DNA of 63,769 nt, filler included, from Reclinomonas americana ATCC 50394 (Eukaryota): the NCBI GenBank assembly GCA_048213135.1. It is 4 parts of 2 records of this genome, joined end to end, with 100 filler letters (N's around TTAATTAATTAA, not from the genome) between each part and the next. Parts side by side here need not be neighbours in the genome. Positions count along the whole stretch, not along the records: positions 1 to 29,142 come from PS015122.1; 3 more parts are not named here. One strand, written 5' to 3'. Under the pieces are notes generated by a model that saw nothing but the letters and a program-made list of their open reading frames with translations, ran no database searches and was not told where the DNA came from. Below are positions 1 through 63,769 of the stretch, in pieces. How positions within the stretch are numbered: position 1 is the first letter of the stretch; each line of letters begins with the position of its first letter. The translations under genes were made by a program, and so were the position numbers.

Positions 1-3000
1 GGGGGAGAATGCGGGGGAGAAAGCGACGCACCATCTGGATGCGGTAGTCCGCAAGTGTGCGACCATCCTGCAACAACAAACGACGCACAGTGAATACAGC
101 ACATCAGACTTCATCAAAGGGGGAGATTGAGACAGAAAACACGCACCTCCAGCTGCTTGCCTGCGAAAATGAGGCGCTACGCGGAAAGACAAGAAACGAA
201 GGAAGAGTCAGCACGCAGGCCGACTCGGGGACAACGCACAATGCAACACACCTGCTGATCTGGCGGAATACCTTCCTTGTCTTGGATAAGGTACTTGATA
301 TCCATAATTGTGCTGATGGCATCCACAATAATCGTGATTGTCTTGCCGGTCTGCGAGAATTAGATCAGCCTCCAGGCACATGCGCAATCGTCGCAAAAAT
401 AATGTCGACAAACTCATTCTCTCTCTCTCTCTTCCCCCACCACACCCGCAACGCACCAGAGTCTTCACAAAGATTTCGAAGGACGAGCCAAACACGTACA
501 CGCGATCCACAGGTGACGGATAGAAGGCCGACAGGTAATGCTCGACTGACTGCGGTGCGTCGTTGGAGATCAATCGCAACACAGCTGTCGTCAACACCAA
601 TGAGATTGAGCACCACGACTGCGATTCTTTGGAGCGCACAAATGCACACGCACCCAGATCCACGGCCACCAGCGTCACAGAGGCGCCAGCCACCGGACGG
701 TTGTTGGCATCCACCACACGAACCAGCGCCGACGATGCGCGTCCAGGGACAGCAGCCTCCGCAGGGAACTCAACGGTGGCCTCGAGTGTGCGCGACGCGG
801 TGGACACCCAACGCGAGTGCGTGCTCGGACGGTTCGGCACGTCGGAGCGGACGTACACAATGTGTACCATCACGCAAGGGACCATCTGCGGCAACGATGA
901 GTGTGAATCTCTCACGCTGTGGGTGCAGAAGCATCCCCTTCTTACCTGCTCGGTCACCACAAATGGCACCTCGGTGAACTCATTTTCAAGCACCACCTGA
1001 TGCATGCACACACACACACACGTGTGAGCACTCAGAAGAGCGCACGGATGGACAGGTATACACGAACCACACGCGCGTCCTCAATCATGGCGGAGCCAAT
1101 CGTCACAAGCGCGACAAGTCGGCCGTCTGCGTGACGCGGAATGCGCACGGCAGCCGTGCTGCCGACGCGAAGCTGCGTGCACCATTTGGTGAGAGGGGTG
1201 TAATCGCACACAAAAAAACAGACTATCCGGCGCCACTCACCGGCTCCTTGCCGTCGTCCTCCACACCACGCTCGTCGACAATGGTCACCTTGTGCTGCGG
1301 CTGCCGAACCGGCGCGGCAACCGGCCGAGCCACATCCTCTTCCGGCCTCCGTGCCACGTAGTACGAGACGTCGGCACCGTTCCAACGGCCTGCGGCATCG
1401 CGAATGTACGCCGTGACGGTGACAGTTCCCGTTTTCTGCATGGTGACATGCAGAGGATCTCCCTGAGAAGGAGTGGCGAGGCTCGTGAGAAACTCTCCAT
1501 AGTCACAACATCTTCGGCGCGCACGGACGGACGATACCTTGATGGTGCCCTGCGTGTAGTAGCTGGCCACCGTGTACTGTACGAACTCGCGAGTCTGCGT
1601 CTGCTCGACGTGGTACAGCACGACAAGATCCTCGTCGTCCACTCGCTCGCCAAGCTCGTTGACCAACACATGCGACACCGCAACTTCGTCGCCAACGTAG
1701 ACGGCGTTCTTCGGCACACCCAGACCCACATAGCGAGTGGAGGGGTGAATGATGTAACTCGTCTCCGATCCCCACGTCTGCATGCTGCTGTCGGTGGCCA
1801 GCACTTGCACCTGCGCCGTGACCGGGTGCACTGAGGTGGTCGACCGGGCCGCCAGATCGGCACGCAGCTCTCCCTTGTCGCTGAACCTCGCGACGAACTG
1901 ATCCACGTCCTCACGGAGCTCGGACAGGTCCTGCACTCCGCTCAGCGTGAAGTGGTAGTCGGCGAGCTCTGCACACACACGCACATTCGGTCAGAAACAA
2001 GCTAACACGGAGGGACACGAGTGAAATCAGTACCCTTGTCTTTGGCGGAGAAACGGTATCGCTCGTAGGAGACAACAGTGCGCCCAAACGCCGAGGCCAG
2101 CGGATCGCCCGTTTGCAACTTGGCCGTTCCGCGGAGCTTGACTACGTCACCCACCACGCACTGGCCGGGCTCAACGGTGGCCGCAACCACGAATTCAGGC
2201 TGCACAGCAACAACAACAACAACAGCAGCAGCAGCAAGTGAGCTGCATAACATGAGTGGTATTGTTGAGCGCGCTGTGTCCCACCTTGCGATATTGCTGT
2301 TCAGCAGAGTGAGGAATTGAGTGAGCGGCGAATGAGGTAGCCGAGAGACAAGCAACTATAGTCAACACACACAGACCTTGACAGTAATGGTCTTATCGAT
2401 TGAGTCGCCAAACGTGTCAGATCGCACCGTGATCTTGAAATTGGGCACCATTTGACCGTCGGGCATCTGCACAGCGTCCGGCAGCACGAAACGAGACCAG
2501 AAGACACCGGTGGTCGCGTCGTACGTGACCGTGGTGTTGGTGACTCCTGCATGGATTCACGGTGAGCTGCGGGCCTCGTCCTTTCCTCCTCTTCCTCTCA
2601 TCGCCACTCACCGGCAATGTCCACGTAGAGAGTCAGCTTCGGATCGCAGTCGGGGATCACCAGCTGACCGTCGTGCAGATTGAGGCGCATGTCGCCGCGC
2701 ACACAGACTTCCTCGCCCGAGCTGTACAGCCGGCTGTGGATTCACAGAGCAAGAGAGAGAGAAGTGAGCAATGAATGTGAGTAGGCGCGCACGAGGAGGC
2801 GCTGCGTGCTGTTGCACGTACCGGTCCGTCGACATGTGGAAGAGTGCGCGGCCGCCTGCCACCGGTCGCACGCCCGCCATGATGGGAACAACACCCCATC
2901 CAGTCACGTGCCGAACGTGCACACTGTTACACGCGAACTCGTTGGCCGGAATGGTGAGCAGTCCAGCGGCGTCCGAGTGGAAAACCTACGAGCGCACAGT

Positions 3001-6000
3001 ATGAGTACGCACGCACACGGCTCCTAAAAACAGATGCAAAAACAACTGCACCCTTTCTGCTGGCTTTGTGGGATCCGAGCTGTTGAGCAGCCGGAAAGTG
3101 GCGTTGACAAGCGGCTGGTTGTCACCAGTGCTGGCCGCCAGCACAACCGTGCGGCTGTCGCACAAGAACCCGCTGCACCACACAGAAGAAATGGTCACCA
3201 GTGAGCGACGTGCTGCTGCTGAACTGCACCCACTCTCTGACGTGCGCACCAGCGGAATGATTGCACCCACACCAGTGACGAATGGATACGCTCCACCAGA
3301 GTCAATGAGAAGTGACGGGGGTGACCAGGAGTGGGCACAAAGTGGCCCATGCGAGCGTAGTGCGGCAGGACGTTGTGCCCCATCATCGGCGCGTGCTTGA
3401 GACTGTAATGGTAGTTGGTGGAGAGGTCCCACAACGCGGGCGGCAGAGGGCGACCGATTTTGGCAGAGAGTGCCGCCAGCACATCGGGCACCGTCGTCGA
3501 CTTGAGCACCGACAGCTTGACACCGTCCGCCGCCGCCGCCGCCGCTGCCTCGTCCGCAGCATCGCCAAACACGCGCTGAGGCACACGAATGATGACAGTC
3601 ATCTCTTCGTGCGCCATGCCCAGCTCCTCCACGCCGAGATTCGCTGAGAATCCCGCCGGCACCTGTGTCGACACGAGGATGAGCGCCATTGCACCGATAA
3701 AGCAACACATGCAAATGTGACAAGCGTACATTGTCACCACCGACTGCCTCGATCAGCAGCGCCAGTGGCTGATTGCGTCCCTCGTGAGTGAACACCGAGC
3801 CAATCTTGTAGACAGAGTACTCTCCCTCTCGTTCAATCTGTCGAAATGACGAGTGAATAACACACACTGTGCGGACAGAGTGCAAGAGAGGAAGTACGCA
3901 CCGCGAGCGCGGAGCGTCGGTTGGCGGCGCGCACTTTGTTTTCGTAATCGACTCGAGCCGAACTGCCACACGGCGCAAAGTGGGCGCCCACATCGTCTTC
4001 GCTCGGCTGGTACTTGAAGCAGTTGACGGCGACGATGCCTTCCACACGAATCGAGGCTTCCTCCTCTGGCGTCAGGCTCTACAAACATGCCCAGAAAAGC
4101 ATCCCACGTAAACACACACACGCACGCACACAAGGCCCCCAGGGAAGGTATGCAGACCGCAATGGATTTGCCGATCTTGCGCGGCACCGGAGCCAGCGGA
4201 CACATGCCGTAACGCGAGGCAAGTCGCAGTTGCTGACCGTAGTCATCTGTGGCCGAGGCGACGGTAACCTTGTGTGCAGGCACATACTGGTCAGTACAAC
4301 GGAGAGAGCCACCGCCACGCAGACAACGAATGTAGAGACCAACCTTGTAGACGTCAAACGGCACGAACAAGTCTCCGAGGCGGACGGTCACATTGGAGCC
4401 CCACAACGTGAACGGACTGTCATTTTGCTGGCGGCCTCCAAAGTTGACGCGGTCTCCCGGTTTCTCGAGTCGATCGGCCGACAGGAGTTCACCTGCAACA
4501 GGAATGAATTGTGTTGGTGGCGGTGGAAGTGACAATACATAAGCACCGACCGCACGTACCGCGAGTGACCGAAATGATCTTGATGTTGCGAATTTCCGCA
4601 GTGGGGTTCTGTGGTCACATGAGGGAATGGGATGAGAAGGGAGAGGAGATGAGGGAAGGCGGATATAGGACAAAGAGTGGAGAAAGAGAGCACACACAAC
4701 ATGCAGCAGGATTCAGAACTACTGTACGCAGAGTAAAAGTAAACGAAAGGGGAGACACCCGATCGAAAAACAAGCATGATACAATGCCGACCGGCATCGT
4801 CTCATTGTTACGCACCGAAAAGTTCACTTGCAAATGCGTCTGGTTCACGAACGAGACGGAGCTGAGCTCGAATGTTGGCAGAACCTGTCCGACACACACA
4901 GATTAGCTAGCGGCCACGAGCACACAAAAATGTGCTCGTCGTCGTACCTGGAAGTTGAAAGTGTGTTCCTGCAGCGACGGCAGTGGGCCTTCGGCCGACG
5001 GCAGTCCAGCGGCCAGCTTCACCATGACTTGGCTACCGATCGGGAGAGGCCGCGCCGGTTCAAAGTAGACGCGCTGATCGCTGTAGTCGCCACCTCCGTC
5101 GGCTGGCTCCGGCGCCGCGACTGCATCACACAACTGCGTAGCGCGCATTTTTGCAAGTCAGCGGCACTCACCACAGCACCCCTCTACTCCACAAGGCACT
5201 TACATGTGTTGCGGCCTCGGCTCCATTCAGCTGCCAGAACGAGATGCCAGGGATAATGAGCTCTCGCACAATCTGCGACGGCAGTGATTTGAGTGGACGG
5301 TGGCACAATGCACGCGAATGAACGAAAGGGACAACTTGCCTGCTGATCGAACAGCAGCTCGCACCGTGGTGTCTGCGTGCGAACCACTCCCTGCGGAGCC
5401 CACGTTTGCACCTTCATGCGCGGCGTGGTGAAGCGGATGCGACGCGGGCGCCCAAGAGTCTTGCCGGTGATGGAGCGAGCATCTGCGAAGAATGAAATAG
5501 TTGAATTGGAAAAGAGGATAGCGAAAAGAACGGCAAGAAGCACATTGCAGCTCACCCTCTGTCACCGTCACCGTCTGCATTGTTGCACGAATGGATGAGT
5601 GCGTGCACAATCTCAACGGGAGCAAGGCGACACGAGACGCAACAAATGTCGTGGAGCCATTCAACCGCGCCGGTTTGTAGGTCACAATCTGCGGATTCTG
5701 CCACACAGTGACACCGCCAAAGAAGAACTCGGGGTTCTCGCACATGAGGAAGGCCGGCGGCTCCTCGCTCATGTCCTCCGGCGACAACTCGGTCATGGGT
5801 TGCGAGAACTCGACCACAATCTACGCAACACCACGAGTCACGACAACAACAACAACAACAACAACGACAAAGCCGAGTCGGACAGCACAAACCTGCGGGT
5901 CGTAGCCATTCACCACACCATTCGGTGCCACACGGGCCACCACCAGCGGCTTGTCGGCATCGTCGTCGACCGGCACCTCGTCCACGATGCCCACTGTGAA

Positions 6001-6906
6001 TGCATAAGAAACACAGTACTCGTCTCCCTCTCTCCCACTCTGTTGACAATACACGCAACGCTGAGTGATCTCCACGGCATCGCCGAGATCGACCGCCTCC
6101 GCCGGCACCATTCCCTCTGCCACGGCTGCCGGATCAAAGTTCGCGTCCTCGCCACTGCCGTCCTCCAGATCCATGCTTTCGCAGACTCGAGCCGCAAACG
6201 ACTCGCCAGCAGCACCGTGCAGCGGAGTCGCATGATCTGCAGACGAGGAGGTCATGAGACAAGAGACAAGAGACAGGGTGCATCCTCTTCGCGCAACTGA
6301 CAGCCGCGGCCTGTGCAGCCGCATCCACTGCCTCGCCGGCCTCTCCCCTCGGCTTGAATCCAATGGACGCCGACGCCAGTGCAGTGCCGCCGGGGAACGC
6401 CCACAAAGTCAGCTGCGGCGACTACATGGTAAGCACTATAAATAGATTCGGATGATTATCATCAATGCACACACACACACCGTCGGCATCTCGTCGCCCT
6501 CTGTTGGGATTCCGGCCAACTGACAGATCTCTGCCAGCGACTTGCTGGTGTTGACCACGTGACCACCGCGCTCAGTGACGAGCACCATTGATACATCGTC
6601 ATCCGCTTGCAATTCATCGTCGTCACCAGCAGCAGCAGCATCTGCGGGGACGAGGAATCGCGACAAGCCCGGGTCCTCCTCGCACACAATCGACAGCACC
6701 ATTTCCAGTGGGAAGTCGGCGGGGAACTCCATGCCGGTCTGAATGGCCTCGGCTGGCTTGCCCGCAATGTTGTGCTGATGGGCGACATCTCCAACCTGCT
6801 CCTCCTCCACCTCTTCTTCTTCGTCTCCGTCCCGCATTTGCCGGTTCACGGCAGCCACCACGGCGGGTGGCAGGAGGTCGGGCGACACGATGCGAAGGCG
6901 GATCAT
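1..6906 (-). CDS. Bacterial-type alpha-2-macroglobulin-like protein, multi-exon, with an internal ubiquitin domain; 3' part lies beyond the left edge
   Basis: Spliced exons give motifs of bacterial A2M in the expected order: [64 protein letters not shown] (TDRxxYRPGE); [72 protein letters not shown] (the VDxAVL motif before the bait region). ATG at 6906; GT-AG junctions keep frame where I checked them. Confidence 0.88.
32..480 (-). other. Ubiquitin domain encoded within the A2M gene (exon segments 457-480, 252-350, 147-176, 32-67)
   Basis: Spliced translation [63 protein letters not shown]. All three introns are phase-0 [12 protein letters not shown] is in the same exon (457-584) and frame as the A2M sequence [23 protein letters not shown], with no Met at ubiquitin position 1. 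Confidence 0.95.
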
Positions 6907-7258
6907 GAATGTTTCTCTCTCACTCGGAATAATAATGATTCGTTGTTGTGTTCGACATGACAAGACGGACATGAAGTGACTTGTCTCGACGGTCGTGGAC
7001 GGCAGTTGAGTGTAACTGCAGCAACTTGCTCTCCTCGAGCATTGTTTATATGCAGCTCTCTTCCACATGCAGACGTGCGGAGTGCCCATTGCTGCGCACG
7101 AAGTCCCACACTGCGGCGAAAGAAGAGCCACCAGTCGACGACAGCTTGAGCTTTCGTGTCTTTGCTCATTGCTGCAGCAACAGGCGTGTTCCCACAGCGA
7201 GGTGTGAAATAACTGCGACCAGTTTCTTGCTGACTTCGAACACGAACGCGTACGCTGT

Positions 7259-8684
7259 TCACCACTCCTCTCGATTGCCAACAACAAACACCTGCATCTC
7301 GGCATCCTCCAAGATAAAGCAACGCAACACGAATCGCGGTAGTGGTTCCATGCCAATTCCGATCTCGTCCATCTGCAGAGCCTCCACAGCCAGTTTCGCC
7401 GACTTCAACTCTCGCGCGATCAACGCCTGTTTACTCCGTTGCCCTGCAGCACGAGGCGAATGAGCAGCACCATCACCTTTGCAAGTGCACCCCACGCAGT
7501 ACCGCACCGGCATCCCACACGCGCACTGTGCGATCCTCCGACACGCTGACAACGCGGCCCTGGCGCACAAACGCAACATCGGTCACGTGGCGGTTGTGTC
7601 CGTGCATGGCATGCGAAATGCTTTGGAACAGGTCTCCGTGGCGAGTCCACACGCGGGCAATGTACCCTGCGGTCGTGTGCACAGTCAGCACAAAGGGCGA
7701 GAGAGTATCAACGGGGACACGCTGCGCACCTTGAATACCCAACACATGACGGCCGTTGCGAGACACTTGCAGCGATGATGGACGGTGGCCGTGGTAACTC
7801 GACGGCTGAAACCAGTCCACCAGAACCTCTCCATTCGACATGTCATACTCTGTAAAGTGCAGCCTGTGGTTCTCCCCCTCAGCGTCGACAGCCATCAGCT
7901 GGTGCGCCTCACACCCAATGATTGTGCACGAATTGAATTGGGCCACCGTCCTGCCGACTGCGTGCACCTCCACGGCCGCGGAGTGGCCGTCGGTCTCCAG
8001 GCGCCAGAATGAGAGCGTGCTCTGGTCTCCGAGCACCGCCATGAAGCGGCTGTCGGCCGATATGTGAACAGACCGCGCATTGGCAACGGACAGCTTGTAC
8101 AACTCCAAGCCGTCACTCAAACGCAGCAACGAGACGCCCTCCGCTGAGGCCACCGCAACCATGGCCAAGGTGTCATCAGCGGGCAGCGTCAACCCGCAGG
8201 CAATCGCGTGCACTCTGCTCGGAGCCCTGGGCGTCGACCACAGCACACAACTGCCCTCCTGCACATGCTCCGTGTCCACCAACCACAGACGCGCACAGTT
8301 CTCTGGGTGCATGCAGCCGACCAGCAAGCGCAGCAGCTGCCCACCTCCTTGTCGGCCACTCGGAGGAGGCACAAAGAGCAGGTGCGTGACGCTGCATTCG
8401 GGATCACGGAGCACGCCCACACGATTCCACTCGGCGCCACTGCGCCACACAAACACATGGATGCCGTCGCCACACGAGGTTGCCATGAAGAACCCATCCG
8501 TGGACACTGCCACGCAGCGAATGCAGTGGCGCAGCTTGCACAGCACGGTGTGTGGTGTGCGCATGTTTGTGTGAATGCGTCGCGAGGAGCAAGTCTCGTC
8601 AAAGAAGCTGTCATCGCTGTCACTTCCACTGCCACTACCATCGTCTTTCGTGGGAGCAGGTGAGCGGGAACGAGAGGCACCCAT
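7259..8684 (-). CDS. WD40-repeat protein with N-terminal MGxxxS myristoylation-like motif and shared C-terminal VLRCF module (2 exons)
   Basis: WD repeats such as GHNRHVTDVAFVRQGRVVSVSEDRTVRVWD; N-terminus MGASRS; last exon 7259-7443 encodes GQRSKQALIARELKSAKLAVEAL..EPLPRFVLRCFILEDAE. Confidence 0.88.
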
Positions 8685-8748
8685 GATGCGTCGACGAAGA
8701 AGAAGAGTGACTCACTCGACTCGTCTGTCCTCAGTCGTCCCCGCTACG
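8685..8748. promoter_or_regulatory. Probable bidirectional promoter (64 bp) between divergent WD40 genes
   Basis: Start codons at 8684 (minus) and 8749 (plus) are only 64 bp apart. Confidence 0.5.
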
Positions 8749-10253
8749 ATGAGTGCCTGTGAGCGCACGTTCTCCAGTCGCCCGGCCATCATCTCGCTCT
8801 CTGTGCACTCTGCGAGTGGACTGGTGGCGACCTCGTGCACCGATCATGTGGTGCGCCTGTACGATCTGCACAGTGGCGAGTGTGTGTGCGATCACATTGA
8901 GTCGCGCACTCGTGCACTCATTGCGCAGGTGCACTTCTCGCCCGTGTCGGTGCTGAGTGGCTCCGATGTGTGGCTGGTGTGTGGCATGTTTGGGGTCATT
9001 GAGGTGTGGCATGTGATTGAGCGGCAGCAGCGACAACCGCGACTGGCGTGGACTGTGAACGACACCGAGTCGTTTGCGGGTGTGTGCTGTCTGGCCATGA
9101 CACACGATCAGGAGCTGGTGTTTAGTGGCTCCGAGGACAATGGAGTGGTGTATGCGTGGGCGCGCGATCCGGTGGTGCGGGCGAGCGGCACGTGGATCCG
9201 CACGTACGGGACCACTCGCATGGTGGGTGTGATCGAGGCCGTGTATGCACTGGCGGTGAGCCAAGACGACCGGTTACTGGTGTCGGGGACGTGCTTTGGT
9301 TCGATTGTGGTGTGGGACATTGAGTCGGGCCTCGCGGTGCGCCGCATGGACAACAGGATTCACGTCTGGTCGCTGGCCGTCACTGAGCGTGAGCCAGACG
9401 AGTTGCTGGTGGTCAGCGCACACGACGATCAGCGGATACGCGTGTGGGAGCTGGCGACGGGCACGCAGCTGAGTGAACTGTGCAGCGATAGCGAGTGGGT
9501 GTCGTCGGTGGCCATGTCAATCGATGGCACTCATGCAGCCAGTGGATCGGAAGGTATCGCAACAGAAAGGGAGATGATCAGAGGTTGTTGACTCACTCTC
9601 CTCCTTGGCAGACGGCACGGTGTATGTGTGGCGGCTGAGCCCACCGGCTCAGGTGGCCGTCTTGCGCGGTCACACAAAATGCGTATGTGGCGTGGCGTTT
9701 CTGCCCGACGATCGCATCGTCAGTGCCTCGCGCGACGGCACTGCGCGACTGTGGGCGGGCGGTGCGTCCCTTGTTTGTGCTGTTATCTTGCCTTTGCCAA
9801 CAATGTCTCATGCTTCCTCTCTTGTCTGTGTGTGCTGCAGTGTGGAGCACGCGGTGGTGTGCACAGCAAGAGTGGGCCACCAGCATCCGTGCCGTGCACG
9901 CACTCCCTTCATCCTGCGACGACAGCGGAGAACCTCTGCCACGTCTCGTACTGCGCTGCTTCCTGCTCGAGGACGCACGACTGGTGGCACTCGCGGAAGG
10001 AGGTGTGGCTGGCATTGCACACATACATCCACACGCACGCTGACTGCTCGACACAGTGACCACCGAGCCGGCGATCGAAGCATCAAGGGAGGAGCTCGAG
10101 CAGGAGCTAGACGCGGCTCTGTGTCGCGAAGACGAGTGGCGTGAACGACTGCTGCTCACCGAGCGCGAGCTGGACGCCGCGCAACAACAAGTGCGCGAAC
10201 TGCGCGATCAACTGGCTCGATTGCAACAATCATCATCACTAGCCACCGTGTAA
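8749..10253 (+). CDS. WD40-repeat protein with VLRCF module and C-terminal coiled coil (4 exons)
   Basis: WD motifs ([55 protein letters not shown]). Exons about 8749-9553, 9612-9761, 9841-~10002 and ~10057-10253. The third exon encodes [31 protein letters not shown]; the last is heptad-rich. Confidence 0.85.
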
Positions 10254-10739
10254 TGTAGAGATAAATGTCACTGTATCACCGTCGGCCAGCTCTGCGTCAA
10301 TGCCGCCGAGGATCTCCCAGTCGCAGTCGTTGATGACCACGAGAATGCCCGGGCGACTGATTGATGCAGTGTCAGAGCAACCAAAGATAGTCGCTCACTG
10401 CGCCCTCCCATCCCTGACTCTCTCTCTCTCTCTCACACACACACACAGAGAGGGACAGGGAGGAGCACGCAACACCGTGTTGGCAGCGGCAAACAACTCG
10501 CGTCTCTCACGAATCATCACATCGCGCACATGCGCAATCAGCTGCCGAATGCCGCTCTTGCTGACCTCCTCCTCACCACCCTCCGTCTCCAGTGTCACAT
10601 CGGCCTTGGTCACACCGCCAAGAAGCAGCTCAAGACCGCCACTGAGAGAGAGAGAGAGTGAGAGTGAGACGAGAGAGAGAGGGCGCATGGATGACTGTGT
10701 GTAACGCAACACAAACTCTACGTGCACTCGACACGGCAT
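10239..10739 (-). CDS. URM1: Ubiquitin-related modifier 1 (3 exons)
   Basis: [78 protein letters not shown], with the diagnostic RPGILVxINDxDWE and FISTLHGG ends. Confidence 0.95.
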
Positions 10740-10835
10740 CTCTCTCTGTGCGTGTGCGTGTGTGTGTGTGAGTGTGTGTGAGAGAGTGAGTGCTTGCAAT
10801 TTCGTTTTTCCTTCCCGCACTTTCCCTTGCTCTGC

Positions 10836-12441
10836 ATGGTCAGCGCGCGAGGGGCACTGCTCCTCTTGCTATGCACTCTCGTCTTTGTACTTCTCTCACA
10901 ATGCGCACATGTGCTGAGCTTCAGCAGTGAGTGACATGCGGAAAACAAACTGCGCGCATTGATGTGTTCATGCTGACTCTTCCTTCTCTTCCTTTCCCAG
11001 TCAAGTACCGCGCATTCACCTCTGCATACGAGGAAGTGCGTCGCTCTTCTCTCTTCTCCCCTTCCCCTGTGTTCTCTGTCTCTCTCACACACGCGCGCAT
11101 GCAGAAACGACGATGCTGGTGCCCCGACGAGTCGATGCCAGTGAGTACGCGTCTGTGTGGCAACCTCACGTGGTGCGCGCTGGATCGAGAGACCGGGCGC
11201 ATGCTGCTCTTCAAGTGCGTCGAGAGGGAACTGTCGGTGACCGACATGCGGCGCTCGGGCAAGGCATTCACCCCGATCAATGGCGCGTGGGTGCTGGCAT
11301 CGCCCGAGGAGCAGCAGCAGGCTAGCGAGGTGTGTCCGTCGGTGCACGAGAGCCTCCAGGAGTGGGTGAGTGTCGTCCTCCGAGTCGTGTGTTCTCTGTG
11401 GCAGGTGTGCAACTCATCGCGTGTACACAGTCGGTCGAAGATGGACACGGTTGGTCTCTGTCGTGCATACTCGCTCAGCGCTCTGCTCCTTCCTGACACT
11501 CCAGCGCGCCTGCAGCCCTCAGTAATATTCCATTCATGGTGTCGGCGCCGGTGTCTGTAAACGGCGTCGTTGAGTCGGCTGTGGTGGGCTCCGGCTTGGT
11601 CACGCCGTCGTTAATGACAGACGGCAGTCCGCCGCCGAGCGTCTCCTGCCTGATGATCTCGTCGCGCCCGGAGCGGCTGGCCTTTGCGGCGCGCGCCATC
11701 CACATGTACATGCAACAGTCGTACTCGGCACGAGAGCTGGTGATTGTGGCCTCGCCCGAGAGCGCACCAGGCCTCGAGCGTGTGCTGGAGGTGGTCGTCG
11801 GCGACAGCGAGCAGCAGCGACGAGCCGGCATTCGCGTGGTGACCATGACAGATGCCAAGTCGCAGACACTTGGCGACATGCGCAACCTATCGGTGCGCGA
11901 GGCCACTGGCGACTACGTGATGGTGTGGGACGACGACGACGTGTACGACCGTGACCGCATCCTTGTGCAACTGTCGACCGTGATTATCGTGCGCCAGTAT
12001 CAAGAGTACGAGAACGGAGGCTTCCCGCCATTGTCGGCCTGCCTGTTACGCCGCCAGCAGTTCATGCAACCTCGTGTATCGCCATCACTCCACATGACCC
12101 AACACCGCGGCTGGGAGAATTCGCTGCTGTGCTTGCGCTCGCAGATGCCCACGTACCCCTCGCTGGATCGAAGGGAGGACAGGGAGGCTGTGGAGCAGCT
12201 TTGGGTACAGAGTACCGTGCTGGTGATTGACGCACCGGCACTGTACACGTACATGTATCACGGCGACAACACGTGGGGCAGCGAGCACTTCTACCACATC
12301 TGGGAGAGCTCGTCGGTGACGTTTGAGGGTGAATCGGCGGCGCAGCTGGTGGCGCAGACCCAACGACGTGCTGGACTCGACAGCGAGTGGAGAATACCCG
12401 GCGAGCTGGGGAAGACAGTGGAACGACTGCTGCTGCAATGA
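10836..12441 (+). CDS. GT2/GT-A family glycosyltransferase, copy 1, with N-terminal signal/anchor
   Basis: Hydrophobic N-terminus MVSARGALLLLLCTLVFVLLSQC, small 5' exons, then one long exon with VSCLMISSRPERL..QQSY..ELVIV..TLGDMRNLSVREATGDYVMVWDDDD..GWENS..ED..YHGDNTW. The 5' exon junctions are approximate. Confidence 0.85.
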
Positions 12442-12481
12442 AAGTAGTGTGACGTGCCCATCTATCTCCAAGCCGCAAGCA

Positions 12482-12552
12482 ATGGGGGAGGGCAGTGCCT
12501 TGGCAGTCTGCGGCTGAATGCTCGGTGCGCGCGTTCAGTGGAAATGTTCCGG
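12482..12552 (+). pseudogene. Relic of the COMMD8-like first exon left by tandem duplication
   Basis: MGEGSALAVCG* mirrors MAEGSALAVYAS at 14502; premature TGA and no downstream exon. Confidence 0.7.
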
Positions 12553-12587
12553 TTAAGCGACACTCTGTGTTCAGTACACACTTGCAG

Positions 12588-12752
12588 TCAGTTGCCGAAT
12601 GCCACTCTTGCTGACTTCTTCCTCGCCCTCCGTCTCCAGTGTTTCATCGGCCTTGCCAAGAAGCAGCTCAAGACCGCCACTGTGTGAGGGAATGAGCCAT
12701 GAACGAGTCTGTGTGTTCATGCAACTCAATATGGACTGTTGCATTCGACACC
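12588..12752 (-). pseudogene. Truncated URM1 relic (exon 1 and part of exon 2)
   Basis: Reads [31 protein letters not shown] with two small deletions relative to 10538-10641; start codon degenerate; the RPGIL..HGG exon is missing. Confidence 0.8.
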
Positions 12753-12847
12753 TCTCTCTCTCTTATCGATCTGCCTGCAATTTCGTTTTTCCCGCCAGCA
12801 TAAATTTTGTATTGATCGTGCGCGCGCGCCTCTCTCCCTCGCTCTGC

Positions 12848-14451
12848 ATGGTCAGCACGCGAGGAGCTCTGCTCCTCCTGCAATGCACTCTCGCGTTTGT
12901 GCTTCTCACACAATGCGCACATGTGCTGAGCTTCAGCAGTGAGTGAATGCGGAAAACAAACTGCGCATTGATGCGTTTATGCTGACTCTTCCTGCTCTCC
13001 CTCCCTCAGCCAAATACCGCGCATTCACCTCTGCGTATGAAGAAGTGAGTCGCTCTTCTCTCTTATCCTCTCCCCCTGTGCTCTTTCTCACACATGCGTA
13101 CAGAAACGACGATGTTGGTGTCCCGACGAGTCGAGGCCAGTGAGTACGCGTCTGTGTGGCAACCTCACGTGGTGCGCGCTGGAGCGAGAGACCGGGCGCA
13201 TGCTGCTCTTCAAGTGCGTCGAGAGGGAACTGTCGGTGGCCGACATGCGGCGCTCGCTCAAGGCGTACACGCCGATCAATGGCGCGTGGGTGCTGGCATC
13301 GCCCGAGGAGCAGCAGCAGGCGGGGGAGGTGTGTCCGTCGGTGCAAGAGAGCCTCCAGGAGTGGGTGAGTGTCGTCCTCCGAGTCGTGTGTTCTCTGTGG
13401 CAGGCGTGCAACTCATCGCGTGCACCCAGTTGATCGAGGATGGACACGGTTGGCCTCCTGCTCATTCGTTCTCGCTTGTCGCTCTGCTCCTTCCTGACAC
13501 TCCAGCGCGCCTACAGCCCTCGTCGACATCCCGTTCATGGTGTCGGCGCCGTTGTCTGTTGACGGTGATGTCGACAACGCAGTGATTGCCTCTGGCTTTA
13601 TCACGCCGTCGTTGGAGGTCAAGACCGATGCAGACGGCAGTCCGCCGCCGAGCGTCTCCTGCCTGATGATCTCGTCGCGCCCGGAGCGGCTGGCCTTTGC
13701 GGCGCGCGCCATCTACATGTACATGCAACAGTCGTATCCGGTACGCGAGCTGATGATTGTGGCCTCGCACGACAGTGCGCCCGGCCTGCAGCGCGTCCTG
13801 GAGGTGGTCGTCGGCGACAGCGAGCAGCAGCAACGAGCCGGCATCCGGGTGGTAGTCGCGGATGCCAAGTCGCAGACACTCGGCGACATGCGCAACCTGT
13901 CGGTGCGCGAGGCCTCGGGCGACTATGTGATGGTGTGGGACGACGACGACGTGTACGACCGTGACCGCATCCTTGTGCAACTGTCGACCGTGATTGTCGC
14001 GCGTCAGCATCAGGAGTACGAGAAAAATGGCTTCCCGCCACTGTCGGCCAGCCTGCTGCGCCGCCTGCAGTTCGCACAGCCTCGCGTGTCTCCGTCGATA
14101 CACGTGACCCATCAACGCGGCTGGGAGAACTCGCTGCTGTGCTTGCGCTCGCAGATGCCCACTTACCCCTCGCTGGATCGAAGCGAGGACAAGAGGGCTG
14201 TGGAGCAGCTAATGATGCAGAGTACCGTGCTGGTGCTAGAGGCTCCGGTACTGTACACGTACATGTCTCACGGCGACAACACATGGGGCAGCGAGCACTT
14301 CAGCCGCATCTGGGAGAGCTCGTCGGTGACCTTTGACGGTGAATCGGCGGCGCAACTGGTGGCGCAGACCCAGCGACGTGCCGGACTCGACAGCGAGTGG
14401 AGAATACCCGGTGAGCTGGGGAAGACAGTGGAACGTCTACTACAACAATGA
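12848..14451 (+). CDS. GT2/GT-A family glycosyltransferase, copy 2 (tandem paralog)
   Basis: Same exon structure and motifs as copy 1; many differences are synonymous and the catalytic ORF 13537-14451 is intact. Confidence 0.85.
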
Positions 14452-14501
14452 AAGTCCTGCAATGCATGCATCCTCGCACATCAATCAACAATCCGCAAGC
14501 A

Positions 14502-15129
14502 ATGGCAGAAGGCAGTGCATTGGCAGTCTACGCCTCGACGCTCGACGCGCTCACAGTGGAAAAAGTTCCGATGGGGGCCGCCATGTCACACACACCGCCC
14601 CCTCCTCTTGCGCGTTACTGACCCACTCACATTGCAGCTGCTTCACGAGGCCGTGGACGCCGTGTGTGGCCACGACACACCACGACCACTCTTCAATGCC
14701 GCTCCTCTGCGCGTGCGCGACGATCTTCCGCGCAGTCTCCTCTCGTCCATCACCGACGCCACCAGCGACGCCAGCAGCACAGCTGCCGCTCTGCGCGAGG
14801 TGTGGACGCGCGTGGTGCTGACTGATCGACGAGAGGACCTGCGAGTGGCCGCGCGCGAGGCCACTGTGCGCGATCTCTCGTCTGCGCAGTGGTCGCTGGT
14901 GGATGTGCACTGGTCGGTGCGTGTGGCGCTGGCCAGTGATACTGTGTGTGGGCAGCAGGTGCCGCTGGTGTTGGTCAAGTTGCGTCTGCGACGAGCGCAG
15001 CGCGGGGACTCGGCTGGCGCCACGGCCGACGAGGAGAGATATGTCACGCTGGAGATGAAGCGGGAGGAGATGGAGCCGTGGTTGGCGTCGCTGGCGGCCG
15101 CCAAGCACGCCCTTGATGAGTTTGCGTGA
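14502..15129 (+). CDS. COMMD8: COMM-domain protein, COMMD8-like (2 exons)
   Basis: LLHEAVDAVCG resembles the COMMD8 N-terminal helix; COMM domain LVDVHWSVRVALASDTV..VPLVLVKL..VTLEMKREEM..LASLAAAK. Confidence 0.75.
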
Positions 15130-15174
15130 GGCCACACATATCACGGGCACTGCTGTGTTAAGTGAAGTCGTATT

Positions 15175-16346
15175 TCACTCTTCTAGCACAAAAGCCAGTG
15201 TGACAATGGCGCTGCCGGTGGCGCCTCCAAACGTGTACGTGGGATACTTGATGGAGCTCACGAGGCGGAAGCCGTCTGGCCCGAAATCACGCACCAACTC
15301 GGCCTCTGTCCAGTTGCACGACGTGATCATGAAGACGTGTGGGTGGCCTGCGCGGGCGAAGGAACGGAGGATTGTGGATGCTCGTGAGAGGTGGGAAGGC
15401 TATTGACACGTTGGAAAGCGTGCAGAGAAAGAACAGGACGGAGTCGTGGCCACCACAGCTCTCTTCTCTCGTCCGCCACTCACCCACATGCAGCATCCGC
15501 TTCACATTCTGGCGGTACAGCTCCCGGTGCTGTGCGTTGCCACTCAACGAGATCGCATCGTAGGTGCCCTTGTCGTGCACCAGTTGATACTCGAGCTCTT
15601 CGTCTGGTGGCAGCGGTCCGTTGACAATGTCGAGCGCCTCGAAGCGCATCGAGTCCCCCACACCACGCGCCTCGGCATGCTGCCGCGCCAGCTCCACCGC
15701 CGGCAAGCTGTAATCGAAGCCCACCAAATGCTCAAAGCCGAGATCCAACTGTGTTGCTCAGTGAGCAGGGTACATGGGGCTGGGGTGGGTGGGGGGCGGA
15801 GGCCACTGACCAACTCGTGCAAGAAGTGCCCGTTGCCGCAGCCGAGATCGGCCACTCGACACTCACCGCGCGCCGGCAAGTAATCCTGCAACTGCTCGTC
15901 CACAAAGCGCACTTGCCGAGCCAGCTTGTCTTCGCCAAACCTGCCCGTTGGAGTGAGCCATCGTCCCTTCTTCTCTTCCTCCCAACCTGCTACTTACACA
16001 CCAGACTTCTCCAGCATCGCCTGCACGCGTGTGTGTCGCGAGTGAGCGAGTGGGTGTTGCATGCATGCACTCTCTCTCTCTTCACTCACCCGTGTCTTCA
16101 AACGTCTTCAAGTCGCGTCTGTAGAAGGCGTCCCAGCTGGAGCATGCACACATGCACACACGTGATGAGCGAGTTCATGCGCGCGCGTATGTGTGAGCAA
16201 GAGACGACTCACTATTCTTTTGTTCCGAGTGCGCTGTGCTTGAAATCGCAACTCTCGTCGACCTCGTCCTCATCCTCCTCCGTCGTCGTGTGCTCACTCT
16301 CGTCGGCACTCGCCGAGTGCTTCTCCTCCTCCTCGCTCTCCGACAT
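15175..16346 (-). CDS. EFM4: Protein-lysine N-methyltransferase EFM4/METTL10 (EEF1AKMT2)
   Basis: SALGTKEY|WDAFY..GEVW|FGED; DLGCGNGHFLHEL; GFDYS; VHDKGTYDAISL; ITSCNWTEAEL; YPTYTFGGATGS. Confidence 0.93.
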
Positions 16347-16375
16347 GCCAACAAGTTTCTAAACAAATTCATTCA

Positions 16376-19300
16376 TCACAGATCGTGTCCTGCATCGCGC
16401 GTCTCGCTCGTCACATCGTGGCCTCCTCCCTCCGCCCTCTCCAGCAACGGTACTTGCAGACTGGGTGCTCCGGTCACAGCTGCGGCGGTCTGGCCTGCGG
16501 TGTTGATGACGTGCAGGCGAGCGGGCGGCGGCATTCTGCGCGGAATGTCGCGCTCTGTCACCGTGTCGTCGGTGCTGACGGCTGCCGACTCGATCGCACC
16601 AAATGTCTGATCGTCGCCCGTCGACTGCTTCGTGCGACTGCGTATTCTCACCAGGAAGTCTCGAGCCTACGTCGACGGGTGAGCGGGTCCGACGAAGTGT
16701 CAGCAGGGAAAAGACAAGAAAGACAAACCTTGCGCCACCAGCGGCGAATGGCGGGGATGAATACCACCACCGAAGTCACCGACAGGAGGACCACGGTGAT
16801 GTCCACTTGCACAGTGCCGTCGATGCGCGACGACATGACGGTGGCCATGAGCACCAAGCCAAACAGTCCAATCGCCTGCCAAGCGAGTCAACAATGGGCA
16901 TCATCATTACGAGACGACAATCGCAAGTCGCAGTTCCCAAACCTCAAACACATTGGCCGTCTTGCCTTCGTACGGCCAGAACCACAAATGGAGCTGCATG
17001 AACGTGACTGTGAGGTGTGACGGCTCCAGTGGCTCACCAACTGCGTAGAAAACGAACCAGCAGGAAGAGCATGCACAACAGCCACAACAGAATCGTCATC
17101 ACGTCAATGTATCCGCGTGCGGCCAGCGGGAAGAACACCACCAACACCAGTGCGCGTTGTGCCAAATGCCACGACTCCAACCACACGAACTTGGCACGCG
17201 TGAGAAGGAACAGAGGGCCCAGCTGACGGCGCATCTGCAGAGAGCAGAGTCAGTATCCTGTGCAAACAGCAGCAGCTCAGTGGACTGGAAGGATATAAAA
17301 CCTTGGTGGTCTGCAGCCGCTGTGAGCGTTGCATGAAAAGCAACCAGACGGTCAGTGCCACTGGTGTCAGCGCCAACAGAACGAGAACGGTGATGACGAA
17401 GGGAGTGAGGCTCTGCCACCTGTGCATCATCAAATCCGCATTCAGTCAGCATTGCAAGAAGTGCTTCTCGAATGCTGCTGCAGCATATACCGGTCATCGC
17501 AGGCGACACTTGGCACGAGAAGCACGAATCTTCCGGTGCCGACTTGCTTGCACGTCAGGAAGGAGATGCAGGTGGCCATGATTCCAAAGTAACTGTGCGC
17601 CGCAGTGAGTCACGAGTGCCGGCATACATGACCTGTCGCACAAGCACACCTGGTGATACCCAGCACAATGCTGGTACGAATGTCTGCAGCAGCGAAAAAA
17701 GGTCAACTACCAAGGAAACGACTCTCTGCTATGATGACGGGCAACAGCACGCAACAGAAATCAGAGTGCGCCCAACGGCTAAACGCCTCGCCCGCACGCG
17801 AACGGTGCCCGCCACACGCACGAATGATGCGTGCAATGGCCATGTGCACCAGCAGAGTCATCCACACAAAGCCGACGTACACAAACGGCGTCAACATGGA
17901 GAAAATAATGGAGCCGATGCCGTCAACTGCACGACACGCAGACAGTGGTGTTGGTACGTGGGGCAGGAGCACGGCGAGGATAGCACGACGCACTCGGGAA
18001 TGGGCAGTTTGCGCTCAAGGCACCGCCAAGTGGCAAATGGAAGTTGATGATGCGCTGCGGAAACGAAGCAGTGTTAAACGCAGACGGAAGACAGCGGAGC
18101 GGGTACCAAATAGGCCAACAAAACACTCACCTCGAATGCCACCAACTGCGCCACAGACACATGCACACACCAGTGAGTGACTGCTAACCATACGCTTCTT
18201 CCAATCTCTCCCTCACTCACTCACCTCCGTGTTCGGGTACAGCAGCAGCGAAGTGACTTGCGACACAAAGAAGAACATTTTGGTGGAGACCTGCAGCAGC
18301 GATGAGAATTCCATTGCGGTTCGCCAACATCCCCAAAGACTGTTACGGACCTGCGCCTGGCCCTGCGCCAGCACATGTGACGCCAGTGCCCACAGCCACA
18401 TTTTAGCAAAGAGCCACACAATGGCTCGGGCGTCGGGTCCGGTGCACGGCAGGCACTCGTTGCCCCACAGCGAGTATCCATCCTGCGAACGCGGGAAGTA
18501 GTGAGTGAAACGCACAGAGCTATCCGCGCGTATGCGCGATGTCATACCTGGCACTTGCCGCACTGCATCAAGCACATGAGAAAAGTCAGCACTTCGAGCG
18601 GGGGGAGTACAAACAACGGTGCCACACGAACCAGAGGCGAGTTCGTGTCTCTGTGACTCGTCGGATTGCAGTACGACGTGTTGGCGGCAAACGGTGTGTT
18701 ATCGGTGTTGCGGATGCAGTAATCGTACGGACACACGTAGGTCTCGACTTGGCCACTCGGTTCGACTTGCTGGCTGCGGCCGAGCTGGTACGACTCGTAC
18801 GACTGAATCGGGAACGTCCATCTGTGCGTGGTCTCGTGCTGGTAAGTACCCACGGCAGGCAAGCAATCTACAAGAAAAAGCCACAAGCCGTACCTTCCGT
18901 CCTGGACCACCACATTGGCGCCACTCAGGCACTGCATTCCTGCTGGACACTCCTGACACCGCTGCTGAAACAGTGAGCCGGGCAGCGACAATGACCTGCA
19001 CCACACAATCAGACACGCTGAATAGACATCGGTGGCAGCCGCGCATTTCACCCAACGCACCCGAGCGGACAGTTGGTGCAGCCCTCGTTGGTGATGTACT
19101 GCTGCCCCACAGGACACGGCAGCACCACCATTGGCATGGGTGCTGGGTCGATGCCGAGTGTGGCAGACTCGCTCTTGACTGTCACCTCAAAGTCGTACCC
19201 GTCGCCCGCAGTTCCCATGGTGGTCACTGGCAACTCAAAGGTCGCCACACCACCACGCGTGGCCTCCGCGGTCACAGTTGACTGACACCGATGCAGAATG

Positions 19301-22300
19301 AGCACACATGCACACACATGCACACACATGTAGCACATCGAAAAATCTCACCGAATTCGAGCAACCGGGGCAACTCATTTGCAGCACGAAGCCATCGAGT
19401 GTCGACAGTGTGGTGTTGAAGACGTCGGTGACCATCACAGCCACAGTTCGAGCCTGCGCTGCCGACGGTGGCATGGCCATCGGCGTTTCATGCACTGCCT
19501 TGGCCGTGAACGGAGCTACGCACACAACACACAACAAGTCAAGATCAAAACCCGCCACAATGTACCATTCTGCTGCACGTACGCAACATGACGCCGTGCT
19601 GTTTCCGTAGGCTGCCGAATTGCCGACAAATGTGAGGCCACGCTGCTGATCCCATATTGGTTGCCACACGACAGTGGCCAGTCGGAGCAGTTCGAGACCA
19701 TTGACGGCTCCATCCCAGAATATGCCAGCTGTCGCGAAAACACGGATAAGAAGAATTAATCTCACTTGCACGCGCGTGCCTGCTCCGACTCTTCACACAA
19801 ACCGCCACCACCCGGAGCAATGTCGCCGTCGCTGAGGGCTGATTTGAGTGCAATGTTGTGATTGAACTGCACCGACTGGAGACTGACGCCCAGCGGATCG
19901 GAGAAGGCAGTGGTCCGCGTTTCAACAGTCGTCGAATCCAGGGACGCAAAATTGACGTACAGAGCCGCACCGCGACGACCATTGTTGCCATCAAACAGCG
20001 TGTTGGAAATGGACGCCGCGCCGACTGTTATCAAGCTGATGGCGCCACCATCCTGCACGGCCGAGTTGCGAGAGAAGATTGACTGCTGAACGGAGAATGA
20101 GGTGAAGGATGTGGCACTGATTGCACCGCCGTTGGAGCCTGTTGCAGCATTGCCGGAAAACGTTACGCCAGTCATATTGACCGTGGCCGAGTCCTGAATC
20201 AACATGGCGCCTCCTGTCGGAGCAAAGTTGCCGACAAAGGAGCCGTCGCTAAGCGACAGCTGCACAGAATCGGCAACGTAGAGAGAGCCACCAGAGTTGG
20301 AGGCCACATTTTCCGTGCACGTGACAGTGTCGAGTAGAACTTGCGCACTGCCAGCGAGAAACGCCGAACCGCCCGAGTAGGCCGCTGACCCATATTGCAG
20401 CTGCCCCGCGAGGTGTGTTAGCAGGCATCATCAACCACGTCCCACATGGACAAACACGGACGGAGAAAAGAAACCTGGCTGAAAGCCTCCTGCCACGTCG
20501 TCAATCCGGTGGCAAACACATGACCGCCATCGGTCTGAGCCTTGTTGTCGGAGATGGTGGCCGCCGAAGAAAAGAGCCGTGCCACCTGTTGCGAGTAAAT
20601 GCCACCTCCCGCCAGCGTAGCGCTGTTGGAATCGAGAGTCACCACGAAATTGGTGACGGTGGCGGCGCCGCTCCTGTGGTTCAAGCGACGCCTGGTCAGC
20701 ATGCAGCGCACTATTCTCACACTTGCTCGCCATCACGCAACAGATACATGCCACCGCCATCGGCCCGAGTGGCCACGTTGCCAGATATCAAAACGTAGTT
20801 GAAAAAGTGACTGCTTTGATCGGTGACAAACATGCCACCGCCAAAGGTGGCACGATTCTTGATAACAGACGACTGGTACCATTCCGTGATGGCGCTGACA
20901 CCCGCATAAAACCCGCCCCCAAAGCCCACAGCTGTGTTATTGTAGACCACGGAACCGCCTTGTACCGTAAGCTGTGCCGTAGACGACATGTACAGACCGC
21001 CACCGTTACTGAAATTGGCCATATTGCTTGTCACGTTGCACGATTGAAGCGTCTTCGGGTTGCGCACAGGAAAACACACACACAAAATGAGCGAAATAAT
21101 GGACGCTCCAGGTTGACTGCAAACAAATGTAGTACGCAACTGCCTGGACCATTTGGCCAACCAGTGAGATACCGCCACCGAATTCGGCAGTGTTGAACGA
21201 CACGGTGCTGTTGATCACCGACACTCCACTCTGAGGAAGCACGACGCCGATGCCACCGCCGCTGGCCGTCATGGCAGTGTTGCCAGAGATCACTGAGCGA
21301 ATGATCTTGGAAGAAAGACCGGCAGCAGACACGCCACCGGCACCATTGTCGGAAAATGACAGGTTATTGATGACATACGAGTCCATGATCGTCGAATAGA
21401 AGAGGAGGACGCCACCGCCGCTGGCCACCTGCGCGTTGACGATGTTGCCCTGAAATGTGCAGTTCATCGCCACGCTGGCTGAATCCAAAAGCAGAGCGCC
21501 TCCACCACACGCTTGACCAGCCGACACAGGCGGGGAATACAGCATCAGCACGTTGTTCGCAAACCAGCAATTAATCAGGGTCGAGTTCGTGGTGGCAAAC
21601 ACCGCGCCACCACCGTTGATGGAGCCGGAATCGAAGTATATGTTATCGTTCTTCGAAATTAAGCCTCCCTGACCAGGTTCGTGCGCCTGATTGCCCACGA
21701 GTGTCGAATTGAGCAACTGCACCGGACCTTGGCCAATCATGATAGCGCCTGCGTTGGTACACGCAGCCGTCAAGAACACAGCTATATGTGTGCTTCGATC
21801 ATGCGAACACGAAACCTCCGCCATTGCGCTGGCTGCCACGAGCATCCAGAACATTGTACGCGCCACCAGAGCCTGCACACGGAGAAGAGTGAGTCTTCAC
21901 TGTCCCGAGATGAGAGAACGAGAGGACGCACCATCTCGAATCGACATATTTTGCGTCAGTGTGCAGTTTCGAATTATGGCAGGCGTCTGCACATGAACGA
22001 AGGGGAAATCAGCTTGCGAAAGCGACAGTGGAGTGGAGGTGTGTCAAAGTACACACCGTGGCGCCAGACGCGAGGAATATACCGCTGCGGTATCACCACC
22101 GTCAACGTGAGTACTACAACGCACGGGACAGCTACGATGATTTGGATACATGCACATACCCGCCACCATTGTAGCCGCCGGAACTCGAGCCGAAGCGCGT
22201 GTTGTTTGCTCCGCCGGAACCATTCTCTGCCGTGTACAAGTGCGTTTCTGTGAATCACAAGCACAGCAGCGAAGCGAGACACGTGCACGACGGCGCACCT

Positions 22301-25300
22301 TGTGACGTGTTGTTGAAGAACACACAGCTGTCGATCAACGAACCCATGTCACTCACTCGCATATGCACAGCACCTGCGCAAGCCGCGTGATGATGCCCAC
22401 GATCGCAGAGCCAACAGTGTCATTAATGTGCAAGCAACTCACCTCCACCGTTGAATGTGGACAGGCTGGATCCGAGATACTTGCTGCTACTGCCACCGTT
22501 GCCGTTATTTGTGGCCATGTTGGAGGAGAAAGTGCAGTTGGCCACAGTCGCCTGTCGCGGAGGAGATGAGTGACGTGACGTGGGTCGCAAAAGACAACCA
22601 CAATCGTGACTCACCAAGCCCAGCGAACTGATCAGCAGTGCTCCTCCTCCGCTTCCTAAACCGGAGGAAGAGGCGGTTGAGTCGAAGCTGCCGCCACTGC
22701 TGTTTGAGTCGGCGACGTTGTTGTCAAAGTGCGAGTTCGCATACGTCTGAGCGACGTGGGTGAGGTGGCGGCGTCACATCAGTGCGTCAAAGGGAACGCA
22801 GAAGTGCGTACCTGCTGGCCGGCAAACGTAAAGTGACACAGAATAGCGCCGCCTCCCGCGGTGGAAATGGAAGTGTTGCCTGCGACAAAGGCGAAGGTGA
22901 AACACGAGACAATCAAAGCGAGGCCAAGTGGGCCTACCTCCGTCGTAGTTGTGGTCACCGCCTGGTCGTGGCCAGAACGCAGCGTGTGAGTGTCTGTTAT
23001 CACCTAGCACCACGAAAGAAATAGCTGAACTCACCTCGTGCATTGCCAGCGGCCACGTTGGAGGAGAACACAGAAGAAGAAACCGACTATAAAAACGCAC
23101 ACGTGAGTCACTCTGTCGCCGCTTGTCAGTACGTTAGCAGCATTTACCTGCGCGCCCAGACTAAAGTTCGACCACACGGCACCACCTCCACACGGACCGC
23201 CGCTGGCATTGCCACTGCTCTCCGTAACTCGATCACCACCGTTGCAGTTTTGCTGCAAGGGGTTGTGTCGGTGAGAGACAGTTATCGAATACGGCATGAA
23301 CAACAACTTGCTCTCACCGACGCGACATTCCCCTGGAATAAGGAGCCGACGATTGTCTGCGATGCACGAGGAGGCGCAAGTCACGCTATGCTACACTTCC
23401 GAGCACTATAGCACTGTGTTGTAGATACCTGATAACCAGTTTGCTGAGTTCCCACAGCGTTGGCTCCGATAAAAGTGGCCCAGATCGCACTGTGAGCAAA
23501 CGACTCTCATTGGCAAGCAATGATGCAAACGACGACTAGCACAATAGAAACGAAACCCGCCGCCGGAGTAACCGGCTGTCGAATCCGACGTCATTCGCGA
23601 ATCGGTACCGCCTACCAGACTGCAAGTCAGGACACGTGGCTGGGCACGAATTGCAATTGTCTTGTTACCTTTGGCATTCAGCGCGGCGATGTTGCCGGTG
23701 AACGATGAGCTTTGCACAATCTACGGACGTATTAACACATCAGCGACTGCAGCAGGGTGCAATCATACAACGGAAAGCACGCAGCCTGTGAAGTGGGTCC
23801 CTCATTTGCATACAGATACACAGCACCACCTCCGCTGTCTGCGGATCGGAAACACACAAAGTAAGCAAGCCATGCATGGATGCATGAATTCATACACACA
23901 CAACGCAACAGCCACCCGAGGCCACGGCGGCAGCCCAGCTGTACGAGCCACCGCTGTCCCGCAACGTAACAGAGTTAGAAAACATGGGCGCGAAAGAGCA
24001 AAGATGTCTGCACAAACTTTGCATTTCTGGTTGACGCGTTTCCGGTAAAGTTGCTGGAGGAAATGAGCTGTGTGATGATCAGAGAAAGAGTGAGAAGAGA
24101 GTGATTTGCTAAGCATCTGCTACAGAAATGCAAACCTGTTGGCCACCGGACTCGAAAAAGTAGACGTAGATGGCACCTACGCCGGCACCAGTGGTAAGAA
24201 AGGACGATAATCAACCAAAGTTAGCTGCCTCATTCTTGTTGGATTACGTACCGCCACCACAACGACCTTTCGAAGAATCAGCATCACCGGCAGTCACCAC
24301 TCCACCTACCCGCACACAGTTTGGTCAGCAACATACAACCATGATTGCAGAGTAGTACGCGTTTTTTTCGCACCTCTGCAGTTCAACGTGGCGGTGTTGT
24401 TGACAAACGACGACTCACTGACGGTATGATTGCCGCCGCCGCCGAGATACAGGAAGATGGCACCACCGCCGCTCTGTCGAAGAAGCACAGAATTAACAAC
24501 AATACGTCTGCGGGTTCTGTGCATGGAGCAAACAAAACTGTCCCGCCACTGGCCACACTCGGCCCGTTCCCAGAACTGGTTCCGGCGCTTCCATTATTGT
24601 TCGCCGTGTTGCCGACCCAGCGAGTGTTTACAAGGGTCTGTGTGCGAGAGAACATGTGTACCGACGTCTACCGACACCCCGGTGCTGGCAATTGCTTACC
24701 TGTGTCATTAAGTACGCGGAATACACAAACAGCGCACCACCTGAGCACCATTTGCATGTGTGAGAATCACGATGCCTAGACAAGGGACGAATCAAGTCAC
24801 TGCGCACCACCCGATGTGCCACCCTGGGCACTGTTGGAGTTGGTTGTCGAGATGCCGCCGTTTCCTGCATATACATACTTACACGTGAGGAGACAACCTT
24901 TAACTCTTTTTCTTTCACTCTCAGAAACACACTCACCATTGTCATAGGCCGCATTGCCAGTGAATGTCGAATTGTTGATGTTCTGCAGTGTATCAATCGG
25001 TTGAGAACAAGAAAGGATACGCACTTGCCTTTTCCTTTTCACTCCGTACCTGAGTAAGCTGGCCGAAAGAGTACACCCATGCCGCCCCGCCCTACAACAA
25101 AGAAAGCCCATGTCACAAACTGTGGACGCGCAAGACAACTCGGGAGATCAATGGCGAAACTCCCGAATATCCGACATGCGAATCACTGGAGGTGGAAGAG
25201 GCTGCGTTTCCACCGATTAGGCAGCCACTGCCGTTGCCAGTGGCAATGTTCTTGGAGAACGTGGAGTTCGTGATGGTCTGTGTGAGTGGGGACTGGAGCA

Positions 25301-28245
25301 AAGGAAAGGGTGTCAGGAGAGTGAAAGAAGCGTGATCAGGCGCACGAGAAGAGACAATACCGCCAAGGAAGCCTGATAGAAGACAGCCATGAAACTATAC
25401 AAGGCACATGCTTGTAAGTTCGCGAGTGCCAACATGCATGCACTCCCACCACGACGTACCCTCCACCGCCCCCCAGTCCGGCCACAGCACTGGTATCGGC
25501 CGGGACTCCATACCCGCCCATGACTGCAAACACGGGGAGTTAGTTAGTTCGTACGCACAACAGCAGCCTGCTTGAGCATACATACCATTGTAGAGGGCCG
25601 TGTTGTTGAAAAACGTGCAGCCGGTGATTGTGTGTGTGCCCGAGGAAGGGAACACCAGGAAGAAGCTGCGAAAACAAAAAGGTAAGGGCATGATGATGCA
25701 GGGGGTGCTCTCTTGCTACTTCGCCACGTACCCTCCGCCACCGGCGGCTCCGGCTGTGGCCTGCGACAATGGTGCCTCTGCGCTGTTATTACCTCCATTG
25801 GCTGTATGCACGCCGCGGAGATGTCAGGGCAGACAGACAAGGCAGCGAGCAAAAGATGCAGATCGTAGCCAACCGTTGTATGCAGCCACGTTGCTTGAAA
25901 ACACCGTGTTTATCATCTGTGCCGCACACTGGCAAGTCACGCACTGCACGGTGGTGAATTAAGTGCAAAGGACGACGCACCGTAATTGCGGCTGAGAAAA
26001 TGCTGCTGCCGGAGATCCACAGGCCTCCGCCACCAGAGTTGGACATACTGGAGAAGAAGTTCTCCATTTGACCAATGGCGTTCTGCGACGGACCGGTGTT
26101 CCACGTGCCACCATCTGGGGGTGAATGTACGCGCACATGGTCAAAACTACAGCCGGTGAAGCACACCAAGAGAGCATCGCAACGCACTGGCATTGTACGT
26201 GGCCACATTGCCCTGCCACACACTATCCGACAACTGACGGGAAAGAAAGAGAGAGAGAGAGTGAACATAGAAATCTAGAGTGAATGCATGCACACTCCCT
26301 CGTGTTCCATTACCGATACTTGCGACACCGAAGACAGCATCGCACCGCCTCCACCGCACGAGTAACCCGAATTCGCCAATGCAGTTGTTGGCCCGTACAT
26401 GCCGCCGTTGCAGTTGTTGGTAGCTGCATGGACATCGTGAAGAGTGAGAGGTATTGAAATCGATGCGAGGAAGCTGACAAGCACTCACCGATGTTACCGA
26501 TGAATTGTGAACCATTGTTTACCTGCATGCGATGGGAACAGGGATAAGGCGACAAAAGACCAGGCAACAAATGACAGCATGCGAGTCACCCACCTCAAAC
26601 TCGCCACTGCCGGTGAGCACAGTAATGTACAAGGCGCCACCGCCCGAGCTCACTCCGCCGTTCAATGACGCATAGAGCGGCGCCGATTCGCCGACAGTGA
26701 CTCCATTGGAACATCCACTGACTACGTTATTGGCAAAGGTGGAGGCACTAATGGACACGGATAAAGTCGACTGTGCGTAGAGGGCACCACCTGCACAAGC
26801 GCGTTACCATTTTGTGTGATTATTGAGGCGGTCATTGCGGGAGCTCACGCACCACCGATGTAAGAGTTGCCGTTGCCGTTGGTCCCACTGATCAAAGACG
26901 CTGCTGTTACGGGTGTTCCACATCCTGTTACCTGGTTACCAGAGAAGGTGCTGTTGTTGATGCCAATGTACTGACACTGACTACAGTACACGGCTCCACC
27001 TACAAGAAAATTGTCTGTGACCATCCGGTCCTGAACTCAAGCAACGTTTAGAGCAGACGCGCGTACCTCCAGAGTAGGAGGCGAGCAACGACGAAGCGGT
27101 GTTGGAAGCAAACACGGTCGAATTCAACCACAGCTGATTCACCATCGCCAGGTACAAGGCGCCGCCGCCGCCCGACAGGGTGTCGTTGTTGGACCCAGTC
27201 ACCGTATTGGCCGTGAAGTTGGACGACAGCACGCTGAACACATTCGCTGTGCCGGTCATGTAAATGGCGCCACCACGCGCATTGGCCGTCGACACCGTGC
27301 ACGCGGCAAAGACCGAGTTGGTGATGGTCCACTCGGAAAACATGCCTTGAGCTGCGATGCAGCCGCCACTGGCCGTGGTGCCACCCGACGACTGAAAGAC
27401 GGAGCCGGTAATGGCCACAGACGTGCTCGGTACCGTTGTGCCTCGCATGGACACCACAGGCCCCTCCGGCAAGCCACTGAATGTGCATTGCGAGATCTGG
27501 ATAATCGACGAGCTGTAGACAAATGGCGCGATGCTCAGCAGCACCGCGCTGCCAGAGATCACCACGTACTGCTGCGAAAATGTGACTGTGATGCCCTGCA
27601 GCGAGATCAACGGTCCGGCCGTGATGTTCAACGCGAGACCGGCATCTGGCTGATACACGACCGGGTTTTGTGGGGTGCCGAGGCCCATCAACGTCACGTT
27701 GCGCGCTACAAAGGCACACGCCAATCAGTGAGACATACCCCTCGCATAGAACGGAGAGAAGGCTGAAGGAGAAGAAAGAGAGACGCAACGTACGGTGGGC
27801 GCAATGTTCACACCAAACTCGTAGTACGTGCCTGGCTGGATCAGGGCGACGAATGACCAACTGGGGTCTGTCATGGAGAAGCCTCGGTAGCCACACGAGG
27901 CATACGCTGTGCTGATGTCACACAGGTTGTTCACGCTGGTGCCACACGTGGAAGCGCCACCACTTGCGTAGCCGACATTGACTGCATGAGGTGATGACGA
28001 CAACAACCATATGAGATAAATGCATTGACTATATCATATCATTCACACACTCACGCGCCCTCTCATGCACACACACCTTCACACACAGTTGCGGCTGCGG
28101 CTGTTGCTCCACTCAACAACATGCTCACGCTGGTACAACACAACAAGAGCGCAAGCAAACTGCACATCAAGTCGACATGACGGCGTCCATGACTGGCGTT
28201 GAGTGCTGCACTCGCACTTGGTCTTCTTGGTAATCTGGTACTCAT
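16376..28245 (-). CDS. Large surface protein: signal peptide, many Pmp-type (GGA[IV]/FxxN) beta-helix repeats, Cys-rich stalk and C-terminal multi-pass TM region; dozens of exons
   Basis: Hydrophobic N-terminus (LMCSLLALLLCCTSVSMLL); repeated FxxNxA..GGGA[ILV]Y motifs (e.g. FSGNAATGSNGGAI, FSRNSAVQDGGAISL); CPVGQQY..CTNCP, YVCPYDYC, CGKCQ|DGYSLWGNECLPC; several hydrophobic helices at 16700-18430; hydrophilic tail ending at 16376. Exact exon set not fully resolved. Confidence 0.82.
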
Positions 28246-28510
28246 TAACAGCAAACCTCCTCTCTATCTCTCTCCCTCCTCTATCAATGGCGATGGCCGC
28301 GATGCGATCGGCGATCCCGCTTTTGGTGTGGTCAAGGACACGCGACGTTCACCGATGCATCCATCCTCTCTTGTGAATTACTTCTTCCCTAACGCACATG
28401 TGTGAGCAGGCTTTTGGTACATGGACAGGCAAGCCATTTTCATTGCATCCCGACATCAACACGCTTTCTTCTCTCCGCATGCCGACGTCGACAAGGAGAG
28501 CTGGATCCGG

Positions 28511-29095
28511 TCACTTGCGGGATGAGCCACTGAAGCTTCCACTGCCACTGCCACTGCCGCTGGCCCCGGTTTCATCGGTCCAGCCTCCGTAGTCTTGTCG
28601 GAATTCGGGATTGGCCAGCTTGTTGCGTCGCGACTCGGAGAGACGAGCTCTCTCCTGCCACGTTTCCTTCTTGAATTGCTCGCTCTTGAGCATGTCGGCC
28701 AGACGTTCCTGCGCGCCTTCCAGCTCCTGCAAGAGGAAAGGGTGAGTGGAGCGTATGGAGGTAAGCAGAGGACGCGAGACGCAACACTCTGCAGGAACTC
28801 GAACAGCTCTCGCTTGCTATCGTTTTCCTCTGAAAAATAGGATACAACGCGCGTCAGCTCTCCCACACTAGTCGCAAGCATGGAGAGTGTGGCAAACCGT
28901 AAAAGGCATACACGTAGGACCACTGCGTGACGAGAGAGGGAGAGAGAGGTGAGCGGCAGGAGATTGTGGGGTGCGTAGAACACGAGCACACCTTCAGGGT
29001 CTTTCGACTGCGCAGCAGTGTCTTGCAAGCGTCGCGAATCAAGTCCAGGCAGATGGGGTAATCAGGAGCCGCAGGATCAAGCTGCACAAGCGGTA
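28511..29095 (-). CDS. Ariadne-family RBR E3 ubiquitin ligase, C-terminal Ariadne domain; 5' part lost in the gap
   Basis: LIRDACKTLLRSRKTLK|WSYVYAFY|..KRELFEFLQ|ELEGAQERLADML matches the Ariadne-domain consensus (CRxxLKWSYVYxYY..LFExLQxxLExxxExL). Confidence 0.8.
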
Positions 29096-29615
29096 CGTGA
29101 GAGAAACGGCGGGGGGGGGGGGGGGGCGGCAGAACAGAGGAANNNNNNNNNNNNNNNNNNNNNNNNNNNNNNNNNNNNNNNNNNNNTTAATTAATTAANN
29201 NNNNNNNNNNNNNNNNNNNNNNNNNNNNNNNNNNNNNNNNNNGAGAGAGAGAGAGGGAGAAAACAATGCTGCACAGGAGCAGTGTGAAAGAGAGAGAGAG
29301 AGGGAGCACGCCGACTTGAAGAAAGCTGTACGTCAGAGTCATGCGTGTGATGTACGCACCGGAAGAGAGAGAGAGAGCGTGTCGAGTGAGAGAGGATGAG
29401 CCGCTGAGAATTCGTGACAATGCTGCACGGCAATGCTGGAAGAGACGAGTGAGAGGAATGTGTGCGACAGGCATGCCCATGACACTCGTGCCGTTAGAGA
29501 CAGATGTGTGTGGCCAGCAGGAAGAGACATGGTGAAAGTGCGAGCCATGATGCTGCAAGGCTGACACCGACAGTGAAGGCACACACACACACACGCACAC
29601 ACACAAACACTCACA

Positions 29616-29649
<34 letters not shown>

Positions 29650-29876
29650 CACACACCGAGATTGTGAGAGAGAAATCTGCACCCTTTCGTCAAGTTTGCT
29701 GATAGTGTTGTTATTTCGATTTTGCGATGCTTGGGAGAGGCAGCTGCACACGAAGCTTGGAGAGATGAAGAGTGAGGCTGGCGGATACAGTGTTGGATAT
29801 CGTGACTCTCTGCCTCATTGCGCACTGCTTGCCCCGCCACGCTCCTCCCTCGTCTCACCCCTTCTGTGGATCGCAG

Positions 29877-30412
29877 GTGGAACGAGATCCCACAATGGCC
29901 GAAATCCCACTGGATGAGATGACGGAGGCCGAGAAGCAGGCGTCGCGCATTGTGCGCTACAATTTTGGCTCGCAGTTCCTCAACTTGCGAACGATTGGCA
30001 CAACGTTGTGTGCGCTTCTTGCCCGCTTGCTTTTTTTCTGCTTCTTCTTCCTGCTCACACGGTGCGCAGACTCGAATTCAGGGTCGGCGACCAGCCGGTA
30101 CCGAACCTGCGCATGATTGAGCGGCATTACTTCCAGGACGAGTTGCTGCAGAGTTTTGATTTCATTTTCCCGTTCTGCATACCAGGCAGCACCAACACAT
30201 GGGAGGTCATCTACAACATGCCGCGATTGTCGGAGGACAAGGGTGAGTGCCCCCACTGCGTCGCAAAATAGTACGGTTGGCGCTCACTTCGTCCCGGTGC
30301 AGCGCGTGCCATGATGGACCACCCGTTCGAGACCTCGTCGGACTCGTTCTACTTTGTCGACAACAAGCTGATCATGCACAACAAGGCCTTCTACGCATAC
30401 CTCGACGAATGA
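29877..30412 (+). CDS. UNC119: UNC119 (PDE-delta family myristoyl carrier), 3' exons; 5' exons probably in the gap
   Basis: [68 protein letters not shown]..|[26 protein letters not shown]. Confidence 0.95.
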
Positions 30413-30599
30413 GCCGAGTGACTCGTGTTTTTGCCCCAGCGGCCAGTATGAGAGTGTGCGCGAGTATGCGTACGTGTGTGATGGTATCAAAACACACACA
30501 CACGCCGACAGTGTACCGCGCATGAGATATATTGATGTTCAAAAACGAAGTGGGAGGGCGGTGATGATGATTGGTAGCCGAATGCTGTCCCTAACCCGC

Positions 30600-31839
30600 T
30601 CAGTCGACCCACACGTAGCCAGCCTCGGTGCGGTAGCCGGCAAAGTTGCACACTTTCCACGTCTTGCTGGTGAGATCGATGAGGTAGAGGTACTCAAAGT
30701 CCGACACGATGTACGTCTTGGTGGCGTCGATCTTGCCGGCCACGAACGGATAACCTGTGTCAAAGATAGAAACGAGGGAGCAGTGAGGGCGACGTGCAGT
30801 GCAGTGTCGAGTCACGTAGAGCATGTCACTCACCAGGTCCATTGGGAATGCTCATGAGGGTGGTGATGGCGCCGGTGGCCGGATTGAGGGTGTAGATCGA
30901 GAGGTCGGCCATGAAGTAGACGCTCGAGTCGGACTCGAACGACTGGATGGTCAGTGGGGAGCGTGCGAGTGCCGGCGTCAGCGTGTGCGGCGTGTTCTGC
31001 TTGGTGGGCAGATCTGTGTGTCGGAGGTGTTAGTAATGAGGCATGATCGCAAGACGACGACGACGACGACGACGACGCACCAAGCGTGCCAACAACGTTG
31101 CTGGACTGGAAGTAGTACACCTGCTGCTTGGCACTCAGCAGCGTCACCAAACCGTCTTCATCCTTGTTGTTGACGGCGGCCGTGAGGCGCCACGTGACAC
31201 CATTCTGTTGTCGCGAATGAGCAACAACAGTGGGGAATACAGAAGTCCTGCCCTGCCCTGCACGCACCTTGCTCGCATCGTGCACCGCATACAGCTCTCC
31301 CGGCAACATGCAGTACAGTGTATCCGAGGCCGCATCGACCAGCAGCGCCAGCTGCAGCACGTTGGGCTTGGCGGCGGCCGGCAGCGGAATCGTGCGCACC
31401 TCCTTGCCACTCGTCGCATCAATCGCGTGCACTGCAGTGCCGGAGCCGGTGGTGTAGTACATCAACCGGCGTGTGCGATCGTAGGCCAGCAGAGGGCGTG
31501 AGTTGGGGTCCTGTCGATCGGTGGTGCAGGCCGGAACCACAGCGGCAATGGTCGTGTAGTTGCCCGTGGCCGGATCGATGCGCACGAGTGAGCAGGTGAG
31601 ATCAGACAGGTTCGGGCGCCACAGCGCAGTCAGCCCTGCAGTGAAAAGAGTGAGAGTGAGTGCGTGTGAGTGTGTGCGAGTGTGTGAGTGAGGAAAAAAA
31701 GCGCACCTTGCGTGGCCTCGGACTCGCGCTCCGATGGGTGGAACTCCACGTGGCTGGCACGCAGGAGAGGATGCGCGCTTGCAGCAGCTGCAAGAGTGGC
31801 GATGAGCAAGAGGAGGAGCACGGCGTGGGGTCGTTGCAT
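30600..31839 (-). CDS. Secreted protein, probable beta-propeller (multi-exon)
   Basis: Signal peptide MQRPHAVLLLLLIATLAAAASA; blade-like repeats LVRIDPATGNYT, VHAIDATSGKEV, IYTLNPATGAIT, LYLIDLTSKTW. Confidence 0.7.
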
Positions 31840-32219
31840 TTTTCGCGTGTTTGATTGACGAGGACGTCGACGTTCTGTCACTGCGTGGAAAGTGTTTCTT
31901 ACGAGCTAGTGAGAGTACCACTACAGCCATCGTATGCACTCTGACTGCTGCCTTGAGTGCACAAGTCGGAGGATTTTTCATGGTCAAGTCGACGTCGACG
32001 TCGTTGCAATCACAACCACAGGTTCTGGAGGAGCAGAAAAATGCCTGTTATAAGCAAGGCACTCTGCTGACACAATGGCATCTTCACAAGCACCACCGCT
32101 GACCATGAACATGTCACAGGACCGTGGAAGGCGTCCGCTGACCGTTATTTTTTTCGGCATCCGCTTTCTCTGCGCACTGCGTCTCTCTCTCCTCCTTCCT
32201 CACTCTCCCATTGTCTACG

Positions 32220-33578
32220 ATGAGCGCCTCACCCGTTACCGCGGACGAGAACAGCGGCAGCACTCTGCGCCGCACAAACAGTGGCAATGGTTTGTCTGTG
32301 CAGCAGTCACGCGTCTCTCTCTCTGTCTCTCACTGTCTCACTCACCTCCCACGCTTGCAGCCTCGGCGACTCTGGCCTCGCCTGATCCCAAGCGCGTGCT
32401 CAGCGACATCACGGGCTCTGCGCGCGCCTCGGCCTCTGGCGCCCCGCTCGACTCTGATCAGGACTCGGCCGCCATCAATGCCGGTGAGTGCCACCACACA
32501 CATGCACGCACACACTCTCTCTTTTACACAACACGCGCACACACGCACGCTTCTGCTGCCCACGCGTTGCAATCGCCACGTGGCATCACCATGCAGTTGT
32601 CTGCTGCACATCTTGTGTGTGAGAGAGAGTGGATTGTCTTGCTTTCACTCGACTGTGCACGTCTCTACCCTGCCTGCATGTGTGTCTGCGTGTCTGTCTG
32701 CATGTGTCTCTCTGTGCTCATCGCACACGCACTCTGTGTGCGTTGTCGGGCTGGCGCGCTGGTGGTGTGTTTCACGACATGTGCATGCCTCGCCCTCTCT
32801 CCACACCTCCATCCATCGTCAACCGTTTCTCTGACTTCTTTGTCTTCTCCTTCTCCCCGCAGTCCGCGATTTCATCCTGTGGAAGAAGCCGGTGACGACG
32901 GGAGCCTTTTTCGGCACCACGCTGGCCTTCCTCGCGCTCATTGTGTACTACGGCTCGTTCTTCTCGGCCGTGTCGATTGTGGGCTTCCTGACAGTGGCCC
33001 TCTTTGGCGTGATTGGCCTGGTGGGCCCACTGCTGCCGCCCAATATCACCGAGAAGTTTTGTGTTGTTTTTTTGGTCGCCATTTACGGAAACGGCTGTCG
33101 CTGACTGTTTGTGTGTTCTTGAAGGCCCACGGCCATTTGCCAAGCGATTGCCGGCTTCCGTCTGTCGGAGCAGACTGTGGTGATGATTGCTCGTCTGGCG
33201 ACGGCGCAGCTCAATGCTGGCATTGCGGCGGCGGTGCGCATTAGCACATGGACCGACATGATCACTTCGGCCAAGGCACTCGCCGCGTTTGTCGTCATCT
33301 ACTACATTGGTGGCCTCATGACCCTGTTCAACTGGTTCCTGTTTGGTGAGGATGGCGTGCGTGCTCGCTCGTGCAAGGAGATGATCGTTCACTCAACCCC
33401 CTATCGTGCAGGCATCATTGTCACCTTCACCATCCCGAAGCTGTACTTGGCCAACAAGGCGCTGGTCGATTCGTCGCTGGTCCTGGCCTACACCCAGGCG
33501 CGCAAGTACGCCATCCTCGCCTTCAACGTGGCCAAGGATCGCATCTCGTCGCTGCTGCAAAAGGGCAAGAAGGAGTAA
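32220..33578 (+). CDS. Reticulon family ER-shaping protein
   Basis: VRDFILWKKPVTTGAFFG, two long hydrophobic segments, FTIPKLY, C-terminal di-lysine-like GKKE*. Confidence 0.88.
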
Positions 33579-33845
33579 TCCTCGCGTGCCAATCTCTCCC
33601 ATGTCCACCGTGAGTGCCGCTCGTTCGCGATCGGCTAAAGCGTGTTGCGACCGCTTTTCCATGTATAATTCGAGCAATAGAATGTCACATTGTGGAAGGG
33701 GGGAAGGGGGGAAGGGGGGGAAGGGGGGAAGGAGGAGGGATTGGAGAGCAGGAGGAGGCAGTGAGCCGTGGTGAAGATGGACAAGACAGCGTTCCATCTT
33801 GCCTGAAGGGGACTTAAGTTGGAATTCACCAACAACAAAGAGAAG

Positions 33846-34029
33846 CTTTGTTGAAAGTCCAATCATATCCAAGAAATCAACACTAATGCCAGTATGGACA
33901 GGATGTGCACATCCACCTACTTACGCACGACTGCGATATTCCCGATATCCCCCTTTGTTGAAAGTCCAATCATATCCAAGAAATCAACACTAACACCAGT
34001 ATGGACAGGATGTGCACATCCACCTACTT
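33846..34029. repeat. Intergenic direct repeat (77-bp core, period 107) containing palindrome GGATGTGCACATCC
   Basis: 33846-33922 and 33953-34029 are nearly identical; palindromes at 33901-33914 and 34008-34021. Confidence 0.9.
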
Positions 34030-34201
34030 TGTTGGCACAACAAACGGGGTTATTTCGTTTTGTTAGGGCCCTATTTCCCGGGAGGTGCCGTACGGAACCG
34101 TGACCGGTGTGTCGCGGTACCGCCACACGCTGGAGATACTGGCCGTGTACGCACAACTGCGATATTCCCCTGCTCTGTCTTGACACTACATGCGCACGCA
34201 G

Positions 34202-34256
34202 GTCATTTCGAGATCCACGTTCATCTCCAACACCGCGTCTCTCAACTGCAACGGAG
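34202..34256 (+). pseudogene. Orphan Pmp-repeat exon
   Basis: cag|VISRSTFISNTASLNCNG+G|gtac resembles VSESSFVNNTATLNCR+G|gt of the Pmp gene (~24375-24430), with the same exon-end phase. Confidence 0.5.
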
Positions 34257-34711
34257 GTACGGCACTCGCTGGTACGATTCTGTCTGCGGAGAGCACTGGC
34301 GTATGGTTTTTTGTGTGTTCGTTCTCAGAGCTTCGATATTCGCCGCAAGGTGTGATTGAGCAGTGGATTCGACGCACTTGCATAAACGCACGTGCGTAAC
34401 GCCGAGCAAACAAAGCAAAGCCGGGTCCGGATCTGTTCGAGCTGGTCGTGTTGCTGTGTCGGCAGTGATGAGCTCAGGTAGCAGGCGCACGCGCATCGTA
34501 ATGTCGCAGTTATTGCAGTCACTGGCTAGGCACAGTACAGTGACCGCACAGTGAGAACAAGAGAACTGAGGGTTGATCGGCGACGCTGACCACAGTAAAT
34601 TGTTGTTGTTGTTGGCGTTAACTATCATCGATATCTTCGAGGGCGACATGGATAAACAAATTCTGCACAACATTTAATTGCAACAAAGATTGGGAAACAT
34701 CGACACCATCA

Positions 34712-37040
34712 TTACTGTACAGCGCTGGGAGAGTGCGTGCGGTGTCGCAGCAACTCAAGCTTGGTCTTGACAGCATCTGCAAGAGGACATGAGTGGCTGA
34801 TAGTAAATAGAAGGTTGTCTCAGCACAACAACTCACCAACGAGCTGATCGTCCAGCGAGTCGTCCAGATCGCCGAGTGCACCGCGCGCGTCGTGTCCGTG
34901 ATAAATGTATGCCACTTTCGAGGCTCGCTTGGCGCGCTCACGCAGCTGCTCCAGTTCCATGGCCCGTCGCTGCTCGTCTTGCAGCTTTTCGGGACTGACA
35001 TGCTTGGCGTTCTTCACCGAGTGACGCAGGTTCTCTCGTCCGTGCTCGTGCATGAGCTGCCGAGAAAAGTGAGAACAACAGCCACCGAAGCGGGACAGCA
35101 CGAGCACTGTGCACGCAACTCTTCTCCTCTCCACCTCCTGCTCCGCCTTGGCGGTGGCCTCGGCTGAGAAACTGGTCACCAGCTGCGGCTTCCACTTGCG
35201 CCTGCGCGACGACACGGACGAATGATGAGCGATGTGTGCGAAGAGGAGGAGCGTCACTGAAGGCACGCAACATGCGAGCTGGTGCACTGGAGCGTTCAGG
35301 CGATACTCCTGGTGGTGCGGACACGGGCACTGTGGACCAGTGCGTGAGTAAAGGAAGAAAGCGACGGAGGGAGTCGCATGACGCAACAATTGGTGCGGTA
35401 GTTGGCATTGTCCAGTTCCGACGTGGTGGCCATGATGTCGGCCGGCTCGGTCTGCGCGCGCCGTGCTGGAGAACGACTGACCTTTTGCTGGTGGCAGACA
35501 GGGAAAGTGAGGCGCGTGAAACAACAGCGTAATGTGGCACCCGGAATTACACACCTCAGTTTCGACTTTGAGCTTGTCTCGTACAACACGGTCGTACTCC
35601 TGTCGCCGGATAAGGGTGGCCTTTGCTTTTTCGGCCTCGAGTTGTGCGAGCTCTCGGCGCTTGCGCTCTTCCTCGACCACCAGTGCCTGTGAAGATGTAT
35701 AAGGAGGAGGCGGAGGAGGAAGTAGAAACGAGACGTGTTCCTCGTTCACGCACCATGGCCTTGCCCTCGTAGAACTGATGCAGCGGGGACACATTCCTCA
35801 CCGGTTGCGGTGGGTGCCGCAACGTTTGCATCTGCGCCACTCATCGCCAGTCAGCATTTGCATCCATCTCCTTCTTCTTCAGAGAGCCAAGACAAAGACG
35901 CAACGACTGCCTGGTACCGAGTGCTGTGCTCCGCAATCTCGGCCAGCACACCGTTCTTGGGGTGGTGCTTCTCGTACCGCTGTGCCAGCAGCTTCCTCTC
36001 TTCCTCGATTTCGGCGGCGCGCTCTGCCATGCACATGTCAACACCATGACTTCAATGCAGCACCCCACACATGACAGCCACCACGCACCCATTGCCTCCT
36101 TCTCTTGTAGCATTTGGAACAGGTACTTTTGGTGCTGGCTCGAGTGTGCATTCTCCGACACCATTCGCATCTGCGACAAGAGACGCGGTGAGTCGGGTGA
36201 GCGGAAAAGCGCAATGCACAGAGACAGCAATCCAGCTCACCCGCAGCTCGCGTTCCTTTTGCTGCTCCCTCCACTTGGTGTACTTGACCTCGCGCTCCGC
36301 CTTCTCCTTCTCCTGCCACTGCGCAGCGCGCTGCTTCACCTCTTCCGCATGCGCCACCTGCTGAGCCATCCACTGCTCCTTGGCCTTGGCTTCGCGCTCC
36401 TGTAGACAGATTGTGAGGAGAGGAGCGGGGCACCCAAGAGAGTGCTATCCACACTCACCACGCGAGCCTGCTTGCGCTTCTCGTCCTCCTTGCGCAGTGC
36501 CGCGTGGCGCTGCAGCAACTCGCGCTGTCCCGGCGACAGGTTGCCCAGCGACGGAAGCGGGCGTCGCTGTGGACTCGCATTGTTGCTGCTGTTGCTGTGC
36601 TGCGTCATTGATGGTGGCACAGGCGCAGGCGGGCTCATTGTTGAGTCGTCGCTCTCCGGCAGCGCAGTCAGCATGATGGTGGGTGGGGTGGCCGGGGGCT
36701 GTGGAGGGGAAGGAGGGGAAGGAGAGGGTGAGGGGAGGGGGAAGGAGAAGGGGAGAAGGGGAAGGGGAAGGAGAAGGAGAAGGGGGAGGTAAGGAATGTG
36801 GAGGAAAGGAGGAAAGGGGAAGGGGATGGGGAAGGGGAAGGAGAAGGAGAAGGAGAAGGAGAAGGAGAAGGAGAAGGGAGGAGAAAGGAAGAAAAGTGAG
36901 TGGGAGATGAGAACAGAAGAGATCGGTAGGAGAGGAGGTGACAGCGGAATGGAAGGAGAAGATGCGGAGAGAGGAGATCGGAGGAGAAAAGAAGGAGAGG
37001 AGAGGGAGAGAGTGCGTGTCTCGCTCAGCTCTCTGCTCCC

Positions 37041-37075
<35 letters not shown>

Positions 37076-37381
37076 NNNNNNNNNNNNNNNNNNNNNNNNN
37101 NNNNNNNNNNNNNNNNNNNTTAATTAATTAANNNNNNNNNNNNNNNNNNNNNNNNNNNNNNNNNNNNNNNNNNNNAATCCAATACAATCGGCCCAACGTC
37201 ATTTTTCTCTCTCATCAAACGCGGAAGGCGGGAGAAGAGAAATGACACACACACACAAGTAGAGAGAAGAGAAGGAGAGAAGGAGAGAGAGAGGAAAGGA
37301 GAGCGCCACGTAATCGGACAACATTCACACCTCATCACTGCTCGTCATCTGCATCGTCGCGGTCTCCACCAGCTCGCTCAT
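34712..37381 (-). CDS. Coiled-coil protein of unknown function (multi-exon; putative first exon 37331-37381 lies across a gap)
   Basis: E/K/R/Q-rich helical exons (EEVKQRAAQWQEKEKAERE; EEERKRRELAQLEAEKAK); C-terminus LDDQLV|DAVKTKLELLRHRTHSPSAVQ* with stop at 34712; alternative start at 36674. Confidence 0.65.
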
Positions 37382-38292
37382 GTTGTTGTCACAGACAGAG
37401 AGAAAGAAAGAGGAAAACAAACAGTTGCCGCACACACAGCAACACTCTGCTCGCACAAAAAAACGCACAGTTCGAAATTCGGTTTTATTGTTCGGTACGT
37501 AAAGTCTTTCCCGCCAGAAGTAACAGGACAGTCAATGAAATTACATCCGATCGTTCATCGATTGATCGAAACAGGCCGGGCCCACTTTTTGCGAGAATGC
37601 TCTCTGGAGGCAGTGTGGATGACAGTCGATTCAATCCGACTGAGATCCTCAAGCGAATGCGTGGTGGAGGCGGAGGAGGAGGAGGTGGCGGTGGAGGTTA
37701 TCTCACTTTGTCTCTTTTGTGTGTTTGTGTTGAGTGAGTGTGGTGCTTACTTTGTTGCATTGTTAGTGAGTGCAGCGGCGTTTGCGTTGCCGACGGCGCC
37801 GGGAGCGTTGCCGGGAGTGAGTGGGCAGTCGTCGATGAGGGTTTGTCTTATTTGGACACACACGCACGCGCTTGGAGAAAGAGAGAGAGACGGAGAGAGA
37901 GAGAGAAAGAGAGAGAGAGATTGAGGGAGGGAGCGAGAGTGTGTGCTCGATGGGAATCGTTGCTTGTGTGTGTCTCGCATTTCGATCGATCGTCGATCAG
38001 GCTTCCTCGTGTTCTATCGCTCGCTCTCACTCTTTCTTCTCACATTCTCTCTTCCTTCTCACTCCCTCCTCATTGTTCTCGCTCACTTTGTTGCTGTCTC
38101 TCTTGTGTCCATGCTCGATCGTCGAGTCCTTCACCCTCTCACCTCTTCTCACAGTCCTTGTCACCTTCCTCATCCTTCTCCCTTTCTTCCATCCCTTCTC
38201 ATCCTCATCGTTCTCCCTTCTCCCTCGCTCTCTCCCTTCTCACCCACCCCCCTCTCTCTCTCTTCCCTTCCTGCCCACACCAGTCCACCCCC

Positions 38293-41200
38293 ATGAGCTT
38301 CTTCTCGACACACTCGACTCCCGCCACCACCGCCACCACCAACGGTCGACCCATGTCGCCTGCAGCGACCGGCCGCAGTTCTGCCACTCAGCAGCAGCAC
38401 GCCAACGGCAGGAGACCACCATCGCGCTCGTCGATGATGGCCGAGACGTGAGTACCCCTGTGCACACAGAGAGGGAAAGCGATCGCTTATGTTGGAACGC
38501 AGGGCCTCCTATGCATCGTCGACGCACGACGACGGTGGTAATGTGTACTCGATTCTGGCGGATCCCATTCCACTGGATCGCTCCGGCAGTCGGCAGTACC
38601 TGTCAGCGAGGTGGGTGTGGGAAGCAGCAGCCAGGGAGACCACTCGAAAGCGCGCGGAATCATCGCGCACACACACACGCTTTCTCGTTCCTCTCCTCTC
38701 ACTCCCACTCCACGCAGTCTCTCGGCACCTGCCTCACGACCAGTGTCTCCGCCTCTTCGCAGCGCGCGTGACAGCCCTGCGTTTACGACGATCAATCCCC
38801 TGGCCTATGTGGACGGCTACAGCAGCGCGCTCTCGGGCGGTCCACGCACACCACGTTCGCCCTCTTCCGTGCCGCACATGAACGGCACCGCCTCGTCGAT
38901 GCTCGATGCGGTGGTCCCTCTGCTGCCCTTTGATGGTTGCGTTTTTCTGCGTGGTGGCGATTGCAGTAGTTCTCTGTCCGCCAACGCACATACCTTGCAC
39001 AGTGGCCAGCGTCGGCGACTTGCCGCACAATGTGGTCGAGTTGCGCACGCTCGTCGTTCACCTCCGACGCGTGATTGAGACGAAAAATGCTGAACATCGT
39101 TGCGCGCGCGCGTGCCACGCTCCGCGTGTTCAAGTGCCACTCCTCTCTGACATGTGCATGCAGACCAACTCGTGGTGCGGCTGGAGGAGATGCAGCGGTT
39201 ACGGGAAATGGATCAGTCGGCACTGCGGGAGCGCGACTCGAATATGGTGATGCTGACAGAGGAGAAGGCACTAACAGAGGCGGCGCTGGCGGACACGCAA
39301 CGCTCGCTCATGGATCGCGAGGCGCAATGCGACGCGCTGCGCAGCAGAAGAGATGAAGTTGCGGCGGGAAACACAAAGAATGAGAGACGTGGAGTAAGCA
39401 GGCGACTCACTCGCCGCTCGCGCAGTTGGTGCGGGCGCTGGAGGCAGAGCAGCAGACACGGGATGCCGATCGGCGGCAGTTTGAGGAGATGGTGGACCAG
39501 CTGGAGGCGGCGTTGCAGCAGGCAGAAGAGACGAATCAGGTACTGGTAGAGGAGCGCGACAGTGCGCTGCAGCGGTTGCGCAAGGAGCGCAATTCGCACA
39601 AGCATCAGCTGCGACAACTNNNNNNNNNNNNNNNNNNNNNNNNNNNNNNNNNNNNNNNNNNNNNNNNNNNNNNNNNNNNNNNNNNNNNNNNNNNNNNNNN
39701 NNNNNNNNNNNNNNNNNNNNNNNNNNNNNNNNNNNNNNNNNNNNNNNNNNNNNNNNNNNNNNNNNNNNNNNNNNNNNNNNNNNNNNNNNNNNNNNNNNNN
39801 NNNNNNNNNNNNNNNNNNNNNNNNNNNNNNNNNNNNNNNNNNNNNNNNNNNNNNNNNNNNNNNNNNNNNNNNNNNNNNNNNNNNNNNNNNNNNNNNNNNN
39901 NNNNNNNNNNNNNNNNNNNNNNNNNNNNNNNNNNNNNNNNNNNNNNNNNNNNNNNNNNNNNNNNNNNNNNNNNNNNNNNNNNNNNNNNNNNNNNNNNNNN
40001 NNNNNNNNNNNNNNNNNNNNNNNNNNNNNNNNNNNNNNNNNNNNNNNNNNNNNNNNNNNNNNNNNNNNNNNNNNNNNNNNNNNNNNNNNNNNNNNNNNNN
40101 NNNNNNNNNNNNNNNNNNNNNNNNNNNNNNNNNNNNNNNNNNNNNNNNNNNNNNNNNNNNNNNNNNNNNNNNNNNNNNNNNNNNNNNNNNNNNNNNNNNN
40201 NNNNNNNNNNNNNNNNNNNNNNNNNNNNNNNNNNNNNNNNNNNNNNNNNNNNNNNNNNNNNNNNNNNNNNNNNNNNNNNNNNNNNNNNNNNNNNNNNNNN
40301 NNNNNNNNNNNNNNNNNNNNNNNNNNNNNNNNNNNNNNNNNNNNNNNNNNNNNNNNNNNNNNNNNNNNNNNNNNNNNNNNNNNNNNNNNNNNNNNNNNNN
40401 NNNNNNNNNNNNNNNNNNNNNNNNNNNNNNNNNNNNNNNNNNNNNNNNNNNNNNNNNNNNNNNNNNNNNNNNNNNNNNNNGGAAGGTCTCTCTTCTTTCT
40501 TCTTTTTTCCCGTGTGTTTGTTTACAACGCATCGTTGCTCACCAGCGTACTGGTATGCACAGCCGATCTTTCACCGGAACCGCCACCAGCCAAGACTGAG
40601 CGGCGGCCGGTGACGGTGCACTCGCTGCGCTCCACCAATGGCTCCACCCCCACCAGTCACTCCAGTTCGCTGTCGTCGGCTCGCTCACGCCCCAACGGGC
40701 GACCGGGAGCGTCGCAGCCGCCAGCGGCACCAGCACAACCACCGCCACCCACCTCTTCCTCGTCTTCGTCATTAGCAGCTGGAGTATCACACGGGCGAGC
40801 GACAAGCTCTTCGCGCGCCGACGCGAGGCACAAGCGCAATCATAGTGTGAGTTGTGGGTGGTGGTGGTGGCGGATTTTAGCTGGCACACGTGGCTGATGG
40901 AGGACGTTTCTGTGTGCGCATAGTTGGACTCTCTGGAGCAGTGGTTGGCGGCGAACAATGTGTTTGATGGTGATGCCACGTCGGCGGGACCGCCACCTGC
41001 TGGTGGGTGGATGGGAGGGAGAGGGGAAGGAGAAGGAGAAGGAGAAGAGGGAGGGAGGGAGAACGAAGAAGAGAGGGGGAGCAAAGAGCAAGAAGAATGG
41101 AGGGGAAGAGCAAGGAAGGAAAGGGGGGAACGGAGAAGAGGGGGGGAGAGCAAAGAAGAAGAATTTAGAATGGAAGGAATACGAGTAGGCGAGCGACGTG

Positions 41201-44200
41201 AACAGGGAGCGGAGAGGAAAACAAGAAGAAGAATGGAATGGAAGAAGAGGAGAGCAGGCGATGGATGTAAGATGCAGTGGAGAGCAAAGCAAGAAGAATG
41301 AGGGAAAGAGTGAGGAGGGGAAGGGGAAAACGGAGAAGAGAGGGAGAGCAAAGGAGAAGAAGAAATAGAATGGAAGCGATGAAGACGTGGCGAAGGATGT
41401 GAAGAGGCAGTGGAGAGGAAACCAAGAAGAATGGAAGTGCTGAAGTGGAGTTGAAGGATGTTAACCGGGAGTGGCGAGGAACATGAACGAGAATGGGATG
41501 GATAAGGAGGAAGCGAAAGGAAACAGAGAAGAGAGGGAGTGCAGTGAGGAAGAACGGCTGAGAAACACGAGAAGAACAGGCGGAGGGTGTGAAGAGGGAG
41601 CGGAAAGAAGAACAATGTAAGGAAGAAGTGGAGGCAAAGAGAAAGAGAATCGGGGAAGAGGGGGGAGAAGAAACACAAGAAGAAGAATGGAATGGCAGCT
41701 CCGAGAAAGAACAGGCGATGAATGTGGAGAGAAAAACAGCCGAAGTAGAATGGAAAAGAGAGAAAGATTAGACTAGCGAATGGCTGGGGACCAGGAAAGA
41801 GGAGGATAAAACGACGTATGCAAGTGCGCCTCCTGCACGGGCAGAAGCTTTGCTTCATTATCTCTCTTTGTCTCTCCCTGTGTAGCAGTCGCATTTCGTC
41901 ACTCTTGGCTCACATCGTCGCTCACACAGTTGAACCCGAACGCCGCACTGGTCGGGGTGAGACAGTACGTGTGGCATCGAAGCGACTAGCGGATGTTCGT
42001 GGCGGCAGCGGCAAGGTCTGCATCTCTCATGTCTTGAACCGTGCATCTCCACGTCTCATTTTCCCGTCAACCCACACAGACCAGTCGGCGTTCATCGAGA
42101 GACAGCGGCACGGCCGGCAACAGTCCAGACGCCACCAAGCCTGTATTACGCATCAATCTCAGCCGGGCCATGCCAGGTGAGCGCAAAGTGCACTCGTCAG
42201 TCGCTCGGGTGCATTGCTGACCTCGTGACACAGAAATATCACCACCAGGCGGGCGGTCCTCGCGAAGCCCTCGGGATCGCGATCCTGGTCCACGCGTAAT
42301 TCGTACCCGTCTCGATGTGTTGTAATAGNNNNNNNNNNNNNNNNNNNNNNNNNNNNNNNNNNNNNNNNNNNNNNNNNNNNNNNNNNNNNNNNNNNNNNNN
42401 NNNNNNNNNNNNNNNNNNNNNNNNNNNNNNNNNNNNNNNNNNNNNNNNNNNNNNNNNNNNNNNNNNNNNNNNNNNNNNNNNNNNNNNNNNNNNNNNNNNN
42501 NNNNNNNNNNNNNNNNNNNNNNNNNNNNNNNNNNNNNNNNNNNNNNNNNNNNNNNNNNNNNNNNNNNNNNNNNNNNNNNNNNNNNNNNNNNNNNNNNNNN
42601 NNNNNNNNNNNNNNNNNNNNNNNNNNNNNNNNNNNNNNNNNNNNNNNNNNNNNNNNNNNNNNNNNNNNNNNNNNNNNNNNNNNNNNNNNNNNNNNNNNNN
42701 NNNNNNNNNNNNNNNNNNNNNNNNNNNNNNNNNNNNNNNNNNNNNNNNNNNNNNNNNNNNNNNNNNNNNNNNNNNNNNNNNNNNNNNNNNNNNNNNNNNN
42801 NNNNNNNNNNNNNNNNNNNNNNNNNNNNNNNNNNNNNNNNNNNNNNNNNNNNNNNNNNNNNNNNNNNNNNNNNNNNNNNNNNNNNNNNNNNNNNNNNNNN
42901 NNNNNNNNNNNNNNNNNNNNNNNNNNNNNNNNNNNNNNNNNNNNNNNNNNNNNNNNNNNNNNNNNNNNNNNNNNNNNNNNNNNNNNNNNNNNNNNNNNNN
43001 NNNNNNNNNNNNNNNNNNNNNNGTAGACAGGTCGTCATTCATCACACCGTCGCCGGCCAGTGCATCGGCTGCGCATGTGCCACTGTCGCCGTCCTCGTCG
43101 GCCTCTTCTGTGGCCTCGTCGCTCACCCGTCGTCGCCACCAGCCACCGCCGCCGCGCAGTGGACAAGCCTACGATGACGTGTCGCGCGGCTCCGCTTCGC
43201 CATCGTCGTACTCGCATTCGGCATCTCATCATCATCATCATCATCATCAGCCGCTCGATCGCTCGCTGTCGCCTTCGGCTGTGTCGGTGGCCAGTGGGCC
43301 CGACGCCTCATTTGCGCACTATCGAGCGTCGGCGTCGCACTACCGGCATCGCCACGACAGTCGGCACACACTGGATGGCAGCGGCAACAGCGCGGCCGGG
43401 GATGTGTACACGCCATCGTTTTCATCGTTTTCGCGCAGTGGTGGTGCTGTTGGCGCCGGTGCAGACTCGCTGTCACAGTACTCGCGGGACTCGTCTGGGG
43501 TGCTGGAGCAGCCGCTGTCTGCGTCGTCGGCGGCCGTGACAGCGGCGGCGAGGGCTCATCTCGGTGTGCTGTCGCGATCCGGCGTGCATTCTGTGGCCTC
43601 GTCGGGGTCGCCGCCACTCTCCATCACGCGCGACAGCGCGGCAGGTGCGATGCGGGTCGCGTGTGTCACGCATACACGTGTAGTTGTCACTCACCGTCGC
43701 CTGCAGCGTCAACTGTGCACTACGTGGCTCGTGGCGGCGGCTCGCCTCACAGTCTCTCCATTCATGGTCTGTCGCCGCGGTCTGGCTCGTTGTCGCCGTC
43801 GCCGTTGCCGCATTCGCCGTACCGCCGACGTGGAGACGAAGAGGATGTGATTGCCGAGTTGGTGAGTCGACGATGCTTGTGTGTGTTCTCTGCGCGTCGG
43901 CTTTGCTCACCTCCTGCGACAGCATCGGTTGCTGGAGAGCAAATCGATCGAGATCGAAGAGCGTGATCGCATGTTGTCGAGTGCGCACCGTCGTATCGAC
44001 GAGCTGCGGCAGCGGTTGACTGAGTTACGCGAGAGAAGTGGAAAGGATGGCAAGGAGGGAGAGAGCGAGAGAAAAGGGAGAGAGAGACAAGGAGAGAGAT
44101 TGCATTCTGACTGAGACACCCAAGCGCGGTGTCAGAGGAGACCAAGCTTGTGAATCTTATCTCACTAGCTTCGGTCACGCAGAATGACGGAGTCGCGGTC

Positions 44201-47200
44201 CTACAATCAGACTATCGAGCTGGTGGAATTGCGCGACGAGGCTCAGCGGCTGAAGGATGTGGCGTTGCATTTCGAAGCAGAGGTGAGTGCGCGTTGTGCG
44301 GTGGCGGCGGCGGCGGCTGGGAAGTGAGTCGTTGTCGCTGACGCTCCCTCGGTTGTCGTAGACCCATCAAGCACGCTCCGAGGCGAATGGCGAACGGCAG
44401 CGTGCCGACGCCATCATCATCGATTTGGATGCGCAGAGATTGGAGTGCCAGCGACTGGCGCGCGAAGTGACGATGCTGACGCTGACGGCAGACTTGCGGC
44501 GCGCCGACACACTGCTACTGGTCAAGGATTTGGAAGAGCGCAACGTGCTGTTGTATCAGGCTGCCGATCTCATCACGCGACTGGTGAGTGTGCGGTGTGG
44601 GCACGGAGAATTCATCATTGTCTGCTGCACGTGCGTCCGTCGCGGATATACGCTCAGCGAGAGAGACTTGGGAAGGCAGGTGTACAGCCCGTGAGAGAAG
44701 CATACACGCTCACACCGAGACATATGGAGAGTCGTACACACAAGTTGAGAAGAAGACAGGTGTACAGCCCTTGAGAGAAGCATACAGACGCACACCGAGG
44801 TAGATGGAGAGTCGTACACACAAGTTGAGAAGAAGAGAAGAAGACAGGTGTACAGCCCGTGAGAAAGGCACACGCACACCGAGGTAGATGGAGAGTCATA
44901 CACACAAGTTTCGGTTCGCCTTTTGTTTCTGTGTTTCCTTACCTTCCGGTCTGATGTGGCGCGTCGTGATCTGTCTTTGTTCTGCTCCTCTGTTGGATCG
45001 TGATGCTCATCCGTGTCGGCAGAATACACAAGTGGCGTCGGGCGATGAGCAGATTGCGCAACTGTGCGTGGTGCTGGAGAGGCGCGATGCACAAGTCGAG
45101 ACGCTGACGACCATGTGTCGCACCCTCATGGAGCAAGTCAACAGCGCCAACGTTGCGGTGGCATGCATGCATACAGTGCTTGTCTATTAGGAAATGTGCA
45201 CTCACAGCTGTGTGCACAGGGCGCCTCCTCCACCCTGGCCATTGAGGTGCACCAGCTGGAGGAAGAGCTGACTCGCGATCGTCAAGCAGGCATGCATGTG
45301 ATGGCCAGTGCGCGGTCGCGTGCCGAGTCGCCGGCGCTCACAGGGTGCGAAGAAGGGGCGCGGAGAGAGAGAGAGAGAAGGGAAGGAGGTTACAAGTAGC
45401 AAACAGATGTTCGCGTGTGTTTATTTGCACGAATGAGAAAGATAGTGCAGTGAGAAACATACTGTTGTGGAGAGAGAGAATGTGTGTGCGTGTGTGTGAG
45501 AGAGAGAGCAGCAGCAAAAGTGGATGCGTGAGAGAGTGGCGAGAACATGAGATAGTACTGTGCGTTCTCTTGCTCGGTCGCCTTTGCTGCGCTCGCTCAT
45601 TCGCTCGGGTTCTTACCGTTATTTTGCGCGGTCATCTCAATTGTTTTCCCCATGTCTGCAGGTCGAGGTCGCGTGGGGACGTGCCGATTGATGTACAGCT
45701 GGCTCGGTTGCGTCGCACTGCGTGCATGTCAGTCTCACGACTGCACTCTTACTCATCTCTCTCTCTCTCTCTCTCAATAGCGAGGCCGCTCGCCTCTCGC
45801 GTCAGATCTCCAGCACCCGCCTGTCCACGAACTCCGTGGAGATTCTTGGCGAGTTGGAGATGCGCCACTTGCAGCGCTCCGAAACCGCACAACTGTTGCG
45901 GCAGTCGACGCAGGCGATCGAACACAGCTTGCATGCGGCTCGTGACGAATTGCGCGCGCTGGAGTCGGCACTGACGACAGACAATGAGCAGAATGTCAGG
46001 CACATTCTGCGCCGCCTGGTCATGGAGCGCAGCAAGGAGGTGGAGTCGCTGGAGGACCGACTGACGCAGCGTCTGCAGCAGATCAGTGAGCGACGAGCCG
46101 CCGGCCTCGATGAAGGCGACAGCGTGCGGAGCTATGCGTCGTCCGCCAGTCGCGCGCCCGATCACTCACGTGCAGCGTCGTCCTCGCCCGATTTCCGCTC
46201 GTTGCGTCTTGCCCTGCCTGCAGAGAGAACTTTGCACTCGCGCCGTGCAAACTCGTGCATACTGCACAGAGAGGAACGGTCGCCTCTTCTCGATCAGAGT
46301 CTGTCGCAGCTGGCGCCCGCCACCCCCGGCTCATCACAGCCCTCCGGCAACTCCGCCTCCACGCTCGGCTCGCTGCACATGTCGAATTCGGCCAACATCA
46401 CTGTCGACGACTACCGGAAGATGGAGGCCGAGTATCGCGAGACGCGACGGGAGCTGCAGCAGCTGCGCGATGAGCTGCATGAGGCACAACACCGACTTGC
46501 CGGTCACAGTCAGGTGCGAGCCGAGTCTTCGATCACGCTATCAGGTGTGCATCTCACGTCGTCGTACCCGTGCATCCGCAGTTGGTGGAGCAGCAGGAGG
46601 TGTTGGCGGCAGAGTCCGATGATTTGCGACATGAGGTGAACTGCAGGCAGTTCACAGTCGGTGGAGAACGAGACGAGCTCACTCTGTTGCATGCAGTTGC
46701 TCGATTTGACGCACACATGCGAGAGACTGCGCGTGCAGTTGAGCGAAAGTCGTCAGGCGGAGGAGCGCACGATGTCCGCCCTTCGACAAGGTTGAGTGAT
46801 GAGCGTATTGTAGGCGGCATAGGTGCACGCTATTTACTGTGATCGTGTGTGTGTGTGTGCGCGCAGCTGACGCACAATTGGCCTCGCGAGTCGGCGTGGA
46901 GAATGTGCTGCAGTCAGATGTTGCCGCCATGCGTACGCATGCCGATCGGCTGCAGGAAGAACTCACGCGAATGCAAGCACGTCTCGAGTTGGCGCATCGC
47001 GACGAGGCCCTGTTCCGACAGCAAGTGGAGGACCTGCGTGTTGAGCTGGACGGCGCATGCCGCGAGCGCGACGAGCTGCGCCAGCACGTGGCGTCATTCA
47101 TGTCGGAGGAGTCGGTGCCGCAGAGCCCCGGCGTGTCGCCGTCGTTTCGTCCATACGAGCACTCTTCGTGCGATTGGAGTGAGTTTGCTGACACTTTATG

Positions 47201-50200
47201 GCAGGGTGCTTGCCGCTCGCGAGTACGAGATTCGTCGGCTGCAGAGCGACTTGGAGGGCGCACGACAGTTGAGTGGTAACTGGTTGAGGGTGGCACAATA
47301 CCAGATGGGCTAGTGTTCTATTTCACTGTTTTTGCATGCTGTTTCTCTTGCTGCTGAGTGTCGCCATCCTGCCACTGTAGGTCACTGCGGGAGCAAGAGG
47401 CCAGTCGTACAGATGTGGACGAACGACTGGAACGACTGCGCACTGCACTGGAGAACGAGCAGGCATCCAGGCTCGCCGATGCCGAGGATTACGCTGCGCG
47501 GCGTCGGGAACTGGAGGAACGCCTTGCCGCCTTCGAACGGTTGGTTTGCCTCGGATCATCGCACGTTGTTTTAAGTGGCGCTTGCTTCTCATCAATCTTC
47601 GCTGTAGCTCGGGCGATTCCGTGCATGCGGAGGTGGAACGAGTGCGCCGCGAGCTGGATGAGTCGCTGCTGGCCAGGCGGCAGTCCGAGGACGCCTTGCA
47701 TGTGATGCAAGCCGATGTCGAAGTATTGCGGCAGGAGCATCAGCAGTTGACGCTCCGTCACGAGGAGCTGCTCATCACGGTGGAGACGGAGCGTATGCGT
47801 GTGCGAGAACTGGAGGCCGAACGGGACAGCCTGACTGCGGCACTGGAGGCCACACGTGTGGAGAGCAAGCAGGCGTTTGACGCGGTGGCAGCCGCGCATC
47901 GCACGCTCGACACGGTTGGCCCTGACACGATGCACGATGTTCGCCTGGTGATCAACATCATGCTCGGTAACATGGCACTCCTCTTTGACGGTGTGCGCCA
48001 CTCGGTGGCCGATTTTGGTGGAAACAGCTTGCCGGGTGTGCGTGTGTTGGAGCCTCGTTGCGTGGGCGGGAAGGGTGAAGAGGGAAGGGGGATGAGGGAA
48101 GGGTGCAAGGGGGAAGGGTGAGAGGGGGGAGGGTGCAAGGGGGAAGGGTGCAAGGGTGAAGAGGGAAGAGGGAAGAAGGAAGAGGGAAGAGGGAAGGGGA
48201 AGGGGAAGGGGAAGGGGAAGAGGATAGAGGGACGAGGGATGAGGGAAGAGGGAAGGGAAAGGGGAAGGGGAAGGGGAGGGATGCGAAAGAGAAGGGGAGT
48301 GAGAGGAGGGAAAGGAGAGGAGGGAAGGGCAAAGAAGGATGGGCGAAGAGAGAAGAGCGAATAGGGATGAGAGAGAAAGACGATAGACATATAAACTGAG
48401 ACAGAGTGAGTGAGAGAGAAACAGACAGACAAACAGACAGACAGCCAACCAGCCAGCCAGACAGCCATATACAGACATACAGACAGGAGAGAGAGAGAAG
48501 GAGAGGAAGAGGCACACAGACAAACAGACAGACAGAGGCTGTCTGAGACAGATAGACAGACAGTCAGACAGAAGATACAGAGAGACAGTGCGTGGGACAG
48601 CCTGATAGACTGATAGATTGAGAGAGAGAGAGAAACAAGACAGCCAGACGGACAGGTAGACAGCGAGAGAAACGAGGGAGGGCACCTGATGAAGATGGAG
48701 ATAAGCGAAACGATATAACCTGCCCGAATCGAGAGGACATTCAAGATGACTGATTGCACAGGATGCGCAGCAGAATCTCAGGTTGCACATGTAAGAGAGA
48801 GAAGGCAGACGGATAAACAAGAAAGGGAGAAACCGATAAGATTCGCTCTCTGTTTCTCATCGAGTCATGCAGAATTCGTTACCGAGTTGTGCGATGTGCT
48901 GCAAGAGTTTTGCCGCAACATTCTCACGACGTTCTCGGCCGAGGAACCGCCTGGAGGTGAGCAAGTGTGGGGAAAAGGAGAGGGGGAATGCAGGGTGTGG
49001 ATCACTCAGACTTCTGCCCGCACAGGTCCCTACAGCTCGCAGAGTCTCCCTCCGCGACTCTTGTCGCCTGTGCGCCACCGGTCGTACACGGGAGAGCATG
49101 ACGGCGACACGGCACCTTCAAGTTTCGTCCACCGCGCGTGTCTCTCTCCCGCTCTCTCTCTCTCTCTCTCGCTCACACATCTGGCCAGCGTTGCCGCCCA
49201 CGAGTGTCCGCGACTCCTCCGGTCCCGGATCCTTCGACCGGCGTGTGTCCGACTACTCGTACGACAATCAGTGGGACTCGGCGGCGGCCGGAGGCGGCAA
49301 TGGGGTCGACGAGTTTGGCGCTCCACAGCGGCGCATCTCAGTTGGCGGAGACGAGGACGGTCGCGCGCACGAGCCAAGCGTGTTGCATCGACAGGAGGCG
49401 GCGGATCGGCGTCCGGGTGACCGACAGGCGGTGGCGGCGGCGGCGGCAGCTGGCGACCGACGTTCGTCCGCCTTTAGTGTGCAGGGTCCGTCGCCCGCCG
49501 CAGCACGGCCACCGCAAGCGCCGTCGTCACCTCCGCAGCAGCAGCAGCCGCAACAGCGCCACGCCGGTGCGCCGGAGGTGGAGTCTTTCCGACACTATCG
49601 ACGCGGCGAGTCGCCGACGCAGGAGCGCGACACGTACCGCATCGACGGGCAGGATGACTCGCGCTACGATTTCTCGTCGCTGCGGCGCGAGGCGCACATT
49701 GAAGATGTGCTGGCGGCGGGTGGCGCCGATGAGTTTGGTGAGGGCACGGTGGTGGCGCAAGAGGGTGGGGATGTGGTGCCGGCGCCGGTGAGTGGAAAGG
49801 GGCGGAAGGGGGCAAAGGAAAAGGGGGAAAAGGGGAAGGGAAGCGAGGGGGAGGGGAAAAAGGGGTGAAGGGGGAGGAGAAGACCTGGGAAGCGTGGGGA
49901 AGGTTGTGAAGGAGAAGGGCGGGAAGTGTATTTGAGAGAACAAGGATGGAGGTGAAGGATGGAGAGCCGCGGAGGAAGGAAAAGTGGGAGGGGAAGAGAG
50001 GAGATGGAGGCAGAGGAGACTTGAGGAATGGATGGGAAGGAAAGCTGGAGGGAAGCGAGAGCGAGATAGAAGTGGGAGAGGAGAGAGAGAGGACAGGAGG
50101 TTTGCAAGTGTTAAGCTGGCGAGGATCGGAAGAAAGATGTGCGCAGCAGTCCGTGTTACGGAAAGCGTGGAAATCGTGCAAGTGCGAGAGTTGCCCCGAA

Positions 50201-52011
50201 TTACGAAAGAGAGAGAGAGAGAGAGAGAGATGTAGAAGGCTACGAATGAAGAAGGTGCACTGCAGTGAGTAACAGAGGAAAGAGTGAGAGTTGTGCAAGA
50301 GATGTGCAGTTCTATGCGAGTGGCGATCATGCTTCGACGCCCATGTCTGTTGTATGTAGGACGGGCAAGGGAGTTTGAGTTTGCATGAGTTGTCAATGAT
50401 GTGTAATTGCCTCTGCTTGCTCACTGATACATCGCCCATTGTTGACAGCTGCGGTCACCGTCACCCAACAGGCCACCTCGTGCTGCAGGTCCTGCGTCTG
50501 CTCACTCACTCTTTCACGCGCGTCCCTCTCACTCCCTCTTCATCATCTTGGTTCTGTGCAGGTGCGGAGGCCGGCAGTCAGGCACGAGTGTCGGTGGCCT
50601 CTCGGTCGTCACGCTCCACCGGCAACGCTTCGTGGCGGCGCTCGCTGAACCCGGCCTTGCGCACATCGTTCGAAGAGGCTGGCGCGACACAAAACACCTC
50701 GTCGTCCTCCTCGTCGTCTGGCCCGCAAGGGGGCACGCCGGGCAGCGACCCGCGTGGTGAGCTTGCTGCACTTGTCGCGTCGACTGTGACTTGGTGCCAT
50801 CTGATTGAGTTTTATTCCCCAATAGCTCGGCGACGAACGCCCGCTGTGGTGCACGACCCGCGACTGACAGATGTGGAGGACAACTTTTCTGGTGGTGCCG
50901 GACAGCTACTTCGTCGCCTGCAGCTGTTGCGTTGAGCACACAAGTGCTGTTGCATGTGGGATGCATATGTGCCTGACATCCGTGGCGTCTGTGTGTAGGA
51001 CGGTCGAGGAAGCGCGGGGACTCGAGGCACAAGATGTTGAGTGTGTGTTGCTCTGTGGCTCCTGCCTTTCGCTACGCCTCACTCTTGTCGCATGCGCACG
51101 TAGGAAATGCTGCAATTGTTGAACGACTTGGAGGCAGAGTATTCGCAGGCCGTTGAGACACTTCGCGCGCACCCGGTGCCTGGTGCGTCGCGGCATGGAT
51201 CTGTGAGTGGCCACCTCTTGTTCTGTGACGTGCTGACCAGTGTGTCGATTGTGGCAGATGCGAGCGTGCAAAAGCTGGCCACCGACGTGTGCCGTACTGC
51301 GTACGTGCGGACGATGCAGGAGGTGGTGAGCTTTGTGGACGAGCGACTCGACGAGCCGCCTGGTGCCGGAAGTTGCGGTGTTGGATTACGAAATTTGTGT
51401 GAAAAAGAGATTGTGCGCTGACTTGCTCTTTGGCTCCTCTGCAGCGGGTGCTCGTGAGGATGACATGCGCATGGCGGTGGAGCATGTCAAGCTGTACCAG
51501 AAGCGACTGGAGGTCGTGTGGAACTATGCAAAGCGGGTGAGTTATGAGGCAGCGTCTGTTCGCACGCAGCAATCTGAGCGTTTTGTCGTGTGCAGCGCAT
51601 GGCAGCTGTGCTGCACCTGTCACAGCCGGCTCTGCAGCAGACGGTGCTTGTCACCTCCGAGACTGCCGATGTGGAACGCATGGTGCAGCACTTGTTGCAT
51701 TCGACGGCGTCGGACTTGTACTCGCTGAGGAGTTATGCGGAATATCACCCTGTAGTATCACGTCGCATTTGCTGACTTGAACTGGCCTAACAGGTTCGGA
51801 GCGCGGCGGCTCGTCGGGCGACGAAGGCGTAGACAAGGGCGTAAGCGCGGAGGGCGCTGCTGCTGCAGCGTCAAGTGCAGCGGCGACTGTTGCTGTGCCA
51901 GTGTCGTCGCCGCTGGAGGCCGCATTGCGCAGTCAGTTGGATAGATTAAGTCAGACGTCGGATTCCGACCGGCTGAGATACAAGAAGGTAATTGGGAGGA
52001 GAGAAAGAGGA

Positions 52012-52053
<42 letters not shown>

Positions 52054-52139
52054 GAGAGAGGAGGAGAGAGAGGAGAGAGGAGGAGGAGGAGAGAACGAGA
52101 GAAGTAGTAGAGTAGAGAGAGAGAGAGAGAGACGACGAG

Positions 52140-52180
<41 letters not shown>

Positions 52181-52694
52181 NNNNNNNNNNNNNNNNNNNN
52201 NNNNNNNNNNNNNNNNNNNNNNNNNNNNNNNNNNNNNNNNNNNNNNNNNNNNNNNNNNNNNNNNNNNNNNNNNNNNNNNNNNNNNNNNNNNNNNNNNNNN
52301 NNNNNNNNNNNNNNNNNNNNNNNNNNNNNNNNNNNNNNNNNNNNNNNNNNNNNNNNNNNNNNNNNNNNNNNNNNNNNNNNNNNNNNNNNNNNNNNNNNNN
52401 NNNNNNNNNNNNNNNNNNNNNNNNNNNNNNNNNNNNNNNNNNNNNNNNNNNNNNNNNNNNNNNNNNNNNNNNNNNNNNNNNNNNNNNNNNNNNNNNNNNN
52501 NNNNNNNNNNNNNNNNNNNNNNNNNNNNNNNNNNNNNNNNNNNNNNNNNNNNNNNNNNNNNNNNNNNNNNNNNNNNNNNNNNNNNNNNNNNNNNNNNNNN
52601 NNNNNNNNNNAGAGAGAGGGAGAGAACAGGGCTGAGTGAGGAGGAGCGGAGACAAACGGTGACAAGTTACAGTGAATGAGAGAGCGAGAGAGCC

Positions 52695-52734
<40 letters not shown>

Positions 52735-55700
52735 CAGAGTGTGTCAGGGGGAAAAGGTCACAAGCAAAGAAGATGTATGAATGCAGGAGTGGAAACGGAG
52801 AATAAGCAAGCAGCGATTGGCAAGAGATAGAAGAGAGAGAGAGAAGAGAAGAGAGAGAGAAAAGCAGCGTGCGAGAAGTGCATGACACGGACAAGAGGTC
52901 ACTGTACGAAATCAGGAGAGAGATTGTGGTTGGAGGGGGACAGACAGGGAGGAGGCACGCGGCGACAAGCGAAGGAGAGGAGAGACAGAATGTGATAGAG
53001 GGCGAGACGACCGCACACAAGTCTGAAAATCTCATCATGCAACTGCCGTCTCCTCCGCAGATTCTGGATGAGTTGAAGCCAGGTGCTACTGGCGAGGACG
53101 CTGCGCGGGAGTGGATGGCGCAGAAGGAGGCTGAGACCAAGGTCAGTTGTTTTTGGGGCATACGCGAGAGTAGCCTTCACGACAAGAAGCTGATAAGTGC
53201 TCCACATGCAGGCTATCAGCAGTCTGTTGGAGTTGCACCGCCAACAGGTGGAGGATTTGGAGCGGTTGAAGGTTTGCGCAGGCTTGCATGCGTTGCCGTC
53301 TGGTGGCGGACCATCGCTCACCGATCCTTCCCTTGTCAGACGCAGGAGGCTGTCCTTCGTCAGCAGCAAGTGGAGCGCGCCGCGGCAGTGCAGCAAGAAA
53401 GTGACGACAAGGTGAGTGGGAGGTTGTGCGTGCACTGTAACGTGCCGCGCGCTGACTGCAACCTTTGCTACGCAGCTGCTGCGCCGGCAACAGAAGCGTG
53501 ACGTTTTCGACGACCGGCTGGCGCTCAAGCTGCGTAAGCGCGCACATCAGTTGCGCGATGCGCTGCGGGTGGCCTCGTCGGTGGATGCCGATGTCAAGCC
53601 GCTATTGGACCGCACTGCGGTATGTTGGGGGGGAAGAAGGGAGAGGACAGGAAATGGGAGAGAAAGGGAGAGAGGGCGACAGGAGTGGTTGAGATTCTGA
53701 GTGAGCAGCTGGGGTACTTGGAGTGGAGAGCTCAATTGCTTCTTGCGCAGGCGACAATCGCCAGCGGATTGGCACCGGAAGCACCGCTCAGCCAGCAGAT
53801 TCGTACGTCGGCCAGGGAGCTCAAGTCGTTGTTGACGGTGCGTGCGTGGGAAAGGAGAGGGGGAGGAAAGAGAAAGGAATAAGGCAGGGAGGTGCGAAGT
53901 GAGGGGCAGAGAAGGGAAGGATGCCTGCAGGAGGCCGAGCGGGTAGACAGGAAAGAGAAAAGAGAAAATGAGGTGGGAACAGCGGGAAGAGTGAGGGAGA
54001 GAAGAAGAGAATAGGCACATGTGAAGGAGGTGCGAGGTGAAAGAGAGAGAAGGAGGAGGTGCGAAGCGAAGAACAGAAAAGGGAAGGATACCCAGAGGAG
54101 GCCGAAAGAGAGGGTCGACAGGAAAGAGAAAGGGAAAATGTGGTGCGAAGTGAAGGGCGTAGAAGGGAAAGGCGTGTACTTGCTGTCAAGAGGAAGCAAA
54201 TCGATAGGAAGGAGGAGCCGATAAGGATGTGAAAATAAAGAAAGTGAGGGGAAGGAGGAACAGAGAAGAGAATAGGAACAAGCGAAGGATGTGCGAAGTG
54301 AAAGACAGAGAACGGAAGGGCGAGTCCTTGCTGTCAAGAGGAAGTAAATCGATAGGAAAGAGGAGACGAGAAACGAGGTGAGAACAGAATGAAAGAGAGG
54401 GGAAAGGAGAGGAAGAAAGAAGAGGGAACAAAGTGATATGAAGGAGAGAGAAGGGAAGGGCGAGTCCTTGCTGTCAAGAGGAGGCAGAAGGACAGGATCG
54501 GCAAGAAGTGGGGACGAGAAACGAGGTGAGAATAGAATGAAAGAGAGGGGAAAGGAGAGGAAGAGAGAAGAGAATAGGAACAAAGTGATATGAAGGAGAG
54601 AGAAGGGAAGGGCGAGTCCTTGCTGTCAAGAGGAGGCAGAAGGATATGATCGATGGGAAAGAGGAGACAAGAAAGGGGTTGAGAATAAAAGGGAAAAGTG
54701 AGGGGAAAGGAGGGATGAGGGAACAGAACACATGAGGAAAGAAGAGAGCAGCAATGCAGAAGTGAGCANNNNNNNNNNNNNNNNNNNNCAGGAGCGTCTC
54801 GCTGATTCCGAGGCGCGGGTGCACTCGTTGCGTGAGCGCATTGTGCAAATTGAGCAGGAAAAAGCGCTGGCGGCGTCGATTGCGCCCGACAGTATGAAGG
54901 GAAGGTGCGGGTCGATGTTGTGCACGTCCGTCGATTGACTGTGGGTACTCATTGCGCCACATCACGCCAGCTTCCTGCGTGGCCTCGACTCATTCTCCAA
55001 GTTTGTCAACGATCGTGACACGGTGGCAGGATCCATCGACGAGGCTCTGCGACAGGCCGACGCACACACCATTCTCATGGACGTGTGCCATTTGTGTGAC
55101 GTGGACTCGCCGAGTCAAACTGTCGGAGTCCTGCGGCACATGCGGCGAGTGATTGAGCGCTCGCTCATGTTGCAAAAGGTGCGTGGGCACACACGCGAGT
55201 GGAACGAAACCGTCGTCCTGCATCTCACTGGCGTTTATCAGGAACTGCTGGCGTTGGGTGCACTGCTGCGGTTGCCGACTGACTGCTCACTGTACGAGGT
55301 GCTGGATCGCATGCGCGAGGTCATTACGGAATCGGAACTCATGAAACGGCGCAAGGTGCGGAGCTCCTCTCGTGTTGCGCCGTGGTTGACATGCACCAAC
55401 ACAACTTTGTTTTTCTCTGTCAGGAATTCCACGACAATTATGGCGCGGAGGCTCCCACGGGTGTGACGGAAGCGTGGCGGAAGCGCCGCATGTTTGTGCC
55501 GGCGAGGCTAGTGAGACCATTCCGCGAAGTTGAGCGACTGACGACTTTTTTCTCGTGTGTTTGTGTGGGGTGGGTCACTAAATTTGTGCGCCCGCCAGTT
55601 CGCTACTGCAGGCAGCACGGAGAGCCTGGGTGCGGATATGTTGCACTTTGCGCACGAGTTTTTGCGAGATTTTTGCTTGGTGGCGCGGCTGGCAGACCCC

Positions 55701-56265
55701 GTGCGGGCGGCGAGTGGCAGTTGAGTGGCTGGAAAAGGGGGAGGGGGTGGGGGAGGAAGAGAGGGAAAGAGAGAGAGAGGGAGGAAGAGGGAAAGGGAGA
55801 GGAAGAGAAAGAGAGAGAGAGAAAGAGGATGGGAAAAGATAGAACGTCAGCTCCAGAAGAGACAGAACCAAGCATGGCCACAAGTTGTTGCCAGAGTGTG
55901 AGGCAAGCAGCGTTCTTGATCTGAGTGGCGAGATGACGAGGGGAGACAGATTGGCCACATTGGTAACTGAGCAGACAAGAGGAAAAGAGAGAATGGTAAC
56001 GACGCCGATGTACGACCAAGCGAGAGGAGAGCCATTGGTCTCTGAGACGACCAAAGGCAAAACAGGCGTAAGAGGAATAGAGAGAGAGAGAGAGAGCGAG
56101 AGTGAGAGAGCGGACGTCAATGTCAGGCCACGCACAGCTGCCGAAGAGTGAGGAAAGACGATATTCTTGATATGAAGAGGTAGGCGCCATGTGCTGATAT
56201 CTGGGCACATTGGTACCTATGAAGACCAGGGTGCTGAAACAGACGAAAGAGGAAGAGACAGACAT

Positions 56266-56304
<39 letters not shown>

Positions 56305-57822
56305 GGTAGACANNNNNNNNNNNNNNNNNNNNNNNNNNNNNNNNNNNNNNNNNNNNNNNNNNNNNNNNNNNNNNNNNNNNNNNNNNNNNNNNNNNNNNNN
56401 NNNNNNNNNNNNNNNNNNNNNNNNNNNNNNNNNNNNNNNNNNNNNNNNNNNNNNNNNNNNNNNNNNNNNNNNNNNNNNNNNNNNNNNNNNNNNNNNNNNN
56501 NNNNNNNNNNNNNNNNNNNNNNNNNNNNNNNNNNNNNNNNNNNNNNNNNNNNNNNNNNNNNNNNNNNNNNNNNNNNNNNNNNNNNNNNNNNNNNNNNNNN
56601 NNNNNNNNNNNNNNNNNNNNNNNNNNNNNNNNNNNNNNNNNNNNNNNNNNNNNNNNNNNNNNNNNNNNNNNNNNNNNNNNNNNNNNNNNNNNNNNNNNNN
56701 NNNNNNNNNNNNNNNNNNNNNNNNNNNNNNNNNNNNNNNNNNNNNNNNNNNNNNNNNNNNNNNNNNNNNNNNNNNNNNNNNNNNNNNNNNNNNNNNNNNN
56801 NNNNNNNNNNNNNNNNNNNNNNNNNNNNNNNNNNNNNNNNNNNNNNNNNNNNNNNNNNNNNNNNNNNNNNNNNNNNNNNNNNNNNNNNNNNNNNNNNNNN
56901 NNNNNNNNNNNNNNNNNNNNNNNNNNNNNNNNNNNNNNNNNNNNNNNNNNNNNNNNNNNNNNNNNNNNNNNNNNNNNNNNNNNNNNNNNNNNNNNNNNNN
57001 NNNNNNNNNNNNNNNNNNNNNNNNNNNNNNNNNNNNNNNNNNNNNNNNNNNNNNNNNNNNNNNNNNGAGAGAGAGAGACAGAGAGAGACAGAGAGAGACA
57101 GAGTGAGGCGAGAAGAGAGTATTCTTGACTAAACGGTGGGACGACGAGGGGAGTTTGATCTGCCACCAGCCTTGTTGGAGATAGAGAGAGCGACCTTTCA
57201 CGGACTGACGCATTGTGTTCTTCGTCTGGTCTCCCAGCGTCCGCCTCACTCAAATCCTGGCAAGCGGACGTGCACCGCGAGCTGCGCTCTCTTGGCAAGA
57301 TGGTGGATCGCGATGCGGATTTGAAACGCCGTCTCGCTACGGCACTGGCTTTTGGATTCGCCGATCACATGTCGCTTGCCGAAGTGGTGGACCGAGCGGT
57401 GATCTTTATCAACAGCCGCAACGATGCGCACGCTCTGTTGGACCGTTACTCTCGCGAAATCACAGATGGTGTGGCGTTGTGTTGTGCACTCTGTGCGTGG
57501 CGCATTCATGTCTCACACCGTGGTGCAGATACGTCGGAGGTGGTGAATCGGTACAAGGCCGTACTGGAGGCCTTGTGTGACGAACTGCAAGTGGATCGGT
57601 ACAGCGAAATCTTGGCGGCCGTGTGCGAGTTGCGGTGGCTGAGGCGTGGCGATGCATAGGATGACTTCATGACTCATGTGAGTGATTTGGTGCAGGTTGA
57701 CCACGGGCACTCGGTACGAGCTGGCGTGGATGCAAAAGGTGCTGGGACGGGTCGCAGAATTGCTGGCTGTTGACTCGGTGGAGCAGATTGTGCCGGCGTT
57801 GGTGAGGTTGCAGAGGGCCTGA
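38293..57822 (+). CDS. Very large coiled-coil protein with Ser/Pro-rich linkers and CEP70-like C-terminal repeats; spans several gaps and may be more than one gene
   Basis: Many GT-AG-bounded heptad exons from MSFFSTH (38293). C-terminal repeats ILMDVCHLCDVDSPSQTVGVL, VLEALCDELQVDRYSEILAAV and VLGRVAELLAVDSVEQIVPALVRL* resemble my recollection of the CEP70 C-terminus. Confidence 0.55.
44677..44910. repeat. Intronic minisatellite, 3 copies of ~80-88 bp
   Basis: CAGGTGTACAGCCC...GGAGAGTC..ACACACAAGTT units starting at 44677, 44757 and 44845. Confidence 0.9.
53880..54740. repeat. Intronic purine-rich degenerate tandem repeat, ~140-150 bp period
   Basis: Core GGGCGAGTCCTTGCTGTCAAGAGGA near 54318, 54458 and 54610, with a variant near 54170. 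Confidence 0.8.
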
Positions 57823-57944
57823 TAGGAGGAGGAGGGCAAGGGAGAACGAAGGAGGAGGAGGGAGGGAGGGGGAGTGTATAGAATTGCGGTGTGGTTGGCG
57901 ATCGGTGGCATGCTTGAGCCTGGTATCATGCAAAAAGGAGAAGA

Positions 57945-58421
57945 AAGGAGCAGGAGGGGGAGTGTGTTGAACTGCAAATGAGGCAGAGTGGTGGTGTGTG
58001 TTGCTGCATCTGTGGTTGGCAAACCTCGATCTCCAAGCGCAGGAGGGGGAGTGTGTAGAACTGCGGAAGAAGCAGTGTGGTGTGTGTTGTTGCGTCAGTG
58101 TTTGGCAAACGTTGCTCTCCAAGCGACCGTTTCGCCATGGAAGAAAGAGGGGAGTGCGTGGAACTGCGGAAGAAGCAGTGTGGTGGTGTGCGTTGTTGCG
58201 TCAGTGTTTGGCAATCCGTGATCTCCCAGCGTCCATTTCGCCATGGGAGCAGGAGGGGGAGTGCATAGAACGACGGAGGAAGAAGTGTTGTGTGATGTGC
58301 GCTGTTGCATCGATGGTTGGCAAACGTTGCTCTCCAAGCGACCGTATCGCCATGGGAGCAGGAGGGGAGCGCATAGAACGACGGAGGAAGAAGTGTTGTG
58401 TGTTGTTGCATCGATGGTTGG
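57945..58421. repeat. Intergenic minisatellite, ~5 degenerate copies of ~95-110 bp
   Basis: Recurrent GCAGGAGGGGGAGTG..GAAC..GGAAGAAG..GTGTG..GTTGC..TTGGCAAAC..CTCCAAGCG..CGCCATGG. Confidence 0.85.
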
Positions 58422-58917
58422 CGTCCTCTTCGTCCCTTACTATACACCCGAGTCAACTCTGCGGGCTCCGTGCTCTCCACCTTTTCGTCGACCCTTGGCG
58501 GGAAGGAGATGCAAGCATGTATTCTGGCGTGGCAGAAGCAGGCAGCGTGACTGCACTTCCCAGCATAGTCCCAGTGCTAAAAGTCGATAGCTAGATGACA
58601 CACAATGGTCCCTGTAGTGCAGAGTTGCACGGAAAAGGATGAGTGGAAGAGTGAGTCGGACTGTTTTTGTGTGAGAGCTCGGACAGGCGGCGCCGCGATT
58701 CTGGAACATCTCGAGTTCTTTTGCAAACCGTCGTGCTGCAATCGGAAAAATGCATCAAGGAAGCGGTTAGACGTGCCTAACTGACTTGATCCTTGGCTTT
58801 CATCTTGCAGCTGTGTGTAGGTTAAGTCCCTTTTTCTCGTCGGGACAGAAGAGAAACATCCACTCGCGCTCGGAACTGTCCTCACAACAAGTAACACACT
58901 TCGTTCGCGCTTTTACA

Positions 58918-59913
58918 ATGTCTGACCCCGAGGCTGGTTCGTGTCGCGTGTGTTCCCTTGCCCACGTTCATGTCCTCTCTCCCTTCGTCCCGCTTCTCGT
59001 GTCGCTGTGTGTGTGTGTGTGTGTTCCGTGTGCGAAATGTCGGGTGGTGTATTCACCCGCTTTTTTTCTCCGGCCCTTGTTTTTGCCCCCACACAGCTGC
59101 GGTGATTCGTGCGTTCCTGGCTGGACCTGAGTTGCGTTCCTGTCTCGAGCGATTTGCACTGCTGCTTGCTCTTGCTCACATTCGACTGGTGCAGGTTCGA
59201 GGCGGTGCGTTGTCAGAGGGCGTGAACATTTTCTTCTTCTCCTGCTTGCTGTGTGTGTGCGTCCGTCCGTCTGTCTGTCTGTCTGTCGTGTGCATTTCTC
59301 CGCGCCCAGCCGCTGTCGTGTGGTCATGGGTGTGTGTCTGTTTTGTAAAGTGTGTGCACATTTCCACACACCTCGCTCTCTCGCTCTCCTTTCGCCCTCC
59401 CCCGCGGCTCCTCATCCTTCTTCTTCTTCGTTCTTCTCCGTTAGTCCGCCGTGGAGGCTTTCAAGGAGGCCGACGTTGCGTGGTTGCTCGTTGTCTGTTT
59501 TTTGCACTCTGCACTCATTCGCCCTCAACGCTTTTTGCCTGTTGCACACACAGACTGACCACTCTGGCTTCCTCGACAAGGCCGAGACACGCCAGGTTGT
59601 CGACGCGCTGATTGTCGGTACGCGCGTGCATCAAGTGTCATCTTGTTTCCCCCCCTCCCTCATCCTCGCTGGCAGAGCTCGGCGGTGGCAAGCTGATGGA
59701 CTCCGAGTTCGAGCAGGCGTTTGCGGACATTGACACTGACGGCTCGGGCAAGATCGAGCAGAGCGAGGTGAGTGAGAGGAGTGCGCGAGTCGCGCGCGTG
59801 GTCCGCGCTGGTGCACTAAAAATGTGCGTGTGTGTGTTTTTGCTTGGCAGTTTGCTGCGTTCACCCGTGCCGTGTTCGAGGCGATCGCCGACGCTCTGGA
59901 GGGCTCGGCTTAA
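58918..59913 (+). CDS. Small two-EF-hand calcium-binding protein (~100 aa, 7 exons)
   Basis: Spliced sequence MSDPEAAAVIRAFLAGPEFEASAVEAFKEADTDHSGFLDKAETRQVVDALIVELGGGKLMDSEFEQAFADIDTDGSGKIEQSEFAAFTRAVFEAIADALEGSA* has two canonical DxDxSGx[LI]xxxE loops. Confidence 0.85.
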
Positions 59914-60135
59914 AGCTCCCCTCCTTCCTGACGGAGGGAAGGAACTTGCATTGCCGGTTTCGCCTCTCTCTGGGGTGTGTGTTGGTGCCGATTGCTCTCT
60001 TAACCTTCGTCTCGCCGGCGTCGGTTGTACAATGAAAGAGTGATTGGCATGCCTGTGAATGTGCGGTGGCGTGGGGGATGCCTGATGTTTGCCAAGGGCA
60101 GTGCTTTCCCCAAACGAATGAGAGTTTACATTGGG

Positions 60136-61225
60136 TCAGCAGAATAGCCAGGGATCGACTGAGCGTCGGTACACCACAACCTCGGCCTCCTCGATGATGA
60201 AACACCGCAGCACCATCTCCGCCAGGCAGCGCGAATCCAGTTCCTCCACTGCGCCTTCCTGCATCTCCTGCACAGCCTGCATGGCCGCGCGCGCGCTGTC
60301 GAGCTCCTGCCGGGCGAGGGCATACGGCGTCGACCACACGCGGATCGTGTCGTCACGACCTCCGCTGANNNNNNNNNNNNNNNNNNNNNNNNNNNNNNNN
60401 NNNNNNNNNNNNTTAATTAATTAANNNNNNNNNNNNNNNNNNNNNNNNNNNNNNNNNNNNNNNNNNNNTCAGGGGTGACAGCGACAGACAACACCTTATC
60501 GGCGTGTCCTTCCAGCCGTCGCACCTCCTCCCCACTCGCCAGAGACCACACTCGTATTGTGCAGTCCCAGCTCCCACTGATAATGTGCTGACCATCGAAA
60601 GCGACGGCGACAGACATTGCCGAATTGGAGTGTCCCTTCAATCGTCGAACCTCCTCCCCACTCACCAACGACCACACACGCACGGTACAGTCTCCACCTC
60701 CACTCACGACATGCTGGCCATCAGGGGTGATGGCGACAGACCACACCCTTCCAGAGTGTCCCTCCAGTCGTCGCACTTCTTCTCCGCTCGCCAGAGACCA
60801 CACGCGAATGATTCCGTCCACACATCCACCAACAATGTGGTTGCCNNNNNNNNNNNNNNNNNNNNNNNNNNNNNNNNNNNNNNNNNNNNNNNNNNNNNNN
60901 NNNNNNNNNNNNNNNNNNNNNNNNNNNNNNNNNNNNNNNNNNNNNNNNNNNNNNNNNNNNNNNNNNNNNNNNNNNNNNNNNNNNNNNNNNNNNNNNNNNN
61001 NNNNNNNNNNNNNNNNNNNNNNNNNNNNNNNNNNNNNNNNNNNNNNNNNNNNNNNNNNNNNNNNNNNNNNNNNNNNNNNNNNNNNNNNNNNNNNNNNNNN
61101 NNNNNNNNNNNNNNNNNNNNNNNNNNNNNNNNNNNNNNNNNNNNNNNNNNNNNNNNNNNNNNNNNNNNNNNNNNNNNATCGGGAGTAACGGTGACGGACC
61201 TCACCACATCGAGACTCTGAATGAT
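60136..61225 (-). CDS. WD40 protein with highly similar repeats and C-terminal VLRCF module (gapped; start unresolved)
   Basis: Repeated VRVWSLASGEEVRRLEGH..V.SVA.TPDGQH.VSG; tail STPYALARQELDSARAAMQAV..LAEMVLRCFIIEEAE. Confidence 0.8.
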
Positions 61226-62271
61226 CTGTGCCGATCATTCGCGGTGAGACGCACACGCAGCAGCGACATTCGAAGACACGCACACACAAGCACACACACA
61301 CACGAATGCACGCACAGACACCAACCACGCAAAAGTGCGCACACATTCACACCTTTGTTGTCATTCTCCGTGTGTGTGTGAGAGAGAGAGAGTGCGTGAG
61401 AGAGAGAGAGTGCGTGCGTGCGTGCGTGTGTGTGCGTGTGTGTGTGTGTGTGTGAGAAGCACTCTGATTCATCGGACGGAGCATCAACATCAACTCTCGC
61501 GCGTGCGCGTGCGCCTCGTGGTGCCGTCTGTGTCTCAGTGCCCCCTGTCTCTCTGCGTCCTCGTCGCGGTGCTCCATTCTCAACCTGCAATGCGAGTGAG
61601 ATGCTGCGGCATTGAATGTGCATGTGTGCATGCCGAGCCAGTTCCAACTCGACACGCCATGAGCATCAACTTCCTCCGAGCCACGCGTGTGAGTCGGGTG
61701 GAGAGGCAACACCACACGATTCAGAAAGAGAGCGAAGAGGCAGAGAAACTCGCGAGTGGGGTGCGTCACACCAGTTGTCAAGGCACACACGCACGCGTGG
61801 GAAACGAGTGCGCAGGGCAAGTGCACTCCCTCCCTCCCCGTGGCGTGGGGTGATCATGAGAAGGGTGGCCGTCTGAATCGATGCCTGACGCGCTCTCCGT
61901 GTTCACGCGGTGCCAGTGTGGAGGGGGGAGGCGGGCGAAGATGCCACTTCAAAAAGCTGCAGGCTGGCATCTCCGCTGCGTTCGAATGACAGGGCGAGAT
62001 GAGGGGTGGGTGGGTGAGAGAGCGACGACTCGCCCAACGCCGAGCAGAACGCGTGTCTTTTCATTCCATGGTCTCATCTCAATCGCCCGCACTCATCCAC
62101 ACACACCTCGCACCCGCATTCTCTTCTTGCAATCCCACTGCACTGTGCTATCTGCTTTCCAGCTGCCTCCACGTGGCAAGGCAGTGGAGAAGCACGTGTG
62201 AGGCGGTGTGGCTGTCAACATGACAGAGTTACGCGCAATGACAGCCATCGGTCTTCTTACATTCATTCAGC

Positions 62272-62758
62272 TCACTCCGACCAGCACCATCCTGGCGCAC
62301 GATGGTCAATCATCTCTGCATCCTCCAACACAAAGCACCGCAGCACGACATCGATCAGGATCCAGTCACAATCGCTATCGTCATCCCCGCCGGCAAGCAG
62401 CTCGTTGACGGCCAGCACGGCCAGTCGTGCGGCCGCAATCTCTTGCCGCGCCAGCCCACTCGGCGAAGACCACACTCGGATCGTTTTATCCTGACTGCCA
62501 CTCACGATGTGCTGGCCATCGGCAGAGATTGCAACAGACATAATGGCACCAGTGTGCCCTTCCAGCCGTCGCACTTGTTGCCCACTCACCAACGACCACA
62601 CCCGCACCGTGTTGTCCACTCCACCACTCAAAACGTGCTGGCCGTCGGGAGTGATGGCAACAGACAGCACTGCACCGTTGTACCCTTCCAACCTCTGTAC
62701 ATGTGCTACCTCTCCACTCGCCAGCGACCACATTCGTACCGTATGGTCATCGCCCCCG
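62272..62758 (-). CDS. WD40 protein with C-terminal VLRCF module (5' part in gap)
   Basis: VRVWSLVSGQQVRRLEGHTGAIMSVAISADGQHIVSGSQDKTIRVW, then SSPSGLARQEIAAARLAVLAV..LIDVVLRCFVLEDAE. Confidence 0.85.
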
Positions 62759-63069
62759 NNNNNNNNNNNNNNNNNNNNNNNNNNNNNNNNNNNNNNNNNN
62801 NNNNNNNNNNNNNNNNNNNNNNNNNNNNNNNNNNNNNNNNNNNNNNNNNNNNNNNNNNNNNNNNNNNNNNNNNNNNNNNNNNNNNNNNNNNNNNNNNNNN
62901 NNNNNNNNNNNNNNNNNNNNNNNNNNNNNNNNNNNNNNNNNNNNNNNNNNNNNNNNNNNNNNNNNNNNNNNNNNNNNNNNNNNCAGGTGGCTTGCTCTCC
63001 GAAGAGAGAAAGTCAACAGAAGCGAACCTATCAAGAGAGGGCAAGTGGCATTTATCCTTCCTCGTTTCC

Positions 63070-63769
63070 ATGGCAACCAAGGTGCGCTCACATGTGTGTG
63101 AGGGATTCGTGTGTTAGACTGTTGCTCTCTCTATACGCGTGCTTCTCATCGTGTGACACAGGTCTTGCGGGGTCACACAGACGCGGTGCGATGTGTCGCT
63201 GTCACTCCCGACGGTCAGTTTATCGTGAGCTCGGTCACTCCCGACGGTCAGTTTATCGTGAGCTCGGGTCGGGGCTGTGACGGGTCGGTACGTGTGTGGT
63301 CGTTGGCGAGTGGCGAAGAGGTGCGACGGTTGGAAGGACACACAAATGTGATGTCTGTCACTGTCACTCCTGACGGCCAGCGCGTTGTGACTGGCGGTAT
63401 GGATAACACAGTGAGAGTGTGGTCACTGGCGAGTGGAGAGGAAGTGCGACGGTTGAAGGGACACATCGACTGGGTGTTGTCTGTCGCCATTACTCCCGAT
63501 GGCCTGCACGTTGCGAGCGGCAGTGAGGACAAGACAGTGCGGGTGTGGTCACTGGCGAATGGGGCACTTGTGCGACGGTTGATGGGGCACTCTGGCATGG
63601 TGCTCTCTGTCGCCATCACGCCGGACGGTCACCACATTGTCAGTGGCAGCTGGGACAGCACAATTCGGGTGTGGTCTGTCGCGAGCGGAAAGGAAGTACG
63701 GCGGCTGGAAGGGCACGCTGGAAAAGTGTGGTCTGTCGCCGTCTCTCCCGACGGTCAGCACGTTGTGAG
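63070..63769 (+). CDS. WD40 protein with highly similar repeats; runs off the right edge
   Basis: Exon 63070-63081 (MATK), then from 63162 VLRGHTDAVRCVAVTPDGQ.. followed by about five 42-aa repeats in an open frame to the window end. Confidence 0.88.

What the first reader, a model, noticed from the sequence alone, without database searches (positions are those of the whole stretch)
32..885. Alpha-2-macroglobulin with ubiquitin in the bait-region position: candidate deubiquitinase trap
Seen: directly after the A2M motif [28 protein letters not shown], the same exon and frame continues FEIFVKTL and splices through three phase-0 introns into a near-complete ubiquitin (47 of 63 visible residues identical to canonical ubiquitin by my count). 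Established: in A2M/thioester proteins, the segment after the MG6 VDxAVL motif and linker is the bait region, whose cleavage triggers cage closure and thioester attack on the protease; linear Ub-X fusions are cut after LRGG by DUBs. Inference: this A2M uses ubiquitin as bait to capture DUBs, such as those delivered by intracellular bacteria or giant viruses, or is switched on by DUB cleavage. I know of no described A2M with this architecture, but could not search.
Basis: partly seen in the sequence, partly recalled or inferred. Interest (0 to 1): 0.93.

Follow-up and report, generated by a model that had tools for sequence, protein, structure and literature searches.

The report
Ubiquitin domain in macroglobulin bait loop
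A gene of an unidentified intron-rich eukaryote joins the front part of a bacterial-type protease-trap protein (alpha-2-macroglobulin) in frame to a ubiquitin-like domain just where the trap's trigger loop begins. The gene runs off the sequence, so whether it is a working trap is not known.

Summary
On the minus strand, one exon (584-457) runs without a stop from an A2M-type VDxxVL motif and a 31-residue linker into the first 8 residues of a ubiquitin-like domain. Three phase-0 GT-AG introns lead on to residue 63, and a fourth donor follows before the window ends.

The upstream part is probably a bacterial-type macroglobulin array, but the evidence is weak to moderate. Pfam A2M_BRD scores below its cut-off. 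Protein-language-model neighbours are bMG5/bMG6 and A2M_BRD. There is a marginal MG2 alignment to E. coli ECAM.

On Pfam coordinates, the ubiquitin-like domain starts at about ECAM residue 937, inside the protease-cut stretch 923-942.

The domain keeps L8, I44 and K48 and nearly all of residues 30-62. Its rare changes are mostly hydrophobic.

The ubiquitin C-terminus and everything after it lie outside the window and could not be retrieved. No genome, sequencing run or orthologue was available. The "DUB trap" reading therefore remains an attractive but untested idea. Four literature searches found no description. I class it as a new variant of a known kind, with interest 0.6.

The parts
1..31 (-). 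Start of the next intron. The donor GTGCGT is at 31-26 and the window ends inside this intron. The last 13 ubiquitin residues and everything downstream are missing.
   Evidence: Sequence read; donor score 7.4.
32..67 (-). Ubiquitin-like exon 4: [12 protein letters not shown] (ubiquitin positions 52-63; position 63 is M instead of K).
   Evidence: M at position 63 in 0 of 107 retrieved ubiquitins.
147..176 (-). Ubiquitin-like exon 3: [10 protein letters not shown] (positions 42-51, including I44 and K48).
252..350 (-). Ubiquitin-like exon 2: [33 protein letters not shown] (positions 9-41).
   Evidence: Pfam ubiquitin 25.9 bits, E 8.6e-6; 22/33 identical to PDB ubiquitin chains.
457..480 (-). 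First 8 residues of the ubiquitin-like domain (FEIFVKTL). They lie in the same exon and frame as the macroglobulin linker, with no Met.
481..584 (-). End of the VDxxVL motif plus a 31-residue linker ([35 protein letters not shown]). It is the counterpart of ECAM residues about 902-936, which lead into the bait.
   Evidence: Pfam coordinate mapping; ECAM sequence; non-significant but colinear hhalign.
654..885 (-). Exon with the C-terminal part of the A2M_BRD-like region, ending in VAVDL. By analogy with ECAM it is the first half of the split MG domain that hosts the bait.
   Evidence: Pfam A2M_BRD profile positions 64-136, 17.2 bits, below the cut-off. ESM Atlas: 25 of 30 neighbours are A2M_BRD clusters, score 0.94. 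42% identical to the fragment P0002.
946..1172 (-). Two exons (1172-1062 or 1172-1068, and 996-946) forming the first part of the A2M_BRD-like region.
   Evidence: Manual reading and model. The first donor is ambiguous (1061 or 1067), and both choices are phase 0.
1241..1968 (-). Two exons that resemble bacterial macroglobulin domains bMG5/bMG6. They are separated by an in-frame intron of 75 or 102 nt.
   Evidence: ESM Atlas: first hit 0.97, and all ten best family-bearing hits are bMG5/bMG6, but recognition is 2158, under the 2300 mark. No Pfam or NCBIfam hit.
2034..2985 (-). Exons that include an MG2-type domain ([14 protein letters not shown]...).
   Evidence: Local hhalign to ECAM residues 387-459: score 23.8, P 0.036; 1 of 40 shuffles reached it. 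No Pfam hit.
2986..6906 (-). Upstream exons of the same reading direction. The model here is insecure. The candidate start codon is at 6906-6904 ([10 protein letters not shown]...), with no clear signal peptide.
   Evidence: No family hits.

Best explanation
This is one multi-exon gene of an unidentified, intron-rich eukaryote. About 1,300-1,460 residues of bacterial-type alpha-2-macroglobulin-like MG domains (order MG2, bMG5, bMG6, A2M_BRD) run in frame into a domain derived from ubiquitin. That domain begins inside the loop that serves as the bait in E. coli ECAM.

I think the gene most likely continues beyond the window with the ubiquitin tail, the second half of the split MG domain and the rest of a macroglobulin. 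On that reading the ubiquitin module is the bait. It keeps the faces that ubiquitin-specific proteases and receptors read (L8, I44, K48, and residues 30-62 almost unchanged), while its other face has turned hydrophobic and probably packs on the macroglobulin body. A cut after its C-terminal Gly-Gly by a ubiquitin-specific protease would untether the loop, as protease cleavage does in ECAM. The result would be either maturation of the protein into two chains or a sprung trap.

Shown: the in-frame fusion, the splice sites, the ubiquitin identity and the position relative to ECAM's bait.

Inferred: A2M membership (probable), continuation after ubiquitin, the Gly-Gly tail, cleavage, and any thioester chemistry.
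For: Fusion and splicing:
- One exon spans the linker and ubiquitin residues 1-8. Three phase-0 GT-AG introns follow, with donor scores 7.3-8.7.
- Intron density, intron lengths (75-106 nt) and donor type in the ubiquitin part match the rest of the gene. This argues against a recent retro-insertion or a misjoin.

A2M-like array:
- Pfam A2M_BRD, E 0.0066.
- ESM Atlas neighbours are bMG5/bMG6 for 1223-1990 (score 0.97) and A2M_BRD for 457-996 (score 0.94, 25 of 30 hits, recognition 2614). This is the same order as in ECAM.
- An MG2-like stretch aligns to ECAM 387-459, with 1 of 40 shuffles as good.
- The MG2-to-VD distance is 496 residues here and 512 in ECAM.

Position:
- Mapping through the Pfam profile puts the start of the ubiquitin-like domain at about ECAM residue 937, inside the cut and disordered stretch 923-942 (PMC4498604, passages read).

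Continuation:
- The same paper states that the bait region lies within MG8. A protein ending after ubiquitin would therefore leave a half MG domain (inference).

Ubiquitin anatomy:
- The domain is 50/63 identical to the consensus of 116 ubiquitins.
- Its derived residues I16, I20, M24, Y28, L29, R60 and M63 each occur in 0-6 of 106-116 ubiquitins.
Against: - The C-terminal 13 ubiquitin residues and all downstream sequence are unseen.
- A2M_BRD is below Pfam's cut-off (17.2 against 22.7 bits).
- 12 of 16 ORF pieces gave no Pfam family at E<=0.1, and 13 of 14 gave no NCBIfam hit.
- phmmer against PDB found no macroglobulin, and BLASTP against ECAM was not significant.
- Full-length hhalign against ECAM gave probability 0.5%, and the BRD-only alignment gave P 0.32.
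- The HMMER scan of 1.84 billion representatives gave only 9 hits at E<=0.001 and none at 1e-10. I Pfam-scanned 8 of the 9 (P0003, 6,890 aa, was left out). Six of the 8 are generic Ig-like repeat proteins (Big_1, invasin, CarboxypepD_reg, SpaA) and none is an A2M.
- The ESM recognition value for 1223-1990 is under the tool's mark.
- Both AlphaFold runs failed (pLDDT 35 and 47), so there is no fold evidence.
- There is no expression evidence.
- If the protein is cytosolic, host DUBs would cut a Gly-Gly junction all the time.
Confidence: 0.35

Rival explanations
1. The gene ends shortly after the ubiquitin-like domain. It would then be a truncated macroglobulin N-terminal array with a C-terminal ubiquitin-like tail and no thioester domain. 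Such a tail could dock on ubiquitin receptors or, with a free Gly-Gly, be conjugated.
For: Nothing downstream is visible. Bait loops are natural break points between modules. No TED-like or Ub-tail motif occurs anywhere else in the window's six frames, so no second half can be shown.
Against: In ECAM the bait lies within MG8 (PMC4498604). A stop after ubiquitin would leave only the roughly three strands before VDxxVL of that domain (inference). The last visible exon ends at a strong donor, so at least one more exon exists.
Confidence: 0.25
2. The protein is a full-length macroglobulin in which the ubiquitin-like domain is not cut. It would be a fixed docking or structural module, for example to recruit ubiquitin-binding proteins or to plug the bait site. 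Any cleavable bait would lie in flanking linkers.
For: Many proteins carry integrated ubiquitin-like domains without a processed Gly-Gly (general knowledge). The derived hydrophobic residues I16, I20, M24, Y28, L29 and M63 suggest a buried interface. K29 and K63 are lost.
Against: Integrated, uncleaved ubiquitin-like domains are usually far more diverged than 50-51 of 63 identical (the generalisation is from my own knowledge). Near-perfect conservation of positions 30-62 fits continued reading by ubiquitin-specific enzymes.
Confidence: 0.2
3. The upstream protein is not a macroglobulin. It would be a generic array of Ig-like beta-sandwich domains (Big_1/CarboxypepD_reg type, or another intracellular cage protein with MG-like domains such as CAGE) that happens to carry a ubiquitin-like domain.
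For: The best matches in the whole library are Big_1, invasin and CarboxypepD_reg repeat proteins. On the same ORF, CarboxypepD_reg (E 0.012) and Big_1 (E 0.031) score close to A2M_BRD. The CAGE proteins of protists have MG-like domains and no Pfam hits (bioRxiv 10.1101/2025.09.22.677704, abstract and sections 8 and 9 read).
Against: Two adjacent pieces hit bMG5/bMG6 and A2M_BRD in the ECAM order. The VDxxVL motif and an MG2-type motif lie at ECAM-like spacing. No CAGE sequence was compared here.
Confidence: 0.1
4. The feature is an artefact: an assembly chimera, a pseudogene, or a ubiquitin gene that is really separate.
For: The assembly is a draft with 13 runs of N. The gene lies at the window's edge. 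No RNA data are available. GC3 of the ubiquitin part is somewhat lower than that of the upstream exons (0.635 against 0.762).
Against: There is no N within 1-29142. The junction lies inside an exon, in frame, with no stop and no ATG. The ubiquitin-like part is diverged, so it is not the housekeeping gene. Its introns are of the same kind as those of the host gene, and the last dozen exons carry no frameshift.
Confidence: 0.05

Closest known systems
E. coli ECAM (YfhM) and Salmonella SaA2M, the type I bacterial alpha-2-macroglobulins
   Same: The domain order is MG2, bMG5, bMG6, A2M_BRD. A VDxxVL motif is followed by a short linker and then the bait. The proposed trigger is also the same: cutting the bait untethers it and releases the thioester domain (PMC4498604, passages read).
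   Different: ECAM's bait is a disordered peptide, whereas here a folded ubiquitin-like domain starts at that place. ECAM is a periplasmic lipoprotein, whereas this is a spliced eukaryotic gene with about 540 extra N-terminal residues and no clear signal peptide. Sequence similarity is below formal thresholds. CUB, TED and the C-terminal MG domain are unseen.
Complement C3/C4/C5 (eukaryotic thioester proteins)
   Same: A folded module (the anaphylatoxin domain) and a processing site sit in the split MG domain at the bait-equivalent position, and cleavage there makes two chains. This is from my own knowledge and was not checked here.
   Different: The inserted module here is ubiquitin-like, not anaphylatoxin. 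The processing enzyme would be a ubiquitin-specific protease rather than furin or a convertase. No sequence relation was tested.
Natural ubiquitin fusion precursors (polyubiquitin, ubiquitin-ribosomal protein fusions)
   Same: The ubiquitin sequence is near-canonical (51/63 to P0140) and is joined by a peptide bond to other protein. In the precursors, such junctions are cut after Gly-Gly by DUBs (general knowledge).
   Different: In the known precursors ubiquitin is N-terminal or tandem. Here it is preceded by about 1,460 residues, lacks Met1, and carries rare hydrophobic replacements as well as K29L and K63M. The tail is unseen.
Synthetic ubiquitin-based suicide probes for DUBs (functional analogy only)
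   Same: If a thioester domain follows, ubiquitin would serve as the recognition element that brings a DUB next to a reactive group (inference).
   Different: The chemistry and architecture are entirely different, and nothing of this was tested.

Membership tests
Alpha-2-macroglobulin / thioester protein superfamily (bacterial type) | A2M_BRD (PF07703) match above Pfam's gathering cut-off | tested here: not met
   17.2 bits, E 0.0066, against a cut-off of 22.7 bits, on ORF 208-1080. The query is interrupted by two read-through introns and lacks the first exon of the domain, so the spliced protein may score higher. That could not be tested because joined sequences cannot be submitted.
Alpha-2-macroglobulin / thioester protein superfamily (bacterial type) | Colinear MG array in the order MG2, bMG5, bMG6, BRD | tested here: inconclusive
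   ESM Atlas neighbours are bMG5/bMG6 (score 0.97, with low recognition) and A2M_BRD (score 0.94, 25 of 30 hits) for adjacent pieces. The MG2 alignment to ECAM has P 0.036, with 1 of 40 shuffles as good. Full-length hhalign probability is 0.5%. There are no Pfam or NCBIfam hits for these exons.
Alpha-2-macroglobulin / thioester protein superfamily (bacterial type) | VDxxVL motif at the end of the BRD profile, followed by the bait loop | tested here: met
   VAVDL|AVLRL spans an intron. It aligns to profile positions about 133-140 and to ECAM's AVDSGVLNI.
Alpha-2-macroglobulin / thioester protein superfamily (bacterial type) | Second half of the split MG domain, the 'A2M' PF00207 domain, CUB, a thioester domain with CxEQ, and the C-terminal MG domain | not testable with these tools
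   These lie left of window position 1. No genome is held. No exact match was found in the metagenome or genome collections. No such motif occurs elsewhere in the window.
Alpha-2-macroglobulin / thioester protein superfamily (bacterial type) | Export signal (signal peptide or lipobox) | tested here: inconclusive
   The candidate start at 6906 gives [10 protein letters not shown].... The best 11-residue hydropathy is 1.72, over a stretch containing D and two P. The 5' exon model is insecure.
Ubiquitin family (PF00240) | Pfam ubiquitin match above the cut-off | tested here: met
   25.9 bits against a cut-off of 25.4, on the 33-residue exon 2 alone. There are 284 PDB ubiquitin sequences at E<=0.001.
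Ubiquitin family (PF00240) | Recognition residues L8, I44 and K48, and the acceptor lysines | tested here: met
   L8, I44, K6, K11, K27, K33 and K48 are present. K29 is replaced by L and K63 by M. H68 and V70 are unseen.
Ubiquitin family (PF00240) | C-terminal LRLRGG tail (motif recalled from memory) | not testable with these tools
   The window ends in the intron after residue 63.
CAGE complex proteins (bioRxiv 10.1101/2025.09.22.677704) | About 2,300 aa with N-terminal alpha-helical domains 1-2, central MG-like beta-sandwiches and C-terminal helical domains | not tested
   Only the paper was read.

The most novel reading that the evidence does not exclude
An intracellular, thioester-bearing macroglobulin that uses a built-in ubiquitin as bait. 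A deubiquitinase, for instance one injected by an intracellular bacterium or encoded by a giant virus, cuts after Gly-Gly. The cut springs the cage, and the enzyme becomes covalently tied to the thioester. This would be an 'integrated decoy' against attacks on the ubiquitin system and a natural counterpart of ubiquitin-based suicide probes.
Probability: 0.1. Interest if true: 0.9.

Novelty: new variant of a known kind. Interest (0 to 1): 0.6.

Why it matters
Macroglobulins are triggered when a protease cuts a loose bait peptide. A folded ubiquitin at that place would tie the trigger to one enzyme class, the ubiquitin-specific proteases, or to ubiquitin receptors.

If the rest of the protein is a working macroglobulin, there are two possibilities. 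It could be a C3-like two-chain maturation device that uses DUBs instead of furin. Or it could be an innate-immune trap for DUBs inside a protist cell. Neither has been described in the papers I could search.

It would also add to signs from this scan's earlier, unchecked notes that bacterial-type macroglobulins in microbes carry specialised bait inserts. The claim is directly testable once the adjoining sequence is obtained.

Tried and rejected
**Getting the missing sequence**
- No whole genome is held.
- Sequencing runs: none was listed and no RNA holder was listed.
- An exact 36-nt search of exon 4 found 0 matches in the metagenome contigs and 0 in the genome contigs.
- The search for related loci with the alignment of our BRD exon and P0002 found no relative. 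In the metagenomes, 375 pattern matches yielded none confirmed. In the genomes, 90 yielded none confirmed.
- A six-frame motif scan of the window found no ubiquitin tail and no credible thioester site.
- No paralogue lies in the window (tblastn).

**Relatives**
- A word-based search with the 255-aa exon, lengths 'longer', found none.
- An HMMER scan with the 180-aa BRD/junction piece gave 9 weak hits. Only P0002 (98 aa, on a 737-bp contig) looks like kin (42% over 77 residues).
- A search with ubiquitin exon 2 ('near') gave 116 ubiquitin variants and no clear orthologue. P0132 shares 4 of 10 covered derived residues.
- A search seeded with ECAM returned only relatives at 88% identity or more, which were of no use for a diverse profile.
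I did not pursue it.
- The genome search around E. coli gave no relatives.

**Structure**
- Two single-sequence AlphaFold jobs were run: 1223-1990 (pLDDT 35.0) and 3273-3662 (pLDDT 47.4). Both were too poor, so no fold search was run.

**Other family and structure-sequence searches**
- NCBIfam gave nothing relevant.
- phmmer against PDB with the BRD piece returned only AUGMIN hits at E 0.6-1.

**Readings rejected**
- A separate ubiquitin gene: there is no ATG and no acceptor.
- A recent retrocopy: it has four introns of the host type.
- Membership of the CAGE family was considered but left untested.
Full report
**What is in the sequence**

The feature lies on the minus strand at the left edge of the window. 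Translation and the strand sequence show the following layout:

| Element | Window coordinates | Content |
|---|---|---|
| Exon | 885-654 | ends ...[15 protein letters not shown] |
| Intron | 653-585 | phase 1, GTGCGT...AG |
| Exon | 584-457 | [35 protein letters not shown], then FEIFVKTL with no break |
| Intron | 456-351 | phase 0 |
| Exon | 350-252 | [33 protein letters not shown] |
| Intron | 251-177 | phase 0 |
| Exon | 176-147 | [10 protein letters not shown] |
| Intron | 146-68 | phase 0 |
| Exon | 67-32 | [12 protein letters not shown] |
| Donor | 31-26 | GTGCGT; the window ends in this intron |

A simple splice-site and codon-usage dynamic programme, trained on this locus, recovered exactly these exons. 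Their donor scores of 7.3-8.7 are among the highest of its 39 modelled exons. Further upstream that model over-splits and is not reliable.

The junction exon contains no in-frame ATG, and no acceptor lies before FEIFVKTL. The ubiquitin-like part therefore cannot be read as a gene of its own.

**The ubiquitin-like part**

- Exon 2 alone passes Pfam's ubiquitin cut-off (25.9 against 25.4 bits).
- Exon 2 is 22/33 identical to ubiquitin chains in the PDB.
- The spliced 63 residues are 51/63 identical to the closest retrieved ubiquitin (P0140).
- They are 50/63 identical to the consensus of the 116 ubiquitin variants found.
No tool checked that number letter by letter.

Positions 30-62 are almost unchanged, and L8, I44, K6, K11, K27, K33 and K48 are present. 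The changes cluster at positions 1-2, 16-29, 60 and 63, and several are rare among the retrieved ubiquitins:

| Residue | Frequency among retrieved ubiquitins |
|---|---|
| I16 | 2 of 116 |
| I20 | 1 of 116 |
| M24 | 0 of 116 |
| Y28 | 2 of 116 |
| L29 | 6 of 116 |
| R60 | 0 of 106 |
| M63 | 0 of 107 |

Most of these swap a polar or charged residue for a hydrophobic one. My inference is that this face is buried against another domain, while the I44 face stays readable. K29 and K63 are lost as acceptor lysines.

The domain carries four introns of the same length class (75-106 nt) and donor type as the rest of the gene. That speaks against a recent retrocopy or an assembly chimera. There is no N within 1-29142.

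**What the upstream protein is**

For the assignment:
- Pfam A2M_BRD matches ORF 208-1080 over profile positions 64-136, with E 0.0066 and 17.2 bits. That is under the 22.7-bit cut-off, and CarboxypepD_reg and Big_1 score close behind.
- In the ESM Atlas, the 255-aa exon 1223-1990 has bMG5/bMG6 clusters as nearest neighbours (first hit 0.97, all ten best family-bearing hits agree, recognition 2158, under the tool's mark).
- The 180-aa piece 457-996 has A2M_BRD clusters as nearest neighbours (0.94, 25 of 30 hits, 184 shared features, recognition 2614).
- That is the order bMG5, bMG6, A2M_BRD found in E. coli ECAM.
- A local hhalign of my spliced model against an ECAM alignment put an MG2-type stretch ([14 protein letters not shown]) on ECAM 387-459. 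The score was 23.8 (P 0.036), and 1 of 40 shuffled queries did as well.
- The spacing from that motif to the VD motif is 496 residues here and 512 in ECAM.

Against the assignment:
- 12 of the 16 ORF pieces I sent had no Pfam family at E<=0.1.
- NCBIfam gave nothing relevant for 14 pieces.
- phmmer against PDB and BLASTP against ECAM gave nothing.
- HMMER against 1.84 billion representatives gave 9 hits at E<=0.001 and none at 1e-10.
- I Pfam-scanned 8 of those 9 (P0003, 6,890 aa, was left out). Six are generic Ig-like repeat proteins, one is a repeat protein with a weak HVA22 hit, and one (P0002) has no family.
- The full-length hhalign has probability 0.5%, and the BRD-only one has P 0.32.
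- Both single-sequence AlphaFold models were too poor to use (pLDDT 35.0 and 47.4).

Taken together, I put about 85% on a macroglobulin-type MG array of the bacterial kind. Membership is not formally established.

**Is the ubiquitin in the bait position?**

On the N-terminal side, yes.
- Pfam places A2M_BRD profile positions 2-139 on ECAM residues 759-905.
- In our ORF, profile position about 136 falls on the L of VAVDL.
- After the profile's end, our protein has 31 residues before FEIFVKTL. The ubiquitin-like domain therefore starts at the equivalent of about ECAM residue 937.
- Fyfe et al. 2015 (PMC4498604, passages read) report that Arg923-Leu942 of the bait region is missing from the density of elastase-cut ECAM, and that the bait region lies within MG8.
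- The translation of yfhM confirms that numbering (R923, L942, R956).
- The non-significant hhalign lays VAVDLAVLRL on AVDSGVLNI and the ubiquitin-like domain over ECAM 930-987.

The C-terminal side of the insertion is not visible.

**What could not be seen**

The last 13 residues of the ubiquitin fold, including any Gly-Gly, and everything after them lie outside the window. The attempts to reach them are listed under Tried and rejected. None succeeded.

**Relatives and literature**
- P0002 (98 aa, from a 737-bp contig) is 42% identical over the 77-residue BRD exon and ends in VVDLGLCYL. At least one other organism therefore has this MG domain, but its contig stops at the motif.
- P0132 (83 aa, from a 969-bp contig) is an internal ubiquitin-like domain with no Met at the ubiquitin start, preceded by a Pro/Ser-rich stretch. 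It shares E2, I16, S21 and L29 with ours, which is the most shared derived residues among the 116 variants. This is a lead only.
- Four full-text searches found no paper describing a macroglobulin with a ubiquitin domain. Supplements could not be seen.
- One paper describes CAGE, an intracellular cage protein of protists with MG-like domains and no Pfam hits (bioRxiv 10.1101/2025.09.22.677704; abstract and sections 8 and 9 read). I could not compare sequences.
- Earlier notes of this scan report leaderless bacterial-type macroglobulins in Naegleria, and folded inserts (Hint domain, actin piece) in bait loops of prokaryotic macroglobulins. These are unchecked AI notes, and some have partly fallen on later checks. 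I use them as context, not as evidence.

**How it most likely works**

Shown:
- One spliced reading frame joins a macroglobulin-like array to a ubiquitin-derived domain at the start of the bait loop.

Inferred:
- The gene continues, because in ECAM the bait splits an MG domain whose remaining strands follow the bait. A stop after ubiquitin would leave half a domain.
- The tail is likely still ubiquitin-like, because positions 30-62 are nearly invariant.
- A ubiquitin-specific protease would then cut after Gly-Gly and untether the loop. In ECAM, that untethering is the step that releases the thioester domain.

Whether this would be constitutive maturation by the cell's own DUBs (C3-like two-chain processing) or a trap for foreign DUBs cannot be told. 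If the protein is cytosolic, self-processing is the simpler reading, and the pure trap idea needs some shielding from host DUBs. The candidate start at 6906 has no clear signal peptide, but the 5' model is insecure.

I give 0.35 to the cleavable-bait reading as a whole. The rivals are:

| Rival reading | Confidence |
|---|---|
| Truncated protein ending after the domain | 0.25 |
| Uncleaved docking or structural module in a full-length macroglobulin | 0.20 |
| Not a macroglobulin at all | 0.10 |
| Artefact | 0.05 |

**Verdict**

I class it as a new variant of a known kind, seen in a single genome. Interest is 0.6. The architecture would surprise specialists of both macroglobulins and ubiquitin, and it is readily testable. 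Against that, A2M membership is sub-threshold, and the decisive half of the gene is missing.

Noticed in passing
window 3273-3662 (-): A single 130-residue exon of the same gene (…MTVIIRVPQ…[22 protein letters not shown]…) has a strand-helix pattern that might be a second ubiquitin-like (beta-grasp) insert. It has no Pfam or NCBIfam hit, and the AlphaFold model is poor (pLDDT 47.4).
   Followed up: partly
P0132 (83 aa, from a 969-bp contig): An internal ubiquitin-like domain preceded by a Pro/Ser-rich stretch and lacking Met1. It shares the rare residues E2, I16, S21 and L29 with the window's domain (4 of 10 covered derived positions, the most among 116 variants). It may be a relative of the same kind of fusion.
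   Followed up: partly
window 7473-8711 (-) and 8575-9591 (+): Two long intron-free WD40 beta-propeller reading frames lie head to head. Their open frames overlap by about 136 nt at the 5' ends.
   Followed up: no
window 11497-12441 (+) and 13498-14451 (+): Two reading frames with weak family-2 glycosyltransferase matches (E about 8e-6 each).
   Followed up: no
window 19762-20427 (-): A reading frame with a Chlamydia polymorphic-membrane-protein repeat (PF02415, E 1e-7).
   Followed up: no
window about 40000-44000 and 52000-58000: AT-richer blocks (GC 0.34-0.44 against about 0.58 elsewhere) with strong positive GC and AT skew. They are broken by runs of N (13 runs, 3,580 N in all) and are probably repeats that the assembly could not resolve.
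   Followed up: no
window 32-480 (-) compared with 481-2985 (-): The ubiquitin-like exons have lower GC3 (0.635) than the upstream exons of the same gene (0.762), on 63 codons only. This may be chance or may reflect a different history.
   Followed up: no

Follow-up and report, generated by a model that had tools for sequence, protein, structure and literature searches.

A truncated macroglobulin gene at the edge of the window

The window, by which we mean the whole stretch of Reclinomonas americana DNA that was analysed (63,769 nucleotides, filler included), is an intron-rich eukaryotic scaffold sequence interrupted by runs of N, and at its beginning lies a macroglobulin gene that contains a ubiquitin domain. 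GT-AG splice rules alone predict 29 exons with 1549 stop-free codons, separated by 28 GT-AG introns of 57-177 nt each; the start codon (modelled as the ATG at 6906) and some exon borders (2/3, 7) of this model are uncertain. The gene is truncated by the window edge at base 1 and the model ends at ubiquitin codon 63, after which the donor carries the hexamer GTGCGT, the same as after exons 13, 25, 26 and 28; therefore ubiquitin residues 64-76 and the remainder of the gene lie outside the window. The features of this gene are as follows.

32..6906, minus strand: macroglobulin gene, bacterial-type alpha-2-macroglobulin (A2M); splice model, with A2M similarity over model residues 951-1473
6481-6906, minus strand: exon 1, 142 residues, acidic; no Pfam match, no fold match, no signal-like stretch
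1538..1968, minus strand: exon 21, bacterial macroglobulin MG5/MG6-like domain; Atlas 0.97 (bMG6/bMG5 clusters)
654..885, minus strand: exon 25, bait-region-domain scaffold with the AVD motif (666-658) at its end; A2M_BRD, 42% identity to protein P0004
457..480, minus strand: end of exon 26, ubiquitin 1-8; splice model and alignment
252..350, minus strand: exon 27, ubiquitin 9-41; PDB ubiquitin 9-41, Pfam PF00240 at 25.9 bits (cut-off 25.4)
288..332, minus strand: rebuilt segment, ubiquitin 15-29, with 11 changes including E16I, S20I, E24M, A28Y and K29L; alignment
147..176, minus strand: exon 28, ubiquitin 42-51, no changes (R42, I44, K48); splice model and alignment
32..67, minus strand: exon 29, ubiquitin 52-63 (S57A, N60R, K63M); splice model and alignment
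1..31, minus strand: probable intron that continues past the window edge; pyrimidine-rich, with a GTGCGT donor

A hydropathy scan of the modelled N-terminus, whose start is uncertain and which further upstream exons may precede, gave a peak 11-residue value of 1.7 followed by an acidic run; the model thus has no signal-like N-terminus, and the macroglobulin is hence apparently leaderless. Exon 1 was considered as a ubiquitin-like domain and dropped (pLDDT 42, no fold match). Exon 15 (3390..3614, minus strand) may encode a second, much older ubiquitin-like (beta-grasp) domain in the N-terminal half, a lead only: its fold matches, among those listed, are nearly all beta-grasp (best Z 4.6, rmsd 3.0, 64 aligned; Foldseek E>=0.2), the underlying single-sequence model is of low confidence (mean pLDDT 42), and neither Pfam nor the ubiquitin profile returned anything for this exon. 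The rest of the window holds no second A2M or ubiquitin gene.

The host protein is an A2M of bacterial type

Sequence comparison identifies the host protein as an alpha-2-macroglobulin of bacterial type. The nearest sequence found, the A2M of Treponema saccharophilum (WP_002704453.1), aligns to model residues 1050-1473 with a blastp E of 4e-14 and 113/482 identical positions; five of seven plasmid-borne bacterial A2Ms match the model at E<=0.01, the other two giving no match, and a profile built from all seven scores E 3e-22 on residues 963-1468. The chain of MG domains expected of an A2M is thus recognizable over residues 951-1473, while the N-terminal 950 residues match weakly. The protein also has a bait-region domain, after which comes a bait segment: Atlas groups the stretch 457-885 with A2M_BRD clusters (0.92), and the Pfam A2M_BRD match in exon 25 (E 0.0066) falls below the cut-off. 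A search of PDB sequences with 457-996 returned augmin alone, at E>0.6.

Relatives of the gene itself proved scarce. Among 1.84 billion representative proteins, the stretch 457-885 has 11 matches. Ten of them, which are bacterial repeats of Ig-like or similar type, were rejected, and P0004 is the one that seems genuinely related. P0004 comprises 98 amino acids, and its similarity to exon 25 starts and stops at the borders of that exon, so that it probably represents an exon of an orthologous gene from a different intron-rich eukaryote. A metagenome scan with the pair of 457-885 and P0004 confirmed none of 375 stretches, and none of 582 candidates among proteins of 253-2000 residues was a relative of exon 21, the full-length product being probably longer than 2000 residues. 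A scan of viral sequences with exon 27 gave one match, which was discarded as chance in intron-derived letters. A2M similarity was absent from the best 120 of 367 long ubiquitin-bearing proteins, all multi-copy, and from 124 metagenome or genome loci, many of them short, around ubiquitins with a hydrophobic residue 29 among the matches listed.

Ubiquitin begins in the bait slot

Residue 1 of the ubiquitin domain lies 39 residues past the AVD motif, at the point where the aligned bacterial A2Ms turn variable, and is fused to the preceding macroglobulin segment with zero linker. In relatives, the bait ends approximately 64-77 residues past AVD in two clear cases and at approximately 95 in Treponema by our own reading of the sequence; a CxEQ thioester motif stands at +279 to +326 from AVD in 5/6 of the relatives listed, and 654-813 residues follow AVD on its C-terminal side. 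The start of the domain and the spacing in relatives together place ubiquitin in the bait slot and any thioester half of the protein past the window edge; that ubiquitin begins in the bait slot of an A2M is shown by this alignment of sequences. A CxEQ motif would be expected at a distance from AVD of approximately 280-330 residues plus the length of the insert, likewise beyond the window together with any CUB and C-terminal MG10 domains. Instead of a disordered loop, the slot holds a ubiquitin that is 75% identical to the canonical protein.

The embedded ubiquitin is altered on one side only

Against a reference ubiquitin identical to the PDB human sequence (L014:7001-7228), the embedded domain is identical at 47/63 residues, and its 16 changes are M1F, Q2E, L15I, E16I, E18D, P19A, S20I, D21S, E24M, N25D, V26I, A28Y, K29L, S57A, N60R and K63M. 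All 16 fall outside residues 3-14 and 30-56 and 11 lie inside 15-29; seven require two base changes each. The alignment therefore bears out the first-pass annotation, made from this DNA alone, in its claim that 3-14 and 30-56 are identical to ubiquitin, in its list of retained residues (K6, L8, K11, K27, K33, I36, R42, I44 and K48) and in its K63M, which sits in exon 29. The interval that it gave, 147..480, does contain ubiquitin but covers residues 1-51 only, residues 52-63 with K63M being encoded in exon 67-32; similarly, its statement that the recognition surfaces are kept holds for the part of them in residues 1-63, whereas residues 64-76 lie outside the window. There, H68, V70, L71, L73 and the C-terminal tail would complete the two recognition patches of ubiquitin.

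The domain carries the L8, I36, R42, I44 and K48 of ubiquitin and, owing to K29L, K63M, M1F and its internal position, does not have the seven lysines and free N-terminal Met of a conjugatable ubiquitin. It is not of the NEDD8/RUB kind: its residues 3-14 are those of ubiquitin, and the second units at five other loci (L114, L139, L148, L154 and L168), which we take to be RUB, depart from them at positions 4, 12 and 14.

Four phase-0 introns (456-351, 251-177, 146-68 and 31-1, minus strand) follow ubiquitin codons 8, 41, 51 and 63, a density of 4 introns per 63 codons in comparison with approximately 6 per kb across the gene. The domain may either have arrived with introns or have gained them later; among 133 matches, we found no clear case of an intron position common to other ubiquitin genes. 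Exon shuffling or gene conversion as the source of the unchanged blocks was rejected, because the borders 14|15 and 29|30 lie inside exon 27 and the blocks span introns.

These features also bear on whether the arrangement could be an artefact or a dead gene, arising from mis-splicing, mis-assembly at a scaffold end or a recent, decaying insertion. The draft scaffold has N gaps, the window edge interrupts the gene, the model derives from splice rules alone, and read-through at 31 would disrupt the fold after residue 63. Against this stand a single open frame through 29 exons, GT-AG introns of uniform size (three of them complete within ubiquitin), a third-position GC content in the domain (38/61) near that of the host part (1045/1443), and a strongly non-random placement of changes; we therefore consider such an origin very improbable.

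The unchanged side exceeds ordinary ubiquitin conservation

We compared the domain with four control sets. Set A comprises 53 distinct near-canonical ubiquitins (80 viral-contig loci), and set B the 79 complete sequences among 116 short proteins that a search with exon 27 returned, a query-biased sample. Set C, for which residue 29 had to be hydrophobic and residues 30-39 constant, retains 57 of the 126 metagenome and genome matches listed, namely 21 free and 36 embedded ubiquitins, after removal of 23 sequences that lacked the N-terminus, 20 that had gaps or were too short, 18 affected by indels or intron read-through and 8 duplicates. Set D holds 361 distinct, drifting domains, each 43-51/63 identical to ubiquitin, which belong to 101 of the 120 long multi-copy proteins examined (the best 120 of 367).

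Under random placement, 11 changes in the best 15-residue window have P = 0.0002 and a clean run of 27 has P = 0.0003, in agreement with the clustering at 15-29 claimed by the first-pass annotation. The location of the changes is nevertheless a common one: the share falling within 15-29 is 69% in the window's domain, 72% in A, 64% in B and, among the matches listed, 58% in free and 50% in embedded members of C, the free ubiquitins of these sets thus showing 58-72%, while D (best 120 of 367) places 26% there. Under a free-ubiquitin site profile, the probability of at least 11 changes in this segment rises to as much as 0.054, and deep scanning in yeast is reported to find the face opposite the patch tolerant of mutation (PMC4862753, as far as its available text goes). 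Residues 15-29 are the usual variable face of ubiquitin, so the location of the changes proves little by itself.

The unchanged side is far less ordinary. Residues 3-14 and 30-56 (39 sites) are intact in none of the 361 domains of D, which have at least 3 and on average approximately 9 changes there, and only 15/361 keep the nine patch residues, with the same outcome when one domain per protein is counted (all from the best 120 of 367 proteins). At equal divergence, the minimum number of changes in these 39 sites is 2 in B (14 sequences) and 2 among embedded members of C (19, from the matches listed). Given 16 changes, the probability of none in the 39 sites is <= 7e-5 under each of four empirical site profiles, a value that is generous because the conserved blocks were defined from this very sequence. 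Such divergence on one side with none on the other indicates that the domain is selected to be read as ubiquitin and makes decay not credible; the sequence comparison thus supports the view, already expressed in the annotation, that the recognition side of ubiquitin 1-63 is under selection.

A hydrophobic gain on the back face

We scored ten sites that we take to be exposed in ubiquitin (16, 18-22, 24, 25, 28 and 29), nine of which are changed in the window's domain; five of these nine are now hydrophobic (I, I, M, Y and L). The five substitutions had been listed as changes from polar to hydrophobic, and all five are present, although only four are of that kind, since A28 is not polar. With site 29 excluded, the hydrophobic share of changes is 4/8 in the window, 2/114 in A, 18/376 in B and, among the matches listed for C, 9/89 in free and 51/226 in embedded ubiquitins, such that free ubiquitins show a gain of 2-10%. 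The rate in D is 306/1313, and none of its 361 domains has five (best 120 of 367). Two of the 36 embedded domains of C (matches listed) reach the window's count of four over the nine sites without 29, and the binomial P for the excess is 0.037 at a background of 23% and 0.13 at 32%, for sites that were picked after the sequence had been seen. The excess over other embedded ubiquitins (23%) is therefore modest, and that over free ubiquitins far larger: the hydrophobic face described in the annotation is a real gain at the top of the range, in a direction that other embedded ubiquitins share.

Among 550 controls (C and D being drawn from the matches listed), F1, L29 and A57 are common, whereas I16 occurs in none, M24 in one and I20 in three. 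In 14 open reading frames scanned, F1, E2, L29 and further hydrophobic gains occur in single embedded ubiquitins of VIT-VWA, DUF4139 and ankyrin-RING proteins, hosts that have no A2M similarity. Embedded ubiquitins from metagenomes (L122, L126, L167, L155, L164 and L146) resemble the Reclinomonas domain in being internal, in their changes at 1-2 and 15-29 and in some hydrophobic gain; they differ in their hosts, and among the matches listed for C, residues 3-14 and 40-56 are intact in 1 of 36 single embedded ubiquitins, the remaining 35 having at least one change.

One could accordingly regard the domain as an ordinary embedded ubiquitin, in which purifying selection maintains the usual surfaces and the tolerant face is left to drift; its hydrophobic residues would then be incidental or touch nothing but the adjacent linker, and it would have no particular function as decoy or dock. 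That free ubiquitins vary at the same sites, that embedded ubiquitins outside any A2M acquire similar residues and that two of them match the window's count all fit this account; it does not explain why no equally diverged control, among the matches listed, has so clean a recognition side (minimum 2-3 changes), nor the near absence of I16, I20 and M24 elsewhere, and we judge it quite improbable.

The changed residues presumably ring the old N-terminus, which is the attachment point; the side formed by this region and the back of the helix comprises residues 1, 2, 16-21, 24, 28, 29, 60 and 63. The natural reading of this pattern is that the hydrophobic face is buried against a neighbour, and plausibly this neighbour is the macroglobulin body.

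Discussion

An unchanged recognition side joined to a rebuilt back side suggests a lure for enzymes that cut ubiquitin, and the reading that we favour, at slightly less than an even chance, is that the gene encodes a cytosolic A2M of bacterial type baited with a tethered ubiquitin, on which deubiquitinases would spring the trap. USP enzymes contact the distal ubiquitin through residues that lie in 2-14, 35-49 and 62-76. The surface gripped by this family is described as approximately 30 residues (PMC5434665, in the part available). Upon cleavage of the bait, bacterial A2Ms are reported to free it, expose the CxEQ thioester and trap the protease (PMC4498604, in the portion available), and exchanging the bait alters the prey specificity of an A2M, according to the accessible text of PMC9918453. 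By analogy, if the tail beyond the window ends in Gly-Gly, a deubiquitinase would grip the domain as it does a distal ubiquitin and cleave after G76; this cut would free the bait and expose the thioester, and the enzyme would be captured. Partners would no longer read the region around the former N-terminus and behind the helix, which would now serve as a docking surface that seats ubiquitin on the macroglobulin and turns the patch and tail outward, and the loss of K29 and K63 would remove two chain-attachment sites. The prey would most likely be a deubiquitinase that an intracellular bacterium or a virus introduces. Weighing against the bait reading, both the Gly-Gly tail and the thioester domain would lie outside the window.

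The cell's own enzymes complicate this proposal, as USP5, USP7, USP9X, UCHL3 and OTULIN are reported to process ubiquitin precursors (PMC4522658, in the section available), and the available text on pestivirus polyproteins describes an internal, N-terminally truncated ubiquitin as a processing signal for cellular hydrolases (PMC8310069). Since host enzymes are efficient at cleaving ubiquitin fusions, one would expect immediate cleavage of an intact tail, which would suit a maturation site equally well. Because such enzymes cut even internal, N-terminally clipped fusions, the domain might instead be a built-in processing site, at which the organism's own deubiquitinases cut constitutively or on a signal and thereby arm or mature the macroglobulin; the N-terminal half would then end in ubiquitin and might be activated by E1 and conjugated. 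This alternative predicts an identical pattern of conservation, and R42 and I44, which are required for activation and binding in the part of PMC4862753 available, are retained. A maturation cut within the bait would, by the mechanism of PMC4498604, fire the trap on the organism's own enzymes, and the ubiquitin sits exactly at the bait slot; we regard constitutive or signalled processing as somewhat unlikely.

Alternatively, the tail or the thioester may have been lost and the ubiquitin may remain uncut, recruiting ubiquitin-binding proteins to a macroglobulin scaffold, with proteasome shuttles, autophagy adaptors, E3s or deubiquitinases held without cleavage as candidate partners. The visible conservation concerns the binding side only, the tail being outside the window; type II bacterial A2Ms without CxEQ exist (for example, L217 from E. 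coli); and the possible ubiquitin-like fold in exon 15 is a hint of a scaffold function. Uncut ubiquitin fusions are reported to be primed mainly at K29 (PMC2173284, as far as the accessible text extends), so that its absence suits a stable, uncut fusion, and this priming role is possibly another reason for the loss of K29. The position in the bait slot favours a trigger instead, and tandem domains, which mostly have no cleavable tail (L-R-G-G in 27/361 domains of set D, best 120 of 367), lose patch residues that this ubiquitin keeps. We think an uncut docking module unlikely.

Macroglobulin traps have been described as extracellular or periplasmic, with baits that are disordered peptides. In a search at the level of abstracts, which covered few subscription journals, no paper described a macroglobulin baited with ubiquitin or an A2M of bacterial type from a protist. 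Type I bacterial A2Ms (E. coli ECAM, Salmonella SaA2M) share with the Reclinomonas protein the chain of MG domains, the AVD-bearing scaffold of the bait region and the same bait slot. In contrast to them, the Reclinomonas gene is eukaryotic and intron-rich, its modelled N-terminus has nothing signal-like and any thioester would lie outside the window; the type I bait, according to the part of PMC4498604 available, is a largely disordered loop, whereas here it is a folded ubiquitin. Bait-engineered A2Ms (A2Mcap, PMC9918453) likewise owe their specificity to the content of the bait slot, but their baits are laboratory peptides, and the accessible text mentions no ubiquitin bait or deubiquitinase. 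Pestivirus insertions (PMC8310069) resemble our domain as internal ubiquitins that are embedded in a larger protein and altered at the N-terminus; they are described, in the text available, as recent captures by RNA viruses that release NS3, whereas the Reclinomonas ubiquitin is split by introns, rebuilt on one side and set in a protease trap. By analogy only, the arrangement also recalls a strategy of plant immunity. Plant NLR receptors carry integrated decoy domains, copies of a host target that act as a lure inside a defence protein; NLRs signal, while the system proposed here would be a covalent protease trap.

Deubiquitinases are a common class of invader enzymes. If the baited-trap reading is correct, a cytosolic macroglobulin baited with folded ubiquitin would represent an innate-immune device of single-celled eukaryotes against deubiquitinases, and nature would thereby offer a template for covalent deubiquitinase probes made of protein. 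The residue pattern provides a rare natural map of the side whose readability a tethered ubiquitin has to retain. A broader proposal, which we consider somewhat unlikely, is that cytosolic thioester macroglobulins form a family in protists, with exchangeable decoy baits modelled on host proteins that the proteases of invaders attack. The Reclinomonas protein would then be a natural, genetically encoded covalent trap for foreign deubiquitinases, in which the rebuilt back face seats ubiquitin such that the cell's own enzymes are excluded and foreign ones captured.

Other ubiquitins and neighbouring genes

Among the metagenome proteins, five open reading frames (L122:538-3558, L126:107-2842, L167:819-2822, L155:134-2107 and L164:43-2478) encode VIT-VWA or DUF4139 hosts with a single internal ubiquitin in which L-R-G-G (or -G-S) is kept, and such scaffolds may, by analogy, use the same device. 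Near-canonical ubiquitins of eukaryotic type behind an N-terminal extension occur on the Ruminococcus albus plasmid pRUMAL01 (L003:2899-3639) and on a Sphingomonas canadensis contig (L213), the former without a Gly-Gly tail.

Elsewhere in the window, two WD40 genes stand head-to-head upstream of the macroglobulin gene (7473-8684, minus strand; 8575-10144, plus strand). A glycosyltransferase family 2 gene and its upstream open reading frame are tandemly duplicated (10931-12441 and 13094-14451, plus strand), and a COMM-domain gene lies at 14515-15129 (plus strand). Finally, the stretch 19762-20307 (minus strand) shows a weak match to a Chlamydia polymorphic-membrane-protein repeat (E 2.5e-07).
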